Source of the DNA: Rikenellaceae bacterium
GTDB taxonomy: Bacteria > Bacteroidota > Bacteroidia > Bacteroidales > Rikenellaceae
Length of the DNA: 64,000 nucleotides
Direction of reading: 5' to 3'
Assembly (NCBI GenBank): GCA_020859685.1
Contig: JAJBVT010000053.1
Coordinates: 11,809 to 75,808, forward strand
Shown: piece after piece, positions 1-64,000 of the stretch
Position numbering within the stretch: position 1 is the first letter of the stretch
Layout: each line of letters begins with the position of its first letter
Notes under the pieces: model-generated
The model's input: only the letters and a program-made list of their open reading frames with translations
Databases searched by the model: none
What the model was told of the DNA's origin: nothing
Made by a program: the position numbers and the translations under genes

Positions 1-684
1 TTCATACAGTTGATAACGCAGCATACCGCTCAGGTTCATTATCATGTCCTCGGCAAGTCTCGGCTTATTCTGGCAAACGGCGGAGGCCGAACGCAAGGTA
101 TTGAATAAAAGTCCAGGATTAAGTTGGTCCTTCAGGACCGAAAGCTCGGTGGCGAGTTTCCTGTTCTGTAAACGGGCTATCTCCCTGTCTTCTGTAACCC
201 AATTTTTCAATAATATGGATACGGCTATTCCCGTAAAGCATATAAAATACATCACGAAATCCATAAGGGATACCACCAGGAGCGTGAAAGAAATCCCCTC
301 ACCGCTTACATTGGGTATATTCCACCACCGTGATACCGCATAATTCTGCCCCCAGAGAAGCACGATAGCCGCGGTTACGGTAAGGAAAGAGATCAAAAAA
401 TACTTCCCGTATTTTTTCCGGAGCATATATCGCGGTACAAGAACCGTTGCATGAACTATTCCACCGCCGATAAAAACCAGGGAAGTGAAGAGCACTATCA
501 GGTAAAATCCATTTCCGAGCAGGGGACGGTACCGTATAAAAATATATTCGTTCTGATTCAGCGCGACTGCGGCTATTGCGAGAATCAACAGGGCATACCT
601 TGATTTCCTGAACCGCGGGGCGGTCAAAAATTCGGTGATAAAATTCCCATCGCTGTGGCGGGCGCCTTCAATCATATTACCCAT
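1..684 (-). CDS. Sensor histidine kinase, LytS/YehU type (N-terminal part; gene runs off the window start)
   Basis: Own minus-strand translation from the ATG at 684: MGNMIEGARHSDG..., several hydrophobic TM segments, then ...LKDQLNPGLLFNTLRSA...MLRYQLYE, which matches the His_kinase (LytS-type) box. Absent from the ORF track because no stop lies inside the window. Confidence 0.6.
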   Translation of the reverse strand, partial: MGNMIEGARHSDGNFITEFLTAPRFRKSRYALLILAIAAVALNQNEYIFIRYRPLLGNGFYLIVLFTSLVFIGGGIVHATVLVPRYMLRKKYGKYFLISFLTVTAAIVLLWGQNYAVSRWWNIPNVSGEGISFTLLVVSLMDFVMYFICFTGIAVSILLKNWVTEDREIARLQNRKLATELSVLKDQLNPGLLFNTLRSASAVCQNKPRLAEDMIMNLSGMLRYQLYE

Positions 685-722
685 AGAATCCGCTAAATTA
701 AAACATAATCGTTCATGCCCGG

Positions 723-3107
723 CTAAAACTGTATTTTGTAACTTATATTGGGAATTGAGGTGGCGCTAAACATTTTGTCTATATTACCTGTTTTCAGGTT
801 ATATGAATCTCCGTAATATTCCTTATAGCGAGTCGCATTCAGCATTTTGAGAGCAAACTCATGGGCGACCTTGCGGCGGTTGAGAGTATAACTGATATTG
901 AAATTTGCAAGGAATACAGGGTCAAGTTGTTTAGAAAAAGCACGGTCGGTGTCATATACGACACTCAGATCCGGTTGGGCAAGGGTTGCATCTATATCTA
1001 CCGGAGTATAACGTTCGCCGCCCTGAAATGTTAATTTTACATTTACACTTAGGATATTCTCTTTTTTCCGTCCTAACATCCATTCCTTGCCCCCGAGTAT
1101 ATTAAAAATATAGTTCCTGTTGTATCGGGTATCCCTCCATACGTCGTCGCCGCCACGGTACTCCGATTGAAAGAGGGATAAGGTAGCCATATAATAAAAC
1201 CCGCGGTGAAGGTATCTTTCCAGGGTCAGATCAATGCCGTAATTGCGGCCGTTCCCTTTATTGACAAAAGGATTTTCCACAAAGAAATCATTACGGTTTA
1301 TTGTCGATTCGGAATTGCCTTCAACTACCAGTACATTAAAAAGATACTGGTAAAAGGGTTCCACGCGGAAATGTATGCGGTCTGAAATATCGTATCCGAA
1401 CGAAAGCAGCAGGTGGTGGGCTTTAGTAAAGCCGAGGTTCCGATTGACATCGTTGCTGCCCGTCTGCGGTGTTCGCACATAATAAACATCCATTTTCTCC
1501 ATCCGGCTGTGCAGTCCGTAAGAGAATGCCAAAGAACTTTTACGTCCCGACCTCCATTTGACACTTGCCCGGGGTTCTATACTTTTGGTATCGTTCAGGG
1601 TTAAAATCTGTCCGTAAACTCCGGCATTGAAGGTTAAACGGTCTTTGAGGGATATTGAGGACAGGGAGTAGGCAGAGATTAGGTTCGTCGATCCGTCCCC
1701 TTTCGATATGTTTTCCAGCGGGTCGCCAATGAAGGGTGCCATATCCATAAACATATCGTAATACATCCTTGTGAAGGTAAAGCCCGTTTTATTGGTATGA
1801 CGGGCACCGAATTTTTTCGTGTAGGCAGAGGTCAGGATAAGATTGGTGCTTTGCCTGTCCAGATCGAGATAAGGGGACTTTACAAGGTCGTCGTCATAGC
1901 TGTTTTCGTACCCTTTATGCCTGGAATAGGTCACCGCGAATGTGGTTTTGAGAACCGATTGATTGCGGAAAAGGTAACGGTTGGAAATACCGGCGGCCCC
2001 CATCGACTGTTTCATATTGGAAGCCATCCGGTCGTGCAGGTGTTCCCACTTTTCCCTGTCTTCGGATGTCTCATCGTATTTGTCAATTAAACCTGTTACC
2101 CATACTGAAAAAGTCCCGGTAACCCTCGTAGGAAAATTCATTTTAAGGTTCAGGTCCTGATAATCGAAAGCGCCGCCCAGCTCCTGACTTTTATCCAGTT
2201 TGGAAATAAGCCCCAGCGTGGAATAGCGGTAATTAAAAATATAAGAGGCGTTACTCTCCTTCCCGAAAGGGCCTTCGGATGCCACGTCTAAACCCAAGAC
2301 ACCTACCTGTACCGTATTTTCATAACTCCGGTTATTGCCGTTACGGAGCTTCATATCAAAAACACCCGATACCGCATTCCCGTATTCGGCAGGGAAAGCA
2401 CCGGTAAAGAAATCCGAATTACCCAGAACATGGCTGCTGAGTGAAGAGAGGATGCCCCCGCCGAGTATGGATATATCGGCGTAATGATTCGGATTCGGTA
2501 TTTCGACGTCTTCCAGCTTCCATTGCAGAAGATGCGGGGCATTACCATGAACGGAGATTCCGTTGTTGGTAACGCTGGGTGAAACTCCGGCGAACGAACT
2601 GACGAGCCGTGCCGGGTCGTCCATTCCGCCGGCATAGCGGCTTGCTTCTTCCACCGAGAACATACGGCCTCCGGCCAGTGCCATCTGGTTCAGCGGCTCC
2701 TGCTTATTCACCCGGGGACGGACTACCACATCTTCCATGCTTTGTATCATCTCATTCATGGAAATCTCGAGAACTACTTCTTTCGCAGATGTAACCAGCA
2801 CTTCTCTTATTACGGCCGGTTCATAACCTACATAGCTCACAATCAGGGTTTGTCTGCCGACCGGAACATCGCTTAAAACGAAATTACCTTCCGGGTCGGT
2901 AACCGTTCCCTTTCCGGCTATTTCCTCGATGGTTATTGTGACGTACGGTAGTGGATGTCCTGACGCAGCATCCGTTACATGTCCCCTGATTGTCTGCACG
3001 GCTCCGCCCGGTTGGTCATTAAATTCATTTAATCGGATACGATCGGAGCCATTGGCCGCAGAATATAAGCATATAGCAGAAAGAATAATTACAGTAAAGT
3101 TTTTCAT
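723..3107 (-). CDS. TonB-dependent outer-membrane receptor with N-terminal carboxypeptidase-regulatory-like domain
   Basis: 794 aa with a signal peptide. CarbopepD_reg-like segment IRGHVTDAASGHPLPYVTITIEE..GNFVLSDVPVG..LIVSYVGYEP, a long beta-barrel-like body, and a C-terminal aromatic residue (..YKIQF). Confidence 0.85.
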   Translation of the reverse strand: MKNFTVIILSAICLYSAANGSDRIRLNEFNDQPGGAVQTIRGHVTDAASGHPLPYVTITIEEIAGKGTVTDPEGNFVLSDVPVGRQTLIVSYVGYEPAVIREVLVTSAKEVVLEISMNEMIQSMEDVVVRPRVNKQEPLNQMALAGGRMFSVEEASRYAGGMDDPARLVSSFAGVSPSVTNNGISVHGNAPHLLQWKLEDVEIPNPNHYADISILGGGILSSLSSHVLGNSDFFTGAFPAEYGNAVSGVFDMKLRNGNNRSYENTVQVGVLGLDVASEGPFGKESNASYIFNYRYSTLGLISKLDKSQELGGAFDYQDLNLKMNFPTRVTGTFSVWVTGLIDKYDETSEDREKWEHLHDRMASNMKQSMGAAGISNRYLFRNQSVLKTTFAVTYSRHKGYENSYDDDLVKSPYLDLDRQSTNLILTSAYTKKFGARHTNKTGFTFTRMYYDMFMDMAPFIGDPLENISKGDGSTNLISAYSLSSISLKDRLTFNAGVYGQILTLNDTKSIEPRASVKWRSGRKSSLAFSYGLHSRMEKMDVYYVRTPQTGSNDVNRNLGFTKAHHLLLSFGYDISDRIHFRVEPFYQYLFNVLVVEGNSESTINRNDFFVENPFVNKGNGRNYGIDLTLERYLHRGFYYMATLSLFQSEYRGGDDVWRDTRYNRNYIFNILGGKEWMLGRKKENILSVNVKLTFQGGERYTPVDIDATLAQPDLSVVYDTDRAFSKQLDPVFLANFNISYTLNRRKVAHEFALKMLNATRYKEYYGDSYNLKTGNIDKMFSATSIPNISYKIQF

Positions 3108-3485
3108 TATTTTGATTTACGGGTTTAATTTCTTTTCCAATATTACTACCCGTAAACCCGCTATGCGGATTTTATCGACTAAACATATCGGTGCATCGAC
3201 GAAACCTGTATCCCTTAAGTATGGTTGTCATACCGCAAGCACTTATCATTCACTTGCCACAAAAATAGCATTAGACTTTACTTCATTTCATTCTTATAAG
3301 TTGCTGTTGCTTTTCGGTGAGTTTCTTTTCCCGTTCCGGCATATTCTGATTACCGGAGGATCTTATCAAATAACCGGGAAAACCACCGATTATTTTCATT
3401 ATCGAATCAATAAATCGGGGTCGTCAAATATGTTTTGAACCTGTCCCGTCCAGACTCATTCGGACGGTTTATAGAACTTTTCAAT

Positions 3486-3758
3486 CTATTTACGGAGTTG
3501 GCAGAACCTGATCCATCCGATGCAGAAAATAAGGATACCGACCGAAATGCAAATCCAGGCCAGAACTTTCCATCGTTCCTTGTGCGCAACCTGAAGAACG
3601 CCTGTTCCGACCGTTATCAGATAGAGAGAGGTCCGTATGTAAGAAAACAGGGTCCGCTCGTTGGCGAGTTTTGTCCGTTCGATGGCGAGGTAATCTCTGG
3701 TTATCAAGTGCTCGTTGAGGTCGGGCAGTTCGCTGAACGGAGAAGGGTTCTTTTGCAT
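3486..3758 (-). CDS. DUF202 (YidH-like) small membrane protein
   Basis: 90 aa. Motif LAIERTKLANERTLFSYIRTSL followed by two TM helices, typical of DUF202. Confidence 0.65.
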   Translation of the reverse strand: MQKNPSPFSELPDLNEHLITRDYLAIERTKLANERTLFSYIRTSLYLITVGTGVLQVAHKERWKVLAWICISVGILIFCIGWIRFCQLRK

Positions 3759-3952
3759 AGCATATTATCTTATATGGTCGGAAAGAGGCCGGATTACAGA
3801 AATCCAATCCCTATCCACCGGCTTCGGTTTAACCCTGATACAACCCTTATGCCGTTAATATATGATTTAACCCGGTTAACACGGTAAGCCGGAGTAAATA
3901 TCAGGGAAAAAGGCTCGCCTTCATCTCACAAAACCCGATAAGCGATAGGTAC

Positions 3953-3984
3953 AAAAAAATACGGGGACCCTCCCGGGCACCCGT
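3953..3984 (-). terminator. Intrinsic terminator closing fimbrial operon 1
   Basis: GC-rich imperfect hairpin ACGGGGACCC-TCCC-GGGCACCCGT (3961-3984). On the minus strand it is followed by a U-run (plus-strand A-run 3953-3960). Confidence 0.6.
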
Positions 3985-4075
3985 ATCTCAACCAATTTTT
4001 AAATGAAAATCAAATTTTTTACATAAAATATTAATAATCAACACTCTTTGCAACTACCCCTAGTACGCAGAGTGT
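3953..4075 (-). ncRNA. Conserved structured 3-prime element, copy 1 of 3 (putative 3-prime-UTR RNA or sRNA)
   Basis: Begins 16 nt after the stop of the 4091-7156 gene. Stem ACACTCT..GC/GCAGAGTGT (4041-4075) encloses the invariant ACTACCCCTAG (4053-4063). Then an AT-rich spacer, TCAACCA (3988-3994) and the terminator. The same layout recurs at 23648-23775 and 52992-53134. Confidence 0.45.
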
Positions 4076-4090
4076 TTTACCTTAGGGTCG

Positions 4091-7000
4091 TCAATAAGCC
4101 GTTACCACGTCGGGAGCGTACCCTCCGCTGTCGATCTGCTGCTGCTCGCCGCTGTCGGGGAACCGTACGCACCGCGTTTTTATATAATAGGGCAGATTTG
4201 TATCCGGCCGTCTCATCGCGTTAGGTTTATACTTATACACCAACTCCCACCTGTTTTCAAATATCTGCACCGTCGACATGTAATCCGTAAAGTAGGAGGG
4301 CATAAAGGTCCAGTATTCCGTGCCGTTGGCCAGCCCGAGTGCCGTATCGCGCTCCTGCGATTTTATCTCCACGAACAGTTTGGCCTCACCGGTATACTCG
4401 TTGCGGCCGTCGCCCCAGAGGTACCATTTTCCCTGCCCACGCACGGGGTCGGACGGATCGCTCCCCTCGTAATACGCCGCACATCCTCCGTTGCTGACGT
4501 CGTAGGTGGGATAGCCGGAAGTGTAATCGTAGAGGTTACCCTGGTCATCGGCATAAATCGCCGTATCGTACCCATGGATCCCCATGGCGGTACTCCAGGA
4601 CATATAATAGGTTTCGAACGGAACAGTGACCATCCCTGTCGTTAAATACTGTGTTTCGAACAGGCAGTCTTCACGGGCCAGAATCCTTCCGGTTTCGGGC
4701 ATCTCGAAGGCAATGGACGGCTGCACATAGGTGGCTATGTTCCCCGAAGCGTTATTCGACTGCTCATAGGCCCATGCTTCCCAACCGTTGTTTACCAGCC
4801 TTCGGTACGATATGGGTACATTACGCGAAAGTATGGTTCGGTTGTACCTGCACAGCAATTCAGTGGCTGTATTGGCGGACACCCAATCGGCGTTCCTGTC
4901 GACCTGCACGTCCTGCGGTCCGAGCCTGACCTCGACCGTTCCGTCGTCGAAATCTCCGGCCACCGTTACCACCACCCTCGCTCCGTCATGTGATATATCG
5001 TTCCTTTCGGTCGTACCGGGATGGTAGATTTTATGAGTAATGCCGTCTATCCGGTAAAAGCCTATCTGTGTGGCCGTCCTCAGGGTGGCCCATGCGGTCC
5101 CGTCGGTCGACCATTGCAAGGCGACACTGCGCGAAGGCTGGTCGTCCCACTGACCGTAGGCCTTTACCGGAACGGAGAGGGTTTGTGTCACCCCGTCGTT
5201 GGCGGCAGGTATCGACAACGGGTCGGTGAGCACCTCGAGCGTACCGACGCTGATGGCCCGGATATAAATTTGCGGCCAGGCACTCCCTGCCACGGTGACG
5301 GAATAGTCAGCCGTTCCCGGCTTTGGCGGTATCGCGCCTCCTTCGGCAAGGTCGGTGCTGATTTCGTATCCGTAACCGGACTGTATATCTTCCCGGAAGA
5401 CGATCCATTTCGAGGTTGCCGGGTCCTCATATTCGAAAACAAGGCTTCGGTCCTCGTCGCTGTCCCGTGCCGGTATGGTAAGGGTAGCGGTACTCGGCAG
5501 GCCTCCGGGCGAGTTGGAGGGCACCGAAGCGGCGTCGATGGCCGTGCTCTCGTACCGGTCCCTTACCCTTACGGGTATATTTGCGGTGAACATACCGGTG
5601 ACTGTTACCGTCCGGGTCTGCCCAGTGGAGGGAATATCCCCGGTGGGGGTGACGGTGGGGAGTTCGATTCCGCCCTGCGATTCCTGCTCTATGGCTACCA
5701 CCACCTCCACTCCGGCCGAGATATGGAGGTATGCCCGGCGGACGGTGAGTCCGCTATTGACCTCTACGGTGTAATTCAGCTCCTGCCCGGTGGAAGGGAG
5801 GGTGGTATTCACCGTTACCCAATCGCACGGGATGTCCGGGTCGGTTTCCGAATCGGAAACTTTAATGCTCCAGCCCGCAGTGTAGTTTGTTTTGATTTTC
5901 AGCGAAGTGGTCCACGGCGAGGCGCTGTAAGGAAGGCGTGTTATTTTTTCGGACAACGCAACGTAGTAGTGTCCGTCCGATATATAGTAGTGCATCTCCG
6001 CGTCATGGTCGACCACCAGCACCACACCGGTATTCTCGGGACCGGCCCCGGCCGCAATATCCGCCGTGGCGTATCCCGCACGGGAAATGCTGTTCACCGT
6101 GAAACCGTAAGTGTGGTTGCGCAGCAGCGGCAGGTACTCGTAATCGCCGGAGGAGTTCGTCGCCGCGATATCCACACGGTAATAGGTAACCGTGCTGCTG
6201 CCGTCGTACAGCCCACCGATTACGAGGTAGGTGTTGTCCGGCCCCGCGGTGGCGTCCCCGGCCGGGGTTTCGAAGGTGTATATTTCGTTGACACACGATT
6301 TGTCGGCGACCTCCGCATCGTCATACTTATAGACAATTGGCTGGCTTACCCGGCCCCAACCGGAGGTTATATGCGGCGCGGTGGCCTTACCCACGGCGGG
6401 GTCTGTGGCCGACGCCCCGGAGGGTTTCCATGTGGCGTCCCAACCTGCCGCTGCGGGAATCGCCGCCCCGCGGTCGGCCGCGTTATAAAGGTGCACCTCC
6501 CTGAGCAGGAAGTTGTCGGCGGCGACATTCACGTTAATGCGCGCGAGCATCCTGTGCATCGTTACGTCCTCGATAACGGTCTGCTTCTCCACCGCACGGC
6601 CCGTTTCCTCGCCCCACATCGGTATTGGGGCGGGAGTTGCAGCATCCCATTTTTGTGAGGATACCACTACGAGACCGCTCGCCAAATCGTTCTTGGTGAA
6701 GGTATTGGAGCCCATACCCGTAACGAAAGCCTCCACCGTGGTGCGCAGATTGGCTATTATGACTATATCGCACGAGGCGGTCTCTTCGAGCCGGGCGGTG
6801 AAACGGTAATCGTTGCCGGATTCGGGGTCGGCGGTTATGGTTTTGGCTTCGGCACGGTACAGGAAATTCCCACCGGAGGGGCCGAACACCAGCACATCGA
6901 CCTCCGTCACCAATCCTTCCTGTGCCGCGGTCATAGCCCGGGTACCGGGGATGGCCGTTTCGGGCGTACCGGTCTGCGGAACCTTTATTTCGAAAGTTAC

Positions 7001-7156
7001 GAATCCATCCTCTTCCGGCAGGGTTTCATCCCCGTAATTATCGCCCTTGATGCAACCCGAAAGATTCATCAGAATACCGGCAAACAGAACGCAAAGCACT
7101 GCCGGCCATCCCTGCCAGCCTGCCGCTCTACTCCTGTATGTACACAATCCGGTCAT
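4091..7156 (-). CDS. Fimbrial tip/accessory adhesin-like lipoprotein (fimbrillin-like N-terminus, BACON-like Ig region, DUF1566-like lectin C-terminus)
   Basis: 1021 aa with lipobox LSGC. N-terminal fimbrillin-like segments (VDVLVFG.., IVIIANL.., PMWGE). BACON-like CDWVTV...RRAYLHISAG...IEQ. C-terminal GGCAAYYEG...TRCVRF. Last gene of an operon of Mfa-type genes. Confidence 0.6.
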   Translation of the reverse strand: MTGLCTYRSRAAGWQGWPAVLCVLFAGILMNLSGCIKGDNYGDETLPEEDGFVTFEIKVPQTGTPETAIPGTRAMTAAQEGLVTEVDVLVFGPSGGNFLYRAEAKTITADPESGNDYRFTARLEETASCDIVIIANLRTTVEAFVTGMGSNTFTKNDLASGLVVVSSQKWDAATPAPIPMWGEETGRAVEKQTVIEDVTMHRMLARINVNVAADNFLLREVHLYNAADRGAAIPAAAGWDATWKPSGASATDPAVGKATAPHITSGWGRVSQPIVYKYDDAEVADKSCVNEIYTFETPAGDATAGPDNTYLVIGGLYDGSSTVTYYRVDIAATNSSGDYEYLPLLRNHTYGFTVNSISRAGYATADIAAGAGPENTGVVLVVDHDAEMHYYISDGHYYVALSEKITRLPYSASPWTTSLKIKTNYTAGWSIKVSDSETDPDIPCDWVTVNTTLPSTGQELNYTVEVNSGLTVRRAYLHISAGVEVVVAIEQESQGGIELPTVTPTGDIPSTGQTRTVTVTGMFTANIPVRVRDRYESTAIDAASVPSNSPGGLPSTATLTIPARDSDEDRSLVFEYEDPATSKWIVFREDIQSGYGYEISTDLAEGGAIPPKPGTADYSVTVAGSAWPQIYIRAISVGTLEVLTDPLSIPAANDGVTQTLSVPVKAYGQWDDQPSRSVALQWSTDGTAWATLRTATQIGFYRIDGITHKIYHPGTTERNDISHDGARVVVTVAGDFDDGTVEVRLGPQDVQVDRNADWVSANTATELLCRYNRTILSRNVPISYRRLVNNGWEAWAYEQSNNASGNIATYVQPSIAFEMPETGRILAREDCLFETQYLTTGMVTVPFETYYMSWSTAMGIHGYDTAIYADDQGNLYDYTSGYPTYDVSNGGCAAYYEGSDPSDPVRGQGKWYLWGDGRNEYTGEAKLFVEIKSQERDTALGLANGTEYWTFMPSYFTDYMSTVQIFENRWELVYKYKPNAMRRPDTNLPYYIKTRCVRFPDSGEQQQIDSGGYAPDVVTAY

Positions 7157-7164
7157 TCTATTAT

Positions 7165-10068
7165 TTATTTTTCCCTTACGCAGCGGGCGCGCTTACTGTT
7201 GGTGCTTCTGACATTATCATTCCATCCTTTATATTCGAGGTCGAGAACCCATGAGCGATAACTGTTACTAGAAAATACTTCGCTGTTACTCCAGTAATCC
7301 CATGGGTAAGCGTATGCGATTTTGCCAAGCTCGATAAAACGCTGGCCCATTTCATAAGTCTCCTCTACTGTCGGAATGTAAAAATTTTTGGTCGTACCGT
7401 CTTCGGTATATGCGGCACATCCCCCGTTAGCGGCACTGTACGTTTCGGTATAGTAAAGAGTAGGAGATCTCTTGGCTTGCAGGGGGTATGGACCGTGAGA
7501 AGTGCTATATGTATAACCGTCCGCCGAGGCACCTGCCTGCTGGTAGGTTTCGGTGTTGTATTTGGAGTCTATCCCCATTGCGGTCGCCCAGAGCATGATC
7601 TCTACCCCGTCGTCTCCGACCCTGCCGTTAGGCCCGGCATCCTCGATTGCGACCACACGGCCGGTGGAGAGAGTCACATATCCGAGTTGCTTAATCGTGG
7701 CCATATTCACGTCGGTCCAAGTCGACTCCGCCACACCGTCGATATAACGGCGGTACTGGCATTTTATATCCCTGTGACCCGCGTCAGAACCGTATGTCCC
7801 CGAATAGTTGTAGTTGCTTAGTATAGTCAGGTTCACGGCCATGGCCGAAATATCAGTAATATCCGGGCTTGTGGACGATACCACCGTGGCCCCGTCCGAG
7901 GTTACCGCCCTCACCTGTACCCATCCGGCGGAATAACTTCCGGTTACTGTCACGGTCAGGTCGCCGCCGTAAGGCAGAAATGCCCGGATGGTGAGGTTCT
8001 CCCCGTTCTCGATGGCCGGATCCGACGATGAGGACCCCGTAATTTCGTAGTCCCCCCACTGGTTGCCGTAATTCAGGACCGTAGCGGACGTCCAGTCCGT
8101 ACCGCTTCTCGACCATTGCAGCTCCACCACGCGGGCGGCCTGGTCTTTCCACTGCTCGAAGGTCCCTATGGTTATCGACTGCTGCACGGAGCCCGCGCCA
8201 GCCGGAATAGTTATCGGACCCGCGACCACGGTACCGGTTCCCCGTATCACTCCGCGGACGTAAAGCTCCGGCCAGCCGGTACCGGTGACGTTTATGTTAT
8301 AGGTCTGGTCTCGGGCGGCAATCGTACTGTTGTCCGTCAGGGTGGAGGCGACGTCGAAATCGAACCCCTCCTGAGTGGCCTGCATGATGGCGACCCAACT
8401 CCCGCTGGTTTTGTCGTAATACCTGAACTCGATAACCCTCGGTATATCCTGCGACCAGCCGGGAATGGTTACGGTCACGGAAGACGGGTTGCCCGTAGTG
8501 TAATTGGCGGGGATAAATGAATTGGCCGCGGCCTGTGTGATTTCCGTGTCGTTTGTCAGGTCCCATACCTGTACGGGAATATCGTCGAACAGACCCGTGG
8601 CACGGATTACGCGGTCCTCTCCGTCGCCGGAGATATTTCCCGTCGGAGTGACCGATATACTTTCCAGATAGAGCTGCGCCTGGTCTATGCGTACGGCCAC
8701 CGCAAAACTCCCGGCCCTGATATGGATATATCCGACCCGGTGAATCCACTGGTCGGTCACGGCGACCGAGTAGTTTAGCGCGGTTCCCGTGGGAGAACCG
8801 TCCGCCGTAAGCCAGGTGCATGGAACGTCCAGCTCCGTTTCGGAACCGGAGACCGTAGCGGTACAACCGCCCGGGAAATTAGTGTCCACCGTAACGGTTC
8901 CCGTCCCTCCGAGTATATCGTAAGACGCGGAGGTGGGGTCTACCCATATCCAGTACTGGCCGTCGATATCGAATACCTCGTCCGCACCTTCGTTCCACGG
9001 AATCACATCGGCATAGATATCCGCATCCGTGGCCTCTTCCTCCCCGGTACCGGGTCCCGAGACCTTGTAGATATTGAATATAAAGTTGTGGTTGCGAAGT
9101 ATGTCCCACTGCTTGCCGTCGCGGTCGATGAACGGAAGCCTGTACCATGTAACCTCGCCGGAGTTGTCATAGATGCCCGCAATAAGCAGCCAGGTCCGGT
9201 CCTCCTCGTCTATGCCGGAAGCGGTATTGCTCCGCTCGCCGATATAAATACCGTCGGTTATCGTCACCCCGTCGGATGAGGCGTAATAGGCGTTATCGTA
9301 AACCACACCCGTGGGAACGGTAGGGCTCGTCGCTTTGACGCTGCCGGCCGAGGACGTCTCAATATTATCGGGGTCGGGAATAGCGTATCCGCTGTCGACC
9401 GTGTTGTATATCGCCACGTCCACAAGTTCGAAATCCTTCTGGTCGGGGTCGCTCCTGTCGAGGTTTATCAGTACCGTTACCGCGGCAAGCGACCGAAGCA
9501 TATATATTGTGCCGAGGTCGGTCACTTCCTCCACGATGGCGACCGGCCCGTACTCTCCCCACATGGGCAGGGGCCTGTCGGCGCCGTATTGTCCGGAAAC
9601 TTCATTGGAGGGGTTATGGGTTGGGTCGTAGCTCGTCCGGTGGACGAACTCGATAGTAAGAAGGTCGCGTAACTGTGCGACCGTGGTACTCCCCGAGGTG
9701 AGGATGGTCGCGTCGAGTTCGTCTTTGAGGTTGGCGAGGACGACCAGAACCTGCTCCTGGCTTCCGCTTTTGCTCAGGGTTATATCGAACCATTCGTTCG
9801 AGGAGTCGATAACGCTCGCCGAGGAGCGGTATTGGAACGTTCCGGCGTCGGCGCTGAAAGAGAGAACGTCTATGGTCTGTATGAACGTGTCGGCGAAACC
9901 GCGTGTAGATACGGAAGGATTGCCCGGTACGCGGATGTGCATCCGCACCACCTGACTGTCCGGATCGACAGGCGCCACATCGTAGCTACCATCCTTAATA
10001 CACGCGGCCATGATAACGACCGTTAAGGATAGGCAGAGAAAGCCTGTGATATTCGACATCCTGTTCAT
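7165..10068 (-). CDS. Fimbrial tip/accessory adhesin-like lipoprotein, tandem paralog of 4091-7156
   Basis: 967 aa with lipobox MAAC. Same architecture as its neighbour (IDVLSF.., LVVLANL.., PMWGE, BACON-like CTWLTA...RVGYIHIRAG..IDQ, C-terminal GGCAAYTE...RARCVREK). Confidence 0.6.
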   Translation of the reverse strand: MNRMSNITGFLCLSLTVVIMAACIKDGSYDVAPVDPDSQVVRMHIRVPGNPSVSTRGFADTFIQTIDVLSFSADAGTFQYRSSASVIDSSNEWFDITLSKSGSQEQVLVVLANLKDELDATILTSGSTTVAQLRDLLTIEFVHRTSYDPTHNPSNEVSGQYGADRPLPMWGEYGPVAIVEEVTDLGTIYMLRSLAAVTVLINLDRSDPDQKDFELVDVAIYNTVDSGYAIPDPDNIETSSAGSVKATSPTVPTGVVYDNAYYASSDGVTITDGIYIGERSNTASGIDEEDRTWLLIAGIYDNSGEVTWYRLPFIDRDGKQWDILRNHNFIFNIYKVSGPGTGEEEATDADIYADVIPWNEGADEVFDIDGQYWIWVDPTSASYDILGGTGTVTVDTNFPGGCTATVSGSETELDVPCTWLTADGSPTGTALNYSVAVTDQWIHRVGYIHIRAGSFAVAVRIDQAQLYLESISVTPTGNISGDGEDRVIRATGLFDDIPVQVWDLTNDTEITQAAANSFIPANYTTGNPSSVTVTIPGWSQDIPRVIEFRYYDKTSGSWVAIMQATQEGFDFDVASTLTDNSTIAARDQTYNINVTGTGWPELYVRGVIRGTGTVVAGPITIPAGAGSVQQSITIGTFEQWKDQAARVVELQWSRSGTDWTSATVLNYGNQWGDYEITGSSSSDPAIENGENLTIRAFLPYGGDLTVTVTGSYSAGWVQVRAVTSDGATVVSSTSPDITDISAMAVNLTILSNYNYSGTYGSDAGHRDIKCQYRRYIDGVAESTWTDVNMATIKQLGYVTLSTGRVVAIEDAGPNGRVGDDGVEIMLWATAMGIDSKYNTETYQQAGASADGYTYSTSHGPYPLQAKRSPTLYYTETYSAANGGCAAYTEDGTTKNFYIPTVEETYEMGQRFIELGKIAYAYPWDYWSNSEVFSSNSYRSWVLDLEYKGWNDNVRSTNSKRARCVREK

Positions 10069-10086
10069 TTCTGCACTTGGTCTCTT

Positions 10087-11025
10087 TTATAATTCTCCCG
10101 GCATACTGCTGCCGTCCCAATCCTTAATACTGTTGCCGACAAAAATCCACCCGCCGTAGCGGTCTGCTTCGTAGTAGAGTTCGTAGATATAGTGTTTGTC
10201 GAGGTCCTCGTCGGTCTCGATATCCTCGTAAGCCTGCAAAATCCGCTCGGTTATTTTATCCTCCGTGCGAACTACGTCGCCTTCGAGGATACGCAGGGTA
10301 AGGTCGTCGCCGATAAACAGACGCTGGAGTTTGAACTCCGCCTGAGCGACGTAGGTGTTTTCTTCGGTGAAGCCCGAATAGGTCGGGATATATGATGCGG
10401 TGGCGTTTCCCGCCGCCGGATTGTTTTCGAAATCATAAACGATGTTGCTTCCTTCCACGGAAACAGTGTAATCGGTACCTTCGATGGTACGGGTAGGCTC
10501 GTCCAGGCCCAGCAATCTGATACGGACGATATGAGTGTCACGGATAAGGGAGATGTCGTAAGTCTTAAACGTACTGTCTACTGTCACAGCATCCATACCG
10601 TGGAACAGGTCGGCGACGCCGGTGTGATTTTCACTCGCCTGTATCGTGAATCCCGTGCGGGTAGTGGCCGACGAGGAGCCGATAACTTCGTACCCCGTGC
10701 CGAAAAGGTTGCCCCATACAACCATTTTATACTCGCCCTCTTCAATATCGAGGTAGAGTGTATTGCCGTCTACCAGCGACGACTGCGGCGTGTCGATATG
10801 GTAGACATAGTTGTCGTACATATCGAAAATGTATAGGTGGACGTCTTCCACAAATTCGCTGAACAGGTCGGTAACCTCTTCAGTATGGTCATGGTGGGTG
10901 AATACGAACCGCAAGGCGACCGGCGGAAGCGTCTCCGGGCAGTCCGAATTATCCTCCTTTAGGCACGATGACAGTCCGGCCGTAAGGGCCAGCAGAGCCG
11001 TGAGCGCTCCTGCGATTTTATTCAT
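10087..11025 (-). CDS. FimB/Mfa2-family fimbrial anchor/terminator subunit
   Basis: 312 aa with lipobox LSSC followed by ..DCP... VHLYIFD motif. Size and position immediately after the major subunit gene fit the family. Confidence 0.7.
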   Translation of the reverse strand: MNKIAGALTALLALTAGLSSCLKEDNSDCPETLPPVALRFVFTHHDHTEEVTDLFSEFVEDVHLYIFDMYDNYVYHIDTPQSSLVDGNTLYLDIEEGEYKMVVWGNLFGTGYEVIGSSSATTRTGFTIQASENHTGVADLFHGMDAVTVDSTFKTYDISLIRDTHIVRIRLLGLDEPTRTIEGTDYTVSVEGSNIVYDFENNPAAGNATASYIPTYSGFTEENTYVAQAEFKLQRLFIGDDLTLRILEGDVVRTEDKITERILQAYEDIETDEDLDKHYIYELYYEADRYGGWIFVGNSIKDWDGSSMPGEL

Positions 11026-11060
11026 GGATTTTTGGCTTTTTCCGTTTACCGGTTTCCCGG

Positions 11061-11085
11061 GGGCCCCGCCCTTAAGCAGGGGCCC
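11061..11085 (-). terminator. GC-rich intercistronic hairpin after the major-subunit gene (possible attenuator or RNA-stability barrier)
   Basis: GGGCCCC...GGGGCCC 7-bp perfect GC stem in the 88-nt gap between the Mfa1-like and Mfa2-like genes. No clear U-run. Confidence 0.3.
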
Positions 11086-11113
11086 TCGGTTCCGGATAAG
11101 TATTTCAGAGTTA

Positions 11114-12481
11114 TTAAAGTTCGCCGGGCATATAAACGCCTTCCCAGTTGAGTACCTGGATAGTTACGTGGATGTATGCATCCGGGTCGAGCGGTTCGGG
11201 ATTCTCCGGCCTTCCGCCGTCTTCCTCGTTCCAGCCGAGGCTGGTCACTTTGGTAATCTCGATATCCCAGTACTGGTTGCGGTGCTGTGAGTATTTGTCC
11301 GCGGTAGTGGTCGGGGGAGTGTTACCCAGGGAGCTGTCGAGGTAGATCCAGTAGTACATCAAACCGCCATCGTATTTGAAAGCCGCTTCGTTGGCGCCGA
11401 GTTGGATTACCGGGTCCCCACTGTAAAGTTTATTGTCGGCAGCCCAGTTCACCAGGTCGCCGTTCGAATCTACGGTACCTATCCTCCAGAAATCGTCACC
11501 GGGATTCCATGTACCGGAAGTCACCAGAGCTCCGTTCGCGTCATACCATACGGTGGGAGAGAACACACCTTTAATCGATGCGTAGGTAGCGTTACCGTAA
11601 CGGGCGGTCATATTACTGTTCTCCATCATATAGGTAGGCTCTTCATGGTTGTAGCTGCCGTCGAGGCCGGTTTTCGACCAGTCGGCCTGAGCCCAGTAGT
11701 TGTTGGCATGCACATCGGCCCAAATGCTGTTGTTCCTGTCGAAATACGGGGTCCTCCAAACACCGGACGCATCATAGGTGGTGAAGAGGTACATCTGGTC
11801 GGGCTGGTTTTTGATACGGTACTCCACGTCCGACATGGTTCCGAGAACCGTCGCTCCGGTGGCGTTCCCGTCGGTTACTTCGATGTCTTCATCGTAGTAA
11901 ACACCTACTTTGGCAACCGACCGACCGAGCTTGATGGTGATGTTGTTGTGGTGGTTCGGAGTTTCAGCCTCGTTCTTGGTCGCGCTTACCACCGTATGCG
12001 AAAGCAGCTCGGAAGCCATCCAGAAAGAGTTGTCGACGGTGAGGGTGTCGTTGAAAGCGACCTCGTCTGCGATGTTCACGATATAGCTTTCGAAATTGGC
12101 GGCCGTCATACCTTTGGTCCACACCGGAGTCATATTCGCGGTAGCGGCGAATATTTTAGGACCGGTGGTGATAAGGGCAGTCTGGCTCAGCACGGAGGGT
12201 GTGAAATTCAGCACGTCTTCGATGGTCTGGGTAGCGACGTCGTAGATGTAGAGGTCGATGGTTGAAACTGTTCCCTCTTCCGTCGTAGGCGCGGTATCAC
12301 CGTGGAACGCGCGGGAGTTTGCGTTGGCGATGCTGATGGTGAACGTAGTGTAGGTCTGTTCTCCCGTTGCCTCGGGTGTGGTTTCATCGGGATCGAGATC
12401 GATGTCTTTGTCACCGCTCTTCGAACAAGCAGCAAGTGTCAGGACAGCCAGAGCTGCCACAAGGGTTGATCTGAAGTTCAT
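11114..12481 (-). CDS. Mfa1-family fimbrial major subunit
   Basis: 455 aa with lipobox LAAC. N-terminal TYTTFTISIANANSRA (Arg-type propeptide site) and IDLYIYD. Paralogous to 59879-61405, including similar C-terminal ends. Confidence 0.7.
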   Translation of the reverse strand: MNFRSTLVAALAVLTLAACSKSGDKDIDLDPDETTPEATGEQTYTTFTISIANANSRAFHGDTAPTTEEGTVSTIDLYIYDVATQTIEDVLNFTPSVLSQTALITTGPKIFAATANMTPVWTKGMTAANFESYIVNIADEVAFNDTLTVDNSFWMASELLSHTVVSATKNEAETPNHHNNITIKLGRSVAKVGVYYDEDIEVTDGNATGATVLGTMSDVEYRIKNQPDQMYLFTTYDASGVWRTPYFDRNNSIWADVHANNYWAQADWSKTGLDGSYNHEEPTYMMENSNMTARYGNATYASIKGVFSPTVWYDANGALVTSGTWNPGDDFWRIGTVDSNGDLVNWAADNKLYSGDPVIQLGANEAAFKYDGGLMYYWIYLDSSLGNTPPTTTADKYSQHRNQYWDIEITKVTSLGWNEEDGGRPENPEPLDPDAYIHVTIQVLNWEGVYMPGEL

Positions 12482-12557
12482 GTTTTAATTGTTTTAAGTG
12501 AAACTTGAGTTGATTGATCTTCTTTTTTGGTTTGGTTAATTACTATTTGGATCTATA

Positions 12558-14231
12558 CTATCTTTTATATCGCTCCATAAGTATTTCGTTTTCCCGTTTG
12601 CATTCCAGCTCTTCGAGATTGTGGGCGGCTTCTTCGGAACCCGCCTCCCGGGCCTGACCCAGATAAAGCGACGCGGTATCCAGGTCCCCCGACAGAAGGT
12701 ACCATACGCCCGTGTTGTTAGCCGCGTCGGGAACGTCCTCCAGCCTGTCGAGGTATCGTCGGGCCGCCGCCATCTCTCCCCGCCGGATAAGCACCGCAGA
12801 GTAGTTGAGCATGGACACGGGGTCGTCGGGATAGAGGCGGATTATGGTCTCGAATATCTGCTCCCACTGCGGCGAACCGTATTCGTAGGATTGCGCCAGC
12901 AGGTAGAGTTCCCTCTGCGACAGCATTTCCGGGTTCCTGTCGGCCAGTTCGCGCGACTCTTCGAGGGTGTAATCCTTTACCGTAAAATCTATCTGGTACT
13001 CAACCCTTCTCAATTGCGGAAACATACCGTCCCTCAGCGTAAGCCATGCCGCGCCGAATCCTTTGAGCCGCTGCTCCTTGCGGTCGGGCTCTCCCGTACT
13101 GTCGATAACTGCCAGAATATCGTCCCGGCGAGCGATATCGCTCTGCTCGACCAACAATCTCAGCCCGTCCCAGTCTTCGGCGACCGAACTGGACCTGATA
13201 ATATTGGCCGGTATGCCGAAGTTCCGGGTTATATAATCCAACAGGGCCTCGGAACGTTCCCGTGCAAGGCGCTCGTTGGTCGCGTAACTCCCGTCCGGTG
13301 AGGCGTAGCCCTCCACGAAGAGCCCTACAATTTCCACATCGCTGTCGGACTGCACCGCTTTGATTGCCGCCTCTATCTTGGAAAGTTCCTCGGGATTACG
13401 GCGGTATGTGGGCACGATTACCGAACGCCCCACGGCGAAATCGAGAAACGCCTGCCCCTGCATCCTCCGGCTTTTCTGCTCCCGCTCCGGCACCACGAAC
13501 GACAATTTGGGCTGAACCTCGTATGGTTCCCGCGGCTGTAATTTCACACGCCCTGCATTTGCGAGGGTATACAACTGCTCTTTCCCGGCCGGTGAGCCCA
13601 CGACCTGATGGATATCGAGAACCGCGTCGTCCATCCACATCCGATAGGGCATCCGCAGGTTGTAGCGCACCAGCGTATCGGTGGAGGTGGTTACCGCAAT
13701 CCTCACGTCGGGAAGATTATCGAGCAGACGGGTGTCCTGAAACTTATAGCGCCGTTTATAAAGCTGCTCCCTCCCCCAGCCGTTTACCATAAGACCGGCT
13801 CCGGTAGCCGTACTGTCCCCGGCGATAAGCTCGGGGATTACGAGCCAGCTCAGCCGCCGGTTCATAACGTCGCCGTCCAGCTTCATCTCGATCTCCATAA
13901 ACAGTTCGTCGTCCTGTTCGGCAATTTCTACCACCGTAACCTTCATCTGCCCGGCGTACTCCGAGCGGTCGACCCTGCGGCGGGATTGATGCCTTTGCAG
14001 AGGAACCGCAAACACGGCCGGGACCGAGAACCTCTGGACAGTCGGACTGCCGGCATCCATTACCTTGAGGTCGCCCAGTTCCATGTGGAGAGAATCGCCC
14101 GACATCCTTATCGTAAAGGATTCTATAACGAATTTACCGTCGTTCAGTTCGATGCGTCCCGTAACCGGCCCGATCTGCGCAAATACGGTGAAGGCGATAA
14201 GTGATAGTATTATGGTATATATATATTTCAT
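12558..14231 (-). CDS. DUF3868-like protein with OmpA-like peptidoglycan-binding domain and C-terminal TPR-like region
   Basis: 557 aa with a signal peptide. OmpA-like block VEIVGLFVEGYASPDGSYATNERLARERSEALLDYI. Sits between the DUF3575 and Mfa1 genes, as in other Bacteroidales fimbrial loci. Confidence 0.65.
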   Translation of the reverse strand: MKYIYTIILSLIAFTVFAQIGPVTGRIELNDGKFVIESFTIRMSGDSLHMELGDLKVMDAGSPTVQRFSVPAVFAVPLQRHQSRRRVDRSEYAGQMKVTVVEIAEQDDELFMEIEMKLDGDVMNRRLSWLVIPELIAGDSTATGAGLMVNGWGREQLYKRRYKFQDTRLLDNLPDVRIAVTTSTDTLVRYNLRMPYRMWMDDAVLDIHQVVGSPAGKEQLYTLANAGRVKLQPREPYEVQPKLSFVVPEREQKSRRMQGQAFLDFAVGRSVIVPTYRRNPEELSKIEAAIKAVQSDSDVEIVGLFVEGYASPDGSYATNERLARERSEALLDYITRNFGIPANIIRSSSVAEDWDGLRLLVEQSDIARRDDILAVIDSTGEPDRKEQRLKGFGAAWLTLRDGMFPQLRRVEYQIDFTVKDYTLEESRELADRNPEMLSQRELYLLAQSYEYGSPQWEQIFETIIRLYPDDPVSMLNYSAVLIRRGEMAAARRYLDRLEDVPDAANNTGVWYLLSGDLDTASLYLGQAREAGSEEAAHNLEELECKRENEILMERYKR

Positions 14232-14270
14232 TATTGTGGGGTATTGATATATGTGGTTTCGTTTCCCGTA

Positions 14271-14858
14271 TTATCTTTTGGATTTTATAAGGTATATAAA
14301 GGACACCCCGACCTTTGTGGGCCCGAACCAGTGTTTGTGGTTCCGCTCGAGAAAGTCGCCGCATTTCCAGCACTCGTACCGGTCGTAATTATAATAGGCA
14401 TAGCCGATTCCGGCCGTAGCCTCGAGGTTCCAGTGCGGGCTGAGGTACCACTGGTAGCCGTAAGAAAAACCGACTCCCGCGCCGTAACCCTCGTAACGGC
14501 TCTCTTTGAGACTGCCCAGCGGTGCAAGGGGTATATTTACACCTCCCGCGTTATAGCTGATGAACATACCGTGGACCCCCAGAAAATGGCCGTCCCATCT
14601 TTCGTAGGGCCAGAAACGTACTTCGGGGCGCACGACCCAATGCTGTATTTTTTTGTTATCCTCCGCAGCACCGAACCGCCACGGATTGTAGGAACCCGAA
14701 ACCTCGAAGCTCGTTTTCCTGCCCAGAGCAATCTCCACTGCCATATTCGGCGTGGTCGTGGCCCAGCCTATGAGATTACTCTTTACGGCAACCTGCTAGC
14801 AGAAACCTGCGAACGGTACTATAATGGGTATAAGGATAGCGGGGATATATTTCTTCAT
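14271..14858 (-). pseudogene. DUF3575-family outer-membrane protein interrupted by one in-frame TAG (codon 21)
   Basis: ATG at 14858 gives MKKYIPAILIPIIVPFAGFC, then TAG (14796-14798), then in the same frame QVAVKSNLIGWATTTPNMAVEIALGRK...YNPW...HWVVRPEVRFW (DUF3575 hallmarks). The track ORF 14271-14744 is only the part after the stop and lacks a signal peptide. Confidence 0.65.
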
Positions 14859-15012
14859 ATTATATAATTCCGGGAGTGAGCCTTGGATTCTCTCACAGTC
14901 TTTACGGGCCTTCGTTATGAAGGACCGCTATTAATTAATATTCTGTTATTATTCTTCAGGTCTTGTATATATACCGTATATGTAATAGTCTCTCGATTTC
15001 GCGGAATAGCTG

Positions 15013-15381
15013 TCAACCGGTGCTGTTTTCCACCAGATTCTTCCATACCTTTTCCGAGCGCATAAAGCCGGGAAAATCATGGCCGGGCCGCCCATCGCAA
15101 TCCTTGAAACAGGGTGCGCACATCACCAGCAGGTCCCACATCGACAGTTCGTAGAACTTCTTTCGAAGGTGCAGCAGCCCTCCAGACTCCGATAGTATAC
15201 CGTAATCGGTAAGCAACGCAAGCGACGTACGTACCATCGGTAACTCACCCTCGGCGAATCCCTTTAACAGGTTGCTCCGTTCTATACCTTTACCCTCTCC
15301 ATCGGCATACATGAAGGATACCACTCCCAAGAGGGTATAAAGGAATTCGAATTGTGGGGTAAACAATACTTCGTCCTTCAT
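15013..15381 (-). CDS. Small conserved protein, first gene behind the invertible promoter (possible winged-helix regulator)
   Basis: 122 aa from the ATG at 15381 (MKDEVLFTPQFEFLYTLLG...). Paralog of 61763-62134 in the same position in locus 2. The longer track ORF (to 15594) would run through the inverted repeat and the promoter. Confidence 0.6.
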   Translation of the reverse strand: MKDEVLFTPQFEFLYTLLGVVSFMYADGEGKGIERSNLLKGFAEGELPMVRTSLALLTDYGILSESGGLLHLRKKFYELSMWDLLVMCAPCFKDCDGRPGHDFPGFMRSEKVWKNLVENSTG

Positions 15382-15418
15382 TTTTCTGCCGTTTCGGAGG
15401 CTTTTTGTTTTACCTGCC

Positions 15419-15435
15419 GTCACTTCGGGAGTGAC
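15419..15435. repeat. Inverted repeat, operon-proximal (switch A)
   Basis: GTCACTTCGGGAGTGAC, the exact reverse complement of 15748-15764. Confidence 0.85.
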
Positions 15436-15466
15436 AATTCGGAAAACATCAATTACTAATCCTGAG

Positions 15467-15474
15467 CAAATGTA
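15467..15474 (-). promoter_or_regulatory. Bacteroides-type -7 box TACATTTG (TAnnTTTG) inside inverton A
   Basis: Plus-strand CAAATGTA. It lies 31 nt from the repeat and reads toward 15381. Homologous boxes sit at the same distance in switches B and C. Confidence 0.55.
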
Positions 15475-15747
15475 AAAAATAATTTCTATTATCGATACAC
15501 CCCTTCGATAAAATTTATATTTTCCGTACGACCTGAATATATAGAACTTATAATTTATTTTAAGAGAATTACTACCCCCGATTAATATATACATCTATAA
15601 ACAATCGATTCTCTTACGCTATTCCTATGCCCTTCCGGGCCCATTATTTTCTTCTGTTCATTACTTTCTGTTTGCCGAATGTTTGGTGAACTCTTCTAAT
15701 AGATACAATCCGTCGCTCTGTTTTACAGGTCGGTACCTATGATTGTT

Positions 15748-15764
15748 GTCACTCCCGAAGTGAC
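15748..15764. repeat. Inverted repeat, recombinase-proximal (switch A)
   Basis: GTCACTCCCGAAGTGAC, separated from the integrase stop by 29 nt. Confidence 0.85.
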
Positions 15765-15793
15765 GCAATCCAGAATCTTTCTTCATTCCGTAA

Positions 15794-17026
15794 TTATGCG
15801 GCCTCGATAAATCTCGAGAGCCGGTTGCTCAGTTCGTCTATTTCGGAGCGTTCGAACGAGGCGAGGTAAATGGAGGTAACTTTCGGGTCGCGGTGCCCGA
15901 GCCCTTCGCCAATCAACATGATACCGTACCCCATTCTTTTAGCTAAAGTCGCCCATGTGTGGCGGGCAACATGCGTGGAAAGGCTGCTTGTTATTCCCGC
16001 CAGCAGGGATATCTCCTTCAACAACCTGTTCTGCCGGTTCAAAGCGGCTTCGTACCCGGATGGATGAGAAACGCCCTCCGCCATTATCGGGAAGACATAC
16101 GGAGACCGGTTTGTCTCTTTTTTGAAATAGCCGATAATCCTCTTCATGGGTTTGGTAATCCTGACCTGCAGAAAAAAACCGGTCTTACGCCTTTTATATC
16201 GGATGGTATCGCCTTTTATATCGGATTTTTTCAGGTGGGCCAGGTCTATGAACGACATACCGCGGGAGTGGTATGCAAACAGGAAATACATCAGTGCGTG
16301 CCGGAGATTCCTTTTTCCCGCGGGAATCTTTTTCCCGAGCGCGACCAGCGAGTTCATTTCCTTTTGGTCGAGCGCCCGTCTTCGGGTCTCGTACACACCG
16401 GTATAAACATCCTCGAAGGGGTTGGATTCACATTTGCGAATCAGGTTCGCCTTAACGGCGCGGTAATATATCGCCCGGATATTTCGCATATAAAAAGAGA
16501 TTGTATTCATCTGGAGGCCATTGTCCAGAAGGTGCCTCTCGAATGCCCTAATCAGTTTGGGGGTTATATCCGACACTTTTAAGTCCTCCGACCCGGCGAA
16601 CGCGGCCAGCTTCTTCGCGGCGCAGCGGTAGGCCCTTGCCGTCCTGTGGCGCTCCTGTTCCTCCAGCTCGCGGCTGAGAAGTGATGAGAACGATAATAAA
16701 TTGTAGGGCGAGAGCGAACCGTTGAATTCATCGACGATATCTCCGAGACCGTACTCCCCCGCAGCGGAAAGTTTCCGCAGGATAGAGGAGAGGCGTTCGA
16801 GGTCGGCGTTCATCATTTCCTCCAATTGCAGAAGGTGCCGGGTCCGCCCGTTTTCCGCATCGCACGGAATAACCAACCTGCGGCGGACAGGGTCCCACTC
16901 TTCGGGGTAGACCGGGTAGCCCCTCCTTAAATCCCGGTATTTACGCCTGAGGATTAACCGGATAAACAGGGTACCCGGTTTGTCCGGCCCATCCGGACTA
17001 CGGAAATGAAATCTGAAACTTGTCAT
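15794..17026 (-). CDS. Tyrosine site-specific recombinase (phage-integrase family), candidate invertase of switch A
   Basis: Catalytic blocks HVARHTWATLAKRMGY and GLGHRDPKVTSIYLA (H-x-x-R, H, Y). Start chosen at MTSFRFHF by alignment with the paralog 62483-63721 (MTSIRFHY). Confidence 0.85.
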   Translation of the reverse strand: MTSFRFHFRSPDGPDKPGTLFIRLILRRKYRDLRRGYPVYPEEWDPVRRRLVIPCDAENGRTRHLLQLEEMMNADLERLSSILRKLSAAGEYGLGDIVDEFNGSLSPYNLLSFSSLLSRELEEQERHRTARAYRCAAKKLAAFAGSEDLKVSDITPKLIRAFERHLLDNGLQMNTISFYMRNIRAIYYRAVKANLIRKCESNPFEDVYTGVYETRRRALDQKEMNSLVALGKKIPAGKRNLRHALMYFLFAYHSRGMSFIDLAHLKKSDIKGDTIRYKRRKTGFFLQVRITKPMKRIIGYFKKETNRSPYVFPIMAEGVSHPSGYEAALNRQNRLLKEISLLAGITSSLSTHVARHTWATLAKRMGYGIMLIGEGLGHRDPKVTSIYLASFERSEIDELSNRLSRFIEAA

Positions 17027-17299
17027 AATGGTAATATTTATAATAAGTGGATGTATAGTCATGCAAATTTACATTATTACAAATAATACGACCTTTTGGA
17101 CTATTTTTTAATCCGTTTTTATAGTAAAGAGCAGCCAACCGGAATTATTACCATGCGGGTTTTGCCAAAATTAAACCTCTTCCGGATATCGAGGCGGGCG
17201 CCAGCCCTAATACTTTGTGCGCCCTCTTAGCTTCCGTGTATGTTTTATCCGGTCGATAGTCGGGAAATGTTTTATCGGACTTAAAATATTTTGCATATT

Positions 17300-17313
17300 G
17301 TTTGCATACAAAC
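17300..17313. promoter_or_regulatory. Palindrome GTTTG-CATA-CAAAC upstream of marR-like gene (candidate MarR operator)
   Basis: Ends 6 nt before the ATG at 17320. Also part of the direct repeat TTTGCATAT/TTTGCATAC. Confidence 0.3.
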
Positions 17314-17319
17314 TAAATA

Positions 17320-17760
17320 ATGGCGGCAATGAAGATAATAACACCTGACGACCAGCTGGGATATCTGCTGGTGCAAACGTCGCTTCTCAAGCAGCGTATC
17401 AACAACGCCATGCTCCGGTCGATGGGATTGACCTACATGCAGTTCGTTATCCTCGCGGGTATTTACGAACTCGGCACCCAATACTCCACCGTTACCCAGC
17501 AGATGCTCGTGGCTAAGCGGAGGCTGGACAAGGCAATGGTGTCCAGTATTCTAGGGAAACTCACCGAGAGAGGGCTCGTCCACAGGGAACCCAATCCTGC
17601 CGACAACAGGTCATGGCTGCTCAATCTTACGCCAAACGGGGAGGAACTTGCCGTGAAGGCCCGTGAAAAGGCCCATGCACTGAACGATAAATTTTTCGAA
17701 CCTGTGAACCAGAGCACCCTCCGGGAAATGCTGAAACGGTTACTTGCGGTAAAATTATAG
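17320..17760 (+). CDS. MarR-family transcriptional regulator
   Basis: 146 aa. Winged-helix region LTYMQFVILAGIYELG...TQQMLVAKRRLDKAMVSSILGKLTERGLVHRE..D.R. Confidence 0.8.
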   Translation: MAAMKIITPDDQLGYLLVQTSLLKQRINNAMLRSMGLTYMQFVILAGIYELGTQYSTVTQQMLVAKRRLDKAMVSSILGKLTERGLVHREPNPADNRSWLLNLTPNGEELAVKAREKAHALNDKFFEPVNQSTLREMLKRLLAVKL

Positions 17761-17763
17761 ACA

Positions 17764-18954
17764 ATGGAAAGATCGGCTAAACCACGTTTGTGGACAAAAG
17801 ATTTCATACTGGTTTTCATATCGAACCTTATGCTGTTCGGCTCGTTCTACATGCTCCTGCCCGTACTGCCGTTTTACCTGACAGAAGATTTGAAAACCAC
17901 GCAGTCCGTTGCCGGAATAGTCATCGCCCTCTATACCATTTCCGCATTGGCTATCCGGCCGTTCTCGGGATTCATGGTCGATAGATTCGCCCGGAAGCCC
18001 CTCTACATTCTGTGTTACGCCATTTTCGCCGCGGTGTTCGCCGGGTACGCCGTTGCCCTCACGCTGACGGTCTTCGTCGTCCTGCGCATCGTCCACGGGC
18101 TTGCTTTCGGTATGAGCAGTGTGAGCGGCAATACCATCGCGGTGGACATAATGCCGCGTTCGCGGCAGGGCGAGGGTATAGGCTTTTTCGGAATGGCGAC
18201 CAGCGTGGCAATGGCCCTCGGCCCGTTCGCGGGGCTGGGACTGTACGGTAAGTTCTCGTTTAAAGTCATCTTCCTCTGCGCCTTCGCCGCGGCGCTATTC
18301 GGACTGCTGACCATTATACTTATCAAACCGGTAAAAAAGCCCGAAGCCGCCTCCACGGAGATGAAGAAAAAGACCATTGACGACTTCATACTTACCAACG
18401 CTCTGCTATGCGCTATACCGTTCCTGTTTCTCGGCTTCGCCTACGGTGCGCTTTCGAACTATATCGGTGTATACAGCGAGCAGACTGCCGCGGTAACGAG
18501 CGTGGGCGGTACCTTCTTCCTGATATTCGCCGCCGGAATCCTTGCCGCCCGATTCGTTTCCGGAAAAGCACTGAACCGGGGCCATGTGGTCCCCGTAATT
18601 TATATCGGGAGTTCGATACTGCTGGTAACGTTTTTTCTGTTCGCCCTCCCGATGAACAAACTGCTTTTCCTTGCCATAGCCCTTTTCGCCGGAACGGGCT
18701 ACGGTTTTATAATGCCCGCATTTCAGGAAATGTTCATCAACCTCGCCACCGACGACCACCGGGGAGTCGCCAACGCCACCTATTTTACCTTCTGGGACCT
18801 GGGTATCGGCATCGGGATTGCCATTGCCGGTTACCTTATTCAGAAGTTGGGTTTCCTGTGGTTGTTCCTCCTGTGTGCGGGGCTTATCGGGCTGGGTATA
18901 GTCGTCTTCAGATTATATTCGTCGAGCTATTACAAAAGACATAAATTAAAATAA
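17764..18954 (+). CDS. MFS transporter
   Basis: 396 aa with about 12 predicted TM helices. MFS loop motif GFMVDRFARKP. Confidence 0.8.
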   Translation: MERSAKPRLWTKDFILVFISNLMLFGSFYMLLPVLPFYLTEDLKTTQSVAGIVIALYTISALAIRPFSGFMVDRFARKPLYILCYAIFAAVFAGYAVALTLTVFVVLRIVHGLAFGMSSVSGNTIAVDIMPRSRQGEGIGFFGMATSVAMALGPFAGLGLYGKFSFKVIFLCAFAAALFGLLTIILIKPVKKPEAASTEMKKKTIDDFILTNALLCAIPFLFLGFAYGALSNYIGVYSEQTAAVTSVGGTFFLIFAAGILAARFVSGKALNRGHVVPVIYIGSSILLVTFFLFALPMNKLLFLAIALFAGTGYGFIMPAFQEMFINLATDDHRGVANATYFTFWDLGIGIGIAIAGYLIQKLGFLWLFLLCAGLIGLGIVVFRLYSSSYYKRHKLK

Positions 18955-18960
18955 AACGTT

Positions 18961-20454
18961 ATGGAAAACAACAACCGGAAAGTGCAGATCGACGACCTTC
19001 GCAGTGCGATAGAACTGCTGAAAACTATTCCGCACCAGTACCACGAAACCGACACAGAGGTGGACCCGAAAGACGAGCTGGCCGGAGTATACAAGAAGAT
19101 CGGCGCGGGAGGAACGGTAGCGCGGCCCACACGGATAGGCCCCGCCATGATGTTCAACAAAGTAAAAGGCTATCCCGGTTCCCGGGTGCTGGTGGGTATG
19201 ATAGCCAGCCGTGAACGGGTAGCGGCAATGCTCGGCGCTCCGGCACGCGAGCTCGGTAAACACATGGGTGAGGCGCGCAAAAACACGGTAGACCCCGTTT
19301 TCGTCGATAGTTCGAAAGCCCTTTGTCAGGAGGTGGTTCACAGAGCAACGGATGAGGGCTTCGACCTGCGCAAACTGCTTCCGGCTCCGACCAACACACC
19401 TCAGGATGCGGGTCCCTATTTCTGCATGGGCCTCGTACTGGGTTCCGACCCGGACACGGGCCACACCGACGTCACCATCCACCGTCTGTGCGTACAGGGG
19501 AAGGACGAAATTTCCATCTTTTTCGCCCTCGGCCGCCATATCGACGCGTTCCGCCAAAAGGCTGAGAAGGCTGGTAAGCCGTTTCCCGTCACGATAAACA
19601 TGGGACTCGACCCGGCAATCCATATAAGCGCCTGCTTCGAGGCGCCGACCACCCCGCTCGGGTTCGACGAGCTGAAAATCGCAGGCGGTCTGCGCGGCAA
19701 GGGAGTGGAACTGGTGGATGCCGTTACGGTAAAACAGAAGTCCATAGCCAAAGCCGAAATCGTTATCGAGGGGGAAATATTGCCGAATATCCGTGTCGCC
19801 GAAGACCAGAATACCAAGACCGGTTATGCGATGCCCGAATTTCCCGGATACGAGGGCACGGCCAATCCTTCGCTGCCGGTTATCAAGGTCAAGGCCGTCA
19901 CCATGCGCAGGGATGCCATTCTGCAAACCCTCGTGGGTCCGGGCGAGGAGCATGTAAACCTTGCCGGAATCCCTACGGAAGCCAGTATATGGAACGTCGT
20001 GGAGGACTCGATGCCCGGATTTCTGCAAAACGTCTACTCCCATCCGTCGGGCGGCGGTAAATTCCTGTCGATACTTCAGGTCAAAAAACGCTCGGAGAGC
20101 GACCAGGGCCGTGAACGGCAGGCGGCGTTGATGGCATTCGGGATATATTCCGAGCTGAAGCAGGTAATTCTGGTGGACGAGGACGTCGATATTTTCGATA
20201 CCGACGACGTATTATGGGCGATGACCACCCGTTATCAGGGCGATATCAGCACGGTCTTTATCCCGGGAGTCCGGTGTCATCAGCTCGACCCCTCCCAAGA
20301 CCCCTCGTTCGACCCGCTGATACTCGCTCACGGCATCACGACCAAAACCATTTTCGACTGTACCGTACCCTATAAGCTGAAGGATAAGTTTATCCGGGCG
20401 CAGTTCAAGGACGTGGATGTAACCCCGTATCTGCCGGACTGGATGAAGAAATAG
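18961..20454 (+). CDS. UbiD-family (prenyl-FMN-dependent) reversible decarboxylase
   Basis: 497 aa with UbiD-like sequence throughout, immediately followed by ubiX. Confidence 0.8.
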   Translation: MENNNRKVQIDDLRSAIELLKTIPHQYHETDTEVDPKDELAGVYKKIGAGGTVARPTRIGPAMMFNKVKGYPGSRVLVGMIASRERVAAMLGAPARELGKHMGEARKNTVDPVFVDSSKALCQEVVHRATDEGFDLRKLLPAPTNTPQDAGPYFCMGLVLGSDPDTGHTDVTIHRLCVQGKDEISIFFALGRHIDAFRQKAEKAGKPFPVTINMGLDPAIHISACFEAPTTPLGFDELKIAGGLRGKGVELVDAVTVKQKSIAKAEIVIEGEILPNIRVAEDQNTKTGYAMPEFPGYEGTANPSLPVIKVKAVTMRRDAILQTLVGPGEEHVNLAGIPTEASIWNVVEDSMPGFLQNVYSHPSGGGKFLSILQVKKRSESDQGRERQAALMAFGIYSELKQVILVDEDVDIFDTDDVLWAMTTRYQGDISTVFIPGVRCHQLDPSQDPSFDPLILAHGITTKTIFDCTVPYKLKDKFIRAQFKDVDVTPYLPDWMKK

Positions 20455-20507
20455 CTGCAAACCCGGACGGCAGGCCCGGTCGGCCTGCCGTTCATATTTA
20501 TAGGAGT

Positions 20508-21071
20508 ATGGAAAAAATAATTGTCGGTATAACGGGCGCCACCGGTATAGAGTACGGCATCAAAGCCTTATCGTTGCTGAAGGAGTGCGGTATAGAAACC
20601 CACCTTGTAATCAGCCGGTCGGCGGAGCGGGTGCTCGAGCTGGAACTACATTCGGACAAGGCCGGTATGGAATCCCTTGCCGACCGGGTGTACGACGCCC
20701 GGGATATAGGTGCGGCCGTGGCCAGCGGTTCGTTCAAAACACTCGGAATGCTTATAGCGCCATGCACGGTTAAGTCCCTGTCCGAAATAGCCACAGGTGT
20801 AACGTCTACCCTCCTTACCCGGGCCGCCGACGTCACGTTGAAAGAGCGGCGCAGGCTGGTACTGCTGTTCCGCGAAACACCTCTTCACCTGGGCCATATC
20901 CGCAGCATGGCGGCCGTTACGGAAATGGGCGGTATCGTTATGCCCCCCGTGCCCTCGTTCTATACCCGCCCGCAATCGGTCGACGTTATAGTGACCCATA
21001 CGGTCGGTCGGGCCCTCGATCTATTCGGACTGGACTGCGGTATGCCCCGGTGGGGAGATATATCCGAATAA
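20508..21071 (+). CDS. ubiX: Flavin prenyltransferase UbiX
   Basis: 187 aa. N-terminal IIVGITGATGIEYGIKALSLL and overall flavoprotein fold typical of UbiX/Pad1. Confidence 0.85.
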   Translation: MEKIIVGITGATGIEYGIKALSLLKECGIETHLVISRSAERVLELELHSDKAGMESLADRVYDARDIGAAVASGSFKTLGMLIAPCTVKSLSEIATGVTSTLLTRAADVTLKERRRLVLLFRETPLHLGHIRSMAAVTEMGGIVMPPVPSFYTRPQSVDVIVTHTVGRALDLFGLDCGMPRWGDISE

Positions 21072-21212
21072 ATTTTATACTGTATCTTATAAACACCTCC
21101 CGCCACCTGCGATGAATTTCAGCGCTCCGGTATTTGGCACAACCATATAACCGGAATATTTCTATATTTGTGCACAGACCCGTCGCAAACTGTAACCTTA
21201 ACTTACTTACCA

Positions 21213-23558
21213 ATGAAAATCAGAGGATTATTTTTAGTAACCCTTGCATTGTTGTTTGCAGCGGAACTGAGCGGTCAGCCTCACGGCTTCGGGAACGGCC
21301 GGACGGCCAAATGGATTGCACCGGCCGGCTGCCAAAACGAACCCAACACCTGGATTACATACAAGAAAACCGTGGAAACGGACAGGCTTCCCGAGGGCGA
21401 TATTTATGCCGATATTGCCGTGGACAGCAAATACTGGCTATGGATCAACGGGCGACAGGTGGTTTTCGAAGGCGGCCTGAAACGCAGCCCGAACCCGGCG
21501 GATACATACTTCGACCGAGTCGACCTCACCCCCCACCTCGTACCGGGCAGAAACGATATAGCCGTACTTGTCTGGTACTTCGGCAAGGAGGGGTATTCCC
21601 ACAAAACCAGCGGTCACGCGGGGCTGCTGTTCGACTGCCCCGGTGCCGGAATCGTTAGCGACGGCAGTTGGCGCTGCACCGTCCTTCCCGAGTACGGAAC
21701 CGCGGGAGACCCGCAGCCCAATTATCGCCTACCGGAATCTAGTATCCTCTACGATGCCCGTATCGCCACCGAGGGGTGGTGGCAGCCGCAGTTCGATATC
21801 GCGGGTATGCCGTATGCCGTGGAGGTCGGCAGTGCGGAGGACGGACCATGGGGCAAGCTCGTAGAGCGGCCGATACCGCAATGGAAGGACTACGGGCTTA
21901 AAGATTACCCCGCCCGGCAGACCGTAAGCGGGTCCGTATACGATACCGTGATATGCACACTTCCATACAACGCCCAGATAACGCCCTGGTTCGATATCGA
22001 GGCGGACAAGGGCGACCATATCCTAATAATGACCGATAATTATCTCCGCTACAACGGCGGGGAAACCAACCTTCGCGGCGAGTATATCGCCCGGCAGGGA
22101 CGGCAGGAGTACGAGAACCCGGGCTGGCTGAACGGACACAAAGTCTACTACCTGTTCCCGAAGGGGGTGAAAGTCCACGGTCTGGGATACCGGGAGACGG
22201 GTTATGATACGGAGTTCGAGGGGATGTTCCGGTGCTCGGACCCGTTTTTCAACGCCCTGTGGGAGAAATCGGTGAGGACCCTCTACATTACCATGCGCGA
22301 TAGCTATATGGACTGCCCCGACCGCGAACGGGCGCAGTGGACCGGGGATGCCGTAAACGAGTCCGGCGAGGCGTTCTACGTACTGTCGCAATCGAGTTAT
22401 GACCTGAGCCGGAAATGGCTTTACGAGACCATCGGCGGATGGCAGCGCGAGGACGGCAGTATCTACTCGCCGACCCCTTCCGGAAACTATTTTTCCGAGC
22501 TGCCCGCACAGTCGCTCGCCACGGTCGGTTATTACGGGTTATGGACCTATTACCTTTATACCGGCGACATCCGGCCGGTGGCGGACCTTTTCGACAATGT
22601 AAAGCGATACCTCGACCTCTGGGAGATTGACGACCGGGGCCTCGTAAAATACCGTGAAGCCGGTTGGAACTGGGGCGACTGGGGCGACAACCGGGATATG
22701 CTCCTGATATACAACCTCTGGTACTATCTTGCGGTGAAGGGAATGTATTACGGCGCCGTCGAATTGGGCAGGACGGAGGATGCCGACAATTACCTGTCGT
22801 ATATGACCCGGTTCGTCGAGGCGTTCAAGGCCTGTTTCTGGACCGGCAACGAGTACCGCGACCCGGATTATACCGGAGAGACGGACGACCGCGTACATGC
22901 GCTGGCCGTGGTATCCGGTGTGGCCGGAGAAGATAAATACCCGGCAATCCTCGGGGTTTTCCAACGTCAGGAGCATGCCAGCCCCTACATGGAGAAATAC
23001 GTATTCGAGGCTATGATGCGAATGGGTTACGCATCCGAAGCGATGGACCGTCATAAAAAACGGTTCGGAAAAATGGTGGACTTCCCGCTCACCACACTGT
23101 TCGAGGGGTGGGGAATCGGTCCCGAGGGATTCGGCGGAGGAACGGTAAACCACGCATGGAGCGGAGGCGGACTTACCGTACTCTCGCAGTACGTGTGCGG
23201 TGTGGCGCCCACCGAGCCGGGATGGGAAATGATGCACGTTTTGCCGGTACCTGGATACCTTACGGAGGCTGAAATCTCCGTTCCTACGGTCAAAGGTACG
23301 GTCGAAAGTAAATTTACGACGGACGGCGACGGTTTTAACCTGTCCGTCACCATACCGGAGGTTCGGACCTGCGTGATTGGCGTTCCGGCCGACGGCGCCG
23401 GGAGCGTCTTCCTGAACGGTGAACTTATCTGGACCGGGGGGAAATTCGTCGACAACGGTTCGGGCGCAAACCCCCGGGAAGACATAACCGGCCATATCGC
23501 GGTGGAGGTCGGTCCGGGAAGTTATGAAATGACCCGGACAGGGGGAGTACTGTTTTAG
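21213..23558 (+). CDS. GH78-like (alpha-L-rhamnosidase-related) six-hairpin glycoside hydrolase
   Basis: Start moved to MKIRGLFLVTLALLFAAELSGQ (signal peptide). Motif MDCPDRERAQWTGDA resembles the rhamnosidase catalytic-domain box. Confidence 0.6.
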   Translation: MKIRGLFLVTLALLFAAELSGQPHGFGNGRTAKWIAPAGCQNEPNTWITYKKTVETDRLPEGDIYADIAVDSKYWLWINGRQVVFEGGLKRSPNPADTYFDRVDLTPHLVPGRNDIAVLVWYFGKEGYSHKTSGHAGLLFDCPGAGIVSDGSWRCTVLPEYGTAGDPQPNYRLPESSILYDARIATEGWWQPQFDIAGMPYAVEVGSAEDGPWGKLVERPIPQWKDYGLKDYPARQTVSGSVYDTVICTLPYNAQITPWFDIEADKGDHILIMTDNYLRYNGGETNLRGEYIARQGRQEYENPGWLNGHKVYYLFPKGVKVHGLGYRETGYDTEFEGMFRCSDPFFNALWEKSVRTLYITMRDSYMDCPDRERAQWTGDAVNESGEAFYVLSQSSYDLSRKWLYETIGGWQREDGSIYSPTPSGNYFSELPAQSLATVGYYGLWTYYLYTGDIRPVADLFDNVKRYLDLWEIDDRGLVKYREAGWNWGDWGDNRDMLLIYNLWYYLAVKGMYYGAVELGRTEDADNYLSYMTRFVEAFKACFWTGNEYRDPDYTGETDDRVHALAVVSGVAGEDKYPAILGVFQRQEHASPYMEKYVFEAMMRMGYASEAMDRHKKRFGKMVDFPLTTLFEGWGIGPEGFGGGTVNHAWSGGGLTVLSQYVCGVAPTEPGWEMMHVLPVPGYLTEAEISVPTVKGTVESKFTTDGDGFNLSVTIPEVRTCVIGVPADGAGSVFLNGELIWTGGKFVDNGSGANPREDITGHIAVEVGPGSYEMTRTGGVLF

Positions 23559-23647
23559 ACCCGAAACGGGGCGCCGGGTAGTAACTCTTTCCGGCCCCTG
23601 TATTATATCAGACATAATCGCCCAGTATCATTCATTATGTATTACAT

Positions 23648-23775
23648 ATAAAAAGCACGGGGGACCTCACGGCCGCCCGTACCGATGTTTCAACCAGATT
23701 CTTCGAATTTGCATTCGAAGACTGTTCAAATAAATATGATATAAATCCCCGGCACTACCCCTAGTGCCACATCAC
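23648..23775 (-). ncRNA. Conserved structured 3-prime element, copy 2 of 3 (orphan; no upstream CDS)
   Basis: Stem GGCAC/GTGCC (23751-23768) around ACTACCCCTAG (23754-23764). TCAACCA at 23690-23696. Hairpin at 23657-23680 followed on the minus strand by a U-run. Lies 94 nt downstream of switch B. Confidence 0.45.
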
Positions 23776-23869
23776 GGGGATACGTTTGGGTTTTTCCCTG
23801 TCGTCCCCATAGGTCCGGAGGAGTACCGCATTTGCGTCCTTTTCAGTTACAAGTTATGTTTCGATAACC

Positions 23870-24169
23870 GTCACTTAAGGAGTGACGGATAGGCAAACAG
23901 AAACCTGTCGGTACAAATGTAAAAATAAAATTTATTTATCTAATCATAACCGCAAAAATCTTAATTTCCGATGCTGTAATCCCATTCGGGGCCAATGCAG
24001 TATTCGTATCTTTAATCACCGTTGCCCCGGACAAATCCAAGAACCGGATTTCCCGTGTAGATATTTGCGGAATGTTTGTTACCGGTTACGTCGGAAGAAA
24101 TTTAAAGTAACTGTTAACCAATAAATTATAGCCGTAGTCAGATTCCAGTATTGTCACTCCTTAAGTGAC
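23870..24169. promoter_or_regulatory. Orphan invertible promoter segment (inverton B)
   Basis: GTCACTTAAGGAGTGAC (23870-23886) and its exact reverse complement GTCACTCCTTAAGTGAC (24153-24169) bracket 266 bp. There is no recombinase gene or fimbrial CDS next to it. Confidence 0.65.
23914..23921 (-). promoter_or_regulatory. -7 box TACATTTG inside inverton B
   Basis: Plus-strand CAAATGTA 27 nt from the left repeat. The surrounding sequence gtacaaatgtaaaaataaaattt resembles gagcaaatgtaaaaaataatttc in switch A. Confidence 0.5.
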
Positions 24170-24271
24170 ATACGATATACCTCCCCGAAGATTATAATGT
24201 TACATGCAAGCGACAGAATAGCCGGCAAGGGGTGGCCCGTTACGGCGGAGTAACCTCCCCGCAAAATAACA

Positions 24272-24298
24272 GACCCGTCCTTCCGGGAAGAACGGGTC
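24272..24298 (-). terminator. Intrinsic terminator of galE
   Basis: GACCCGT...ACGGGTC hairpin 25 nt after the galE stop, followed on the minus strand by UGUUAUUUUG. Confidence 0.55.
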
Positions 24299-24322
24299 CG
24301 TATTATCAGATGCCGACGGTAA

Positions 24323-25348
24323 TTACAACCCTCTGAGGTGCTTCTCCCACGCCCAAGCGGAGCGGAGGGTCTCTTCGAGACTGCGTTCGGCCTTCCAGCC
24401 CAGCTCGGTGTTGGCCAGCGTGGTATCCGCCCACACCGCCTCGACGTCGCCCGCACGGCGGCCCACGATTTTATACGGAACCGCGACCCCGTTCACCTTC
24501 TCGAACGTGCGCACCAACTCCAGTACCGAGACCGGCCGACCCGTACCTATATTAAATATCTCGTACCGCTCTTTCATTCCGCCGCCGACCATCCTGCCGA
24601 CGGCCACAACGTGCGCCTTGGCAAGGTCCACCACGTCGATATAATCCCGGAGGGCGGTGCCGTCCTCCGTATTGTAATCGTCGCCGAATATGCTGAGCCG
24701 GTCGCGGACACCGGCGGCCGTCTGGGTAATAAACGGTACGAGGTTGTTCGGTACCCCCTTTGGCAGTTCCCCTATAAGCGCAGAAGGGTGGGCTCCTATG
24801 GGATTGAAATAGCGCAGGGCTATCCCGCTCAGGCCCGCGTAGGCCGCAACACTGTCCCGCAGGATATCTTCGCAAATCTGTTTGGTATTGCCGTAGGGCG
24901 AGGTAGCCGGTTTACGCGGGGTGCTCTCGGTAGCGGGAAGTATGTCCGGCTGGCCGTACACCGTGGCTGACGACGAGAACACGATATTGGGAACCCCGTA
25001 CTCCTTCATCAGCTCCAGCACGGTAACGAACGACCCGAGATTGTTCCCGTAGTACAACAGCGGCTGCTCCACCGATTCGCCCACCGCCTTGCTGGCTGCG
25101 AAATGGATGACCCCGCAGAAGTCGTGCACCTTGAAAACTTCTTCGAGGGCAGCCCTGTCGTTACAGTCGGCCTTCACGAACGGTATCTCCCGGCCGGTGA
25201 TTTCCCGCACCCCCTCGATTGCCGACAACTCGGAGTTCGACAGGTCGTCCACCACCACCACTCCGAAACCGGCATTTATAAGTTCGACCGCCGTATGGGT
25301 CCCGATATATCCGGCCGCACCGGTTACAAGCACTTTTCCTTTTTCCAT
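24323..25348 (-). CDS. galE: UDP-glucose 4-epimerase
   Basis: Start at MEKGKVLVTGAAGYIGTH (Rossmann GxxGxxG). SDR-extended Y-x-x-x-K (PYGNTK). About 340 aa. Confidence 0.85.
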   Translation of the reverse strand: MEKGKVLVTGAAGYIGTHTAVELINAGFGVVVVDDLSNSELSAIEGVREITGREIPFVKADCNDRAALEEVFKVHDFCGVIHFAASKAVGESVEQPLLYYGNNLGSFVTVLELMKEYGVPNIVFSSSATVYGQPDILPATESTPRKPATSPYGNTKQICEDILRDSVAAYAGLSGIALRYFNPIGAHPSALIGELPKGVPNNLVPFITQTAAGVRDRLSIFGDDYNTEDGTALRDYIDVVDLAKAHVVAVGRMVGGGMKERYEIFNIGTGRPVSVLELVRTFEKVNGVAVPYKIVGRRAGDVEAVWADTTLANTELGWKAERSLEETLRSAWAWEKHLRGL

Positions 25349-25443
25349 ATTCCTGTTTCCTTTCCCCGGCCCGGCCGGGATATTTCCGAATTGCCGCAAA
25401 TTTACTTGAAGATACGAAACTTATCCCGTATCCGGAAATCTTT

Positions 25444-26775
25444 TTAAGACTTATATTTTGCCCATTTCAGCAATTCGCCGAACGAGGGTTTTTTCCCGTG
25501 CATAAATATTCCCACGCGGTATACCTTCCCGGCGAGCCATACCATCGCTACAAACGTGGCGAACAGCAGGGCGACCGACAGGGCTATTTCCCACAGCGGC
25601 ACACCGTACGGCAGCCGCGCCACCATCACCACGGGCGAGGTGAACGGTATCATACTGAACCAGAATGCCAGCGAACTGTTCGGATCTCTCATAACGCTTA
25701 TCATAACCACGATTGCCAGCATCATGGGAATGGTAATAGGCAATTGCAGCTGCTGGGCGTCGGCCGCATTGTCGACCGCGCTGCCCACCGCGGCGAACAT
25801 CGCCGCGTAGAGCAGGTAACCCCCGATAAAGTATATAAGGAATCCGCCGATGGTGGCCAGCAGGAACGACGGGTCCGTAACGGTCTCGATGGCAGAGAAC
25901 ATCGCGGGGTCCATCCCCTGCATGGCAGCCATATCAGCCATCGTGCCGTCGGCCAGCGCATCCGGCGCCCCACCGCCGAGGCCCGGAAAGAGATGCAGGA
26001 GAGCCGTTCCCACTGCGAACAGGAACACCACCCAGATTACGAACTGCGTCAGGGCTACCGCCGCTATCCCCAGTATCTTCCCCATCATAAGTTCGAAAGG
26101 CTTTACGGACGATACGATTATCTCCAGCACCTTCGAACTCTTCTCCTCTATCACCCCCTGCATAACCATCATTCCGTACAGGAATACGAACATGTATATC
26201 AGGAATCCGAATATATATGCCAACCCCATCGCCAGCCCGCTGGAACTCTGCTTCTCCCGGCCCGACTCGTCCACACGGTAGGCGCTGACCGTTAAGTTGG
26301 TTTTCACGGCGGCAAGAATCTCGGGAAGGTCCTCGATATCGTAGGCCTTCAGTTTTTCCGCCTCCACGGCGTCCGATATCTTCATGGAGAGGGATGTTTC
26401 GATATCGAAAGTAGACGGTTCGAAAGTATAGAGGGTGGCGGCATGCGGATTGGTCATTATATCCTCCCCGATTACCAGTATACCGTATAGACCGGGGAAC
26501 TCCCCGGCCGTTTTTGCGGCCCGTATCTCCTCGGCCGAGAGCTCGGTCGGGACGAGCACCGCAGACTTGTCGCTCCGCAGCCCCGCGGCCACGAAACCGC
26601 TCCCGTCGACCACCATTATCTCCTTGGTCTGCGAAAGGTTCGTACCCGCCAAATAGAATACCGCTGCAATTATACCCAGAAACAGGATGGGTGTCAGTAT
26701 TGTAGTGAGGATAAAACTTTTCTTGCGTACCCTCTCGTTAAATTCCCGTTGTATTATTATTCCTATTTTGCCCAT
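25444..26775 (-). CDS. ABC-2 family transporter permease (NatB-like)
   Basis: 443 aa. One N-terminal TM helix, a large loop and a C-terminal multi-TM block. Lies directly downstream of the ATPase gene. Confidence 0.75.
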   Translation of the reverse strand: MGKIGIIIQREFNERVRKKSFILTTILTPILFLGIIAAVFYLAGTNLSQTKEIMVVDGSGFVAAGLRSDKSAVLVPTELSAEEIRAAKTAGEFPGLYGILVIGEDIMTNPHAATLYTFEPSTFDIETSLSMKISDAVEAEKLKAYDIEDLPEILAAVKTNLTVSAYRVDESGREKQSSSGLAMGLAYIFGFLIYMFVFLYGMMVMQGVIEEKSSKVLEIIVSSVKPFELMMGKILGIAAVALTQFVIWVVFLFAVGTALLHLFPGLGGGAPDALADGTMADMAAMQGMDPAMFSAIETVTDPSFLLATIGGFLIYFIGGYLLYAAMFAAVGSAVDNAADAQQLQLPITIPMMLAIVVMISVMRDPNSSLAFWFSMIPFTSPVVMVARLPYGVPLWEIALSVALLFATFVAMVWLAGKVYRVGIFMHGKKPSFGELLKWAKYKS

Positions 26776-26784
26776 GGTCAGTAT

Positions 26785-27717
26785 CTATTGTTGTGTGGTA
26801 TTACTTTCCGAAACGGCCTTGATGAAAATATCGTTCATGGAGGGTATCAGTTCGCGGAAGGTGCGGATATGCGCCGACCCGTTTACTGCCGATACCGCAT
26901 CCCTTACCCGCTCACCGCCCGGTATATGGAGTTTCAAACGGCCGTTCCCCGCTCCGTCGTCCCCGGATTCGAGCACCGTGCAGATACCCTTCAGAGAAGC
27001 GGCGACTTCGGCGGCGCTGCCTTTTATCTCCACCTCGTACATATCTCCGCCGTGGCTGCGTCGAATCTCGTCCACCGGACCGGTCAGGATATTGCGGGAA
27101 CGGTCGATAAGGGTAATATGGTCGCATATCTCCTCGACGGACGACATATTGTGGGTCGAAAATATAACCGTCGCACCTTCGTCCCTGAGGCGAAGGATCT
27201 CGCCCCGTATCAATCCCGCGTTTACCGGGTCGAACCCGCTGAACGGCTCGTCGAGTATAAGCAGTTCCGGGCCGTGCAGGACGGTAACGATGAACTGGAC
27301 CTTCTGGGCCATGCCTTTGCTCAGCTCCTCGACCTTCTTATTCCACCAGTCCCGGATACCGAACCGTACGAACCACTCCTTCAGGCGCGCCGTGGCCTCT
27401 TTGCGGGACATTCCCTTGAGCATGGCGAAATAGAGGGCCTGCTCGCCGACCTTCATCTTCTTGTATAGCCCGCGCTCTTCGGGCAGATAGCCGATACGGA
27501 CTATATCGGCAGGTTCCAACGGATGGCCGTCGAAAATTATACGGCCGCTGTCGGGGGCGGTGATTCGGTTGATTATCCTTATAAACGTGGTTTTGCCCGC
27601 GCCGTTCGGCCCCAGCAGGCCGTAGATACTTCCGCACGGGATGGAGAGCGACACGTCGGAGAGCGCCGTGTGGCCGGCATAGCTTTTGGAAACGTGTTCG
27701 GCTACAATCAGGTCCAT
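26785..27717 (-). CDS. ABC transporter ATP-binding protein (NatA-like)
   Basis: Walker A GPNGAGKTT, signature LSKGMAQK, Walker B LLILDEP. Confidence 0.85.
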   Translation of the reverse strand: MDLIVAEHVSKSYAGHTALSDVSLSIPCGSIYGLLGPNGAGKTTFIRIINRITAPDSGRIIFDGHPLEPADIVRIGYLPEERGLYKKMKVGEQALYFAMLKGMSRKEATARLKEWFVRFGIRDWWNKKVEELSKGMAQKVQFIVTVLHGPELLILDEPFSGFDPVNAGLIRGEILRLRDEGATVIFSTHNMSSVEEICDHITLIDRSRNILTGPVDEIRRSHGGDMYEVEIKGSAAEVAASLKGICTVLESGDDGAGNGRLKLHIPGGERVRDAVSAVNGSAHIRTFRELIPSMNDIFIKAVSESNTTQQ

Positions 27718-28041
27718 TTTCCGTGTAGGTTTATGTGATTCACAAATTTCAAAAGTATAAATAAATACCGGGAGTTCTTATTACTCCCGGCAGTAAACGG
27801 TGGTTGATTTATTATAATTATACGGCACTTCTTTAGACCATTTTTTACCAGCGACCGGTATCCGCTTCGTTCACAATTAGATTTTCAAGAGCCCGACTTT
27901 AGGTGTCGCCCGGTAAATCGAACGAATATTTTAATTAACTTCATTCAAATATTTCCGAAATTATTTTTATCAGGATAAAACGCATAATTTTGAAGCCCGT
28001 AACGGCGATTGCAGCCTGTCGGAGTAAAAATAATTTGCAAC

Positions 28042-29010
28042 ATGTTATATCCGTTGAAATTCAAGCCCCGTCTCAAGGAGCGTATCTGGGGAGGAACCTC
28101 GCTCGCCACCGCGATGGGCAAGGCCCTTCCGGAAGGGAAAAAGATAGGGGAGAGCTGGGAAATATCCGGGGTCCGGAGAGACATATCGGTCGTGGCGAAC
28201 GGAGACCTGAAAGGCAACGACCTTCAGGAACTTATAGAGGTCTATATGGGCGACCTCGTGGGTGAGAAGGTCTACGACCGCTTCGGCGTGGAATTTCCCC
28301 TGCTGGTAAAATTTATCGACGCCCGCGACACCTTGTCGATACAGGTCCACCCGGACGACGAACTGGCCCGCCAACGCCACCGCTTCTACGGCAAGACCGA
28401 AATGTGGTATGTGCTGGCCGCGGAACCGGGCGCAACCGTATATATGGGCTTCAACCGGACGGTCACCCGGGAAGAGTACCTTGCCGCACTGGCCTCCGGC
28501 AGCCTGTCCTCACTGCTCCGCGAAGAGAAGGTACGGCCGGGCGACTCTTTTTTTATCCCGGCAGGTACGATTCACGCCATCGGCAAGGGCATACTCCTGG
28601 CAGAAATACAGCAGACCTCCGACGTCACCTACCGTGTGGACGACTGGGGACGCACCGACACCGACGGGAACCCGCGCGAAATGCACACCGATCTGGCAGT
28701 AGACGCCCTCGATTTCCGCGCACGCCACGACCTGAGGAGTTCCGTGGCCTCCGTGGCAAACGAACCCGTCCCGGTGGAGGAGTGCGAGTACTTTACCGTC
28801 AACCTGCTCAAAGTGGAGGATAGCGTGGAGAGGGATTACTCGGCGCTCGACTCGTTCGTTATCTATATCTGCACCGAAGGGGAGCTGACGGTCTGTTACA
28901 GTGCCGGGTCGGAGACTCTTCGCCGGGGCGAGACCATGCTGGTACCCGCGCAGGAAGATAATATAGAGCTGGACGGCGACGGTACGGTGCTCGAAGTCTA
29001 TATAGCATAA
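28042..29010 (+). CDS. manA: Type I phosphomannose isomerase
   Basis: Start at MLYPLKFKPRLKERIWGG. Motifs QVHPDD, EMWYVL and HAIGKGILLAEIQQTSDVTYRV. Confidence 0.8.
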   Translation: MLYPLKFKPRLKERIWGGTSLATAMGKALPEGKKIGESWEISGVRRDISVVANGDLKGNDLQELIEVYMGDLVGEKVYDRFGVEFPLLVKFIDARDTLSIQVHPDDELARQRHRFYGKTEMWYVLAAEPGATVYMGFNRTVTREEYLAALASGSLSSLLREEKVRPGDSFFIPAGTIHAIGKGILLAEIQQTSDVTYRVDDWGRTDTDGNPREMHTDLAVDALDFRARHDLRSSVASVANEPVPVEECEYFTVNLLKVEDSVERDYSALDSFVIYICTEGELTVCYSAGSETLRRGETMLVPAQEDNIELDGDGTVLEVYIA

Positions 29011-29029
29011 CAGATTAAAACGAAGCATT

Positions 29030-29932
29030 ATGGTTGCCCTGACAGGAAAACAACTGGCCCGCGCCATTAAGGAATATATTTTGATTACCGTTGGGCTGTT
29101 CCTGTACGCCTTCGGATGGGTGGGCGTCATCATGCCGGCCGAGATAGTGGGCGGCGGTGTGAGCGGTATGTCCGTTCTGCTCTATTACGCCACAGGAGGG
29201 GAGAACGGCGGTATCCCGCTTGTCTTCTCGATGCTGGCCATCAACGGCGTACTGGTAGTTATAGCCTCCTTTATCATCGGCTTTAAATTCAGCGCAAAGA
29301 CAATATACGGGGTTATCCTTCTCGCCTTCGCGATGGGTCTTCTGCAACAGGTGGTCCCGCCCGACGCCCTCGGCCTCGGTAACGACAAACTGCTGTCGGC
29401 TATTCTCGGGGGCGCCATGGCCGCCATCGGTATAAGTATCTGTTTCACGCAGGGTGGAAGTACCGGCGGCACGGACATCATCGCTATGATTATCAATAAG
29501 TACCGTCCGGTAAGTTACGGTCGGGTACTTATGACCTGCGATTTTCTGGTAATCGGTCTCTCCTACTTTATCGGCAACGGTATATCGACCGTGATTTACA
29601 GTTACGTGGTGGTCGGTATCACGGGTTACACGGTCGACGCAATCATGGCCGGGAACAAGCAGTCGTCTCAACTGCTCATTATATCCAAAGAGTTCGAGAA
29701 GATAGCCGCGCGGGTCGTGGAGGACGCCAACCGCGGGGTGACCCTGCTCGACGGACAGGGCTGGTACAGCAAGAAACCGATGAAGGTCCTGATGGTGGTT
29801 TGCCGAAAAAGCGAGACCAGCAACCTGTTCCGCATTATCAAAGAGTGCGACCCCGAAGCGTTTATTACCGTGGGCAGCGTAATGGGTGTCTACGGTCAGG
29901 GATTCGACCAATTACGGACGAGGGGCAAATAG
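29030..29932 (+). CDS. YitT-family membrane protein (with DUF2179 C-terminal domain)
   Basis: 300 aa with 5-6 TM helices, a GGSTGGTDIIA motif and a soluble C-terminal domain. Confidence 0.75.
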   Translation: MVALTGKQLARAIKEYILITVGLFLYAFGWVGVIMPAEIVGGGVSGMSVLLYYATGGENGGIPLVFSMLAINGVLVVIASFIIGFKFSAKTIYGVILLAFAMGLLQQVVPPDALGLGNDKLLSAILGGAMAAIGISICFTQGGSTGGTDIIAMIINKYRPVSYGRVLMTCDFLVIGLSYFIGNGISTVIYSYVVVGITGYTVDAIMAGNKQSSQLLIISKEFEKIAARVVEDANRGVTLLDGQGWYSKKPMKVLMVVCRKSETSNLFRIIKECDPEAFITVGSVMGVYGQGFDQLRTRGK

Positions 29933-30091
29933 TTCCCGCCGCCCGGTACGGGCTGTATTCCGGGGCACCGGGTAAGAACTAACCGGCGGTTTGCGGCACA
30001 TGGCGAACTACCGCGTTGCGTGCGGCGTTTCTCCACGGAACTTTCAGTAACTATTCAAAATAATCATAACTTTGCGGCGTTATAAATTTAA

Positions 30092-32713
30092 GTGGCAGTG
30101 TCGGAGTTATTGAATAGTTTGAATGAGGCGCAGAAGGCCGCGGTGGTCGATTACGATTCGCCGTCGCTGATAATCGCCGGGGCCGGTTCGGGTAAGACGA
30201 GGGTGCTGACCAGCCGTATCGCCTACATGCTGGAGCAGGGCGTAGTGCCGTGGAGGGTTTTGGCCCTGACCTTCACCAATAAGGCGGCCAACGAGATGAG
30301 GGACCGTATCGCCGGTATGGTATCCCGCCAGCATGCCGAAAGGCTCTGGATGGGTACGTTCCATTCGGTATTTCTCAGGATTCTCCGTCTCGAGGCTGAG
30401 AAGCTCGGATATCCCTCGACCTTCACGATATACGACACGGCCGATAGCCGCAACCTCCTGAAATCCATAATCCGGGAGATGAATCTCAGCGACGACTACT
30501 ACAAACCGGCGGGCATTCAGGCCCGTATTTCGCTGGCGAAAAACAATCTCGTTACACCTGCGGCCTACGAAGCAAATACCACCTACATCGCCGAGGACCG
30601 GCAGAGGAAGATCCCCGAATTTTCGGAAGTTTATAAGGCATACGCGCGAAAATGCCGCGAAAACGGCGCGATGGACTTCGACGACCTTCTGCTCAATATA
30701 AATATCCTGTTCAAGGACTTTCCCGAGGTGCTGGCCAAATATCAGGAACGGTTCCAGTACATACTGGTGGACGAGTACCAGGATACCAACTACGCACAGT
30801 ACATAATTATACGCAGGCTTGCCGAGAGGCATTCCAAGGTGTGCGTGGTGGGCGACGACGCGCAGAGTATCTACTCGTTCCGCGGGGCCAAAATCGAAAA
30901 CATCCTGAGGTTCCGCAACGACTACCCGCACGCCAAAACCTATAAGCTGGAGCAGAATTACCGCTCCACCCGGACCATAGTCGACGCGGCCAACAGCGTC
31001 ATCGAGAAGAACCGCAACCGGCTGGAAAAGAAATCTTTCTCGGCCGGGGAGCAGGGAGACCCCATAAAAGTAATCAAGGCGTACACCGATCAGGAGGAGG
31101 CCTCGCTGGTGGCGGACGAGATACGCTCGGTGGTCCGCGACACGGGTGCCGGTTGGAGCGAGGTGGCGCTGCTTTACCGCACTAACATGCAGTCGCGCGT
31201 GTTCGAGGACGCGTTCCGCAGGCGCGGCATTCCATATAAGATTTACGGGGGTATGTCGTTCTACCAGCGCAAGGAGGTGAAGGACTTGCTGGCCTATTTC
31301 CGACTGGTGGTAAATCCGCGCGACGACGAGGCTTTCCGCCGGGTGATTAACTACCCGGCAAGGGGCATAGGAGACGTTACCGTGAACCGTATCGCCCAGA
31401 TGGCCGCCGCAAACGGCATCAGCCTGTTCGAAGCCGCCGAGACAGGAGACCTCAAGGCCGCCGGGCTTAACGGCGGCGCGGAGAAGAAGGTGCGCAACTT
31501 CACCGCCCTGATACGAGACCTGTCGCAGAAGCAGACCACCGAGACGCTTTACAATCTCGGTCTGGAGGTTGCCACCCGGAGCGGGATAATCGGCGGCTTC
31601 CGCATAGAGCAGACCCCCGAAGCGCAGAGCGCGCTGGAAAATATAGAGGAACTTCTGAACTCGATGCAGGTGTTCGCCGACGACCAGGAGCAGGTTATGA
31701 TGTTCGACGAGACGACCGGCGAACCCGTCGAGGGGGAATCGGTACCGCCCTCCCTGACCGAATGGCTCCAGAGTATCACCCTTATCACCGACATGGACAA
31801 GGAGAGCGGCGACGACCGCGAGAAAGTGACCCTGATGACCGTCCACTCGGCGAAGGGGCTGGAATACCGCTACGTTTTCATCGTGGGCATGGAGGAGAAC
31901 CTGTTCCCCAGCCAGATGAGCATGGACGGACCGGAGGGTATCGAGGAGGAACGCCGCCTGTTCTATGTCGCGCTGACACGCGCCTGCGAGCGGGCATGGC
32001 TCTCGTTCTCTGAAACTCGATTCAAATGGGGTTCCATGGACTTCTGCCGCCCGAGTCGTTTTCTGTCGGAAATAGCGCAGGAGCACCTCGACGTAGCGTT
32101 CGACCTCGGCGCAGGTGATGAAGATAACCCCGTGGCTCTACTCAAATGCAACTACGACGCCCACAACGCCCGGGCCGAATCCTACCGCAGCGGCGGCAGG
32201 CAGCCCTACGGGCGCGGCTCCGCAGACGGGCAACCGCGGAGCGGAGGGTATGGCCGCAAGGACGACGGTTACGGCAACGGCAAACCCGTCTACGGCCGGG
32301 AAGCCCAACGCTACCCGGCCCTAAACGCATCCGCGCCGCATCCGGAAACCGTAAAGCCCGTAATCCCTACCGGCAAGAACCTGCGAAGCATCGGGAGCCG
32401 TGTCAAAGAGGGGGCCGGGAACGATTCGGCCGCAGTTCCTTCCGCATCGTCCCGAGTTTCCGGAGCAGGAATGCCCCCCGCAGACTCCTTCACCGCGGCG
32501 TCCGGCATACCCGGCGGCGGAACACCGCTTGCCGTACCCGGTCAGATATCGAACGGCACCCGCGTCGCCCACCAGAAATTCGGCACCGGCACGGTCGCCG
32601 CGGTCGAAACGGCCGCGGGCGACCAAAAGTTCACCGTTCTCTTCGACAACCCGGCCGTCGGCAAAAAAACCCTGCTGGGTAAATATGCCCGTCTGTCCGT
32701 CGTAGAACCATAA
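30092..32713 (+). CDS. UvrD/PcrA/Rep-family ATP-dependent DNA helicase
   Basis: GTG start. Walker A AGAGSGKT, Walker B/DExx box LVDEYQDTN, helicase motifs through ..TVHSAKGLE.., and a C-terminal VAHQKFGTGTV...GKKTLL domain. Confidence 0.85.
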   Translation: MAVSELLNSLNEAQKAAVVDYDSPSLIIAGAGSGKTRVLTSRIAYMLEQGVVPWRVLALTFTNKAANEMRDRIAGMVSRQHAERLWMGTFHSVFLRILRLEAEKLGYPSTFTIYDTADSRNLLKSIIREMNLSDDYYKPAGIQARISLAKNNLVTPAAYEANTTYIAEDRQRKIPEFSEVYKAYARKCRENGAMDFDDLLLNINILFKDFPEVLAKYQERFQYILVDEYQDTNYAQYIIIRRLAERHSKVCVVGDDAQSIYSFRGAKIENILRFRNDYPHAKTYKLEQNYRSTRTIVDAANSVIEKNRNRLEKKSFSAGEQGDPIKVIKAYTDQEEASLVADEIRSVVRDTGAGWSEVALLYRTNMQSRVFEDAFRRRGIPYKIYGGMSFYQRKEVKDLLAYFRLVVNPRDDEAFRRVINYPARGIGDVTVNRIAQMAAANGISLFEAAETGDLKAAGLNGGAEKKVRNFTALIRDLSQKQTTETLYNLGLEVATRSGIIGGFRIEQTPEAQSALENIEELLNSMQVFADDQEQVMMFDETTGEPVEGESVPPSLTEWLQSITLITDMDKESGDDREKVTLMTVHSAKGLEYRYVFIVGMEENLFPSQMSMDGPEGIEEERRLFYVALTRACERAWLSFSETRFKWGSMDFCRPSRFLSEIAQEHLDVAFDLGAGDEDNPVALLKCNYDAHNARAESYRSGGRQPYGRGSADGQPRSGGYGRKDDGYGNGKPVYGREAQRYPALNASAPHPETVKPVIPTGKNLRSIGSRVKEGAGNDSAAVPSASSRVSGAGMPPADSFTAASGIPGGGTPLAVPGQISNGTRVAHQKFGTGTVAAVETAAGDQKFTVLFDNPAVGKKTLLGKYARLSVVEP

Positions 32714-32727
32714 CCTTAAAACCGCCG

Positions 32728-33078
32728 ATGAAAGGTCTGGCTATTATTCTTGGAATCTATTTCGTCGGAGAGGTGGTTTCGTGGCTCACCGCGGGATTTC
32801 TGCCTGCGGGGGTAGCGGGAATGATACTGCTGTTCGTGGCTCTGAGGACAGGCCAGGTAAAGGGAAAAGATGTAAAGGGCGTATGCCGGTTCCTGCTGGA
32901 CAACCTGATGCTGTTTTTCGTCCCCGTCAGCGTGGGACTGATGACCGTACGGGGATTTACGGCCGCAGATATCGTCCCTCTTGCGTTGGTGCTGATTGTC
33001 CCGGTGGTGGTGGTACTCTGGGTGAGCGGTATCGTGGTGCAGAAATGGAGGTCGGGAAAGGAGGGGCGCGATGAGTAG
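32728..33078 (+). CDS. CidA/LrgA-family holin-like protein
   Basis: 116 aa with 4 TM helices. Overlaps the lrgB-like gene by 8 nt. Confidence 0.75.
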   Translation: MKGLAIILGIYFVGEVVSWLTAGFLPAGVAGMILLFVALRTGQVKGKDVKGVCRFLLDNLMLFFVPVSVGLMTVRGFTAADIVPLALVLIVPVVVVLWVSGIVVQKWRSGKEGRDE

Positions 33079-33763
33079 CGTACTTCACTCGCAGCCTTTT
33101 CTGCTGGCCCTTACCGTGGGCGTTTTCTATGCGGCCCTGCTACTCTACCGCAGGACACGGTCGTCGCTGCTCAATCCCATACTTGTATCGATAATCATAA
33201 TTATTCCGTTGCTTTCCGTATCGGGAATTTCGTTCGACGAATACTACCGGGCCAATTCGCCCGTTAACTTTTTGTTGGGCCTGTCGGTCGTAGCCATCGG
33301 TTACCTGATGTACGAGAATCTGTCGCACATCCGAGGGCGGGAATTGCAGATAGTGGCGGCGGTAGCGGCGGGTAGCCTGGCCGGGGTGCTCTGCGTTATG
33401 GGAATAGCCACTTGGACGGGAATCGCCCCCGAGGTGTCGCTCTCCCTGCAGCCCAAGTCGGTAACCAATCCGATAGCCATCGAGCTGAGCAGGGTGTCGG
33501 GCGGTATTCCGGCGTTGACTTCGGTGGCGGTAATCTTTACCGGGATTTTCGGCAGTATCGTCGGGCCGTGGGTATTCAGGGTTACCGGCATTACGGACGA
33601 TATCGCGAGGGGTATTGGCCTCGGTTCGGCCGCCCATGCCGTGGGCACGGCCAAGGCACTCGAGATAAGCGCCGCCGCGGGGGCCGCAGGCGGGGTCGCA
33701 ATCGCCGGGATGGGCATTGCCACGGCAGTCGTCCTGCCGCTCGCGGCGAAATTATTGGGGTGA
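33071..33763 (+). CDS. lrgB: LrgB-family membrane protein
   Basis: 230 aa polytopic protein paired with the LrgA-like gene. Confidence 0.75.
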   Translation: MSSVLHSQPFLLALTVGVFYAALLLYRRTRSSLLNPILVSIIIIIPLLSVSGISFDEYYRANSPVNFLLGLSVVAIGYLMYENLSHIRGRELQIVAAVAAGSLAGVLCVMGIATWTGIAPEVSLSLQPKSVTNPIAIELSRVSGGIPALTSVAVIFTGIFGSIVGPWVFRVTGITDDIARGIGLGSAAHAVGTAKALEISAAAGAAGGVAIAGMGIATAVVLPLAAKLLG

Positions 33764-33830
33764 ACCCGGCGGGCGTAAACTCTTAATTATTAACTTTGTC
33801 GAAGTAACCCACACTTAAAGAACGGCCGGT

Positions 33831-34502
33831 ATGAGATTGCAAGAGCGTTACAAGGGCGTAATCGGATGGTTCTCCGAAAATATGAAAATCGCGGAGTCGG
33901 AGCTGCGGTACGACAATCCGTACCAGTTGCTGGTATCCGTTATCCTCTCGGCCCAGTGCACCGACAAGAGGGTGAATATGACCACGCCCGCCCTGTTCGA
34001 CAAATATCCCGTTCCGGAACTGCTGGCCGCCGCCGAGCCGGAAGAGGTATACGAATATATCAAAAGTATATCCTATCCCAACAATAAGGCGAAGAACCTT
34101 GTGGGGATGGCCCGCAAACTGGTCTCGGAGTTCAATTCCGTAGTCCCGGACGATGTGAACGAGCTTCAGAAACTACCCGGCGTGGGACGCAAGACGGCCA
34201 ATGTGGTGGCCGCCGTAATATATAACAAGTTCGTGATGCCGGTCGACACGCATGTCTTCCGGGTGTCGGAAAGGATTGGCCTTACCCGCGGCTCCAAAAC
34301 CCCGCTCCAGACCGAACTGCAACTTACCAAACATATCCCGGCACACCTCTTGCCCACGGCACACCACTGGCTGATACTCCACGGCAGGTACGTCTGTATG
34401 GCACGGCGGCCCCACTGCGAGGAGTGCGGAATCACCCGGTGGTGCCGCTACCGGGAAAATCAGGTTAAAAACAGCGGGCAGGAACCTGCCTCAACGAAAT
34501 AA
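33831..34502 (+). CDS. nth: Endonuclease III
   Basis: HhH-GPD motif LPGVGRKTANVV and the C-terminal 4Fe-4S cysteine cluster C..C..C..C (CMARRPHCEECGITRWC). Confidence 0.9.
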   Translation: MRLQERYKGVIGWFSENMKIAESELRYDNPYQLLVSVILSAQCTDKRVNMTTPALFDKYPVPELLAAAEPEEVYEYIKSISYPNNKAKNLVGMARKLVSEFNSVVPDDVNELQKLPGVGRKTANVVAAVIYNKFVMPVDTHVFRVSERIGLTRGSKTPLQTELQLTKHIPAHLLPTAHHWLILHGRYVCMARRPHCEECGITRWCRYRENQVKNSGQEPASTK

Positions 34503-34504
34503 CG

Positions 34505-36073
34505 GTGGAGATGTATTTAAAAAAACCGCTATGTTTTATCGCCGCATTGGTGCTCTTTTTCGGTGCCTGTACCACCGACAATGATGCCGGTACTGATAAT
34601 AAAGAGGACCAGAATGCCAACCACTGGATCTACGACAGTATGAAGATCCACTACCTCTGGAACGACGAAATGCCCTCCAACCCCTCCTTCGGTAAGGATT
34701 ACGACGTTTTTTTCGAGTCTCTCCTTTCGGACAAAGACGGTAAGCACACCGACCTGGTCGACTACTATTACTCCTATATCTACAAATACGCCAACTCCAC
34801 GGCTTCCACAAGGGCTGAGGAGGACTACTATAAATCCACATACGGGTTCGATTATATCCTTACCCAGTCATACCTCTACGATGAAGAGATAAGTACAGGT
34901 ATTACAGATGAGTACCCCAAGATATACGCCACAATCGTCTACGTAACACCCGGTTCGCCCGCCGACAGCGCCAGGCTAACCCGCGGGGACCATATTTATA
35001 AGATAGGTGGCAGGGAGTTTTCACGCGACGGCTACGGTTCGCTTCTGGCACAGCTCACGGCCCCGATAGCCTCCTCGTCGTCGGTCTCATTCACCGTATG
35101 CGACCTCGAATTTATTCGCTGGATACCCTCCGTACTTGTGGATACCGGCGAACAGGTCAATGTGGCTCTGGTATCCCGGGATAGCGAGTCCGAACGAACC
35201 GTTACTCTCACGTCCACCTTTATGGACCAAAGTCCGATCTACCATTACAGCGTTATCGAAACAGGCGCACACCGTGTGGGTTATCTGGTATACAACGAGT
35301 TCGACAGCGGGGGAAGCCGCTATACCGTCTCCGGAGAGACGGCCGTGCAGGGGGTTTACCACAGTGAACTGAGGTCTGTATTCCAGCAGTTCTCCGGCAT
35401 TACCGACCTTGTGCTCGACCTGCGGTATAATCCCGGCGGGGAAGTACAGAACTGCCTGCTGCTGGCCAGCCTTATAGCCCCTCCGAGCCTCACCGGTCAG
35501 GTGTTCCAGACCATGGAGTTCAACGCCCGGACAAGGAGTCTGACCTATCCGTCCGAGCCTTACTCGATTTCGCTTCGGAGGATTTACGTCCTCGCCAGCA
35601 GTTACTCGGCTTCGGCTTCCGAGGCCCTGATGCACTGTCTGCGGGGTTCCGGCATAGAGGTTTATCATATAGGTTCCACCACGGAGGGTAAAAACGTAGG
35701 CTCGACGGTATTTACCACCGACGACCTGAATCCCGACAGTCAGTTGGTGCAGAACCTCGGAGGGTTGACCTACACCGCATATCCGATAACCTTCAGAATT
35801 TACGACGCGCAGGGTGAAACCTACTCACCGGACGGGCTGGTACCCGACTACACCATATACGAGGAGTTCGAGGTTGATTTCCTGCCGCTGGGCAACCGTG
35901 AAGAACCCCTGCTGAAAGCCGCCCTTAACCATATCACAACCGGGAACGCCGCACCTGCCGGCCGCGCAGCCTCCACGACATCCGTCGATGCCGTACCAGC
36001 CGTTCCGCCACGCATGCTCCGGAACTCCAAACCGGATAAAGGTTATATCTATAAAGAACCCGTAAAAAAGTAG
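34505..36073 (+). CDS. S41-family (tail-specific-like) peptidase lipoprotein
   Basis: 522 aa with a lipobox-like FGAC, a PDZ-like segment, DLRYNPGG, and the serine block SSYSASASEAL. Confidence 0.7.
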   Translation: MEMYLKKPLCFIAALVLFFGACTTDNDAGTDNKEDQNANHWIYDSMKIHYLWNDEMPSNPSFGKDYDVFFESLLSDKDGKHTDLVDYYYSYIYKYANSTASTRAEEDYYKSTYGFDYILTQSYLYDEEISTGITDEYPKIYATIVYVTPGSPADSARLTRGDHIYKIGGREFSRDGYGSLLAQLTAPIASSSSVSFTVCDLEFIRWIPSVLVDTGEQVNVALVSRDSESERTVTLTSTFMDQSPIYHYSVIETGAHRVGYLVYNEFDSGGSRYTVSGETAVQGVYHSELRSVFQQFSGITDLVLDLRYNPGGEVQNCLLLASLIAPPSLTGQVFQTMEFNARTRSLTYPSEPYSISLRRIYVLASSYSASASEALMHCLRGSGIEVYHIGSTTEGKNVGSTVFTTDDLNPDSQLVQNLGGLTYTAYPITFRIYDAQGETYSPDGLVPDYTIYEEFEVDFLPLGNREEPLLKAALNHITTGNAAPAGRAASTTSVDAVPAVPPRMLRNSKPDKGYIYKEPVKK

Positions 36074-36115
36074 TCCGAAACACAACAGTAACTCTGCCCT
36101 GCTCAGCGGTCAGAA

Positions 36116-36786
36116 ATGACAACAACCGTCTCTGTCCTGATTTCACTCCTGTACCTCGCTGCCTGATGCCGGTCGAACAGGGCGGGAGCCAACCCATCGA
36201 CTCTGGATACGGCGATTGCGGATGTCTACACCGAAAGGGATACGGATAAGAAATAGAGGAGCGGGAACCGCTGGCTCCCGGTTTCGTATCGCTCCGGGAA
36301 TACTATTCCACAGCGGAAATATCGTACATAAACAATGCAGGCAGTACCGGTATAGGTACCGTAAACCCGACCGGGAACCGTTTCGAAATATATAACTATA
36401 CCCATGGTGCAAGTCTGACCATCCGGGAATATTTAAACGCAGGATTATGTCGTGCCGCTGGTAAACAAACCCGGTTACGGGTAGTCGGCAGGTATTACGA
36501 AGTCTACCTCAACCCGGCCACCAGAGGATTCGTCAATGAGGAAGCATTTGAATTTTACTCTTGGGAACGGTTTTTCCTTGCGATAACCGGCATATGGACC
36601 GTGTAAGTTGACCACCGGAAAGACCCCGCATCACTCGTCCGATTCCGCGGGGAGGAGTTGATGCAAGTCGTGGAAGTGGACGGCGACTGGCTATACGTCA
36701 TCGAATCCACGGACGACCCCGACGAACCGGCCGAGGGGTCTTCTTGGTGGGTGAATGGCGCGACCCGGACGGCAACTTTCCAGTAG
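36116..36786 (+). pseudogene. Decayed lipoprotein/SH3-like gene (several stops and a frameshift)
   Basis: MTTTVSVLISLLYLAA, TGA, ...DKK, TAG. After a frame change: EEREPLAPGF...ITGIWTV, TAA, VDHRKDP..ELMQVVEVDGDWLYV...TATFQ, TAG. No single open frame. Confidence 0.5.
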
Positions 36787-36844
36787 CACCGGTATTTCTG
36801 ATGTAAGGTTCCGGGATTGCTACGGATTGAGAACTGTAAACAAA

Positions 36845-36878
36845 GCGCCCGGCCGGAATGATGATTCCGGCCGGGCGC
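36845..36878 (-). terminator. Intrinsic terminator of ppdK
   Basis: 15-bp perfect stem GCGCCCGGCCGGAAT/ATTCCGGCCGGGCGC with a 4-nt loop, followed on the minus strand by TTTGTTT. Its top lies 18 nt after the ppdK stop. Confidence 0.75.
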
Positions 36879-36896
36879 TATCGTGAAATGTCCCTA

Positions 36897-39620
36897 TTAC
36901 TGTTTCAATGCCGCATGAGCCGCCGCGAGACGGGCGATGGGCACCCGGAACGGGGAGCAGGAGACATAGTTCAGACCGGCAAAGTGGCAGAACTCCACGG
37001 AACTCGGCTCACCGCCGTGTTCGCCGCAGATACCGCACTTGAGTTCCGGGCGTACTCCGCGGCCTTTGAAAACGGCCTCCCTAACCAGTTGTCCCACACC
37101 GTTCTGGTCCAGAATCTGGAACGGATCGTTTTTCAGGATACCCTTTGCGAGGTAGACCGGAAGGAACTTGCCTATATCGTCACGAGAGAACCCGAGGGTC
37201 ATCTGCGTAAGGTCGTTCGTGCCGAACGAGAAGAATTCGGCCACCTCGGCAATCTGGTTGGCCGTAACGGCCGCACGGGGAACCTCAATCATGGTGCCGA
37301 CCATGTAGTCTATCTTGTCGTTTCTCTCGGCGAACACCTCCTCGGCTACCGAGTCGATAATCCGTTTCTGGTAGCGCAGCTCTTTGTGGTTGCCCACCAG
37401 CGGCACCATAATCTCCACATGCACCGGGATACCCTTTGCGCGCACGTTCATGGCCGCTTCGAGAATCGCACGGGCTTGCATTTCGGTTATTTCGGGATAG
37501 GTGTTGCCAAGCCGGCAGCCGCGGTGGCCGAGCATCGGGTTAACCTCTTCGAGAGCCTCCACCTTCTCCTTTATCCTCTCGAACGAGACGCCCATTTCAC
37601 CGGCCATCTCCTGCTGCTCCTTCTTGAAATGGGGAACGAACTCGTGAAGGGGCGGGTCGAGAAGGCGCACCGTCACCGGGTAGCCGTTCATCACCTCGAA
37701 CAGACCTTCGAAGTCCTCTCGCTGAATCGGCAGGAGTTTGGCCAGCGCCCTGCGTCGGCCCTGCTCGTCGTCCGCCAATATCATTTCGCGCACCGCTTTT
37801 ATCCTGTCCCCCTCGAAGAACATGTGCTCGGTACGGCACAGGCCGATACCCTGCGCACCGAACCGGAACGCCACCTGGGCGTCGTTCGGGGTATCGGCAT
37901 TGGCCCTTACCTTCAGGTGGGCGTACTTGCTGGTAAGCTCCATAAGATTTGCGAAATCTCCGTCCAGCTCGGCGGCCTTCGTGCCCACCCGGCCGAGGTA
38001 TACCTCCCCGGTAGTTCCGTTCAGCGAAATATAATCGCCCTCGTTGAGTACCTGTCCGCCCACTTCGAGCGTGCGGTTGCGGTAGTCCACCTTACACTCT
38101 CCGGCACCCGACACGCAGCATTTCCCCATCCCGCGTGCCACCACGGCCGCATGGGAGGTCATGCCGCCGCGGGCGGTAAGGATACCCTCGGCCACGTTCA
38201 TGCCCTTCAGGTCCTCGGGTGAGGTCTCTACGCGGACAAGAATAACTTTTTTGCCTTCCGCGTTCCACTTTTCGGCATCCTCGGCAAAGAACACAATCCG
38301 GCCCGTGGCGGCGCCAGGCGAGGCCGGAAGTCCTTTGGTAAGCACCTGCGCGCCCTTCATGGCGTCGGTGTCGAATACCGGGTGGAGCAGTTCGTCCAGC
38401 TTGGCAGGTTCGCAACGCAGCACGGCGGTCGGTTCGTCTATCAGACCTTCGCCGAGCATATCCATAGCTATCTTTACCATGGCCGCCCCGGTCCGCTTGC
38501 CGCTGCGGGTCTGGAGCATCCACAACTTGCCGTCCTGAATCGTAAACTCCAGGTCCTGCATATCGGTGAAATACTTCTCGAGGTTGTTCTGTATCGCATT
38601 CAACTCCGCATAAACTTCCGGCATAATCTCCTCGAGCGACGGGTATTTGGAGGCCCGCTCCTCTTCCGAGACGTTCTGCGCCACCGCCCAGCGGCGGGAA
38701 CCCTCAAGGGTTATCTGCTGCGGGGTACGGATACCTGCCACCACGTCCTCGCCCTGAGCGTTAACCAGATATTCGCCGTTGAATATGTTCTCGCCCGTCG
38801 CGGCGTCGCGTGTGAAGGCAACCCCGGTCGCCGAGTTACTGCCCATATTGCCGAACACCATCGCCTGCACGTTTACCGCCGTACCCCACTCGGCCGGGAT
38901 ATTGTTCAGTTTGCGATAGTAGATTGCGCGGTCGTTCATCCAGCTCTGGAACACGGCGTTCACCGCACCCCATAATTGCTCCCACGCGCAGGTCGGGAAG
39001 TCCTCGCCGGTCTGCCCTTTCACCGCCTCTTTGAAACGGGTCACGAGCTCTTTCAAATCGTCCGTCGTAAGGTCGGTGTCGTTCTCCACCCCCTTCTCCT
39101 CCTTCATCCGGTCGATTATCTCCTCGAACGGGTCGTGGCCCTCCTTGCTCTCGGGTTTCATACCCAGCACCACGTCGCCGTACATCTGTACGAAACGGCG
39201 GTAAGAATCCCACGCGAAACGCGGGTTACCCGTGCGGTTGGCAATGGCCTCCACCGTAATGTCGTTTAGACCGAGGTTAAGTATGGTGTCCATCATACCG
39301 GGCATCGACGCCCGGGCACCCGAACGCACCGAAACCAGAAGGGGGTTCGTCTCGCTGCCGAACTCCGTGCCGGTCAGGCTCTCGACCCCCTTTATAGCTT
39401 TTTCGACTTCCGGACGAATAAGTTCGATAACCTTCTCCTTACCCTCCTTGTAATATTCGGCGCACACCTCGGTGGTGATGGTGAACCCGGGGGGCACCGG
39501 TATTCCTATAAGGTTCATTTCAGCCAGGTTGGCACCCTTGCCGCCCAGCAACTCTTTCATTTTGCCGTTGCCCTCGGCTTCCTTGTTCCCGAAGGTGTAA
39601 ACTCTCTTAGTGTTTGGCAT
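36897..39620 (-). CDS. ppdK: Pyruvate, phosphate dikinase
   Basis: 907 aa. Phosphohistidine region TARGGMTSHAAVVARGMGK, and PEP-utilising C-terminal domain GICGEHGG. Confidence 0.95.
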   Translation of the reverse strand: MPNTKRVYTFGNKEAEGNGKMKELLGGKGANLAEMNLIGIPVPPGFTITTEVCAEYYKEGKEKVIELIRPEVEKAIKGVESLTGTEFGSETNPLLVSVRSGARASMPGMMDTILNLGLNDITVEAIANRTGNPRFAWDSYRRFVQMYGDVVLGMKPESKEGHDPFEEIIDRMKEEKGVENDTDLTTDDLKELVTRFKEAVKGQTGEDFPTCAWEQLWGAVNAVFQSWMNDRAIYYRKLNNIPAEWGTAVNVQAMVFGNMGSNSATGVAFTRDAATGENIFNGEYLVNAQGEDVVAGIRTPQQITLEGSRRWAVAQNVSEEERASKYPSLEEIMPEVYAELNAIQNNLEKYFTDMQDLEFTIQDGKLWMLQTRSGKRTGAAMVKIAMDMLGEGLIDEPTAVLRCEPAKLDELLHPVFDTDAMKGAQVLTKGLPASPGAATGRIVFFAEDAEKWNAEGKKVILVRVETSPEDLKGMNVAEGILTARGGMTSHAAVVARGMGKCCVSGAGECKVDYRNRTLEVGGQVLNEGDYISLNGTTGEVYLGRVGTKAAELDGDFANLMELTSKYAHLKVRANADTPNDAQVAFRFGAQGIGLCRTEHMFFEGDRIKAVREMILADDEQGRRRALAKLLPIQREDFEGLFEVMNGYPVTVRLLDPPLHEFVPHFKKEQQEMAGEMGVSFERIKEKVEALEEVNPMLGHRGCRLGNTYPEITEMQARAILEAAMNVRAKGIPVHVEIMVPLVGNHKELRYQKRIIDSVAEEVFAERNDKIDYMVGTMIEVPRAAVTANQIAEVAEFFSFGTNDLTQMTLGFSRDDIGKFLPVYLAKGILKNDPFQILDQNGVGQLVREAVFKGRGVRPELKCGICGEHGGEPSSVEFCHFAGLNYVSCSPFRVPIARLAAAHAALKQ

Positions 39621-39728
39621 ATCGGTATATTATAGTTGTTTTATCGGTTAGCGCCACAATGATTGCGAATATAACCATTTTTTGGCCAAAAATCACACAC
39701 CGCAGCACACACCTTTTCCTGAAAGATG

Positions 39729-39742
39729 TGTGTGCGCACACA
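39729..39742. promoter_or_regulatory. Perfect palindrome TGTGTGCGCACACA, 109 nt upstream of the ppdK start (candidate operator)
   Basis: A near-identical 14-mer, TGTGTGCGTACACA, lies at 43407-43420, 107 nt upstream of the glycogen-debranching gene. Confidence 0.35.
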
Positions 39743-39767
39743 ATGGTATGATTGATTTTTCGGCTTC

Positions 39768-40253
39768 TTATTCCCTGCGCCGGTAGTTTACATAGCGGAA
39801 GGGATAGGGATATTTTTCACCGCGGGGATGGTAATCCGACGACTCCTCCCTCCAGAGTGCCGGGTCGATAACGGGAAAGACGGTGTCCCCTTCGTAATTG
39901 TGCAGGACTTCAGTAATGTATAACCTGTCGGAGAGGGGCATCGCCTGCCGGTATATTTCACCGCCGCCGATTATGAAAACCTCCTCTTCGGCCGGAAACA
40001 TGTCAACGGCTTTCTCGAGCGAGGAAGCCACGGCGGCGCCCTCCGCCCGGTAATCCGGATTACGGGTTATTATCACGTTGCTACGGTCGGGCAGGGGCCT
40101 GCCGAGCGACTCGAAAGTTTTGCGGCCCATCACCACCGGGTGGCCCGTGGTGATGGCCTTGAACCTGCGCAGGTCCTCCGGGATGTGCCATAGCAGTCGG
40201 TTGTCACCACCTATGACCCCGTTTTGCGCTACGGCCACTATAATCGAAATCAT
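39768..40253 (-). CDS. folA: Dihydrofolate reductase
   Basis: 161 aa. [39 protein letters not shown]. Confidence 0.9.
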
Positions 40254-41044
40254 ACGGCTATGGGGGCTTTAATTGTCGGGTACGGGTCGTAACCCCGAAG
40301 GTCGAAATCCTCGTAACGGAAATCGAAAACCGACTTCACGTCCGGGTTTATGACCATTTGCGGTAAGGGACGCGGAGAGCGTTCCAGTTGTGTATCCGCC
40401 TGTTCGAGGTGGTTGAGATAGAGATGCGCGTCCCCGAGGGTGTGTACGAAGTCCCCTGCGGCAAGGTCCGTGACCTGCGCCACCATCATCGTAAGAAGCG
40501 CGTACGACGCTATATTGAACGGCACCCCCAAAAACACGTCGGCGCTTCGCTGGTACAGTTGGCACGACAGCCTGCCATCGGCCACGTAGAACTGGAACAG
40601 AGCGTGGCACGGCGGCAGAGCCATACTGCCTATTTCGGCCACGTTCCACGCACTGACGATATGGCGGCGCGAGTCGGGATTACTCTTTATGGAGTCGACC
40701 ACCTGCGATATCTGGTCTATATGCCGCCCGTCGGGGGAGGGCCAGCTCCGCCACTGGTAACCGTAAACGGGACCGAGGTTACCCTCGGCATCGGCCCATT
40801 CGTCCCAGATTGTGACCTTATTGTCGTGAAGGTATTTGATATTCGTATCGCCCGAGAGGAACCAGAGCAGTTCGTGGATTATCGAGCGCAGGTGCAGCTT
40901 CTTGGTCGTCAGCACGGGAAACCCTTCCGCGAGGTCGAACCGCATCTGGTGGCCGAAGACACTCAGGGTGCCCGTACCGGTACGGTCGCCCTTACGGACC
41001 CCTTCAGATTTTATCCTGCTTAATAGGTCTAAATATTGCCGCAT
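40250..41044 (-). CDS. thyA: Thymidylate synthase
   Basis: Start at [15 protein letters not shown], active-site ALPPCH. 264 aa. 4-nt overlap with folA. Confidence 0.9.
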
Positions 41045-41817
41045 ACGGGTTTGAATTTTGTGACCCCTTCCGGGCCGAAACACCTCAGTTCCATGCGGCC
41101 CTCCCTGTCCATTACGGCATAGGCCGGGCTGTAAAGCCATTCGCCGAGGAACACGGCGGTCGAACCGCCGCCCATGTCGTATATATGTGCGCAGTGGATG
41201 TGCCCGAATACGAAATAATCTACGTTGACGGTCCTCACGGCATCCTTATAAGCGCGGGCGTACTGGATTAGATATTCCTTCTCTCCGCAGAACACATGAG
41301 TCTTGGCGTGCGCCTTGCGGCTCTGCTGCGACCACCACCTGCCGAACCGCATAGCGGAATTTGGGTGGATAAGCCCTGTGAATAACCGGCGCAGCCATTT
41401 GGAATGGAACCCGGCGTGCATTACCTTCTCAAGGAACGGTTTCCTGATATACATGTTATCTCCGTGGGCCACGAAAACCTCCCTGCCGGCCAGCTCGAAA
41501 ACTTCCGGTTTGTAGTGGATTTTCAGTCCGCACTCGGTGGACAGGTAGTCGTATGCCCACATATCGTGGTTACCCACGAAAAAATGGACTGGTATGCCGC
41601 GGTCGGTAAGTTCCGAGAATTTCCCCAGCAGGCGGGTAAAGCCCTTGGGCACCACCCGCTTGTACTCGAACCAGAAATCGAAGATGTCCCCCACGAGGAA
41701 TATGGCATCGGCATCGGCCGAAACTTCCTCGAGCCACCGTACGAAAAGGCGCTCCCTCTCGGCCGAAGAGGTGGCCGCATCGAGGCCCAGGTGGACGTCC
41801 GCCGCAAAGTAGTACAT
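41029..41817 (-). CDS. lpxH: UDP-2,3-diacylglucosamine diphosphatase
   Basis: Start at [12 protein letters not shown]. Metallophosphoesterase motifs GDIFDFW and GNHDMW. The upstream extension in the track ORF has no homology-like features. Confidence 0.75.
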
Positions 41818-41966
41818 GGGTCTTTCGGTTATTCGTTTTATTAAGGGGCGGGCACTTACCGTGCCGTCTGTAAATTCGGAGTCTCCGGAATATGCTTTGC
41901 CAGCTGTTGTCCGGTCCGCAAATCGGCACCGGTCCACCATAGCCGACCCGGCCGGGAAGGCCTTGC

Positions 41967-43109
41967 CTAAAGCAGCTCCCGGATTTTCTTCTCGAGGTTC
42001 TCCCCGTAGAGGTCGCGGCCCGCTATCTCGCCGTTGCGGTCGATAATAAAGTTCGACGGCACCTGCTGCACGTTGAAAAGCGTTACCGGCAGCGAAGACG
42101 AACCGCGGAAATCGTTGACGCTTATCCACGGCAGACGCTGGTCCTGCACGGCCAAAACCCAGTCCGACTTGGTGCGGTCCACGCTTACCTGATATATCTC
42201 GAAACCCGAATTCCTGTATTTGTTATAAATTTCTTTCAGTTCGGCGTTCAGAAGCCGGTTGTCGGCCGAGGTTACGGTCCAGAAATCGAGCAGGATAACC
42301 TGACCTGACAGTGACGACAGGCGGTGTGTATTGTCGTACATATCCTTCATCTCGAAGTCGGGATACCCCAGTCCGTCCTCGCCGAGCTTCTCCTCGAACA
42401 TCTGAACCAGCCTCATCTGCGAATCCATCGCCTCGACCTCCTTTTGCAGAGCGGCCACATAGGGCGACGAGGGAAAATATTTGGAGGTGGAATCGGCCAC
42501 AAGGCGGTAATATATAAGGTCGTTGGTGCCGTTGAACAGGTCGTCGTTCGGCAGACGCTGGTACAGGGCGTAGACGGCCGACAGGGAATTACTGTTGAGG
42601 ATTATGAACTCGATATGTTCCCTTTTGAGCTTGTAATAGGTGTTTATGTAGTCGCGGTAAAGGTCCTGTTTACCGTCGTCGTCCGCGACGGCGTAGAGGT
42701 TGAAAAGCGAGTCGAGCGCATTGGTCCCCTGACTGAAAATCTCGCCGAGGCGCTTGAGCTCCTGAGACCCTTCCGAACCTTCCACCGTATAATTACGGGA
42801 AAGACTTCCCACCGTGTGTACCTTGACCTTCTCACCCGGCGAGAGCAGGAGCGGAATGCGTTCCTGCCTGCACAACAGGTTATAGATCGTGGCCTGTCCG
42901 TCCGGCAGGCTGACTTTCAGGCTGAAATAGCCCTTGTCGTCGGTGGCCACCGAATCCACGATTTCCTGCGACCCGGGCAGTACCTGCTCGAGATAAACCA
43001 TCCGGTTATCGTTACCCAGCAGGCGTCCGCTAACCGATGCCCGGTCGCCGGAGCAGCCGGTCAGCAGGCATCCCCCCACCAGTGAAAGTCCTATCAAGAT
43101 ATTTCTCAT
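41967..43109 (-). CDS. TlpA/ResA-like thioredoxin-fold lipoprotein lacking the CXXC motif
   Basis: Start at MRNILIGLSLVGGCLLTGCSG (lipobox). The C-terminal thioredoxin fold reads ILLDFWTVTSADNR where the family has DFWASWCGPC. Confidence 0.65.
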   Translation of the reverse strand: MRNILIGLSLVGGCLLTGCSGDRASVSGRLLGNDNRMVYLEQVLPGSQEIVDSVATDDKGYFSLKVSLPDGQATIYNLLCRQERIPLLLSPGEKVKVHTVGSLSRNYTVEGSEGSQELKRLGEIFSQGTNALDSLFNLYAVADDDGKQDLYRDYINTYYKLKREHIEFIILNSNSLSAVYALYQRLPNDDLFNGTNDLIYYRLVADSTSKYFPSSPYVAALQKEVEAMDSQMRLVQMFEEKLGEDGLGYPDFEMKDMYDNTHRLSSLSGQVILLDFWTVTSADNRLLNAELKEIYNKYRNSGFEIYQVSVDRTKSDWVLAVQDQRLPWISVNDFRGSSSLPVTLFNVQQVPSNFIIDRNGEIAGRDLYGENLEKKIRELL

Positions 43110-43406
43110 CTCCCGATTTTTTCTAAACAGCAAATATAGGTATATTTTTATATTCCCGGCCAATCCCGCTCCCGGTACGCTGTAATTAACGGTTAGGCCG
43201 TCCGGACTTTCCGGATGCCGTGACGGACTGCTCCGGCCGCACGGCATGATTTTGGCGGATTGCCCCGCCGTGACGTTAATATATCGTTATTTTCCGGCGA
43301 CCGCGAACTTTCCCCGCGGCTTAATTCGTTATTATAACGTAAATTGCATACACCCGATTGCACGGATAAAATGTTTTTTCATGTAAAAATTCGCATCGGG
43401 ACCCCG

Positions 43407-43420
43407 TGTGTGCGTACACA
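43407..43420. promoter_or_regulatory. TGTGTGCGTACACA, second copy of the candidate operator
   Basis: Matches 39729-39742 at 13 of 14 positions. Lies in the divergent region between the TlpA-like gene and the alpha-glucan cluster. Confidence 0.35.
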
Positions 43421-43526
43421 CCGGAGGGTCGGATAAAAGTTGTTTGATAATTGATAAAAATGTCATATATTTACAGTTAACGAAACCATCCTATTACAGT
43501 GAGTTTGCATATTATAATAATCCGTT

Positions 43527-45464
43527 ATGTCAGTTCTGAAATTTGACAAAGACCTCCTGGGCAACCTCGAATACTCCCTGCGCCGCGAAATGCTCAGCAC
43601 CGACCGTTCGGGCGGTTATATGAGTACCACCATCGTCTGCTGCAATACCCGTAAGTACCACGGTCTGATGGTCTGCCCCATAGACGGGATGGACGATAAG
43701 AACTACGTCCTGCTCTCGTCGCTCGACGAAACCGTCATCCAGCACGACCAGTCGTTCAACCTCGCAATCCACCGTTTCCCCGGCATCTACGAACCGAGGG
43801 GCCATAAATATATTACCGACTTTAACTATACACCTACCCCGACGATAACATACCGGGTGGGAGGAGTCCTGCTGAAAAAAGAGATGCTGTGGATACACTC
43901 GCGTACACAGTTATTAATCCGGTACACCTTGCTGGAAGCCCGTTCCGAGACACGCCTTCGGCTCCGGCCCTTCCTCGCGTTCCGGGACGCACATACGGTA
44001 ACCACGGCCAACATGTTCGCCGACGGTCATACCTACCCGATACCTTCGGGAGTGAAATGCCGCCTGTACGAGCACTTCCCGTGGCTGATGATGCAGACCG
44101 ACAAGCCTTCGGAGTTCGTCCCGGCGCCGGACTGGTACTACTCGTTCGAATACCCGGAGGAGGCCGAGAGGGGCTACCCGTTCCGGGAGGACCTGATGAC
44201 CACCGGGTTTTTCGAGGTGGAAATCAAAAAAGGGGAGAGTATTATTTTCTCGTGCGCATTCGATGAAGCCGACCCGGCCTCCATCGCAGATATGTTCGAG
44301 AACGAACTTGCCAAGCGCTCCAATAAGATAGATTTCCTGTCGTGCCTGCGTCACTCGGCAAGGCAGTTCGTAATACGCAGGGGCGACCGTGCGGAGGTTA
44401 TCGCAGGCTACCCGTGGTTCGGCCGCTGGGGGCGGGATACGTTTATCGCACTTCCCGGCATTACCCTCTCGCAGGGCCGTATCGAGGACTGTACGGACGT
44501 GCTTGATACCATGACCCGCGAAATGAAGGACGGCTTGTTCCCCAATATGGGCACCGCATACAACTCGGTGGACGCGCCTCTCTGGTTCTTCTGGACACTT
44601 CAGCAGCTCGAGAAACACGTCGGGATGGGACCGATACGGGAAAAATATTACTGTAAGATGAAGGATATCCTTGCCGCCTACAAACGGGGCATAGGCGAAT
44701 ATATAAGGGTCCACGAGAACGGACTGGTGTGGGCTTCCAACCCCACCCATGCCATGACCTGGATGGACGCCGTGGTGGACGGCAGGCCCGTGACGGGCCG
44801 TGACGGCTACCAGGTGGAGATAAACGCCCTCTGGTACAACGCCATCTGCTATATTTTGCGGCTGGCGGAAGAGTTCGGGGACGGGGAGTTCCAAGAAAAA
44901 TGGTGCGGCGAACCGGAACTGGTTAAGCAATCGTTCCTCGAGACGTTCTGGTATCAGGGCGAAGGTTATCTGGCCGACTATGTGGACGGACGGGGGCAGA
45001 ACGTATTCATCCGGCCCAATCAGATAATCGCCTGTTCGCTGGAGTTCGTGATGCTCGACGACGCACGCGTCCTGTCGGTGATACAGACCATTAAACAACA
45101 CCTGTTGACCCCGAAAGGGCTTCGAACCCTGTCGCCACGCAACCCGCTTTACCAAGGCCGGTACGGGGGCGACCAGCCCACGCGCGACCGGCAGTACCAT
45201 CAGGGCACGGTATGGCCGTGGCTGCTGGAACACTACGCGGCAGCTAACTTCCGGCTCTACGGCAAAGCGTTCCTGCATGAGGCGGAAGACCTGCTGCGAG
45301 GCTTCGAGGAGGATATTTCGAGCTACGGTATAGGTTCCATCAGCGAGATATACGACGGCGACCCGCCGCATGCCCAGAGGGGTGCCCCCTCACAGGCATG
45401 GAGCGTGGGCGCGGTTCTGCGTATAAACGAGATGGTGGAATCGTACGGCGGAAGTATCGAGTAG
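43527..45464 (+). CDS. Glycogen-debranching-enzyme family protein (amylo-alpha-1,6-glucosidase, GDE_C type)
   Basis: 645 aa. GYPWFGRWGRDTFIALPG and a six-hairpin C-terminal region. Confidence 0.8.
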   Translation: MSVLKFDKDLLGNLEYSLRREMLSTDRSGGYMSTTIVCCNTRKYHGLMVCPIDGMDDKNYVLLSSLDETVIQHDQSFNLAIHRFPGIYEPRGHKYITDFNYTPTPTITYRVGGVLLKKEMLWIHSRTQLLIRYTLLEARSETRLRLRPFLAFRDAHTVTTANMFADGHTYPIPSGVKCRLYEHFPWLMMQTDKPSEFVPAPDWYYSFEYPEEAERGYPFREDLMTTGFFEVEIKKGESIIFSCAFDEADPASIADMFENELAKRSNKIDFLSCLRHSARQFVIRRGDRAEVIAGYPWFGRWGRDTFIALPGITLSQGRIEDCTDVLDTMTREMKDGLFPNMGTAYNSVDAPLWFFWTLQQLEKHVGMGPIREKYYCKMKDILAAYKRGIGEYIRVHENGLVWASNPTHAMTWMDAVVDGRPVTGRDGYQVEINALWYNAICYILRLAEEFGDGEFQEKWCGEPELVKQSFLETFWYQGEGYLADYVDGRGQNVFIRPNQIIACSLEFVMLDDARVLSVIQTIKQHLLTPKGLRTLSPRNPLYQGRYGGDQPTRDRQYHQGTVWPWLLEHYAAANFRLYGKAFLHEAEDLLRGFEEDISSYGIGSISEIYDGDPPHAQRGAPSQAWSVGAVLRINEMVESYGGSIE

Positions 45465-45563
45465 GCTCCGACGCATCGGTATGGTGCCCAGGTAGGCAGC
45501 GCGCAGGCCGGGTTTTTGAGATAAACGGAATGCGGGTCGGTTCGGCTGCCGGACCGGGGGATG

Positions 45564-45773
45564 CCGGATGGTTGAGACCGGATGAGTACGGTGGGCCGGA
45601 TTGGTGCCGGATACCCCAAGTGACCGAGCCGGATGGTCGAGTACCGGATTTGTGCCGTATGGCTGGGTTCCCGATAGTCGAAAGGTGCATAGTTGAGGTA
45701 CTGGTTACCGATGCGGGAGGCAGTAAGTCGGATATTCTGGGCCATCTAAGGCCGGGATACCGGATGGCCGGAT
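45564..45773. repeat. Irregular array of 8 exact CCGGAT hexamers in a non-coding spacer
   Basis: CCGGAT starts at 45564, 45578, 45596, 45607, 45629, 45644, 45760 and 45768, with degenerate copies nearby (CCGTAT, CCGGCT). Confidence 0.6.
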
Positions 45774-45843
45774 GGTTAGGCCGGCTGGCCGGGACTTACG
45801 GGAAAAATGTTTTAGGATTAAAATGTAAAAAGTTATAAGGACT

Positions 45844-47139
45844 ATGAGAGTATTGATGTTCGGATGGGAGTTTCCACCCCATATTGCCGGAGGGCTGGGA
45901 ACGGCATGTTACGGCCTGACAAGGGGCCTCGCCAAGAACGGTGTACAGGTTACATTCGTGATGCCCCACGCATACGGTGATGAAGACCAGCGCTTTGTGC
46001 GTGTCGTAAATGCCAGCGATGTAGAGGCGTTGTACGGCGTCCCGGGCCATGACCTGCTTCCCGAGAACCTCTCGTTCATCCACATCGACTCCAATATGGT
46101 CCCCTATATATCTCCGGAGGATTTCGAGGCCGAAAGGCGTACAGTAGAGACCCGGCAGGTCGGCGGGGGCCACGTTCCCGGCGATACATGGCGCGAGAGA
46201 TACGACTTCTCGGGCAAGTACGGTGCGAACCTGCTCGAAGAGGTGGCCCGTTACGCCATAGTGGCGGCTGAGGTCGCGCGGCAGATGGAAGGGCAGTTCG
46301 ACGTCATCCATGCCCACGACTGGCTCACCTACTATGCCGGTATCGCCGCAAAGCAGGTATCCGGCAAACCGCTGGTGGTGCATATGCACGCAACGGAGTT
46401 CGACCGCAGCGGGGAACATGTCAATCAGGCCGTTTACGACATAGAGCGGACCGGAATGAGCGCGGCCGACAGGGTTATAGCGGTGAGTAACCTCACAAGG
46501 AATATTGTGATTGAAAAATACGGTATTCCGGCCGACAGGGTAGTGACGGTGCACAACGCGGTGGCGTTCGCTGCCAACGACCAGACGGAGGCCGAACGGG
46601 GTGTAAGGGACAAGATTGTCACGTTCCTCGGCAGGATAACCTACCAGAAGGGGCCGGATTATTTCGTCGAAGCGGCGGCCAAAGTGCTGAAACGGCTGGA
46701 CAACGTTCGGTTCGTGATGGCGGGCAGCGGCGATATGATGAACCATGTAATACGCCGTGTGGCCAAACTGGGTATTGCCGACAGATTCCATTTCACGGGC
46801 TTTCTCAAGGGTGACGACGTGCAGAAAATGTTCTCGATGAGCGACGTATATGTGATGCCGTCCGTGAGCGAGCCGTTCGGGATATCGCCGCTGGAGGCGA
46901 TGAAATCCAACGTACCGGTGATTATATCCAAGCAGTCCGGCGTGGCCGAGATTCTGGACTATGCCGTGAAAGTGGATTACTGGGATGTGGACGCCATGGC
47001 CGACGCCATATATGCCCTCGTGCAGTACCCCGCCCTCGGAACAATGTTTGCCCGCAAAGGGCTGGAAGAGGTGACGGGTCTAAAATGGGATAACGCGGCG
47101 GAGAAGGTAAAGGAAGTATACGAGTCAGTGGTCTCATAG
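45844..47139 (+). CDS. GT4-family glycosyltransferase (glycogen-synthase-like)
   Basis: 431 aa. MRVLMFGWEFPPHIAGGLGTAC. C-terminal E-x7-E-type region SEPFGISPLEAM. Confidence 0.8.
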   Translation: MRVLMFGWEFPPHIAGGLGTACYGLTRGLAKNGVQVTFVMPHAYGDEDQRFVRVVNASDVEALYGVPGHDLLPENLSFIHIDSNMVPYISPEDFEAERRTVETRQVGGGHVPGDTWRERYDFSGKYGANLLEEVARYAIVAAEVARQMEGQFDVIHAHDWLTYYAGIAAKQVSGKPLVVHMHATEFDRSGEHVNQAVYDIERTGMSAADRVIAVSNLTRNIVIEKYGIPADRVVTVHNAVAFAANDQTEAERGVRDKIVTFLGRITYQKGPDYFVEAAAKVLKRLDNVRFVMAGSGDMMNHVIRRVAKLGIADRFHFTGFLKGDDVQKMFSMSDVYVMPSVSEPFGISPLEAMKSNVPVIISKQSGVAEILDYAVKVDYWDVDAMADAIYALVQYPALGTMFARKGLEEVTGLKWDNAAEKVKEVYESVVS

Positions 47140-47244
47140 CATTCCCGGCGGCCAGCAGCAGTGCCAGCACCCGCAGCATCGGGACGAAATGCTTCGACAT
47201 AACCGGCAAGTTCAAGTATAAATATTATAACACTATATCATTCT

Positions 47245-48606
47245 ATGAAGACCCTATGTTTCTATTTCCAGGTACACCAACCCATGCGGCTGAAGAAGTA
47301 CCGGTTTTTCAATATGGGCAGGGATCATTACTATCTCGACGATGTTACGAATTCCGCCATAATGAAAAAGGTGGCCGAAAGGTGTTACCTTCCGATGAAC
47401 GCATTGCTGCTCAAACTTATTGAACAGAACGAGGGTAAATTTAAGGTCAGTTTCTCAATAACTGGCCTGGCTATGGAGCAGTTCCGAGAGAGTGCTCCCG
47501 AAGTTCTCGAGAGTTTCCGCAAGCTCGCCGAAACCGGGTGTGTGGAGTTCCTCGCCGAAACTTACGACCATTCGCTGGCCTCGCTTATAAGCGAAGAAGA
47601 GTTCTCCGAACAGGTACGGGCGCACAGCGACCTGATGGAGAAAGAGTTCGGCAAGCGTCCGACCGCTTTCCGCAATACCGAATTGATCTATTCCGACGGG
47701 ATAGGCGAAATGGTTGCAAAAATGGGATTCCGGACCATGCTCGCCGAAGGGGCTAAACATATCCTCGGCTGGAAAAGCCCGAATTTCATCTATGCTAACG
47801 CTATGGACCAGCGGTTGAGACTGCTGCTGCGTAACTACAAACTCAGCGACGATATCGCTTTCCGGTTCTCCGACCGCGGGTGGAACCAGTGGCCCCTCAC
47901 AGTGGATAAATACCTGTCGTGGCTCACGGCCGAGGACGTGCCGGGTGAGGTCCTTAATCTTTTTATGGATTACGAGACCTTCGGCGAACACCAGAACGCC
48001 GACACTGGAATCTTCGATTTTATGGCCTATCTGCCGGGTGCCGCCTTGAAGACCGGCGAGCTCCGGTTCGCTACCGTTTCGGAAGCCGCAGAGACCCATC
48101 AGCCCGTAGCCGTGCTATCTTGCCCGCATGCCATGTCGTGGGCGGACGAGGAGAGGGATATCACCGCGTGGCTCGGAAACGAATTGCAGAACGAGGCGTT
48201 CAACAAGCTATACGCTCTGCGCGACACTGTGAAGGCTCTCGACAATCCGGGCTACAACTATGTCTGGAACTTTATGCAGACCTCCGACCACTTCTATTAT
48301 ATGGCCACCAAATGGCTCTCGGACGGCGACGTACACAGCTACTTCAACCCATACGATTCGAGTTACGAGGCTTTTATGAACTATATGAACGTACTGAGCG
48401 ACTTCGAAATAGAACTGGGCAAGAAAAAATCCGAGAAGGAGCAACCTGGAGCCGAAGCCGTGGAAGCGGTTCAATGCTCACCGGCCTGCGACACGGCGAC
48501 CGAACTTATGGGCAAACCGGCCAAGGGCGGCAAGGGTAAGAAGTCCGACGGAAAGCCCAAGAAGTCCGCGAAAAAAACGGGGAAAAAGGAGTCGCTCCCG
48601 GCATAG
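47245..48606 (+). CDS. GH57-family alpha-glucan-active enzyme with Lys-rich C-terminal tail
   Basis: 453 aa with a GH57-like N-terminus (FYFQVHQPMRL, ..ETYDHSLA..). The tail is GKGKKSDGKPKKSAKKTGKK. Confidence 0.75.
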   Translation: MKTLCFYFQVHQPMRLKKYRFFNMGRDHYYLDDVTNSAIMKKVAERCYLPMNALLLKLIEQNEGKFKVSFSITGLAMEQFRESAPEVLESFRKLAETGCVEFLAETYDHSLASLISEEEFSEQVRAHSDLMEKEFGKRPTAFRNTELIYSDGIGEMVAKMGFRTMLAEGAKHILGWKSPNFIYANAMDQRLRLLLRNYKLSDDIAFRFSDRGWNQWPLTVDKYLSWLTAEDVPGEVLNLFMDYETFGEHQNADTGIFDFMAYLPGAALKTGELRFATVSEAAETHQPVAVLSCPHAMSWADEERDITAWLGNELQNEAFNKLYALRDTVKALDNPGYNYVWNFMQTSDHFYYMATKWLSDGDVHSYFNPYDSSYEAFMNYMNVLSDFEIELGKKKSEKEQPGAEAVEAVQCSPACDTATELMGKPAKGGKGKKSDGKPKKSAKKTGKKESLPA

Positions 48607-48782
48607 CCAAGGTACGGATCACGGTTCCGGTAAAAGAGGCGGGTCTGTCCTAACGGGATACATGAAATAAGGTAACTTACAATTTTACAATTTTTATTTT
48701 CAGCGGCCCGCCACCCCATCACCGGTGGGCCGTGTCTGCAAAGCAGACAATATTGTAAGCTATTTATTATTAACGACAATAT

Positions 48783-48810
48783 AATGGGAGGCATTTAAAT
48801 GCCTCCCATT
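48783..48810. terminator. Perfect palindromic hairpin AATGGGAGGCATT/AATGCCTCCCATT (possible bidirectional terminator)
   Basis: 13-bp stem with AT-rich flanks but no strong U-run. Confidence 0.35.
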
Positions 48811-49371
48811 ATTATGCCCGGACCCGGCCCGGCCGGTATTTAACCCAATTATCCGGACTCTACCCGAACTATCCCGGTGGAGCACGCGGCAAATCCCGAG
48901 GGGAACCGTAAAATAGCTTCAATGTACATACTTCCACCTGCTATTATATCCTCCGATTCATTTTCAAATAACACCGGCCGTCTAAACTGTTATAATTGCC
49001 AACAGGTAAAATCGGTTTTATCCTCTTTACGAGGCAATTGTCAGGCTTCCTTTTCGGCGAGAATACCCCCCTCCGTAAAACCCTTCTGAAAGAGTTTTTG
49101 CGGGATATAGACCCCTGAACGGACAAAACGGCGACAGCAAAAAAAGACAAAAAAACGCTATATTCTTGACCATCCGTATTTCTAATACCTGTTATCTACC
49201 GTTATAATGCGAATTGTACCGGCAGAGTGAATGGCACCCTGCGGGGTCTTTGAGCCTTTAACAGCGTGGAGAACATTATTCACGTGCTGGCGTATTAAAA
49301 AAAATAAAAAAGGTACAAATAAGATAAAGCGACATGAGAGGCGGTTTAACTCGGTAGGGCACAAATATAAA

Positions 49372-49398
49372 AAGAGGACGCCGTATTGGCGTCCTCTT
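49372..49398 (-). terminator. Intrinsic terminator of eno
   Basis: AAGAGGACGCC-loop-GGCGTCCTCTT, followed on the minus strand by TTTTATATTT. Its top lies 20 nt after the eno stop. Confidence 0.75.
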
Positions 49399-49418
49399 CG
49401 GTGTGTTTCAGGGTGTGG

Positions 49419-50726
<1,308 letters not shown>

Positions 50727-50931
50727 TTAATGATTTAGTTATGTTTACAATATATAATTTTCCGATTAGCAAAAAACCATGTAAAGATACGATAAAGCCC
50801 CGGATTAAACAACACCCGTGCCACCGGCAGGGAATCCCGCTCCGGCAAATCCGAAAACGGTCGGCATCAGCATTAAATAATTTTCGGTAAAAATATTATC
50901 TTGCAATGAATTAACCTTTAAATCCAAAATC

Positions 50932-51345
50932 ATGGGCCTCATTTATGACACTGTGCTGTCGGCATTCAAAGCCGAGGAGCTCAATTACGAACTCAACGAC
51001 GATAAAGACGTCTTCTCGATGATTTTTACCACCGATAACGGCAATGTTACGGTCAAATTACTCGTCGGCGAAGAAGACGCATACTTCGGGGTGGTGGGTT
51101 ACCTGCCAGCCACCATACCGGTGAAATACGTCGACAGGGTATACGCTATTATCAACGACATCAACAAGAATTCGGTATTACCCTTTTGGGTATTCGACCC
51201 CGAGTCGGGAGAATTATCCCTGCGGTGCGGCAATTCGGTTCCAGACGGTCATATCAACGAGAGAATGGTCGTCGAACTGGTTTATGGCATCGTGGAGTTG
51301 ATAGACGGACAGTACGAGAGTATAATGAAGGAGATATATAAATAA
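50932..51345 (+). CDS. YbjN-like (putative bacterial sensory-transduction/chaperone-like) protein
   Basis: 137 aa soluble protein. The pattern of alternating beta-like segments resembles the YbjN family. Weak call. Confidence 0.4.
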   Translation: MGLIYDTVLSAFKAEELNYELNDDKDVFSMIFTTDNGNVTVKLLVGEEDAYFGVVGYLPATIPVKYVDRVYAIINDINKNSVLPFWVFDPESGELSLRCGNSVPDGHINERMVVELVYGIVELIDGQYESIMKEIYK

Positions 51346-51397
51346 ACAAGCGGGGGGACTCTTACGGTCCCCCACTTCACATCTTATCTTTCTCCGA

Positions 51398-52378
51398 TCA
51401 ATTACCGCCGCCGAAATTAGATTTTATATAATCAGCTATACCGAACCGCTTCCTTTTTTTGGCTGCCTCCAACTGGTCGACTTCCGTGTTTATTATCGAC
51501 TGTTCCCCCTTTTCGACCAGTTTTTCAAGGAAAGAAAGTATATCGTGGCGATTGTCGGTCATCGGGCTGGCGGCAATTCTATGGTCGGCGTTGTCGACCG
51601 AGTAAAAGACGTGCGGACTGTCGGCCTTCGCCAGTTTTTTCGCTATATGCTTCGACCCGAAAAATCCCATGCCGAGTTTTCGAATTCTATTGTAAGGTAC
51701 GTTCGAATCCGCATCGCCGTGGAAAAGCATTACCGGGCACGGTTCGGAGGCGAAACTTATATCGCGGGAATAGACCAGTATCGCCCCGGCGAACGAAACC
51801 ACCCCCGCGTAGTTGAATCCCACGGGAAGCCGCCCGGCAATCTCCCACCCGTTACAAATGGCGTACTCTCCCTACAGTACCGAAATCGCCCCCGCACTCG
51901 ACCCATTGGCAATAATCCGCCCCGGGTCCACGCCCCAATCCCCGGCATGGTCCAGCACGAATGCCGTGGCGTCGAACAGGTCCTCCACCGCCATATTCAC
52001 CACATCGAGGAACAGAGCCATAAACGCCTTAGCCTGCCTTATCTTCCCTCCGGAGCGTTCCTGTGTCGTCGCACCCCTCTCGGCAAGGCTTTTGAAACCG
52101 AGCCGGTAATCTATCGATACGACCGTGTAGCCGTTTTCGGCAAGGAACTCGAAGTACGGAATATAACCTTTGCCGTCGCGAGAACCGGTAAAGAAACCGC
52201 CGCCGAACATAAATATCACGCAGGGGGAACCGGCGGCATTCACTGCCCGGTACCGGTCAAGATAGAGGGAATCGGTATCTTTAACCGCGTAGAGATATGT
52301 CTCTTTCCGGACGGCTTGCCCGGATAACAGAGTAACGGTAAATAATAATACGGATAGGGATGAAACTGCCTTTCTCAT
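51398..52378 (-). pseudogene. Alpha/beta-hydrolase (esterase/lipase-like) interrupted by one in-frame TAG
   Basis: MRKAVSSLSVLLF... (signal peptide), HGGG-like FMFGGGF, nucleophile elbow GSSAG. Then ISVL, TAG (51872-51874), and in the same frame GEYAICNGWEIAGRLPVGFNYAG...HGDADSNVP...DH (Asp/His of the triad). Confidence 0.65.
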
Positions 52379-52424
52379 TATTGAATAGAATTTATATAGT
52401 GCGGGGTGCAAAATCCCCGCCTTT

Positions 52425-52901
52425 TTATATCAACGTTCCCGGTTCCTGCGGGTTGTAGCCCGTATCTTCGGGTAGGTTCGTACCGTTGGCCGCGGCCACG
52501 GCGAGCCGGTCGCACCTCTCGTTCTCCGGAATTTCGGCATGCCCTTTTACCCAGACGAATTTTACACGGTGCCTCCGGTAAACGGTCAGGAACCGGCGCC
52601 ACAGGTCTGGGTTCTTTTTGCCTTTGAATCCCTTGCGCTCCCAGCCGAATACCCAGCCCTTCTCCACCGCGTTTACCACATACTGTGAGTCGGAGTAGAT
52701 CGTCACATCGCACGGCTCCACCTTCAGGGTCTCCAGCCCCACGCAGACCGCCATCAACTCCATGCGGTTGTTCGTGGTCAGCCGGAACCCTCCGCTAAGC
52801 TCTTTACGGTGATTCGGTGGTGCCAGCATCACAACTCCATACCCTCCCGGCCCGGGATTTCCCAGTGCCGACCCGTCGGTATATATTACAACCTTCGCCA
52901 T
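52425..52901 (-). CDS. rnhA: Ribonuclease HI
   Basis: Start at [51 protein letters not shown]. Confidence 0.9.
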
Positions 52902-52991
52902 TTCCGCCCGTGAAGATAAATGTTTTTTGCTTAACATTATTTTTTTGCAAACCAATGTAAAATCAGCGACCACCGGAAGTATTAGACGGAT

Positions 52992-53134
52992 AAAAAATAC
53001 GGGGCGCCTCCCGGCGGCCCGTACTTAATTTTTCAACCAAATAATTGCTAATTGATGAAAATCAAACTATATAAAAATAAATATTGAATAAAATTCCCGC
53101 CCGTGCGGCCACTACCCCTAGGGCCGCACCGGGA
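52992..53134 (-). ncRNA. Conserved structured 3-prime element, copy 3 of 3, with intrinsic terminator of fimbrial operon 2
   Basis: Nested stems TCCCG/CGGGA and GTGCGGCC/GGCCGCAC around ACTACCCCTAG (53111-53121). TCAACCA at 53033-53039. Hairpin at 52999-53022 followed on the minus strand by a U-run (52992-52998). Starts 14 nt after the stop of 53148-56093. Confidence 0.45.
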
Positions 53135-53147
53135 GAGATATTGTGTC

Positions 53148-56093
53148 TCACTCGTCCACCACACAGCGGATGGGATAGGCTAAAGGCTTATTACCGAATG
53201 AAGTTTGACATTCGTCCTTCCTTGTTAATATCGACCAGGCCATAGCACCGCCGGTGTAAGATGTAGCCGTCCAGTATTGTCCGTAGTATGCGGTACCCGA
53301 TATTTGGCCGGTGGTATTCCGGAATCCGGCGATAGGGAAGAAAAGCGAGGCGTTATTGTAGGGATTGTAGAACAACCGGCCTATATAGCCCACATTATAT
53401 TTATCACTGAGTACGGCCGCATCGGCTTCTCCCGTTATCGTGCCGGTTATCATATGCCGATCGAAGAAACCGTCTGCAAGATAACCCCAGAAACTGTTTT
53501 GGATATTATTGTTCACCCCTACCACCAGATTGAGCCAGAGGGACTGGCGTTGCTCAAAATCATCGACAGGTGTATTATTAGCAATCTCAACCGATGTCGA
53601 CCCGTCCGTGGCACGGCGGTATCCCGGCGGGCAGGTCTCATGGGTCGATTTCAGATCGTATGAATCTTCCCAGTTCCCGGTTGCTCGGGTGTTCTGCCAA
53701 CCGGTGATTGCCGTCCCAACACCCGGGTTGGTCGGATGCCATGCGTAACGGGGAAAGCTCGCGTTGGCCCACTGGAAATAAGCGCCCACCTGGGACGGAT
53801 ACTCCGTAAACGTGCCGCCATTCAGGGCGAGCTGGGAGTGATCCGAAGTGGCGGTCCCCCCGGGTTTGGTACCGTCTAAATATTCCTGCGAAGTGATATT
53901 GTAAGGCGAAATTTTCACCGTATGGGTCCGCGCCGCAATGGCGCCGTTGGGCACGGGATCCTCGCTGCGCATAAGGTAGTCCGGGTCGTGGCCCTGACGA
54001 ACGTATATCATTCCCGCGTTTTTCCCGTCGTTGTAGTTTACCAGTATCTTACCGTACCTTGCCGGGGCTTCGTCGGTAGGGGTATAGGGGCCCGTCAGCC
54101 CTATTCGGAAATAGAGCGGTTCGGTAGAGTTATACACTCCGCTAATCGCGTTACTGCCCGAGGTCAGTCTGTAAAGGGCGTCGTTCGCCGGATCGTTCAT
54201 ATCGGCCGGACTCTCGCCCGCCGCCCAGGTGACCCCCGGGTCTTTCGTCGGCTCCGTATCGAGCATAATCCAATCTTCCCCGTCTACGACCCTCGCCGTC
54301 CATCCCGCCGCTACGGTATTGGTAAAGTTCGGAATGTGAATCAACCGCTCCCCGCTCTGCTCGGCCCTCCAGAACGCGCCGACGTACATATACGGAGTGG
54401 CATAGTCGGGCAGGTCACCCACATTCACATAGTTCTGACCCACATACATTTTTATCCGCGACAGGGTGCCGTCCTGATTTTTGCGTACCGCATATAGCTC
54501 ACCCCCGGTGCGGTAAGTACCGGTTTGGTCCCTTTCCAATATATAGGGTTCGGCCATCAGGTATAATTTACCGGGAGAGGTGAGCGTAATCCTGTCCTCT
54601 ATCCGTGAAGTTCCGTCCGGGGAGACGGCCAGATAATTATCCGTGCCCCGGCTCGTTATCTGACACTCTACGTAATCGCCGTCGAGCTCCAGATATCCGG
54701 AGCTGTCGAGTCTGTCCACTACCGATACCGTAACCTCCTGTTCAAGGTTCCCCAGAGTGACCGTAATGGTGCCGCCGGTTGCGCCGGTTGAAATCATGAC
54801 GCTTACCGTAGTTACCCCGCCGGATGTTTCCGCAAGGTTGATCGTAGTCGGAATCGGGTAGATCCCGGTTGTACTGGACAATACGGTCGCCGTTGTAATT
54901 CCCATAGCCGCCGTTGCGTCGGTAGTAATTATAAACGCCTCAGAAAGTGTTGTCCCGGGGGAGCCGTATAGAACCACCTCCGAATTGGACAGGCCGAGAT
55001 AATACTGTCCGTTCGAAACTATCTCATGGGCATAGGCATCGGTAACCTCTATTTCGTATTCGATGTTGGAAAGGGGAGCGTCGATAGCCTCCTGCATCGA
55101 GGCGTAACCACGTCCGGCGGCTGTTATGGTGAATGTGTAATTCTTATTCCGCTCTATCTCCCGGTAGACCTCATCTATGACGAACCCGAGTTTGTAATAG
55201 TAGCTCTTATCTATATAAACGGCTTTTATTATAACGGCAGTCCCGAGGTCGTCGGCAGCCTCGTAGATATATAGCGGGGTGTCGGCCGTAGTGTTGCCCG
55301 TGGCGGGGGCCATACCGCTTACTCCGTCGCCGGTGGTGGCGGTAAGGTAGCTGGTTGTATTGGATGTGTTGTCCTGTACGGCCGTGCCCGCGGGCCGGTA
55401 GAAGCTCCCGTTCCGGGGAGCGTTTACGAGTCCTGCGCCTTCGAGGGTGAACCCGGTCAGGCCGCTGTCTACGTTCACCGTCGCTTTTGCCACCGAGCGG
55501 GTAAGCAGTAATTTGTCGGACGAAGTGCCCAACTCGGTGGTATCGTCTATCTTCGTCACCTCTTTGATGCCCGCGAGGGGGAGTTTGGTCTGTGGCGCGG
55601 TGAAAGGCGCCACGGCCTGCAAAGAGGAGTTGAGCAGTTGCGTGCGCAGGACATCCTTAACGTCGTCGAGTGTCTTGCCCTCCATCGCCTGAGTGATATC
55701 ATAGGCGGAGAATTGGGTGTCCGTGCCGGAATTGCGGAATTTATCGCCGGGAACGTTGGCGACGAGCAGTATGGTACTCGGCTGGTCGGTCATACTGAGG
55801 GTTACGACCGTCTCCGTGCCCGACACCTCGGCCTGGGCCGCCTCCGTGAAGCTCGCCGTGTTGCCGTGGCCTTCGAAAACCAGCACCACCGGAAGGTCGA
55901 TACCGTCCTCATCCGCAGCGGCCCGTGTGCCGGGAGCGGCGTAATCCGCGGAGTTGGTGTAGAGCGTCAGCCGCACCTTGCCGTCGGGCACGTCCGGAAT
56001 TCTGTTATCCGTATCGTCCCGGATACACGATATCCCTGCAAGCACCAGCGCGCCCAGAGTGAATAATCTCGATAATATCTGTCGTGAGTCCAT
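53148..56093 (-). CDS. Fimbrial tip/accessory adhesin-like lipoprotein with Fib_succ/DUF1566-like lectin C-terminus
   Basis: 981 aa with lipobox GISC and a fimbrillin-like N-terminus (LPVVLVFEG.., ILLVANV.., LPLAG). YVGAFWRAEQSGER repeat region. C-terminal ETCPPGYRRATDG...ASLFFPIAGFR...YWTATS...YPIRCVVDE. Confidence 0.6.
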   Translation of the reverse strand: MDSRQILSRLFTLGALVLAGISCIRDDTDNRIPDVPDGKVRLTLYTNSADYAAPGTRAAADEDGIDLPVVLVFEGHGNTASFTEAAQAEVSGTETVVTLSMTDQPSTILLVANVPGDKFRNSGTDTQFSAYDITQAMEGKTLDDVKDVLRTQLLNSSLQAVAPFTAPQTKLPLAGIKEVTKIDDTTELGTSSDKLLLTRSVAKATVNVDSGLTGFTLEGAGLVNAPRNGSFYRPAGTAVQDNTSNTTSYLTATTGDGVSGMAPATGNTTADTPLYIYEAADDLGTAVIIKAVYIDKSYYYKLGFVIDEVYREIERNKNYTFTITAAGRGYASMQEAIDAPLSNIEYEIEVTDAYAHEIVSNGQYYLGLSNSEVVLYGSPGTTLSEAFIITTDATAAMGITTATVLSSTTGIYPIPTTINLAETSGGVTTVSVMISTGATGGTITVTLGNLEQEVTVSVVDRLDSSGYLELDGDYVECQITSRGTDNYLAVSPDGTSRIEDRITLTSPGKLYLMAEPYILERDQTGTYRTGGELYAVRKNQDGTLSRIKMYVGQNYVNVGDLPDYATPYMYVGAFWRAEQSGERLIHIPNFTNTVAAGWTARVVDGEDWIMLDTEPTKDPGVTWAAGESPADMNDPANDALYRLTSGSNAISGVYNSTEPLYFRIGLTGPYTPTDEAPARYGKILVNYNDGKNAGMIYVRQGHDPDYLMRSEDPVPNGAIAARTHTVKISPYNITSQEYLDGTKPGGTATSDHSQLALNGGTFTEYPSQVGAYFQWANASFPRYAWHPTNPGVGTAITGWQNTRATGNWEDSYDLKSTHETCPPGYRRATDGSTSVEIANNTPVDDFEQRQSLWLNLVVGVNNNIQNSFWGYLADGFFDRHMITGTITGEADAAVLSDKYNVGYIGRLFYNPYNNASLFFPIAGFRNTTGQISGTAYYGQYWTATSYTGGAMAWSILTRKDECQTSFGNKPLAYPIRCVVDE

Positions 56094-56121
56094 ATACTTT
56101 TTAGTATTTGTATCCTTACTA

Positions 56122-58704
56122 CTAGTCTACCACACAGCGGATGGAGATGCCGTTGGAGCGGCGCGCGGCGTTATTCTGGTAAGCGTCCGTCTGGTTCACC
56201 AACAAACCCCACCCGTACTCGGTGCTATTAGTCGAGGAGGTCCAGTAATAACCGATGTCCCCACTGCTGTAAATTTGGCTCGAACTGTAATGGCGGTTGC
56301 CGCAAGCCGGAAAGAAGAGCGACGCATTCGTGTCGGGATTGAAGAACAAGCGGCCAACGTACGCCGCACGGTAGTCGTTCGTTTCGATACATACGGCCGA
56401 ATTGTCGAATGCCGTGTAGGCCGTAGAGGTCTCGATGGTCCGCCTGTCGAAAAACCCGTCGGCATAATAACCCCACCGGCTGTTATCGGTATCGCTTGTC
56501 GTACCGGTCTGCGGATTCAGCCACAGGGACTGCCGCTGTTCGCTGGCGGCAATAGCGGGACTACCTACGACCGCGTCCGTAACCCCGTCCGTCAGACGGC
56601 GATAACCCGGCGGGCACGTCTCGCGGGAAGATTCCCATGTATTCCAATAAGTGGTAAAATCCGTGACGCTGCTCCAGCCGCTTATCTGCATCGAGCCTTC
56701 GGGGTTGTTCGGGTGATAGGCGTAATTGCCGCCCTGATCCATATGCTGGAAATAAGCTCCGGCCTGGGTAGGATACTCGGTGAACACTCCCTGCCGGATT
56801 CCGGTAAAGAGTGTATGGTTCGCGATGGTGGTACCACCCGTTTTGGTCCCTTCTATAAATTCCCGCGAGGTAAGGTTGTAAGGCGAATATTTCGCCGCCA
56901 GCGGCCTATTCCCGCTCAATGCAGTGGCATTGTCGTCCGGCCGCATCAGGTAATCGGCCGCCTCGCCCTGACGAATAAATATTTCATGGGTGCCGTTCAC
57001 CACCACTTTGGCATAGCGTGGCGCGGAAGGGTCGGGGTTTTCCCCGGTAAGCCCTATCCGGAAATAGATGTTGCCCGTTCCGGAGACTGATGTCGCACTT
57101 CCCTCTACCGGCCAACTCTCCGCATCGCCGGGTTCCGTACCGTCCGCCCACAGGCCGGGGTCGAGGCTCTTGCCGGGGGCCAGTACCACCCAGCCGGGGG
57201 CACCGTCTACCGCGGCGGTCCAGTCGCCGGTGTTCGCCATGGCAATCACCCGCTCGCCCTTCTGGTCGCTGCGCCAGAAAGCGCCCACATAGTTGTAGGC
57301 GGCAAAGTCGGATGAGGGGATATTTACGTTCACCGTCACTTCGCGGGTAAACTTACCGCCCCCCGCGTTGAGGTATATTTTATGAGTACGGGTCGTCCCG
57401 TCGGCACTTACACGGGCGGCGGCCCGGTCGGTCATTATATCGAACCACCCCTCGCCGGTCGAGCCGTCGAAATGGAAATTTTCCGGATTACTGCCTGTCA
57501 GGCCGTAAAACACCTCGTCGACCGGCAGGTCGCTGCCGTCGAGTTCTTCGATATATACGTCCTGCTGGTCCGTCCAGAAATAGATACGAGCCATATTACG
57601 CTCGTTTATCGTCGCCTCGACTGCCGAAACGTACAGGCTCCTGTTCGTCCTGTCGTCGACTAACTTGTCGTCCCAGTCTTGGGCCGCAATCGCGATATCT
57701 ATTTCTGCATCGTTTACAGCCACGGTCGCAGACACGTCGTAGTAGACATTACGCGGCAGGGTATAGTCGTCCGGCCTGTCGATGCCGATAAGTGCGGGAT
57801 AATCCTCCGTGGCGAAACAGGCCGTGAGTACCACGGCGCAATCCTTATCGCTTTCCGGGGTGAACCACACTTCCGGAAGGAGTATGCGCGGATATGTTAT
57901 CTCGACGGCATAATCGCCGGAGGTGAGGGTCGTTATGTTTCCCGGTTCGGATGAATATCCGGCGTTGCCGGCGACGGCATCGTATTGCAGGTTGTTCGTA
58001 ACCGACGCGCTGTTGTCCGTTTCAGGGAATATGTAGAGCCGGTCGGGGACGTTATCGAAACGGATATGTTTGAAATCGGCAAACTGCGCGTCGGTCAGCC
58101 TGAGCGTCAAATCTACCCTTACCGCCATGCGGGTTATGGGAACCTTCTACTCCGAACCGGCGGTCGCATTCCCGTCATAGGTTACCTTATCGTCTCCGCT
58201 GATAATTACACGCTCGCAAACCTCCGACATCGGTACAAGGTTGGTATTGCCCGCCACCCAGTCCAGCGAACCGATACCGAAATAGAGCGATTTAAGGTCG
58301 TCTATGGTCGCCACGTCGGGGATAAGTCCGGCGAGCTGTCCCGACAGACTATTGTCTAACTGCTCATTCGCAATAAATACGACCGTAAATGTTCCGGTAA
58401 GCACATTGACCGTAGCCGTGCGCTCCGCGGCGGAACCGGAGCCGGCGACGGCGGTGAAATTAACCGGCTCGTTAAACGCCAGCGAACCGTCACCCGCGCG
58501 GAAGCCCATTATACGGAATTTGTCTATTTCGTAGTCCACCGCACTACCCTCCTCCGTAGCACGGGTCATAGGTGCTCCGAGGGTTATTACCACCGGCAGC
58601 TCCTGCTCGCGGGTAGTCGTGACTTCACCCCGGTCGCTGACACAGGAGAGGAGAGCAAAGGCCGGGATTGCCAGACAAAATATAAACCTTATTATATATC
58701 TCAT
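56122..58704 (-). pseudogene. Fimbrial tip/accessory adhesin-like lipoprotein (paralog of 53148-56093) interrupted by one in-frame TAG
   Basis: Track ORFs 58147-58704 (lipobox LLSC, fimbrillin-like N-terminus) and 56122-58128 are in the same frame, separated only by TAG (58147-58149) plus 6 codons: ..TAGSE, TAG, KVPITRMAVRVDLTL... The paralog aligns across the junction (..DKLLLTRSVAKATVNV..). Confidence 0.65.
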
Positions 58705-58716
58705 ATCTGCTTATTT

Positions 58717-59637
58717 TCATCCTATGGGCGTAGGGTCGGTAACGTAGTTCCAGCCGGTAACGGTAATGGTAAGCCCCAATTCGGTGTCGAACGTTAGTTT
58801 GAGGTCGAACTCGAACTCCGTATCGAAATCGACCGCATGTCCGATTCCGGCATAGGCCGTAATTATCATCTCCACCAGATTGCCATTGTAAAGGTTTTGT
58901 CCGGTGGTGATATTTTGCAGTTCGAATACGGGCGAACGGTCTTCCGCGAGGCGGAGGGTCTTGACGGAGGAGGTCAGTTCCCCGTCGGTAAAACCGGCAG
59001 TCCGCAGGTAAACGATATCGTCCATGTTCTCAATAATCGTATTGTCGAATGCGTAGTGGGTATTGTTATCCCTTACCGAGAAAGCGTACACGGCAGCCTG
59101 GTCCACCCCTTCGACGGTAAAATTGACCCGGTAGGTGTTCGGCTTTATTATGATTTCAAAAGTATGGTCTGTTTGAGGCAGGACCTGGGCATCCGTAAGT
59201 ATCCCGTGATGCAGGTCTGGTATTTCTTCCGTAACAATACCATCCGAACGGTATTGCAGGGCGACCACAAGGTCGTCGGCATTCGGAGAATCGGTTACTC
59301 CGGTATATGTTTCCCCCTGATTTGTCCACACCACGAAGTGATATGAACCGGGGTCGAGTTCGAGGTAGGCTTCATAAGTCTCCCCTGAAGTATAAGCACC
59401 TCCGTTCCATGTCCCCACGAAACGTTCATACTGGTCGAATACATATATATACACATTATCTATGTTATAATAACCGCCTTCGGCGCGGGTTACCTCCTCC
59501 AGCGTTCTGACTACAATGTGTACCACCGGTTGGGCGTCGGGACAGTCGTCCGTATTGTCCATGACACACGATGTCAGAGCACAAGTCATGCACAGAGCTA
59601 CGAGAGATAACTTTGCCGCAGTATATAGATATTTCAT
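58717..59637 (-). CDS. FimB/Mfa2-family fimbrial anchor/terminator subunit
   Basis: 306 aa with lipobox LTSC followed by ..DDCPD, a VYIYVFD motif, and paralogy with 10087-11025. Confidence 0.7.
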   Translation of the reverse strand: MKYLYTAAKLSLVALCMTCALTSCVMDNTDDCPDAQPVVHIVVRTLEEVTRAEGGYYNIDNVYIYVFDQYERFVGTWNGGAYTSGETYEAYLELDPGSYHFVVWTNQGETYTGVTDSPNADDLVVALQYRSDGIVTEEIPDLHHGILTDAQVLPQTDHTFEIIIKPNTYRVNFTVEGVDQAAVYAFSVRDNNTHYAFDNTIIENMDDIVYLRTAGFTDGELTSSVKTLRLAEDRSPVFELQNITTGQNLYNGNLVEMIITAYAGIGHAVDFDTEFEFDLKLTFDTELGLTITVTGWNYVTDPTPIG

Positions 59638-59775
59638 GTCATTCGGTTCTTTGTTTACCGGCCGGGCCGGTGGGCTTCGTTCTTCACCCTATACCGTATG
59701 GTAAGGATGTATCGGGATAACTGCGGGATGTACGCGGTTATTCCCGGATTGGCTGTATGACGATTGTCCGTACGG

Positions 59776-59855
59776 TGCTCCCTCCTTTCGGGAGGGAGCG
59801 GACCGCGCGAACGATGGTAGGATTAATCCGGTGCCCGGCCGGTTGCGGCCGGGCA
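59776..59855 (-). terminator. Two GC-rich intercistronic hairpins after the major-subunit gene of locus 2 (possible attenuators)
   Basis: GCTCCCTCC-TTTCG-GGAGGGAGC (59776-59798) and TGCCCGGCC-GGTTGC-GGCCGGGCA (59832-59855), both in the 241-nt gap between the Mfa1-like and Mfa2-like genes. No U-runs. Confidence 0.3.
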
Positions 59856-59878
59856 TGGATTATAAGTCATAATTTGAT

Positions 59879-61405
59879 TTAATTCGGATCTTCGCCGAGT
59901 TCCAGATCGTCGGGTACATATTCCCACGGGTTCACCGAAATAACCACCCTGAGTGTAGCCGGACCCTCTTCTAGCGGGGTTTCGTCTTCCTCGTCGGGGG
60001 GATTCGGATTTTTACCGTTGTCCTCGTTCGGGTCTATGGGAGTTTCGGGGTCGTCGTCACGCCCGGGATAGGTCGTACCGAAATCGCCCGGAGTAATATC
60101 GACACCGGTTATCAGCACATGGAAGAATTCGTTACGGTAAACGTTGTACTTCTCGATAGCGTCCGATTTATTACGGCCGAGGAACACGCGGAAGTATACA
60201 TAGCCTTCCGGGTATTCGTATTGGTATATATCCGTGTTGTCGATTCCTTCAACCTGCTGCAGGTAATCGGTAATGGCGGTCCTAACGGTTGTACTGTTTT
60301 CGCAAATAATATCGTCGAAACCTTCGCCGCGGATAAGTACGAAATCACTGCCGGCAGAAATGGGACTTCCGTTATATACGAGTTCGTCACCCGAACCGTT
60401 GTCTTCGATAACAGCACTTTTAGCCAGTTCCATCTGGGTTTTTATATAGGCATAGGTAGCGGTTCCGTAACGGGCGACATCGTTCTCGTTCTTGGCAACG
60501 TTCTCACCGATATAGAACCCGGGAACATCCTGTCTTACGGTGGTTGCGGCATCGTATGAAGCGACCGGCTGATAATCTATATTATAAGGAGCCGAGCCGG
60601 AAACATAGTAGCCGTAATGGTGAAGCGCGTCGTCCCAGCTCGATGCCGTACTCAGGTATGAGGTCTTGATGGTAACGCCGTCCGAATTGGTAGCGTACTT
60701 TTGCGCGAAGTGGCTCTTATAAGCGTCCTGTACCACGAAGAACTCTTCTACCTCGAATATAAGGTCCCCGGCGTTCGCGGCACTCCAGTCCGCCGTCATC
60801 GTACTGCTCAGACCGCTACCCATAGTGGTAATAACCCTCGACACGGCACGGTCGAGACCCACGCTGACCACATTATCGACCGGCTCCATATCCAGTCTCT
60901 CTTCCGCCATCCCTATCATCGCGATGGATTCCAGATTCCCGAAGTCGTAATTGAGGATATTGGCGTGAACGTCGATAACATCGAGCAGAGCGGCTTCGTT
61001 GGCCGGTTGTGTGGTGGCGAAAGTACCGAATACGCTGTGCTCGAGGTTAGCAGCCACGTAAATTTTCTTGTAGCCCGAGTAGGTCTTGATTTTTTTGTTC
61101 AGGGTATACGTACTGGTACCGGTCGGTGTAAAATCACCGGGGAAATCCACGCGGGTAAAATCTTCATAACCCAGAAGGCTTCCGTCGGGGTTGAATACAT
61201 AGACATAAATGTAATCGCCGATGGCGTTTTCCGCCGGGGTGCCGTCCTGAGTGGCGCGGGTCAGCGCCTGTGGAATGGTGAGGGTGAAAGAGAAACTGGT
61301 TTCCACACCATCTTCCGTGGTGTTACCGTCGTTGCCCCCGTCTTTGGAGCAGGCAGCAAGGGTTAGTGCCGCGAGCGCGGCTACTGCAATTGATCTTAAT
61401 CTCAT
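59879..61405 (-). CDS. Mfa1-family fimbrial major subunit
   Basis: 508 aa with lipobox LAAC. TSFSFTLTIPQALTRAT, YIYVYVF. Paralog of 11114-12481. Confidence 0.7.
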   Translation of the reverse strand: MRLRSIAVAALAALTLAACSKDGGNDGNTTEDGVETSFSFTLTIPQALTRATQDGTPAENAIGDYIYVYVFNPDGSLLGYEDFTRVDFPGDFTPTGTSTYTLNKKIKTYSGYKKIYVAANLEHSVFGTFATTQPANEAALLDVIDVHANILNYDFGNLESIAMIGMAEERLDMEPVDNVVSVGLDRAVSRVITTMGSGLSSTMTADWSAANAGDLIFEVEEFFVVQDAYKSHFAQKYATNSDGVTIKTSYLSTASSWDDALHHYGYYVSGSAPYNIDYQPVASYDAATTVRQDVPGFYIGENVAKNENDVARYGTATYAYIKTQMELAKSAVIEDNGSGDELVYNGSPISAGSDFVLIRGEGFDDIICENSTTVRTAITDYLQQVEGIDNTDIYQYEYPEGYVYFRVFLGRNKSDAIEKYNVYRNEFFHVLITGVDITPGDFGTTYPGRDDDPETPIDPNEDNGKNPNPPDEEDETPLEEGPATLRVVISVNPWEYVPDDLELGEDPN

Positions 61406-61762
61406 AATTTTAAATTAGTTGAATGGAACATTTGTTTTGATCGATCTTCTTTATATCGGTTGAGTTGATATCAATTGTTCGGAGTGGATAGTAAAGACCG
61501 AGAGGTTATTGGTACCCCAAACGGATAACTCTATTTTATAAAAGAGTTGCCTGATGTTTTTCCCGTGGCAAAACCGAGCAGTTATACGTATTGCCGGTAA
61601 TCGGGCCACCGGCAGATACGGCCCGGTTAGCTGGCATACGGTGCAGCCTCCCGGTCGGTAGAACGGGCGGATAATTTTCGGTGGGGCGGGGCAGTAAATG
61701 GCGGATTAAGGTTGTTTTATACATATTCTTTTATTTAGTATATTATATTTGAAAAAGGGTAG

Positions 61763-62134
61763 TTATACTATATAAGATAAACTGAGTGGTTCCGACCGGG
61801 TGAAGGATTTCAATAATTCATACCGGCCGTTATCCGGCGGATCGGCATTTTCCAGCCACGGCTCGGCAATAATCAACAGGTCCCACACGCTCATTGAGTA
61901 GAACCGGCAGCGGTTGAGATACATAGCGCCTTCCCGGATGGAAACTATTCCGTTATCCTCCAGCAGGCACAGTAGTGAACATGTAGTTGTTTTACAGGAG
62001 CGGATGATATTAACGAAGGCCTCCCACTCCACTCCTTTTCCTTCGATACCGGCATACATATAGCTAAACGTCCCAAGGAGCCGATATACTTCCTCGAAGC
62101 GTTTGCTGAATAATATTTTATTATCATCTTTCAT
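61763..62134 (-). CDS. Small conserved protein, first gene behind inverton C (paralog of 15013-15381)
   Basis: 123 aa, MKDDNKILFSKRFEEVYRLLGTFSYMYAGIEGKGVEW..., collinear with MKDEVLFTPQFEFLYTLLGVVSFMYADGEGKGIER... Shares ..SMWDLL/SVWDLL... Confidence 0.6.
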   Translation of the reverse strand: MKDDNKILFSKRFEEVYRLLGTFSYMYAGIEGKGVEWEAFVNIIRSCKTTTCSLLCLLEDNGIVSIREGAMYLNRCRFYSMSVWDLLIIAEPWLENADPPDNGRYELLKSFTRSEPLSLSYIV

Positions 62135-62158
62135 TCACCACTGCGGCCGTCGTTTTAC

Positions 62159-62479
62159 AACCGTCACTCTTCAAGTGACGTGGCACAGGGTGATACGAGA
62201 TGATAATAGTCTGTATTTTAGTTGAAAGGGTATATGTCGAAGAGTGATACACGAAACAGCGGACAAACTCCTAATCTGCGGGTTTCAGGACGAAGTTTTC
62301 CGTTGCCGAAGGGAAGTCGGGGTAGTTTTGATATATAACGGGGCTGTAACTATCTTTGGTAAATGGGGTTAGAAAAATCAAATTTTTGTAAATAAGTATT
62401 GACAAAAGAAAAATTATTTTACCTTTGCTGTGCGATCGTGCTCCGATGTTTCCGAACCGTCACTTGAAGAGTGACGGTT
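62159..62479. promoter_or_regulatory. Invertible promoter segment (inverton C) of fimbrial locus 2, present in the OFF orientation
   Basis: 22-bp perfect inverted repeats AACCGTCACTCTTCAAGTGACG (62159-62180) and CGTCACTTGAAGAGTGACGGTT (62458-62479). The cores GTCACT-N5-AGTGAC are at 62163-62179 and 62459-62475. The internal -7 box points away from the operon. Confidence 0.7.
62420..62427 (+). promoter_or_regulatory. -7 box TACCTTTG (TAnnTTTG) inside inverton C
   Basis: Lies 31 nt before the right repeat. The context aaattattttacctttgct...gatgtttccgaacc is homologous to the minus strand of switch A (aaattattttttacatttgct...gatgttttccgaatt). Confidence 0.55.
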
Positions 62480-62482
62480 TTT

Positions 62483-63721
62483 TTATGCCGCCCGTACTGC
62501 CCGAGACATCCTGGTACTCAATTCGTCCAGCGCCGACCGCTCGAACGACGCGAGATAAATCGAGGTAACTTTCGTATCCCTGTGGCCCAAACCCTCGCTT
62601 ATCAACGATATATTGTACCCCATCCGTTTGGCGAGTGTGGCCCAAGTATGGCGGGCGACATGTGTGGAGATATTCTTCTCAATACCCGCCAATCCGGCCA
62701 GTACCTTTAAATATCGGTTCTGGCGGTTAAGTGCCGATTCGTAACGGAGCCGGTAATCGGATGCAGCCGGATCGATGATAGGGAATAAAAAAGGAGAACC
62801 TTTTGTTGCCGCTTTAAACCGGTCGATAATCCTTTTCATCGGCCTTGTAATCTTCACCTCGATATAAAATCCCGTCTTCTTTCTTTTATAGATTATGGAG
62901 CCATCCTTTATATCTGATTTTTTAAGATACGCCAGGTCGATGAAAGACATTCCCCGCGAATGATAGGCAAAGAGAAAATAGAGCAGCGCATTGCGAAGCT
63001 CGGTGTCGCCGGGCGGGAGTTTCTTTTCCAGTCCGGCCAGAGCGTTTATATCCTGCCTGTCGAGGGAACGGCGGCGCGTATCGTATACTCCGGTATAGAC
63101 GTTCCCGAAAGGGTTGGTTTCGGCAGGCACTATAATTTCCGAGGCCACCGCACGGTTGTATAATGCCCTAAGGTTGCGCATATAAAACGAAACGGTATTC
63201 ATATGGAGACCCGTATCCAGCAGCCACCTCTCGTATTCGCGCAACCTGAAAGCCGTAATTTCGCATAAAGGCATATCCTGCCCGTGGTTGAACTTAACGA
63301 TGCTCCTGGCCGCCGAGCGGTAAGCGCGGGCGGTTCTCACTCTGCCCTCTGCGTTAAGCTCACGGGCCACTGTACCTGCAAACGCAATCACGGTATCACG
63401 GTTTCCTGTTTTATGGAATCCGTCGACAACGTCGCCGACCGTGAAATTACCCGTCTTAGATAGCGCCTTTACAATATCCTCCAACCGCGAGAGGTCTGCC
63501 CGCATCGACTCTTCAGTCTGTCTAAAGCACATATACCGCTCTCTTTCCGTCGCTGTCGGCATCCGCAGCCAATGGGAACCGAAGTCCCAATCCTGAGGGT
63601 TTACGGGGTAGTTGCGCCTGATATCACGGTACTTACGCCCGTGTATTATCCGGATAAATAACGTACCGGAACCCGCCTCCCCTGTAACCGGGGGGCGGTA
63701 GTGAAACCTGATACTCGTCAT
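62483..63721 (-). CDS. Tyrosine site-specific recombinase (phage-integrase family), candidate invertase of switch C
   Basis: 412 aa. STHVARHTWATLAKRMGY and GLGHRDTKVTSIYLA. Paralog of 15794-17026. Its stop is separated from the inverted-repeat core by 7 nt. Confidence 0.85.
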   Translation of the reverse strand: MTSIRFHYRPPVTGEAGSGTLFIRIIHGRKYRDIRRNYPVNPQDWDFGSHWLRMPTATERERYMCFRQTEESMRADLSRLEDIVKALSKTGNFTVGDVVDGFHKTGNRDTVIAFAGTVARELNAEGRVRTARAYRSAARSIVKFNHGQDMPLCEITAFRLREYERWLLDTGLHMNTVSFYMRNLRALYNRAVASEIIVPAETNPFGNVYTGVYDTRRRSLDRQDINALAGLEKKLPPGDTELRNALLYFLFAYHSRGMSFIDLAYLKKSDIKDGSIIYKRKKTGFYIEVKITRPMKRIIDRFKAATKGSPFLFPIIDPAASDYRLRYESALNRQNRYLKVLAGLAGIEKNISTHVARHTWATLAKRMGYNISLISEGLGHRDTKVTSIYLASFERSALDELSTRMSRAVRAA

Positions 63722-63913
63722 AATAATATAATTAAAAGTAGTGGAGCGGTAAAATTACACTATTTTACCGTTAACCGCCTTTTTATACTATTATTTCGTC
63801 CGAATTAATCAGGAGAAAAGATTGGAAATACCAATTCCGTCGATAAGGAAATATGGTCACTCTTTTTTTGATTTTATGGCGGGGAGGCTGAATATTCTAT
63901 TTACATATTACAA

Positions 63914-63955
63914 TAAAAAAAGGTCTTGAAGATTTATAATCTTCAAGACCTTTTT
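63914..63955. terminator. Bidirectional intrinsic terminator
   Basis: 13-bp perfect stem AGGTCTTGAAGAT/ATCTTCAAGACCT (63921-63951), flanked by an A-run and a T-run. It probably ends a minus-strand gene whose last codons (..PIPELH, TGA at 63955-63957) enter from the window end. Confidence 0.65.
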
Positions 63956-64000
63956 CAGTGAAGTTCCGGGATAGGGTTCAGCCCTACTGCGTAAGAGCGG

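Follow-up and report, generated by a model that had tools for sequence, protein, structure and literature searches.

A repeated two-hairpin element behind predicted invertible promoters and type V pilus operons of an uncultured Rikenellaceae bacterium

Two type V pilus operons and their switches

The window analyzed here is a stretch of 64,000 nucleotides with a GC content of ~55%, taken from a metagenome-assembled genome labelled 'Rikenellaceae bacterium', an uncultured gut organism. It contains two type V pilus operons on the minus strand, which we call operons 1 and 3, and both encode DUF3575, OmpA-like, FimA-like, and Mfa2-like proteins together with large tip proteins. Operon 1 (4091..17062, minus strand) runs from a tyrosine recombinase gene (15794–17062, minus strand) across switch 1 as far as the final tip-protein gene (4091–7156, minus strand), and its genes encode a ~122-aa predicted winged-helix protein, DUF3575, OmpA-like, FimA-like, and Mfa2-like proteins, and two tip proteins of ~1000 aa. 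Operon 3 (53148..63721, minus strand) likewise runs from a recombinase gene (62483–63721, minus strand) through switch 3 to its last gene (53148–56093, minus strand).

The switches are segments of 280–310 bp that lie between 17-nt inverted repeats of the form GTCACT-N5-AGTGAC and carry a −7 box of the Bacteroidetes type (TAnnTTTG), and tyrosine recombinase genes adjoin switches 1 and 3. The inverted repeats of switch 1 are at 15419–15435 and 15748–15764, and its −7 box, TACATTTG, lies at 15467–15474 on the minus strand, which is the ON orientation; switch 1 had the same orientation as in the window in both Logan contigs compared (L011 and L012). Switch 3 has inverted repeats at 62163–62179 and 62459–62475 and is in the OFF orientation, with its −7 box, TACCTTTG, at 62420–62427 on the plus strand. 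Phase-variable type V pili of such design are known in Bacteroidales (PMC12940148).

Three copies of a two-hairpin element

A sequence-only reading of this DNA had pointed to three copies of one layout, at 3953–4075, 23648–23775, and 52992–53134, and our analysis bore this out. All three copies are on the minus strand and consist, in order, of a stem-loop (hairpin 1), an AU-rich spacer, the motif UGGUUGA, and an intrinsic terminator with a U-run. Copies 1 and 3 begin 11–15 nt past the stop codons at 4091 and 53148, in agreement with the earlier placement of two copies directly after the last gene of a fimbrial operon. The 11-mer ACTACCCCTAG (plus strand), which had been singled out as identical in all copies, does occur exactly three times in the window (4053–4063, 23754–23764, and 53111–53121), where ~0.75 matches would be expected by chance with one mismatch permitted, but its 11th base is A in an orthologous copy from a related organism (Logan contig L019, described below), and the invariant core with this ortholog added is the 10-mer CTAGGGGTAG. 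The sequence TGGTTGA is found 57, 58, and 71 nt downstream of the 11-mer in the three copies; as RNA it is a conserved single-stranded motif, at 3988..3994 in copy 1, 23690..23696 in copy 2, and 53033..53039 in copy 3, all on the minus strand. These motifs are common to the three paralogs even though identity is as low as 25% between the adjoining tip proteins and 63% between the switches.

Hairpin 1 has an interrupted stem of 13–21 bp, in which the apex, CUA-GGGG-UAG, is invariant and the lower stem is variable. The apex had been described as an invariant 11-nt loop; its sequence is indeed fixed, but folding showed a GGGG tetraloop on top of three base pairs (CUA/UAG), with a fourth pair, A-U, in copies 1 and 2. 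Copy 1 of the hairpin (4040..4076, minus strand; apex CTAGGGGTAG at 4054–4063, minus strand) reads AACACUCU-GCG-u-ACUA [GGGG] UAGU-UGC-aa-AGAGUGUU and has a minimum free energy of −14.9 kcal/mol. Copy 2 (23745..23781, minus strand; apex at 23755–23764, minus strand) reads AUCCCC-(7-nt internal loop)-GGCACUA [GGGG] UAGUGCC-GGGGAU, and copy 3 (53095..53138, minus strand; apex at 53112–53121, minus strand) forms a 21-bp interrupted stem, UCUC-CCCG-UGCGGCC-CUA [GGGG] UAG-u-GGCCGCA-CGGG-c-GGGA, with a minimum free energy of −30 kcal/mol. A U-rich tract follows the hairpin. The earlier statement that unrelated stems still pair holds insofar as pairing is present in every copy and the inner stems differ (GCG/UGC plus CACUCU/AGAGUG in copy 1, GGC/GCC in copy 2, and UGCGGCC/GGCCGCA in copy 3), but copies 2 and 3 have similar outer stems (UCCCC...GGGGA versus UCCCG...CGGGA).

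When the 10-mer was held fixed and 22 nt on either side were shuffled, native hairpin 1 was more stable than the shuffled-flank controls in copy 1 (p=0.018), copy 2 (p=0.013), copy 3 (p=0.001), and L019 (p=0.009). The sense (operon) strand also folded more stably than the antisense strand in all four copies, L019 included, a result that fits G-U pairs in RNA. One stem pair that is A-U in copy 2 is G-C in L019, with an extra bulged A, and none of the changes disrupts pairing. Thus, the shuffling tests, the A-U to G-C replacement, and the preference for sense-strand folding indicate that hairpin 1 appears to be selected as a structure. The structure tests and the ortholog comparison support the earlier claim of selection on a folded RNA, although the covariation comes from four distinct sequences only, which represent two closely related organisms and of which copy 2 and L019 are mutual orthologs.

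The second hairpin is an intrinsic terminator, located at 3953..3987 in copy 1 (UACGGG, inner stem, GGGA loop, CCCCGUA, and U7), at 23648..23683 in copy 2 (GUGA loop and U5), and at 52990..53026 in copy 3 (GGGA loop and U6), on the minus strand in each case. A repeat search gave the form TACGGG-NNN-CCG-N-GAGG-NN-CCCCGT followed by 5–7 T, with identical internal spacing in all copies, and the GC-rich 3′ hairpin has 12 bp followed by U5–U7 in 4/4 sequences. All 48 of the 48 cells formed by 12 pairs in four sequences are paired, and this fraction drops to 38–52% once the partners are slid. The inner stem covaries, with two pairs altered on both sides (G-U/G-C/C-G and C-G/G-U/G-C), and the G-U pairs of the terminator are specific to the sense strand. 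The loop is always of the GNRA type (GGGA in three sequences and GUGA in one), and, unusually for a terminator, the sequence of the outer stem (UACGGG/CCCCGU) does not vary.

A copy behind an orphan switch

Copy 2 lies in a 760-nt non-coding gap, with no gene before it, 83 nt behind a third switch (23870..24169, minus strand) that has both inverted repeats and a −7 box. The repeats are GTCACTTAAGGAGTGAC (24153–24169) and GTCACTCCTTAAGTGAC (23870–23886), and the −7 box, TACATTTG, at 23914–23921 on the minus strand, faces the element and is therefore ON. No recombinase gene adjoins this orphan switch and no pilus genes lie downstream of it. Inverted repeats and a −7 box thus precede 3/3 copies, so that the proposed tie to promoters controlled by inversion, itself a prediction from these sequence features, extends to the whole set. 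The earlier description of the copies had overlooked the orphan switch.

The Logan contig L019, from a related organism, holds the ortholog of the copy 2 locus, with a neighboring rhamnosidase that is 83% identical at the protein level. Here, 343 nt separate the switch promoter and repeat from the element, compared to 83 nt in the window, and these 343 nt open with what is left of the operon's first gene (MRNDDKILFGNRF; compare MKDDNKILFSKRF in operon 3). Copy 2 therefore marks a decayed pilus operon in which deletion is further along in the window. Between copy 2 and L019, identity was 83% for the promoter and inverted repeat, 80% for hairpin 1, and 84% from UGGUUGA to the terminator; it was 60% for the AU-rich spacer and 50% both for the switch interior and for the downstream intergenic DNA. 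A promoter and a 3′ module that are kept while the middle vanishes form the pattern expected if selection were keeping the RNA made from the switch. In our view, nothing argues more strongly that the RNA itself has a function than the orphan switch of copy 2.

Distribution of the element

We searched for the element in the window, in orthologous loci, and in sequence collections. Neither nhmmer nor a covariance model run without filters found further copies in the window. Orthologs of the last gene of operon 1 from four other assemblies have 53–68% protein identity, and the element is absent from all four of these operon-1 ends (L002, L004, L005, and L007) as judged by eye, by nhmmer, and by the covariance model; in two of the four, the stop codon is only 14 nt from a convergent gene. 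Partial resemblances in L002 and L005 were dismissed because their folding was not significant and they gave no score. A strict three-motif pattern had no real match in 185,579 species genomes (one per GTDB species), where the pattern demanded exact motifs and T as the 11th base and would thus miss the L019 variant; the single match obtained was a chance occurrence within gammaproteobacterial coding sequence. A strict-pattern scan of viral contigs also gave 0 matches, a terminator-module pattern gave 0 matches in JGI metagenomes, and when the Mfa2-like protein was used to scan metagenomes, 0 loci were confirmed. Among the Logan contigs of the same organism from other samples that were examined (L008–L018, L020, and L022–L024), all those that reach the element (L008, L010–L013, L020, and L022–L024) carry identical copies, with no polymorphism.

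Broad conservation of the element was accordingly not borne out, given four orthologous operon ends without it and empty collection scans. On the sequences covered, the element is lineage-restricted and is not needed by such operons generally.

A possible ON-state regulatory RNA

The reading that we favor, tentatively and as something short of probable, is that the element is a regulatory RNA from the 3′ end of the transcript, comparable to FimR2 of E. coli and produced only while the switch is ON. We infer that, with the switch ON, RNA polymerase would read through the pilus genes and hairpin 1 and stop at the terminator, and that the two hairpins would bracket and protect a stable fragment of ~125–150 nt; the transcript of copy 2 would be ~250 nt long and non-coding. 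Acting in trans, the fragment would regulate through its exposed, fixed G-rich apex and UGGUUGA, either by binding a protein or by base-pairing, and would in this way tie other genes' expression to the ON or OFF state of the switch. The U-rich tract after hairpin 1 counts against this reading, as hairpin 1 might itself end most transcripts.

That tract is one of several features that would also suit a compound (tandem) terminator or insulator, which would stop strong ON transcription before it reached the neighboring genes and whose motifs would have no regulatory role. U-rich tracts follow both hairpins, the second hairpin is a textbook intrinsic terminator, and genes of the same strand lie close behind copies 1 and 3: an RNase H gene starts ~90 nt past the copy 3 terminator (according to gene calls on L010, which is identical to the window here), and a DUF202 gene starts ~195 nt past the copy 1 terminator. 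Copy 2 is faced by a rhamnosidase gene in convergent orientation. Relatives, moreover, have orthologous operons that manage without the element. Terminators need no fixed sequence, however, and the apex 10-mer, UGGUUGA, and UACGGG/CCCCGU are all invariant where the genes next to them stand at 25% identity. Nor would a terminator account readily for a module that is kept behind an orphan promoter with almost nothing left to terminate. We consider a purely terminating role unlikely, but rank it next after the regulatory RNA.

Known RNA families and a separate small RNA

Another way to divide the element is to take hairpin 1 as the operon terminator and to place a weak promoter in the spacer, which would drive a separate FopS- or GibS-like small RNA of ~55–75 nt that pairs with start-codon regions. 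FopS RNAs, which are ~65–70 nt long and made up of a single-stranded seed and a terminator, are expressed from canonical promoters and act at the start codon to repress SusC-type mRNAs (PMC11697453). In its second half, the element follows a similar plan, as a 5′ single strand with GAUYUUCAU and UGGUUGA precedes the terminator (compare PMC11697453). In a comparison of the whole window with Rfam 15 there were 0 matches at gathering thresholds, consistent with the earlier statement that no named RNA family was recognizable. The best sub-threshold scores were 23.6 bits for L20_leader (gathering threshold 58.7), 22.2 for BTnc060 (228.9), and 19.5 for FopS (56), and scans of the individual copies at low thresholds picked up nothing beyond generic similarity to AU-rich stretches followed by a terminator.

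FopS (RF04319) scored 19.5 bits for copy 1, 15.7 for copy 3, and 13.4 for L019, with copy 2 unlisted, and GibS (RF04182) gave a weak match of 16.4 bits to copy 3. In the printed alignments, for copy 1 and L019, the FopS model's 5′ end, GUGUUUUUCAU, was aligned to UUGAUUUUCAU and GUGAUCUUCAUG. Copy 1, copy 3, and L019 contain GAUUUUCAU or GAUCUUCAU, which in copy 1 and L019 was aligned to the FopS seed R1′ (GUGUUUUUCAUGGUAUUAGAU), and GAUUUUCAU is complementary to ATGAAAATC start regions. A target search with the complements of GAUUUUCAU and UGGUUGA returned only generic start-codon matches. Scores of 13–20 bits fall far under the gathering threshold of 56 bits, and local alignment of the spacer to the FopS consensus did not exceed dinucleotide shuffles (p=0.29–0.88); on these grounds we rejected homology to FopS or GibS as unsupported. 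The element may share the plan of FopS-like small RNAs, but membership of that family could not be demonstrated.

A separate small RNA would need a promoter of its own. No exact TAnnTTTG box, as in the canonical sigma-ABfr promoter of FopS, occurs on the sense strand inside any copy, which favors co-transcription with the upstream unit. The spacer does contain −7 boxes with one mismatch on the sense strand (AAAATTTG, TTTATTTG, and TATTTTTA), but the candidate box is not conserved between copy 2 and L019, whose spacers have diverged to 60% identity; a scan for sigma-70 and terminator consensus sequences is uninformative for this organism. The GAUYUUCAU block is lost in copy 2, and a small RNA that begins in the spacer leaves the fixed apex of hairpin 1 unexplained. 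A separate small RNA of this kind is improbable.

The apex motif inside the switches

The core of the apex, GGGGTAGT, occurs six times in the window: in the three elements, in one recombinase gene, and in switches 1 and 3. In switch 1 it lies at 15571..15578 on the minus strand, ~95 nt upstream of the −7 box, and is the same 8-mer as in the apex. In switch 3 it lies at 62319..62326 on the plus strand, aligned with the switch 1 site, and would be on the operon strand after inversion to ON. The two switch sites thus occupy aligned positions and face the same way with respect to the switch promoter, and ~0.02 occurrences would be expected in that length of DNA, although the switches are homologous, so that the two sites are not independent, and the coincidence was noticed after the fact. 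At the equivalent place, the orphan switch of L019 has TAGGGGTTAG. The motif is absent from the window's own orphan switch and from the switches of relatives that have no 3′ element.

Operon ends and switches may be linked, either at the level of DNA or by RNA-RNA contact. In the RNA version, which would extend the regulatory-RNA reading and which we judge to be a long shot, a phase-variable RNA that has become the only product of the orphan promoter of copy 2 and L019 would coordinate the pilus loci by means of its GGGGUAG apex, which matches the switch motif. The route between loci would be a shared binding protein or RNA-RNA contact in which the partners are transcripts that read through OFF switches.

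In the DNA version, (C)TAGGGGTAG would be a site for a DNA-binding protein, for instance the ~122-aa predicted winged-helix protein or an accessory factor of the recombinase, and the hairpin would be incidental or act only as a terminator. The first gene behind each switch encodes this ~122-aa protein, which has no family match; its structural model resembles Rrf2/IscR winged-helix regulators, a weak prediction (pLDDT 62; Foldseek E ~0.02) that, like the aligned switch sites, the L019 site, and the absence of the motif from the switches of relatives without the 3′ element, would suit a DNA-binding role. A DNA site would not, however, explain why stems of arbitrary sequence keep their pairing, including G-U pairs that are workable only in the sense RNA, and the motif is missing from the very switch that precedes copy 2. 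As the supporting pair of switch sites is also homologous and was found post hoc, we regard a DNA-level site as very unlikely.

Finally, the presence of multiple copies within one genome, together with their absence from relatives' orthologous operons, might suggest a non-functional mobile or gene-converted repeat (MITE- or REP-like) or a chance likeness, but this is scarcely credible: the conserved parts are interrupted by unrelated, non-homologous stems, and thus are not one inserted or converted tract, the 64 kb contain only three copies, each preceded by a predicted invertible promoter, the aligned copies show no evident terminal inverted repeats or target-site duplications, and the element is kept at an orthologous site in another organism while its flanks stand at neutral divergence. 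Readings as an integron attC site, a REP or BIME sequence, or a MITE were rejected on anatomy.

Discussion

Gut Bacteroidales alter their surface by flipping promoters, and cross-locus control is known for the capsule loci of Bacteroides. To our knowledge, such coordination of switchable loci is established for capsules and not for type V pili. The element described here is a previously undescribed RNA motif of a known general kind. If an ON-only RNA is indeed made, and is kept after the pilus genes are lost, DNA inversion would control a regulatory RNA and not only surface proteins, and the 10-nt apex and 7-nt motif would offer a mutable handle on cross-talk between pilus loci. If the RNA also coordinated these loci, it would be an RNA-based counterpart to the cross-locus control of Bacteroides capsules. 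It would also add to the catalogues an RNA family from a branch of the Rikenellaceae that is uncultured and has been little studied; a compound terminator and nothing more would make the element a minor curiosity. Of all its features, the orphan switch, which would now drive the module alone, most deserves follow-up.

Several known systems resemble the element in part. Plain and tandem terminators share with it an operon-terminal GC-rich hairpin plus U-run, with another U-tailed hairpin upstream; the element differs in having an invariant outer stem, a fixed apex, a fixed UGGUUGA, and a unit that is retained after gene loss. Bacteroidales pilus tip proteins are frequent targets of diversity-generating retroelements, and the target hairpins of these retroelements, which have 4-nt loops and lie a few bases past a surface-protein gene, recall hairpin 1. 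They have nothing that matches UGGUUGA and the conserved terminator, however, and copy 2 has no preceding gene; we rejected this relationship because a repeat search found no template and variable repeat pair and because no reverse transcriptase was present among 29 window ORFs scanned against Pfam.

FopS and GibS also belong to Bacteroidales, and the second half of the element, an AU-rich single strand with a UUUUCAU-type sequence and a Rho-independent terminator, resembles them. One FopS member is 3′-derived (PMC11697453). FopS RNAs differ from the element in that they lack a conserved upstream stem-loop, have no tie to pilus operons or invertible promoters, and occur in 12–15 copies per genome in Bacteroidaceae.

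The nearest parallel in function is FimR2, a small RNA that is excised from the 3′ UTR of the E. coli fimAICDFGH operon, itself under inversion control, and that depends on the recombinase FimB (PMC9723502). The two share a place at the 3′ end of a fimbrial operon with its promoter on a segment inverted by a tyrosine recombinase, so that expression of the element, like that of FimR2, would need the ON state, and both have been proposed to couple other functions to pilus expression. Copies 1 and 3 lie on the sense strand between the last gene and the terminator, and a decayed operon precedes copy 2 and L019; inversion is predicted from the inverted repeats, the TAnnTTTG box, and the adjoining recombinase genes. 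The likeness claimed here is not one of sequence. FimR2 comes from another phylum and a type 1 pilus, whereas the element accompanies type V pili. FimR2 is ~35 nt long, is cut by RNase E, and binds CsrA, whereas the element would yield ~125–150 nt with two hairpins; CsrA is not known from Bacteroidota. Unlike FimR2, the element also has a copy that stands alone behind an orphan switch.

Orientation and distribution of the invertible promoters

The invertible promoter of operon 3 (switch 3, window 62163-62475) was assembled OFF: the -7 box lies on the plus strand and faces the recombinase gene. That of operon 1 (switch 1, window 15419-15764) was assembled ON. L010, a Logan contig from the same organism, starts at ~window 62535, ~400 nt upstream of the first gene of operon 3. 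This start point falls just past the distal inverted repeat of switch 3 and could be explained if the switch occurs in both orientations in the sample.

A third invertible promoter, the orphan switch (window 23870-24169), carries inverted repeats GTCACTTAAGGAGTGAC and GTCACTCCTTAAGTGAC and a -7 box, TACATTTG, at window 23914-23921. No recombinase gene adjoins this switch, and no pilus genes lie downstream of it. The orphan locus is a decayed pilus operon in which the switch has been conserved, because ~35 codons of the operon's first gene survive at the orthologous locus of a related organism (L019). In two relatives with operon 1 orthologs, L002 (421-1673) and L004 (106-1333), inverted repeats GTCACTTAGGAAGTGAC are spaced 1.2 kb apart. 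The L002 repeats flank an AraC-type (HTH_18) gene on both sides, so that, judging from this arrangement, the entire regulator gene would invert along with the promoter.

Variation in pilus and neighboring genes

The product of the penultimate gene of operon 1 (window 7165-10068, minus strand; L012 10368-13214, also found in L014 and L015) has 967 residues both in the window and in certain samples; in others it has 948 residues and a different start region. This pilus component thus varies allelically from sample to sample. In operon 3, the last two genes have several repeated segments in common (window 53601-54008 and 56584-56982). As these segments are 73-83% identical and constantly spaced by ~2975 nt, the two tip proteins share a duplicated domain. 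A carboxylesterase/S9-peptidase-like gene (window 51398-52411, minus strand) is broken into pieces of 141 and 168 aa in the window and is intact, encoding 337 aa, in a Logan contig from the same study (L022 2807-3820); the split form represents a strain-level pseudogene or else arises from an assembly error.

The apex core within switches and a candidate regulator behind them

The core of the hairpin apex of the 3' element, GGGGTAGT, also occurs inside switch 1 (window 15571-15578, minus strand) and switch 3 (window 62319-62326, plus strand), at positions that align with each other ~95 nt upstream of the -7 box; the switch 3 occurrence overlaps a TAGTTTTG box. The L019 switch has TAGGGGTTAG at the equivalent site (near L019 position 3300, minus strand), and the motif is absent from relatives without the 3' element.

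The first gene behind switch 1 (window 15013-15381, minus strand) and that behind switch 3 (window 61763-62134, minus strand) encode proteins of ~122 aa that are 37% identical to each other and have no Pfam or NCBIfam matches. This product is a candidate locus-specific regulator, with a modest-confidence structure model that resembles Rrf2/IscR-type winged-helix DNA-binding regulators.

Follow-up and report, generated by a model that had tools for sequence, protein, structure and literature searches.

Tsr-type invertible promoters control Mfa1/type V pili, among other targets, as at B. fragilis aap/BF2766 and P. vulgatus BVU2684 (PMC12940148, PMC12632263), and Tsr recombinases of P. vulgatus and B. 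fragilis flip distant Mfa1 and EPS promoters in trans (PMC12940148). In addition, the phase-variable fim operon of E. coli yields the 3′-UTR small RNA FimR2 (PMC9723502). The combination of a recombinase, an invertible promoter and Mfa/FimA pili is an arrangement already known in Bacteroidales. What is new in the loci described here is a family of small proteins, a recurrent 3′ RNA at the operon end and a third switch that drives this RNA directly.

The window, i.e. the whole stretch of 64,000 nucleotides of Rikenellaceae (Alistipes-like) DNA that was analysed, contains two complete paralogous pilus-switch loci and one stripped-down copy, called the orphan below. Each complete locus has five parts: a tyrosine recombinase, an inverton of ~300 bp, a protein of 122 or 123 aa, type V pilus genes and an RNA of ~130 nt. 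An earlier note on this DNA had described such a five-part module, and every part was recovered where the note had placed it, on the minus strand in both loci, including its Mfa1/Mfa2/tip genes, which correspond to FimA/Fimbrillin_C, Mfa2 and giant tip-like proteins. Its statement that the module is present twice holds for the complete loci but not for the invertons and the RNA copies, of which there are three each, the third at 23643-24169. Features of locus 1 are as follows.

15794..17026, minus strand: tyrosine recombinase (open reading frame to 17062; start aligned with the locus 2 paralogue, 17026)
15418..15765, minus strand: inverton, core GTCACT-TCGGG-AGTGAC, promoter toward the operon (ON)
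15418-15437 and 15746-15765 (pattern at 15419-15435 and 15748-15764): inverted repeats, 20 nt, 100% complementary, spacing 308 nt
15571-15578: inverton motif GGGGTAGT
15467-15474: -7 box TACATTTG, toward the operon
15013..15381, minus strand: small protein, 122 aa, first gene behind the switch
14271..14858, minus strand: DUF3575 outer-membrane beta-barrel gene (Pfam DUF3575, 4e-57, from profile position 36)
12558..14231, minus strand: OmpA-like/DUF3868/TPR protein
11114..12481, minus strand: FimA/Mfa1-like stalk pilin (Fimbrillin_C 2e-10, P_gingi_FimA)
10087..11025, minus strand: Mfa2-like anchor pilin (Mfa2 6e-35)
4091..10068, minus strand: two giant pilin-like proteins of tip/accessory type (967 and 1021 aa)
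3947..4078, minus strand: 3′ RNA (fold z=-3.8; covariance model 110.9 bits)

Locus 2 has the following features.

62483..63721, minus strand: tyrosine recombinase (Pfam Phage_int_SAM_5 and Phage_integrase)
62160..62479, minus strand: inverton, core GTCACT-CTTCA-AGTGAC, OFF
62163-62179 and 62459-62475: inverted repeats
62420-62427, plus strand: -7 box TACCTTTG, toward the recombinase
62319-62326, operon strand: inverton motif ACTACCCC
61763..62134, minus strand: small protein, 123 aa, paralogue with Rrf2-like predicted fold
61406..61762, minus strand: spacer from small gene to pilin gene, with the C-rich motif AACTACCCT at 61756-61762
53148..61405, minus strand: pilus genes, whole block
59879-61405, minus strand: FimA-like gene
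58717-59637, minus strand: Mfa2 gene
58147-58149, minus strand: TGG to TAG change that splits an 860-aa pilin into 185 and 668 aa
53148-56093, minus strand: tip-like protein, 981 aa
52985..53137, minus strand: 3′ RNA (fold z=-3.4; covariance model 137 bits)

The orphan is much shorter.

23870..24169, minus strand: inverton, core GTCACT-TTAAG-AGTGAC, ON
23914-23921: -7 box TACATTTG, toward the RNA
23643..23780, minus strand: 3′ RNA (fold z=-3.1; covariance model 115 bits)

Each inverton end is a palindromic core site GTCACT-N5-AGTGAC, a pattern with six matches in the window against 0.06 expected. The arms of this site are common to all switches and the 5-nt spacer is unique to each. As in Tsr switches, perfect inverted repeats surround a short segment with a TAnnTTTG promoter, and in all six related switches a fixed distance of 49-56 nt separates this Bacteroidetes-type -7 box from the outer segment end. 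The promoters of locus 1 and the orphan are ON; that of locus 2, with its -7 box on the plus strand, therefore faces the recombinase and is OFF, and the recombinase-side repeat together with a T-run reads as a terminator for this OFF-state promoter. The orientation of the locus 2 switch is identical in five other assemblies and that of the orphan switch in one (L016), and none of the three window switches was found in opposite orientation in other assemblies of the same strain. Homologous switches elsewhere were seen in either orientation relative to the operon. We therefore infer inversion of the window segments from their architecture and from these homologous loci in either state.

Beside the switch, both complete loci encode a recombinase that joins a SAM-like N-domain to a catalytic domain, in accordance with the Tsr type. 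The locus 1 enzyme matches Phage_int_SAM_5 (9.7e-17) and Phage_integrase (2.6e-13) in Pfam, and its HxxR and terminal Y motifs are visible in the sequence (HVARHTW ... TSIYL); the locus 2 enzyme, 57% identical, has an Arm-DNA-bind_5 domain. No recombinase gene adjoins the orphan switch, which therefore implies action in trans, as published for Tsr systems. The pilus genes have the composition of type V pilus operons, with stalk, anchor and larger tip/accessory pilins in one operon, and the 1021-aa protein of locus 1 combines a P_gingi_FimA N-terminal domain with BACON. DUF3575 and OmpA/DUF3868 genes are present in locus 1 but not in locus 2. One gene of each complete locus is broken by an in-frame TAG: the 860-aa pilin in locus 2, and in locus 1 the DUF3575 gene, at 14796-14798 after the signal peptide.

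The small proteins of the two loci share 37% identity (E=6e-20) and belong to a rare family of ~15 clusters at 50% identity among 1.84 billion (1.84e9) representatives. The AlphaFold2 family model (pLDDT 86) has a winged helix and a dimerisation helix, and its best PDB matches in Foldseek were mostly Rrf2-family structures (CymR, NsrR, IscR, BC1842, RsrR) with TM 0.6-0.68 and probability 0.9-1.0, at E values of only ~0.01-0.3. At the sequence level, the Pfam Rrf2 profile (PF02082) matched none of 16 family members at E<=10, the family profile gave weak MarR/SlyA matches, and the 16-sequence alignment has no conserved cysteine column; WDLLxIxEPW is a motif of the family's own. The small protein is thus predicted to be an Rrf2-like winged helix by fold, not by sequence, and of a DNA-binding type. 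A NusG-like (UpxY) regulator was ruled out by the absence of an NGN/KOW Pfam match and by the winged-helix fold.

The RNA of locus 1 begins with a hairpin, P1, presenting CUAGGGGUAGU at its apex, followed by an AU-rich linker with UUUGAUUUUCAU, a single-stranded UGGUUGA and a GNRA-capped terminator with a U-run. A conserved structured region directly upstream of an intrinsic terminator is also what characterizes 3′-UTR small RNAs. In the window, the terminator motif has three matches against 0 expected, and CTAGGGGTAGT has three against 0.74. All seven RNA copies fold with GGGG(UAG) at the hairpin apex while their stem sequences all differ. The terminator helix is 98.8% paired, with double changes in three pairs, and its covariation score was reached by none of 500 shuffles. 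Since the small-protein family is narrow and a single clade supplied all RNA copies, shared descent inflates the apparent conservation. Over 226 kb, the covariance model found only the known copies and a weaker match in L007.

Comparison of 11 independent module loci from Alistipes/Rikenellaceae-like genomes, with several copies of the module per genome, supports a real module that recurs outside the source genome. In all 11, the small protein is the first gene after a recombinase-linked inverton of the GTCACT/AGTGAC kind and precedes type V pilus genes, which is the co-occurrence that the earlier note had asked for. For the RNA, the same check succeeded in every Alistipes-type module with a readable 3′ end, but the element is weaker in L007, which lacks the P1 hairpin, and unrecognisable in L005. 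The note could not assign the association of the parts to a described system, and neither the small protein nor the RNA has a match in Pfam, NCBIfam or Rfam; in Rfam, the window gave no match at gathering score and the surroundings of the orphan only chance-level ones at E>0.5. The note's view of a fixed association of the parts did not survive. At 23643-24169 and in L066, the RNA follows an inverton although recombinase, small protein and pilus genes are all missing, L005a is an inverton-controlled pilus operon without the small protein, and the RNA is absent or reduced in the more distant relatives L005 and L007.

The orphan can help to understand what the RNA does. Its inverton drives the RNA directly, through a degenerate leader of ~90 nt from the inner repeat to P1, with no recombinase, regulator or pilus genes. 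L066 is the syntenic orphan locus of a related strain (flanking gene 80% identical in nucleotides), in which the switch is followed by a degenerate 119-codon homologue of the small protein and then by the RNA; relative to it, the window copy has lost a further ~270 nt. Between the two, identity is 84% over the promoter-to-repeat stretch and 75% over the RNA, the P1 stem has changed in compensatory fashion from GGCA/UGCC to GGCG/CGCC, and the remaining noncoding DNA is unalignable. Judged from this alignment, the orphan is a product of deletion from a full module. The RNA stayed under the control of an invertible promoter when first the pilus genes and then the regulator were lost, and therefore it is most likely a trans-acting sRNA, i.e. 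a phase-variable regulatory RNA derived from a 3′ UTR.

From these sequences we consider it rather probable that the window contains switchable pilus loci with an Rrf2-fold ON-state regulator and a trans-acting 3′-UTR sRNA, plus a decayed third locus. As the sequence shows or directly implies, a Tsr-type recombinase adjoins an invertible segment of ~300 bp whose outward-facing promoter lies at a fixed distance from one of its ends. When ON (locus 1, orphan), this promoter transcribes the downstream unit, and when OFF (locus 2), it points toward the recombinase and, in locus 2, immediately meets the repeat-plus-T-run terminator. Any recombinase could flip any switch, the orphan included, as the published Tsr behaviour also suggests, and the unique 5-nt spacers would block recombination between different loci. 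The small protein, as first product of the transcript, would be made only when its locus is ON. From its fold it is predicted to be a dimeric winged-helix DNA binder of Rrf2 type, and it may report the ON state to its own switch or promoter (as lock or feedback) or to sister loci. The last ~130 nt of the transcript, with the hairpin presenting GGGGUAG(U), the unpaired UGGUUGA and the GNRA-capped terminator, would most likely be released as a stable 3′-UTR-derived small RNA that acts in trans.

An alternative with a small but real chance is that the 3′ element is a mere terminator with a protective stem-loop, inherited when the locus was duplicated, and that the orphan is a functionless decaying relic. 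A strong intrinsic terminator closes every copy of the element, which follows directly on the last pilus gene in five loci, the orphan is clearly a deletion derivative, and a search of the window for RNA targets gave no convincing one. However, the invariant GGGGUAG loop and UGGUUGA are superfluous for termination, yet they are kept where proteins are only 37-57% identical. Moreover, orphan strains 20% apart retain promoter, repeats and an RNA with a compensatory stem change, whereas the rest has diverged or been deleted. The three RNA copies of the source genome and the L066 copy also share CUAGGGGUAG, but L001, the orthologue of locus 2 in another species, has AUCGGGGUAG instead, a pattern that agrees better with co-evolution with a shared partner than with neutral descent.

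Less probable again is that GGGGTAG(T)/ACTACCCC serve as DNA operators, bound by the Rrf2-like protein or by the arm-binding domain of the recombinase, with operon start, switch and end joined by looping or roadblock termination rather than via RNA. Both proteins are predicted to be of DNA-binding types, and ACTAGGGGTAGT is a small palindrome (ACTA-N4-TAGT). As double-stranded DNA, the motif precedes the -7 box by ~102 nt in three switches (locus 1, locus 2, L001); one or two further copies follow directly on the small gene of locus 2, L001, L002 and L003, and another stands at the operon end. This last copy, however, always lies at the apex of a hairpin with covarying stems, which indicates a single-stranded RNA context; neither the switches of L003, L005 and the orphan nor the locus 1 spacer contain the motif, and the orphan keeps it although its copy in this genome lost the small-protein gene. 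That everything from the recombinase to the 3′ element forms a mobile cassette, with the 3′ element marking its integration or attachment end, is hardly credible: the recombinases are of integrase type (arm-binding, SAM-like and catalytic domains) and genomes hold several module copies, but no direct repeats flank the modules and the two recombinase genes have no upstream sequence in common, the core sites are inverted GTCACT/AGTGAC pairs around the promoter with none at the module ends, and the chromosomal surroundings of the loci are ordinary and differ from one to the other, with conserved synteny of the orphan.

For the preferred trans-acting sRNA, conserved C-rich sites complementary to the RNA loop give the only lead, a weak one, toward cross-talk between loci. 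AACTACCCT in the locus 2 spacer is such a site, and YUACCC(C/U) sites follow the small gene in all four loci of one subtype (loop duplex against shuffles, p=0.01-0.15). ACTACCCC is present in OFF-oriented switches, and loop/target duplexes only marginally beat shuffles; locus 1-type loci have no loop-complementary motif.

Like the Tsr switches of Bacteroidales, the loci here have a recombinase gene immediately upstream of a short segment between inverted repeats, and the Bacteroidetes -7 promoter in this segment toggles a type V pilus operon. They differ from published Tsr switches in the repeat (GTCACT-N5-AGTGAC instead of the TACTTNNNANGTAANNGAA motif), in the host clade, Rikenellaceae, and in the extra Rrf2-fold first gene and 3′ structured RNA, neither of which was found described in the literature searched. 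FimR2 is likewise a structured RNA from the 3′ end of a pilus operon whose promoter is switched by a tyrosine recombinase, and RNA expression is therefore expected to be tied to the ON phase in both. The two RNAs are unrelated in sequence and structure, and the RNA here comes from a different phylum without Hfq and CsrA, has paralogues in several loci, also stands alone as an inverton-driven gene and has a putative function.

With Rrf2 factors (IscR, NsrR, CymR, RsrR) the small protein shares a size of ~120-150 aa and a predicted fold in which a dimerisation helix comes after an N-terminal winged helix. Unlike them, it has no Rrf2 sequence match and its own WDLLxIxEPW motif; cluster-binding members have three conserved Cys as Fe-S ligands, which this family lacks. 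In Enterobacteria, small DNA-binding regulators co-transcribed with one fimbrial operon, as in PapB/FocB-to-fim cross-talk and with MrpJ/PapX, influence other surface-structure loci or their recombinases. Those proteins are of unrelated families, and MrpJ and PapX are encoded by the last genes of fimbrial operons, whereas the small protein here is encoded by the first. In this position it resembles UpxY/UpxZ, locus-specific paralogous regulators at the very start of phase-variable surface-structure operons, although it is a single protein and not a pair and has a winged-helix Rrf2-like predicted fold without NusG/KOW or UpxZ similarity. A regulator at the operon start would be made only when its own locus is ON, and by this analogy start-of-operon regulators could plausibly underlie a hierarchy between loci.

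The earlier note had described a five-part phase-variation module present twice on the same strand, and all parts were located at both loci with motifs above chance. In addition to these two complete loci, the window holds a third inverton and a third 3′ element, together called the orphan locus below. Every gene of locus 1 and locus 2 lies on the minus strand. The switch, or inverton, is the invertible promoter segment between GTCACT-N5-AGTGAC repeats, and the small protein is the product of the first gene behind it. The features are as follows.

Features of the two complete pilus loci and the orphan locus (window coordinates)
15794-17026, minus strand: locus 1 recombinase (ORF to 17062)
15418-15437 and 15746-15765: locus 1 inverted repeats, perfect, 20 nt, spacing 308 nt
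15013-15381, minus strand: locus 1 small protein ORF, 122 aa
down to 4091, minus strand: locus 1 downstream genes, with DUF3575, OmpA/DUF3868, FimA/Fimbrillin_C and Mfa2 domains, plus two proteins of ~1000 aa
3947-4078, minus strand: locus 1 structured 3′ element
62483-63721, minus strand: locus 2 recombinase
62163-62179 and 62459-62475: locus 2 repeat cores
61763-62134, minus strand: locus 2 small protein ORF, 123 aa
down to 53148, minus strand: locus 2 downstream genes, FimA-like, Mfa2-like and large pilin-like
52985-53137, minus strand: locus 2 3′ element
23870-23886 and 24153-24169: orphan inverton cores
23643-23780: orphan copy of the 3′ element, with the promoter pointing at the RNA

The recombinases of the two loci share 57% identity, and the small proteins 37% (E=6e-20). 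Motif searches of the window gave six matches to GTCACTN5AGTGAC (0.06 expected), three to the terminator motif (0 expected) and three to CTAGGGGTAGT (0.74 expected). Gene content differs between the loci, because locus 2 is without the DUF3575 and OmpA-like genes. Each complete locus also carries one gene broken by a TAG codon. The 860-aa pilin-like gene of locus 2 (56122-58704, minus strand) is cut by a TGG to TAG change at 58147-58149 into ORFs of 185 aa and 668 aa; the intact TGG stands in assemblies L011 and L013 of other samples, the stop in L010 and L012. In the DUF3575 gene of locus 1 (14271-14858, minus strand), an in-frame TAG at 14796-14798 directly follows the signal peptide (MKKYIPAILIPIIVPFAGFC, the stop, then QVAVKSNL...), and assembly L015 likewise has a truncated gene call. 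That each complete locus has one such gene could reflect decay, polymorphism or something else. A MarR-family regulator gene (17320-17760, plus strand) is divergent from the locus 1 recombinase, and is probably unrelated to the module since it does not adjoin the module in other genomes.

Each repeat is a palindromic core site in itself, which is what a tyrosine-recombinase crossover site should look like. The 6-bp arms are identical across switches and the 5-nt spacer is different in each (TCGGG, CTTCA, TTAAG, GTGCA and others). From these common arms and locus-specific spacers we infer that recombinases can be shared among switches while recombination between loci would be prevented. When six related switches were each written in promoter orientation, all had a −7 box TA[CA][CT]TTTG, with AAATTATTTT before it, 49–56 nt from the outer end of one repeat; the box fits the Bacteroidetes −7 consensus TAnnTTTG. 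The box points toward the downstream unit (ON) in locus 1, the orphan and L066, a locus syntenic with the orphan, and toward the recombinase (OFF) in locus 2, in the related loci L001 and L003 and in L005b, one of two switches of the related locus L005. Seven other assemblies of the same strain match the window orientations and the opposite orientation was not seen among them, so that inversion is deduced here and not observed.

The recombinase-proximal repeat of locus 2 and its T-run (62454-62490, plus strand) score as an intrinsic terminator that would act on transcripts of the OFF-oriented promoter and keep antisense transcription out of the recombinase gene. In L001 and L003, and in looser form in L005, this repeat has an A-run immediately upstream of it on the operon strand. 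In the leader RNA, the operon-side repeat would fold into a stem-loop. A GAAACA/AAAACA motif occurs 3–10 nt past this repeat in the 5′ leader of every switch (window 15381-15418, 62134-62160 and 23840-23866, with equivalents in L001, L002, L003 and L066). Invertible promoters with linked recombinases for Mfa1-type pili, and likewise recombinases acting on distant switches, have been published in P. vulgatus and B. fragilis (PMC12940148, PMC12632263). The recombinase-linked invertible pilus promoter is thus known biology; recombinase, switch and pilus genes are a combination of known kind, to which this module adds the Rrf2-like first gene and the 3′ RNA.

Seven copies of the 3′ element were compared, the three in the window and those of L066, L001, L002 and L003, all of them from one clade. 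Stems of the P1 hairpin differ wholly in sequence and always carry GGGG(UAG) at the apex. An AU-rich linker follows, often with UUUGAUUUUC, and then an unpaired UGGUUGA and a terminator, UACGGG-NNN-CC[GNGA]GG-NNN-CCCGUA with a U-run, which are common to all seven. The terminator helix is 98.8% paired with three pairs changed on both sides, its covariation score was reached by 0 of 500 shuffles, and folding z-scores of the element range from -3.1 to -3.8. Because MAFFT did not align the P1 stems in register, covariation of P1 was taken from individual folds and from the orthologous pair instead of pair counting.

A covariance model of the seven copies, run over 226 kb of window and loci, returned only those copies and a weaker match (36 bits) in L007, a locus of a lower-GC relative, located 3′ of the last pilus gene and without P1; L005 gave no match. 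Rfam had no match at gathering score in the whole window, and permissive thresholds on the orphan gave chance-level matches only. In a metagenome scan, the TGGTT-plus-terminator pattern had 0 matches, and a relaxed terminator-only pattern had 45, all unrelated, mostly one soil-lineage terminator and none with GGGGTAG upstream. Many high-GC contigs from soil metagenomes (L018, L021, L022, L024, L025 and about 20 further loci) carry TACGGGGCGCCGCGAGGCGCCCCGTA with hardly any change, in most cases with a T-rich tail and ...GGGA/GTGA after it; this resembles a conserved terminator or element belonging to some soil lineage and is unrelated to the pilus module. A small ORF (MKIK...) on the strand opposite to the RNA was rejected as coding since its frame is not conserved. 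As an internal promoter, TTTGATTTTCAT did not consistently fit the −33/−7 consensus.

The suggested co-occurrence of this RNA with the whole module holds only in part, for the orphan and L066 have it without pilus genes, but still behind an inverton. The orphan inverton and RNA, found through motif searches, lie between galE on one side and a rhamnosidase gene on the other, without recombinase, small protein or pilus gene, and a search of the leader against the pilus genes and small gene of the window gave no match. The origin of the orphan was revealed only by L066, which shares with it the promoter and a repeat of identical spacer; the rhamnosidases of the two strains share 82% protein and 80% nucleotide identity. 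The L066 switch is followed by a degenerate small-protein homologue of 119 codons (28% identity over residues 1-81, conserved C-terminal motif lost) and then by the RNA. In the window, ~270 nt more are deleted and the rest of the small-protein gene is gone; therefore, the orphan is a full module shrunk by deletion. Between orphan and L066, the promoter-to-repeat stretch is 84% identical and the RNA 75%, with a compensatory P1 change from GGCA/UGCC to GGCG/CGCC, whereas the remaining invertible segment, leader and downstream spacer are not alignable. This pattern of conserved islands is our main argument that RNA and invertible promoter may function independently of pilus genes and an adjacent small protein.

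The small protein has no match in Pfam or NCBIfam. Among 1.84 billion representatives, searched exhaustively with a profile, only 15 related clusters reached E<=1e-10. These share a WDLLxIxEPW motif, and the family has no conserved cysteines. A contig scan with a single narrow peptide pattern from the profile returned three loci. The AlphaFold2 model from the family alignment has pLDDT 86, and its top Foldseek matches in the PDB are mostly Rrf2-family regulators (CymR, NsrR, IscR, BC1842, RsrR), with TM-scores of 0.6-0.68 at E of only 0.01-0.3; among PDB sequences, the profile matched MarR/SlyA weakly. Going by the predicted fold, we call it an Rrf2-like winged-helix protein, and not a member of the Rrf2 family.

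In 11 of 11 retrieved contexts (locus 1, locus 2, L001, L002, L003, L004, L005, L007, L008, L062 and L064, from Alistipes/Rikenellaceae and a few lower-GC Bacteroidales MAGs), the small protein is first behind recombinase and inverton, with type V pilus genes next. The fixed five-part association claimed earlier therefore stands for the small protein but not for the switch, which in L005 also occurs without it: a lone recombinase lies between two switches, and a second pilus operon has no small protein. The L005 recombinase gene (7959-9224) is flanked by invertons at 6940-7422 and 9267-9927 controlling divergent pilus operons; the assembly reads operon a, the one without small protein, as ON and operon b as OFF. 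Lower-GC relatives have an AraC-family (HTH_18) gene on the opposite strand between recombinase and small gene (L004 611-1850; L008 1280-2532; L007 5831-6697). In L004 and L008 it lies inside a switch of ~1.2 kb, so inversion would flip the whole regulator gene together with the presumed promoter.

Candidate partners of the RNA loop were found at two kinds of site, both complementary to the GGGGUAGU loop. At four independent loci with the small gene directly before the pilin gene, YUACCC(C/U) occurs once or twice on the sense strand within the first 80 nt past the small-gene stop, and not at all on the other strand of these stretches. Locus 2 and L001 carry ACTACCCC on the operon strand of their OFF-oriented switches, and the ON-oriented locus 1 switch carries its reverse, GGGGTAGT, each ~102 nt upstream of the −7 box. 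The C-rich motif is not in locus 1-type spacers or other switches, the window has no further loop-complementary site, and duplex energies are only marginally better than shuffles (p=0.01-0.15). We take these motifs as a lead only; they could instead be DNA operators. The recombinase mRNA was rejected as a target, because in each of the two recombinase genes the CTACCCC near the 5′ end comes from Tyr-Pro codons, at non-homologous positions. An ORF of 43-62 codons with an ATGAATA/ATGTATA start lies between small gene and pilin gene in locus 2-type loci (window 61573-61761, minus strand; equivalents in L001, L002 and L003; a 62-aa gene call in L014). The frame is not conserved, the C-rich motif falls in differing frames, and the products are rich in proline and show little conservation; the ORF is probably not coding.

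The boldest reading of these data, which we consider improbable as a whole, is that the 3′ elements make up a family of sRNAs that are phase-variable and act in trans, with the GGGGUAGU loop pairing with ACUACCCC sites. Their targets would be the regulator-pilin leader and transcripts of the OFF-oriented switches of sister loci. Together with locus-specific Rrf2-like proteins, such sRNAs would form a cross-locus circuit choosing the pilus, and the orphan would be a pure invertible regulatory-RNA switch. We know of no described stand-alone sRNA gene under an invertible promoter. A mobile cassette was rejected, since module boundaries are not shared.

Invertible promoters of pili and other surface structures are numerous in gut Bacteroidales, and Alistipes is an abundant, little-studied gut genus with disease links. 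To our knowledge, coordination of several phase-variable loci is understood for capsules only (UpxY/UpxZ). The present loci form a pilus-switch family with two dedicated, unannotated extras, a winged-helix protein predicted to be made in the ON phase only and a conserved RNA tail; neither was found in the Pfam, NCBIfam and Rfam libraries or in the literature searched. Evolution has provided a natural dissection, in which first the pilus genes and later the regulator gene disappeared from one locus, leaving switch and RNA in place. The hypothesis that pilus loci are linked among themselves, or with other cell functions, through a phase-variable regulatory RNA and protein is now testable in Alistipes, and motifs, coordinates and a covariance model are supplied for locating the parts in other genomes. 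Cross-talk between loci may occur, as the earlier note supposed. Among known systems, locus-specific regulators encoded first in the operon find their closest analogy in UpxY/UpxZ (PMC11685472), and the 3′ RNA in FimR2, an sRNA from the 3′ UTR of the phase-variable fim operon of E. coli (PMC9723502).

Follow-up and report, generated by a model that had tools for sequence, protein, structure and literature searches.

A tyrosine recombinase gene and a type V pilus operon lie side by side in the genome of a Rikenellaceae bacterium, with a short intergenic segment between them. This arrangement raises the question of whether the segment is a DNA switch for pilus expression and, if so, in which state it was assembled. 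We analyzed the surrounding 64,000 nucleotides of contig JAJBVT010000053.1 (the window; positions are counted from its first letter). Along the minus strand, the tyrosine recombinase is followed by the invertible segment and then by a small winged-helix-like open reading frame (ORF), DUF3575, an OmpA-like protein, a FimA-like fimbrillin, an Mfa2 anchor and large pilins. The segment, here called inverton A, is very probably a promoter-carrying DNA switch run by the adjoining tyrosine recombinase. It is a further member of the Tsr-type promoter invertons of Bacteroidales (GTTAC-N7-GTAAC class), a class already well described.

Inverton A is bounded by perfect inverted repeats. An earlier note on this DNA had described the 17-mer GTCACTTCGGGAGTGAC (15419-15435) and a reverse-complement copy (15748-15764), placed 312 nt apart between the recombinase stop and the first operon gene. 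These coordinates agree with the sequence, in which the recombinase ORF stops at 15794 and the next ATG downstream is at 15381, but the perfect repeat is 20 nt long rather than 17, with 308 nt between its arms. The operon-proximal arm, IR-L (CGTCACTTCGGGAGTGACAA, 15418-15437), holds a full 5-7-5 core site, GTCAC-TTCGGGA-GTGAC, of an anatomy kept across ca. 40 homologous loci, and the recombinase-proximal arm, IR-R (TTGTCACTCCCGAAGTGACG), spans 15746-15765. The enclosed 308 bp segment (15438-15745) has a GC content of 33% compared with 53% in the flanks. The 17-mer, allowing up to three mismatches, has 8 matches versus 0.2 expected and none of 100 shuffles gave as many, so the repeat is far above chance. 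Perfect inverted repeat pairs (at least 15 nt, spacing 50-1500 nt) occur in the 64-kb window only at A and at two sister elements, B at ca. 23.9 kb and C at ca. 62.2 kb, and 30 random windows used as a control yielded one 15-nt seed altogether. All three elements have the site GTCAC-N7-GTGAC in common. Outside the promoter block, the inner segment of A is not conserved, being ca. 47% identical to sister and homologous invertons. The short intergenic segment falls within the size range of Tsr-type invertons (ca. 150-350 bp) and its 5-7-5 site differs from GTTAC-N7-GTAAC by one base per half-site (PMC4611039).

The gene adjoining IR-R encodes a tyrosine site-specific recombinase (Tsr-like invertase) of 410 aa (15794-17026, minus strand) with the Pfam domains Phage_int_SAM_5 and Phage_integrase, and ends 28 nt from the repeat. 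A longer ORF extends to 17062; homologues and the NCBI annotation (410 aa) begin at M13. The reading frame is unbroken and carries the catalytic motifs HxxR (HVARHTW) and GH...Y (GHRDPKVTSIY), both of which align with solved integrases; an adjoining tyrosine recombinase with catalytic motifs is characteristic of Tsr-type invertons. The recombinase of locus C is 57% identical, and the homology search returned no match between 59% and 100% identity. A TAAATTTG box at 17064-17071 (minus strand), a TAnnTTTG motif 38 nt upstream of the M13 start, is probably the recombinase gene's own promoter.

A single promoter within the segment points into the operon. At 15467-15474 the plus strand reads CAAATGTA, that is TACATTTG on the minus strand, which fits the Bacteroidetes -7 consensus TAnnTTTG as the earlier note had proposed. 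The box lies 29 nt inside the left arm and faces outward toward IR-L and the operon; a promoter of this type near one repeat and directed outward is characteristic of Tsr-type invertons. The ON orientation previously assigned to inverton A is right because this promoter points into the operon. TAnnTTTG is scarce, with 32 occurrences on both strands of the 64-kb window. Within 4.0-17.3 kb the operon strand has three copies in all, namely the inverton A box and two that lie a short way upstream of the recombinase gene. The inverton A box is the sole consensus promoter on that strand over 11 kb. Upstream of the box, a conserved block (GTATCGATAATAGAAATTATTTTT, 15475-15498, minus strand) that includes the equivalent of the -33 region aligns in A, B, C and the two nearest homologous loci, L004 and L104. 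At -33 the inverton A promoter has no obvious TTTG element but just a conserved GTATCGA block. A short leader motif (ATGTTTTCCGAA, 15438-15449, minus strand) lies between IR-L and the predicted transcription start. A, B, C and L004 all have it in the form (G/A)ATGTTTgCCgA, and it may belong to the 5' UTR or serve as an accessory contact for the recombinase. An Rfam scan found no RNA family in the whole window, and a sigma-70 and terminator scan, the sigma-70 part of which is uninformative for Bacteroidetes promoters, found no terminator between recombinase and operon. The orientation of the promoter predicts that the fimbrial locus is transcribed in the assembled state.

The genes behind the switch form a co-oriented operon for a cell-surface structure, as is typical downstream of Tsr-type invertons, and all lie on the minus strand. 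The product of the first gene (15013-15381) is a 122-aa protein whose family is very small and lineage-restricted, with ca. 15 cluster representatives among 1.84 billion proteins. It matches no Pfam or NCBIfam family, and a word-index search returned the protein itself alone; locus C encodes a paralogue with 37% identity. The protein is predicted to be winged-helix-like, with an AlphaFold pLDDT of 83. Its Foldseek matches (Rrf2/IscR, MarR and PefI) are all weak, with E values of at least 0.018, so that a role as a winged-helix regulator stays a lead. The second gene (14271-14858) encodes a DUF3575 outer-membrane beta-barrel (Pfam DUF3575, E = 4e-57) and is broken by an in-frame TAG at codon 21 (14796-14798), after the signal peptide. 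The TAG aligns with a Gln of the intact 198-aa homologue P0129, and the sequence is identical in all assemblies covering the site. Given this nonsense codon, the ON state may not yield a fully functional locus and is not necessarily equivalent to a complete surface structure. The third gene (12558-14231) encodes a 557-aa OmpA-like/DUF3868-like protein with weak Pfam matches to OmpA, TPR and DUF3868; it adjoins DUF3575 also in L004, L104 and two further homologous loci (L005 and L019). The stalk-type pilin that follows, a FimA-family fimbrillin of 455 aa (11114-12481; Pfam P_gingi_FimA and Fimbrillin_C), together with an Mfa2-family anchor pilin of 312 aa (10087-11025; Pfam Mfa2, E = 6e-35), identifies a type V (FimA/Mfa1) pilus operon. 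Two large downstream ORFs of 967 and 1021 aa (4091-10068), the latter with FimA/BACON signatures, probably encode tip or accessory pilins that belong to this operon; they lie on the operon strand with short intergenic gaps, and no TAnnTTTG is present on that strand within the operon.

The architecture of inverton A is conserved in homologous loci, most of which are assembled in the opposite state. We compared 80 loci with homologous recombinases, drawn from Alistipes, Rikenellaceae, Prevotella, Bacteroides, Odoribacter and Parabacteroides, ca. 38 of which carry a perfect inverted repeat that starts tens of nucleotides past the recombinase stop and encloses 142-346 nt. Across ca. 40 loci the site consensus is nTC(T/A)C-TT-NNN-AA-G(A/T)GAn, and the half-site type tracks recombinase similarity, with GTCAC found at 44-59% identity and TCTC at 31-36%. 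A TAnnTTTG motif lies 3-35 nt from one repeat and points outward in ca. 35 of the homologous invertons, facing the operon in 7 and the recombinase in ca. 27; ca. 80% of homologous loci are assembled OFF. In the nearest relatives, L104 and L004, and in sister inverton C, the promoter occupies the mirror position toward the recombinase. The segment of A aligns with those of L104 and L004 with scores of 47 and 53 when flipped and of 25 and 26 when unflipped (shuffled maximum 26-29), and the L104 and L004 segments align with each other unflipped with a score of 77.

Within the organism, inverton A is ON in four assemblies, namely the window and SRR15219653, SRR15219656 and SRR15219649 (100% or 99.96% identical), and a flipped copy was not found in any contig of the organism examined. 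Exact-protein look-ups with the recombinase, the small ORF, DUF3575, the OmpA-like protein and the fimbrillin returned contigs solely from the SRR152196xx runs, and every one of these contigs is colinear with the window. Scanning a metagenome collection with the 20-nt repeat gave two single-copy matches on unrelated contigs (L002 and L003), which we take for chance. Differing gene-call lengths (122 versus 193 aa and 410 versus 422 aa) were considered as a sign of a flipped segment and ruled out as gene-caller differences. The predicted OFF-specific junctions of inverton A are TTTTACCTGCCGTCACTTCGGGAGTGACAACAATCATAGG and GTTTTCCGAATTGTCACTCCCGAAGTGACGCAATCCAG, also given as TTTTGTTTTACCTGCCGTCACTTCGGGAGTGACAACAATCATAGGTACCGACCTG (left) and AGTAATTGATGTTTTCCGAATTGTCACTCCCGAAGTGACGCAATCCAGAATCTTT (right). 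One contig (L088, SRR15219646) stops precisely at 15746, which is the last base of IR-R before the inner segment of inverton A. Another (L099, SRR15219649) stops precisely at the inner border of IR-R in inverton C, whose boundaries are 62180/62181 and 62457/62458. Other contig ends in these assemblies fall on an SNP branch point, so the two ends at the repeats are best read as assembly-graph forks where an orientation mixture predicts them. This suggests mixed orientations of A and C; an SNP affecting the first base inside the repeat, or a drop in coverage, could give the same contig end. Contigs that break midway through inverton C were examined for a possible rearrangement; the breaks fall on a strain SNP at 62309, and this reading was dropped.

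The uniform ON state could also mark a relic, in which the inverton architecture persists with no flipping now, for instance because the recombinase is unexpressed or inactive, and the promoter is in effect locked ON and constitutive. All four assemblies that span A show ON, against the prevailing OFF state of homologous loci, and the DUF3575 nonsense codon might be a different route to silence in a locus stuck ON. Nevertheless, we regard loss of switching as unlikely: both repeat arms are still perfect over their full length, the recombinase ORF is unbroken and keeps its catalytic motifs, L088 ends at the inner repeat boundary as mixed orientations predict, and consensus assemblies give the majority state only.

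Readings in which the repeats have nothing to do with inversion fare worse. A MITE or IS remnant whose terminal inverted repeats chance to sit between two genes would account for a short AT-rich segment with perfect terminal inverted repeats and for three copies with related termini in 64 kb. This origin is very improbable, however, as the flanks of A (TGTTTTACCTGC and CAATCCAGAATC) show no target-site duplication and the three copies, ca. 47% identical inside apart from the promoter block, are far from near-identical. Moreover, the element takes the same position right after a tyrosine recombinase gene in ca. 40 loci of different genera, with locus-specific spacers, and its promoter orientation alternates in place. 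The 17-mer palindromes might alternatively serve as operators for a dimeric DNA-binding protein, such as the winged-helix-like first gene product, or as RNA attenuator hairpins. Each arm is indeed palindromic (GTCAC-N7-GTGAC), as operators typically are, the predicted fold of the first gene product is winged-helix-like, and IR-L lies in the 5' leader, where it forms a small hairpin. Yet the leader folds no better than shuffled sequence (z = -0.8), and loci from Prevotella, Bacteroides and Odoribacter with the same site architecture lack the small ORF and always have the recombinase. As the mirror positions of the promoter block in related genomes are also left unexplained, we give operators or attenuators hardly any weight. 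That the recombinase is a mobile-element integrase and the repeats are attachment-site remnants is barely credible: the enzyme belongs to the phage-integrase superfamily, has a weak Arm-DNA-bind_5 signal and is annotated 'site-specific integrase', but it sits between housekeeping-type genes (MarR, MFS, UbiD) and the pilus operon, mobilisation and phage genes are absent, attachment sites would be direct repeats around an element and not inverted repeats 308 bp apart, and a paralogous recombinase-inverton-pilus module lies 47 kb away.

For a promoter switch run by the adjoining recombinase, the anatomy of inverton A suggests the following mechanism. Each 20-nt arm would provide two 5-nt recombinase-binding half-sites (GTCAC and GTGAC) around the 7-nt asymmetric spacer TT-CGG-GA, within which strand exchange would take place at putative cleavage positions and flip the 308-bp segment. 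The two sites are mutually inverted, so that exchange between them would flip the segment and not delete it. The single Bacteroidetes-type promoter, TACATTTG with its conserved upstream block, would fire outward from ca. 30 nt inside the segment end. In the ON state it would be read through IR-L into a leader of ca. 80 nt and then the pilus operon. In the OFF state the inverted promoter would lie at 15709-15716 on the plus strand and fire across the recombinase gene's 3' end against the direction of that gene, possibly with an antisense effect, and the operon would be left without a consensus promoter. The recombinase gene is co-directional with the operon, so read-through transcription from it into the operon may occur in the OFF state. 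We infer that switching occurs in this organism.

The three invertons of the window differ in the central trinucleotide of their spacers, which is CGG in A and AAG or GAA in the sister elements. These differences, presumably a specificity determinant, should block recombination between loci, and the half-sites could still be shared by the paralogous recombinases. Locus C is a paralogous module of recombinase, inverton and pilus genes. Inverton B is an orphan that is colinear in all contigs and shows no boundary breaks. In the assembled states A is ON and C is OFF. It is conceivable, if rather doubtful, that the small winged-helix-like first-gene protein and its locus C paralogue are phase-coupled regulators, each made only when its own locus is ON and acting in trans on sister loci through their promoters, recombinases or 17-mers. 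Such a protein would result in expression of one pilus at a time and would be a pilus counterpart of UpxZ trans-inhibition at capsule loci or of PapI/PefI in fimbriae of enterobacteria. The A ON/C OFF state is compatible with this idea and proves nothing.

The type V pilus switches of Bacteroidaceae are among the systems nearest to inverton A. In Phocaeicola vulgatus, promoter inversion by adjoining Tsr recombinases switches Mfa1 fimbriae more than 100-fold, as examined by genetics or a heterologous inversion assay together with RNA measurements (PMC12940148). The host for the inversion assay of BVU2684 and BVU2677 was Escherichia coli. The P. vulgatus BVU2684/BVU2677 and Bacteroides fragilis IVp-I/IVp-II (BF2766) loci share with A a tyrosine recombinase gene immediately upstream, an invertible promoter flanked by inverted repeats and a co-oriented operon with Mfa1/FimA shaft and Mfa2 anchor (PMC12940148; PMC4747536). 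Most cells and assemblies are OFF in these systems, and a recombinase may have more than one target site, a point that bears on orphan inverton B (PMC12940148; PMC4747536). They differ from A in their repeat motif, TACTTNNNANGTAANNGAA instead of GTCAC-TTnnnGA-GTGAC, and in their host family, Bacteroidaceae instead of Rikenellaceae. Unlike them, the operon of A starts with the small winged-helix-like ORF, DUF3575 and the OmpA-like gene. The Phocaeicola and Bacteroides recombinases compared are only ca. 31-37% identical to the recombinase of the predicted A switch.

Tsr-type invertons in Bacteroides thetaiotaomicron and B. fragilis, with GTTAC-N7-GTAAC repeats and segments of 256-301 bp, switch S-layer/OmpA loci (PMC4611039; bioRxiv 10.1101/521070). 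Like A, the BT1927-type invertons (Tsr26, BT1928/29) combine imperfect 17-nt palindromes of 5-N7-5 form, an adjoining tyrosine recombinase and OmpA-like cargo with several paralogous loci per genome (PMC4611039; bioRxiv 10.1101/521070). Their half-sites are GTTAC/GTAAC instead of GTCAC/GTGAC and their cargo is S-layer lipoproteins instead of a pilus operon. Furthermore, the eight B. thetaiotaomicron promoters are near-identical, whereas segments A, B and C are not. The B. fragilis aap/Tsr15 (AapI) locus, by its description in PMC12632263, is likewise a phase-variable outer-surface/fimbrial-type locus that is switched by an adjoining tyrosine recombinase. Invertible TAnnTTTG promoters for surface structures in Bacteroidales are also known from the B. 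fragilis Mpi capsular-polysaccharide invertons. In contrast to the enzyme of A, a tyrosine recombinase encoded beside its site, Mpi is a global serine recombinase encoded by a distant gene, and neither UpxY/UpxZ nor glycosyltransferases are part of the A cargo. Escherichia coli fimS, a promoter segment of ca. 300 bp that is flipped by the tyrosine recombinases FimB/FimE to turn fimbriae ON or OFF and that also adjoins its recombinase gene, is analogous and not homologous to inverton A. With two NCBIfam models of tyrosine-type DNA invertases, whose cutoffs are 221 and 222 bits, the recombinase of A reaches 21 and 18.6 bits, placing it outside the FimB/FimE group; it is also double the FimB/FimE length with an N-terminal SAM-like domain. 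The repeats of A are 20 nt with a 5-7-5 core versus 9 bp in fimS, its promoter is of Bacteroidetes type versus sigma-70 -10/-35, and its pili are type V versus chaperone-usher.

Inverton A leaves the current understanding of phase variation unchanged. For gene annotation it implies that the 'site-specific integrase' beside the segment is an invertase and no marker of a mobile element, and that expression of the type V pilus operon behind it is unreadable from a single assembly. The homologous loci add a comparative picture of the site, in which invariant 5-nt half-sites and a TT...AA spacer frame surround a locus-specific central trinucleotide. Overall, recombinase-flipped promoters for surface structures, well studied in Bacteroidaceae, are extended by inverton A to a Rikenellaceae lineage that is uncultured and whose closest sampled recombinase is only 59% identical.

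The segment ahead of the fimbrial operon is bounded by perfect inverted repeats and contains an operon-facing promoter box. In inverton A, the repeat-flanked promoter segment at 15438-15745, the 17-mer GTCACTTCGGGAGTGAC is found at 15419-15435 and its reverse complement at 15748-15764, exactly where the earlier note had placed them. The repeats are perfect as claimed but extend over 20 nt instead of 17 (CGTCACTTCGGGAGTGACAA, 15418-15437 and 15746-15765), leaving 308 nt between the arms. Allowing up to three mismatches, the 17-mer occurs eight times against 0.2 expected, a count equalled by 0 of 100 shuffles. Within the 64-kb window, only A and its sister invertons B and C have perfect inverted repeats of 15 nt or more spaced 50-1500 nt apart; 30 random windows yielded one 15-nt seed in total. 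The A repeat is beyond chance. Each arm consists of the half-sites GTCAC and GTGAC around the spacer TT-CGG-GA, and the right arm is separated from the recombinase stop codon by 28 nt. The inner segment has a GC content of 33% compared with 53% for the flanking genes. The -7 box reported previously, TACATTTG on the minus strand at 15467-15474, is present 29 nt inward from the left arm. Between 4.0 and 17.3 kb, the Bacteroidetes -7 consensus TAnnTTTG occurs only three times on the operon strand: once in inverton A and at 17064-17071 and 17166-17173, just upstream of the recombinase gene and presumably constituting its own promoter. Given this scarcity, the inverton promoter is the sole consensus promoter open to the 11-kb operon.

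The gene families encoded downstream identify the cargo as a type V (FimA/Mfa) pilus operon, in agreement with the fimbrial assignment made earlier. On the minus strand, the left arm is followed by a 122-aa ORF without a Pfam or NCBIfam family (15013-15381), four genes assigned by domain match, namely a DUF3575 barrel (14271-14858), a 557-aa OmpA-like protein (12558-14231), a FimA-family fimbrillin (11114-12481) and an Mfa2 anchor pilin (10087-11025), and two large ORFs of 967 aa (7165-10068, no Pfam match) and 1021 aa (4091-7156, FimA/BACON signatures). The tyrosine recombinase, also on the minus strand, contains Phage_int_SAM_5 and Phage_integrase domains with HxxR and GH...Y motifs. Its longest ORF (15794-17062) encodes 422 aa, with the start at 17062 overlapping the TAAATTTG box at 17064-17071. 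As the paralogue in locus C, the second pilus locus of the window, the homologues and the NCBI protein all begin at M13, translation probably starts there (410 aa, 15794-17026) and the extra 12 codons (window 17027-17071) are probably 5' leader and not coding. In the DUF3575 gene, codon 21 is changed from CAG to TAG (14796-14798, minus strand), directly past the signal peptide. This TAG aligns with a Gln of an intact 198-aa homologue (P0129) and is seen in every assembly covering the site; the NCBI annotation gives a 166-aa product without signal peptide. This gene, second in the switched-ON operon, is thus probably non-functional and, owing to the nonsense codon, the ON promoter may not yield a complete structure.

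Comparison with homologous recombinase loci defines the recombination site. The closest recombinase in any collection searched is 59% identical, and 80 homologous loci from species-representative genomes were compared. Perfect inverted repeats of 13-30 nt enclosing 142-346 nt are present in approximately 38 of the 80, in most cases starting a few tens of nt past the recombinase stop. Alignment of the sites on their centers results in the consensus nTC(T/A)C-TT-NNN-AA-G(A/T)GAn, representing two 5-nt half-sites and a 7-nt spacer whose central trinucleotide is freely variable across loci. GTCAC/GTGAC half-sites are found at 44-59% recombinase identity and TCTC/GAGA half-sites at 31-36%. Half-site type consequently tracks recombinase relatedness, the pattern expected of a co-evolving enzyme and site. 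TAnnTTTG is found 3-35 nt inward of one repeat in outward orientation; in 7 loci it faces the operon, in about 27 the recombinase.

In A and its nearest relatives, the homologous promoter is found at mirrored ends of the segment. In the closest related locus, L104 from a second Rikenellaceae MAG, the promoter block GTATCATAAATAGAAATTAATTTTTACATTTG is almost identical to that of A and adjoins the recombinase-proximal repeat. Inner segments were aligned in the recombinase-to-operon frame, both unflipped and flipped, and compared with a shuffled maximum. A scored 25 unflipped and 47 flipped against L104 (shuffled maximum 29), and 26 and 53, respectively, against the second homologue L004 (shuffled maximum 26); L104 against L004 scored 77 unflipped and 21 flipped (shuffled maximum 28). 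A therefore aligns with its two nearest homologues only if flipped, and these align with each other unflipped. Mirror-placed homologous promoters amid otherwise syntenic genes are what repeated inversion would produce, and other origins are hard to construct. Locus architecture and the mirror positions together bear out the proposal of an invertible promoter, assembled ON, ahead of a type V pilus operon, with switching itself predicted from sequence. Each arm of A is a complete tyrosine-recombinase core site and, as the two are mutually inverted, recombination between them would flip the segment. As assembled, transcription from the promoter would cross the left arm and continue along a leader of roughly 80 nt to the ATG at 15381; no unusual secondary structure was found in this leader (z = -0.8). 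After flipping, the promoter would be located at 15709-15716 on the plus strand, reading antisense into the recombinase gene, and any antisense feedback on switching is speculation.

Cargo in the wider family includes a SusC-like receptor, an OmpA-DUF3575 fusion, a KOW/UpxY-like protein and a PAPS-reductase-like protein. In two loci with recombinases 47-49% identical (L005, 1280-2532; L019, 4296-5507), GTCAC-type repeats about 1.2 kb apart enclose a ~290-aa AraC-family gene (HTH_18, cupin) upstream of an outward-firing promoter, an arrangement in which the regulator gene would be flipped jointly with the promoter. The L104 pilus locus (GCA_020859875.1, JAJBVJ010000253.1, 1252-8490) is mosaic, its recombinase (71%) and distal pilins (37-51%) being closest to window locus C and its DUF3575 (80%) and OmpA-like (69%) proteins closest to locus A, which suggests module shuffling among paralogous pilus loci. 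In the isolate Segatella albensis DSM 11370 (L037, 4223-4422), an N run directly follows the recombinase-proximal repeat core TCTCTTCCTAAGAGA; possible explanations are a gap in the assembly at this inverton and plain masking by the database.

Same-organism contigs, all from one run series (SRR152196xx), were identified via exact-protein look-ups. A is spanned in SRR15219653, -656 and -649, each time in colinearity with the window (ON) and at 99.96-100% identity; no flipped A was present among the contigs recovered in this way. ON as the majority state of A in four assemblies is a robust result. Contig L088 (SRR15219646) terminates at 15746 in A and contig L099 (SRR15219649) at 62458 in C, in each case precisely on the innermost base of the right arm. 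With k = 31 assumed for Logan assemblies, a 20-22-nt repeat alone should not break the longer-k graph. Contig ends at 62308 and 62310 bracket a strain SNP at 62309, indicating that contig ends here correspond to graph forks; contigs L098 and L103 end at this polymorphism and L102 begins 24 nt from it. A fork where the repeat gives way to the inner segment, as in L088 and L099, is the signature that a mixture of orientations would leave. Less likely causes of these two ends would be a SNP at precisely this position or a drop in coverage. Strain-level SNPs among the contigs (62309, 15302, 16906, 17186, 62146 and others) amount to 1-2 per kb, indicating that several closely related strains coexist in these samples.

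The sister invertons share the half-sites of A. B has arms at 23870-23886 and 24153-24169 (GTCACTTAAGGAGTGAC) with 266 nt between them, half-sites identical to A's, the same conserved promoter block and, close to the left arm, a minus-strand TACATTTG box. It is placed between a convergent rhamnosidase gene (21168-23558, plus) and an epimerase/dehydratase-like gene (24323-25348, minus), with no adjoining recombinase gene, and whichever way it faced, its transcripts could only be antisense or short and intergenic. Here every other assembly has the order seen in the window. Presumably, recombinase A or C flips this orphan in trans, or it is a relic. C possesses 22-nt arms (62159-62180 and 62458-62479) enclosing 277 nt, and locus C (genes 53148-63721) matches the layout of A: recombinase (57% identical), inverton, small ORF (37% identical), fimbrillin, Mfa2 and further pilins. 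The C promoter TACCTTTG (plus strand, ~62420) adjoins the recombinase-proximal repeat and is aimed at the recombinase, so that one and the same assembly combines C in the OFF state with A in the ON state. The central spacer trinucleotides of the three invertons are CGG, AAG and GAA. Tyrosine recombinases require spacer identity, and these differences should therefore prevent inter-locus recombination among A, B and C.

In L004, L005, L019 and L104, the closest relatives, the inverton is always followed first by a homologue of the small ORF (15013-15381 and 61763-62134 in the window, minus strand). The family is tiny and restricted to this lineage, comprising about 15 cluster representatives in 1.84 billion proteins, with W82, D83 and P90-W91 nearly invariant. 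A winged-helix-like fold is predicted for the product with good confidence (pLDDT 83). Structure comparison gave weak matches throughout (Rrf2/IscR, MarR and the fimbrial regulator PefI; E at least 0.018), and the protein is a possible candidate for a phase-coupled regulator.

Three other readings of A were rejected. An operator or hairpin is disfavored by the sites traveling with the recombinase and not with the small ORF, and a MITE by the lack of a target-site duplication and by copies only about 47% identical internally. A mobile-element attachment site has no support from gene context.

Comparable switches are known. In Phocaeicola vulgatus, adjacent Tsr recombinases switch the Mfa1 fimbrial operon more than 100-fold by inverting its promoter, and in related B. 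fragilis fimbrial loci one Tsr flips a local and a distant site (PMC12940148). The B. thetaiotaomicron S-layer locus BT1927 contains a 256-bp promoter element in 22-bp inverted repeats, and its orthologues have the common motif GTTAC-N7-GTAAC (PMC4611039). At eight paralogous loci of B. thetaiotaomicron, a tyrosine recombinase gene accompanies a ~301-bp promoter segment in imperfect 17-nt palindromes (bioRxiv 10.1101/521070). A has the same 5-7-5 layout as the GTTAC-N7-GTAAC class but differs by one base per half-site and belongs to another Bacteroidales family. E. coli fimS is an analogue, but A stands outside the FimB/FimE family, its recombinase scoring 21 bits against the FimB/FimE invertase models (cutoff 221). 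This kind of switch is already well described. Rather than a new principle, the value of A is a correct annotation and a clean comparative definition of the site.

Follow-up and report, generated by a model that had tools for sequence, protein, structure and literature searches.

Six palindromic repeats as candidate recombination sites of three putative invertible promoters in a Rikenellaceae bacterium

Closest described systems and the layout of the three loci

Phase-variable surface structures shape host colonisation, phage evasion and immune evasion in gut Bacteroidales, a subject on which the Rikenellaceae have been poorly studied. In Bacteroides, GTTAC[N7]GTAAC repeats are flipped by Tsr26/BT1928-29, as at the S-layer promoter of BT1927 / BF4087 (PMC4611039). 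Tsr19 (BF2766) of B. fragilis and BVU2677/BVU2684 of Phocaeicola vulgatus belong to invertible promoters of EPS and Mfa1-pilus loci with the motif TACTTNNNANGTAANNGAA, and for the Tsr-controlled Mfa1 pilus switches two paralogous recombinases have been described as redundant on both loci, one enzyme acting at a distance (PMC12940148, PMC4747536).

The window analysed here, that is the whole stretch of 64,000 nucleotides, comes from an Alistipes-like Rikenellaceae bacterium, and its loci are chromosomal. It offers a clean three-locus example, with paralogous recombinases, a clear site consensus and an orphan switch that has decayed (Table 1). The system belongs to the published GTTAC-N7-GTAAC / Tsr inverton class as a Rikenellaceae representative and is real and largely ordinary. 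Its points in common with the Bacteroides invertons are a promoter segment measuring about 250-300 bp, repeats in which a variable 7-nt spacer separates palindromic arms of 5 nt, an adjoining tyrosine recombinase gene and the control of a surface structure (PMC4611039). The structural features of Tsr-type invertible promoters were all found, except for the exact repeat motif and a second orientation in the strain itself. The motif GTTAC-N7-GTAAC is absent from the window, where all six sites read GTCAC-N7-GTGAC, one transition per arm away, and the degenerate form GTYAC-N7-GTRAC has 6 matches against 0.18 expected. Unlike the Bacteroides invertons, the window has C/G and not T/A in its arms, belongs to a Rikenellaceae host with 54% G+C, and is associated with type V pili instead of an S-layer protein.

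As in the Tsr19/BVU systems, tyrosine recombinases stand beside invertible promoters of Mfa-type pilus operons, and the sites of the window's family, GTCACTT-NNN-AAGTGAC, share an ACTT-NNN-A.GT core with TACTTNNNANGTAANNGAA. The window differs from those systems in its three loci with differing centres, one of them an orphan, in the winged-helix-like gene heading each operon and in being known from sequence alone. The likeness to the Tsr26 and Tsr19 systems is one of layout and repeats. A literature search for the GTCACT/AGTGAC motif, whose coverage did not extend to the published inverton catalogues, returned no relevant paper.

One Alistipes locus has three assemblies, in two of which (L110 and L111, 4038-4052; the third is L112) the inner arm of a site reads GTTAC, not GTCAC. 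This is a natural single-base polymorphism in a putative recombinase-binding arm, and the variant matches the published Bacteroides arm.

On the minus strand, loci 1 and 3 are built alike: the recombinase gene is followed by a site, the segment, the second site, a small gene and a type V pilus operon. In the ON direction a surface-structure operon, made of type V pilus genes, stands at these two loci and none at locus 2. Each of the three segments (about 266-312 nt, with inverted repeats at the ends) carries a single Bacteroides-type -7 box TAnnTTTG, which reads TACATTTG, TACATTTG and TACCTTTG at loci 1, 2 and 3, respectively. Judged by the direction of the box, locus 1 is ON and locus 3 OFF in the present assembly. 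A -7 box is found at an equal offset in five related loci (L003, L004, L006, L108 and L112), and its direction varies between copies, some facing the operon and some the recombinase. Outside the promoter region the three window segments have no common sequence. The genes between the loci are housekeeping ones, including PPDK, glycogen genes and RNase H, with enolase, thyA, folA and uvrD lying between loci 1 and 3.

Table 1. Features of the three loci, in window coordinates
Feature	Coordinates	Strand	Description
Locus 1 operon-side site	15419-15435		GTCACT-TCGGG-AGTGAC; perfect inverted repeat 15418-15437
Locus 1 recombinase-side site	15748-15764		GTCACT-CCCGA-AGTGAC
Locus 1 putative invertible segment	15436-15747	-	312 nt
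Locus 1 -7 box TACATTTG	15474->15467	-	31 nt from site; faces pilus operon (ON)
Tyrosine recombinase 1	15794-17026	-	410 aa; Phage_int_SAM_5 + Phage_integrase; stop codon 29 nt from site
First gene past switch 1	15013-15381	-	122 aa; no family match; paralogue of 61763-62134
Type V pilus operon, locus 1	4091-14744	-
Locus 1 operon: DUF3575 gene	14271-14744	-
Locus 1 operon: OmpA-like gene	12558-14231	-
Locus 1 operon: Fimbrillin_C gene	11114-12481	-
Locus 1 operon: Mfa2 gene	10087-11025	-
Locus 1 operon: large FimA-like proteins	7165-10068 and 4091-7156	-
Locus 2 (orphan) left site	23870-23886		GTCACT-TAAGG-AGTGAC
Locus 2 right site	24153-24169		GTCACT-CCTTA-AGTGAC; no recombinase gene adjoining
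Locus 2 putative invertible segment	23887-24152	-	266 nt
Locus 2 -7 box TACATTTG	23921->23914	-	27 nt from left site
Locus 3 operon-side site	62163-62179		GTCACT-CTTCA-AGTGAC
Locus 3 recombinase-side site	62459-62475		GTCACT-TGAAG-AGTGAC
Locus 3 putative invertible segment	62180-62458	+	about 280 nt
Locus 3 -7 box TACCTTTG	62420-62427	+	31 nt from right site; faces recombinase, not operon (OFF)
Terminator-like element	62454-62487	+	recombination site itself as stem, plus T7 run; faces OFF-state promoter
Tyrosine recombinase 3	62483-63721	-	412 aa; stop codon 7 nt from site
First gene past switch 3	61763-62134	-	123 aa; winged-helix-like; 37% identical to 15013-15381
Type V pilus operon, locus 3	53148-61405	-
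Locus 3 operon: FimA/Fimbrillin_C gene	59879-61405	-
Locus 3 operon: Mfa2 gene	58717-59589	-
Locus 3 operon: FimA-like gene	56122-58704	-	TGA interruption at 58147-58149
Locus 3 operon: ORF	53148-56093	-

The small first genes past the two switches have no Pfam or NCBIfam match and very few database relatives. For the 123-aa protein of locus 3, an AlphaFold model built from 3 sequences only has a pLDDT of 80.6, and its best matches are the Rrf2-family winged-helix regulators CymR, IscR and NsrR (TM 0.6-0.68, E about 1e-2). The first-gene protein may be a regulator that is made in the ON state only, for example for cross-talk between pilus loci or for feedback on the switch.

The FimA-like gene of locus 3, otherwise continuous over 860 aa, is broken by its TGA codon. 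A contig of run SRR15219646 (L015) has TGG (Trp186) at this position and one other base difference over 2.2 kb; the TGA is a nonsense variant, in a pilus operon whose switch is OFF.

Site structure, evidence for inversion and the recombinases

The initial annotation had described six copies of GTCACT-N5-AGTGAC, and an exact pattern scan for GTCACTNNNNNAGTGAC recovered precisely these, with 6 matches in the window, all at the coordinates claimed, against 0.01 expected and with none of 100 dinucleotide shuffles reaching six. The centres are indeed reverse-complementary inside each pair (TCGGG/CCCGA, TAAGG/CCTTA and CTTCA/TGAAG), giving three inverted pairs. The perfect inverted repeat measures 20 nt at locus 1, 17 nt at locus 2 and about 19-22 nt at locus 3, and the distance between the extended arms is 308, 266 and 277 nt, respectively. 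When two mismatches were tolerated, only one further match to the 17-mer appeared in the window, which is the chance level (1.16 expected), so no unpaired exact copy is present there. In 625 kb of related Bacteroidales loci, 17 copies seemed unpaired; all are accounted for, either by a partner with a one-base arm variant or by a contig that stops before the partner. Many unpaired copies, which would have told against the motif, were not seen: there is no solitary site in the window and none left unexplained in the related DNA.

The 5-nt core originally attributed to the sites was borne out as a variable asymmetric centre, but not in its length, since the freely variable part is 3 nt in the family (4 in the window). 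The half-site consensus obtained from 46 distinct sites is CYGTCACTT, and the family site would be roughly CYGTCACTT-NNN-AAGTGACRG, with 9-nt imperfect arms around a 3-nt free centre. One inner arm position is broken in each window site, which leaves 4 free positions there. Distinct centres numbered 29 (16 of the TCACT type and 13 of the TCTCT type); a T stands at the 5' end on one strand in all 29 and T...A at both ends in 18, the chance of T-first or A-last being 0.44 per site. Having an odd length, the centre is never self-complementary, and every site is therefore directional.

The best explanation overall, and one we regard as quite probable, is that three invertible promoter switches (invertons) have the six 17-mers as their core recombination sites. 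A recombinase dimer would bind the two palindromic arms of each site (half-site CYGTCACTT), two sites would synapse, and strands would be cut and exchanged across the central region, the overlap probably being the 7-bp stretch TT-NNN-AA that the GTCAC arms enclose. Since the centres are reverse-complementary and the sites directional, a pair could only invert its promoter segment. In this scheme we infer the acting enzyme, the cut position, the flipping of the strain's own loci and the insulation by the centres; the sites and their pairing, the genes around them, the promoter boxes and the natural inversion of homologous sites in relatives are observed. The earlier assignment of the repeats to a tyrosine recombinase agrees with recombinase genes abutting two of the three pairs, with a -7 box 27-31 nt from one site at all three loci and with the flipping of relatives. 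Among the points against this explanation are that 6-nt arms would make a short half-site for a tyrosine recombinase and that the orphan locus 2 has no target gene.

No flipped copy of the window's own loci was found among 15 contigs from about 10 runs of one study, all of them oriented as the window is (L014-L022 and L103-L107, runs SRR15219644-82). These contigs were retrieved by exact-protein look-ups with both recombinases, both small first genes and the locus 2 epimerase. One of them, L017, ends exactly at the inner edge of a repeat, which is the sole hint of heterogeneity in orientation. Several other contigs end near repeats, but not where a mixture of two orientations predicts, and contig breaks were left out of the evidence for inversion.

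Relatives were sought by a pair scan of 185,579 species genomes (one per species) for two sites 260-290 nt apart, a spacing that misses loci such as locus 1 (312 nt) and a class with sites 1.0-1.2 kb apart. The scan returned 13 loci, of which 7 are from Bacteroidia, all with reverse-complementary centres: 3 in Rikenellaceae/Alistipes MAGs, each with an adjoining recombinase 55-85% identical to the window's, and 4 in Bacteroidia bacterium PG1894_40. The 6 loci from outside Bacteroidia were set aside as unrelated repeat families, their centres being directly repeated and not reverse-complementary. A metagenome scan using the alignment of the recombinases gave 80 further loci (35-48% identity), most of them with TCTCT-N5-AGAGA pairs just past the recombinase gene; the closest relatives among them have GTCACTT-NNN-AAGTGAC pairs 1.0-1.2 kb apart, as does L113, found by protein look-up (53% recombinase identity).

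Orthologous segments of these relatives, oriented by the recombinase gene, occur in both orientations (6 vs 24, 12 vs 1, 10 vs 2 and 4 vs 1) in metagenome assemblies, the first three counts belonging to TCTCT-N5-AGAGA switches beside recombinases 36-40% identical. The change from collinear to reverse-complement sequence falls inside the 15-17-nt repeat in these assemblies, and the end points of inversion had been placed within the repeats from the start. In L024 and L025 an identical 1181-bp segment stands in opposite orientations between ATCACT/GTCACT-TGATA-AGTGAC sites, which confines the crossover to 16 nt.

Loci with GTCACTT-NNN-AAGTGAC sites 1.0-1.2 kb apart (L113/L114 3855-5082, also L023-L030, L038, L045 and L055) have recombinases of 40-53% identity. 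The invertible segment of L114 contains an AraC-family (HTH_18) gene and has a DUF3575 pilus operon downstream, so an inversion there would flip a regulator gene and not a bare promoter.

At locus 3 the hairpin of the terminator-like element has a 12-bp stem and a 3-nt loop (-16.6 kcal/mol, z = -3.0). Directly downstream of the OFF promoter, it would keep antisense transcripts from running on into the recombinase gene. The recombinase-side site is preceded by an A-run (a T-run on the opposite strand) in L003, L006, L027, L108, L112 and L116 as well; loci 1 and 2 have no such run. In B. fragilis, repeats between promoter and gene have been reported to lower expression (PMC4747536). It is true that every site folds as a hairpin, that 62454-62487 with its T-run scores as a terminator, and that the PG1894_40 copies (91-98% identical) look like dispersed elements. 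We nevertheless find it barely credible that the palindromes act as terminators or attenuators, or bound a miniature transposable element, instead of being recombination sites: hairpins have no need of reverse-complementary loops, yet these are present in all pairs, homologous segments are inverted exactly at the repeats, and the repeats keep a fixed place with respect to the recombinase gene. A MITE reading was rejected, there being no target-site duplications and no sequence common to the three segments beyond the promoter region.

Recombinases 1 and 3 are paralogues with 57% identity, and both have the domains Phage_int_SAM_5 and Phage_integrase (E 1e-12 to 1e-17). An adjoining recombinase gene is present at loci 1 and 3 and absent at locus 2. 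R256, K282, H354, R357, H380 and Y389 (412-aa numbering) are invariant in the recombinase alignment and, by resemblance of motifs, probably make up the catalytic set R, K, HxxR, H/W, Y. The closest proteins come from Alistipes and Rikenellaceae MAGs, are 61-73% identical and bear the generic name 'site-specific integrase'. No specific NCBIfam model covers the two enzymes, for which Xer/integron matches stay below threshold, and a PDB sequence search gave distant Xer/IntI matches only. Like FimB/FimE of the E. coli fim switch, where a promoter segment of roughly 300 bp is inverted to turn a pilus ON or OFF, the proposed enzymes are tyrosine recombinases; unlike the window, fim has 9-bp repeats without palindromic arms and small recombinases of about 200 aa. 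Against the FimB/FimE-type NCBIfam models the window recombinases score 18.7-23.9 bits, with cut-offs of 221-222, and they are not members of that family. Features of the Mpi type are lacking as well, its repeat ARACGTWCGT having 0 matches in the window. Among the ORFs of the 64-kb window that were scanned, neither another recombinase gene nor a serine recombinase was found.

The first reading had allowed for a shared or paralogous enzyme, which fits the two paralogues, the orphan switch with identical arms and the published precedent of two redundant recombinases (PMC12940148). It could also be asked whether a distant recombinase flips the segments, be it a master invertase of the kind of Mpi in B. 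fragilis or a single Tsr, with the adjoining integrases otherwise employed. Neither locus 2 nor the four PG1894_40 loci have an adjoining recombinase, and BF2766 of B. fragilis acts on a distant promoter (PMC4747536). We consider this highly improbable all the same. In the window the recombinase gene stops 7-29 nt short of a site, in most relatives (35-85% identical) no more than about 80 nt short of one, and the arms change with recombinase divergence, being GTCACT at identities of at least 40% and TCTCT at 36-40%. The window moreover has no further recombinase gene among its scanned ORFs and no Mpi-type repeat.

Locus 2 as a putative relic

Locus 2 lies between the 3' ends of convergent rhamnosidase and epimerase genes (the epimerase ends at 24323), and its -7 box faces a non-coding stretch of about 310 nt, beyond which lies the rhamnosidase 3' end. 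Around it only unsupported ORFs of 20-100 aa were found, with no gene to regulate in either orientation, and its flanks hold no remnant of a recombinase or of the small first gene. Nothing in the window reaches the Rfam gathering score. A regulated RNA at locus 2 was considered and rejected, the Rfam matches around it being no better than chance.

The locus has an orthologue in Alistipes sp. C.6_1 (L004), with which it shares the centre TAAGG and the rhamnosidase flank. The orthologue keeps its recombinase gene, whose available part is 72% identical, and downstream it has an N-terminal fragment (MRNDDKILFGNRF...) left over from the small gene that opens the pilus operons. Because the orthologue keeps both, locus 2 is taken as a decayed pilus switch that has lost its recombinase and its operon and retained perfect sites and a promoter box. 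Its sites and promoter being intact, the paralogues could still act on it in trans and flip it.

About 190 nt downstream of the orphan switch, a GC-rich inverted repeat with a T-run (23650-23683, minus strand) is conserved in L004. The terminator scan made no call at this position; the element may be the former terminator of the lost operon, in which case the relic promoter would yield a short non-coding transcript only.

Central bases and recombination between loci

Spacer variants of lox and FRT (Cre, Flp), whose arms are the same and whose centres differ, each recombine with their own kind only. In lox/FRT, as under the overlap-identity rule of lambda Int and XerCD, a site takes its direction from an asymmetric centre, and inverted sites invert. 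One report restates this rule for tyrosine recombinases and describes how IntDOT, a tyrosine recombinase of Bacteroides and a relative of the present enzymes, relaxes it, heterologous overlaps recombining there given one identical base at the cleavage site (PMC2817482). In the window, shared arms and differing centres would let each pair recombine only with itself, as heterospecific lox/FRT variants do; the latter are engineered, with 13-bp arms and 8-bp spacers, and those of the window would be natural.

That the differing centres keep the loci from recombining with one another is plausible from the sequences, and we see it as about equally probable as its contrary. A more general proposal, to which we give slightly less than an even chance, is an address code in which constant arms and 3-4 free, pair-matched central bases make every switch orthogonal, with the palindrome also serving as terminator stem for the OFF promoter. 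If true, it would allow many independent switches per genome, including tandem ones 170 bp apart and orphans flipped in trans, and the essential genes between switches (here enolase, thyA, folA and uvrD) would be neither deleted nor inverted; matched centres at loci 1 and 3 would permit the deletion or inversion of 46 kb of such genes. The address code is the sole part of the system of wider interest. Should the central 3-4 bases give pair specificity, the enzymes and their orthogonal sites could serve Bacteroidales engineering as multi-channel DNA switches, and the matching of centres would improve automatic inverton calling. Should they not, the family would join IntDOT as heterology-tolerant, which raises the question of what prevents genome scrambling.

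In favour of insulation, all sites of the collected loci have one and only one partner whose centre matches. Pair detection demanded matching centres, and a separate same-arm check, limited to sites with intact arms, removes most of this bias; the only same-arm pairs with non-matching centres were cross-combinations of tandem switches and two chance AT-rich matches. Tandem switches with one recombinase, the same arms and different centres occur in at least 3 independent locus kinds, with the centre pairs CATTA + TTGTA, TTTTA + CCATA and TCCCA + CCGTA. Both switches occur either way round, and the state of one does not follow that of the other: L063 has only the second flipped, and in L051 both have turned without trading places. 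Between strains the second switch has different centres (TTGTA, TTATA, TTGTG, CCGTA or TCGTA), and the two partners have always changed together. The number of different centres per genome is 3 in the window, 2 in Alistipes C.6_1 and 2 in Alistipes GCA_021201825 (on one contig, 55 kb apart). Bacteroidia bacterium PG1894_40 is a counter-example, its four loci having the identical centre TCTTA.

Different centres are the null expectation for old paralogues, for which divergence suffices without selection. The inversion sites could then be real and their centre differences neutral drift, under an enzyme that tolerates heterology like IntDOT and with distance, topology or selection limiting inter-locus events. 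We hold this to be unlikely, although it has several observations in its favour. IntDOT requires only one identical base, at the cleavage site (PMC2817482), and all sites have in common a T/A adjoining the arms; PG1894_40 bears its four same-centre loci apparently unharmed, and the recombinase paralogues are so diverged that the loci are old enough for their centres to have drifted. Drift is less easily reconciled with partners that match perfectly in every pair even where orthologues differ, no mismatched partner having been found, or with tandem switches about 170 bp apart whose centres are never the same and whose order survives flipping. The centre TAAGG is moreover conserved between the window and L004 despite about 20% divergence of the flanks.

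The tandem-switch loci (L049-L052, L057, L063, L072, L077, L079-L081 and L102; L047; L096) have TCTCT/AGAGA arms and resemble the published two-switch class IP-ARG-2 (PMC8748976).

In PG1894_40 the four segments are about 300 bp long (L001 2051-2355, L002 2842-3145, L007 7185-7487 and L008 5907-6210), have the boundaries GTCACTTCTTAAGTGAC / GTCACTTAAGAAGTGAC, and all have the same orientation, with no recombinase within 8 kb. In L001 and L002 the segment lies upstream of paralogous genes for putative surface (signal-peptide) proteins. The consensus promoter (TTTG...TACCTTTG) is outside the segment, and the first site together with an internal T9 run forms a terminator. These segments may be invertible terminators rather than invertible promoters.
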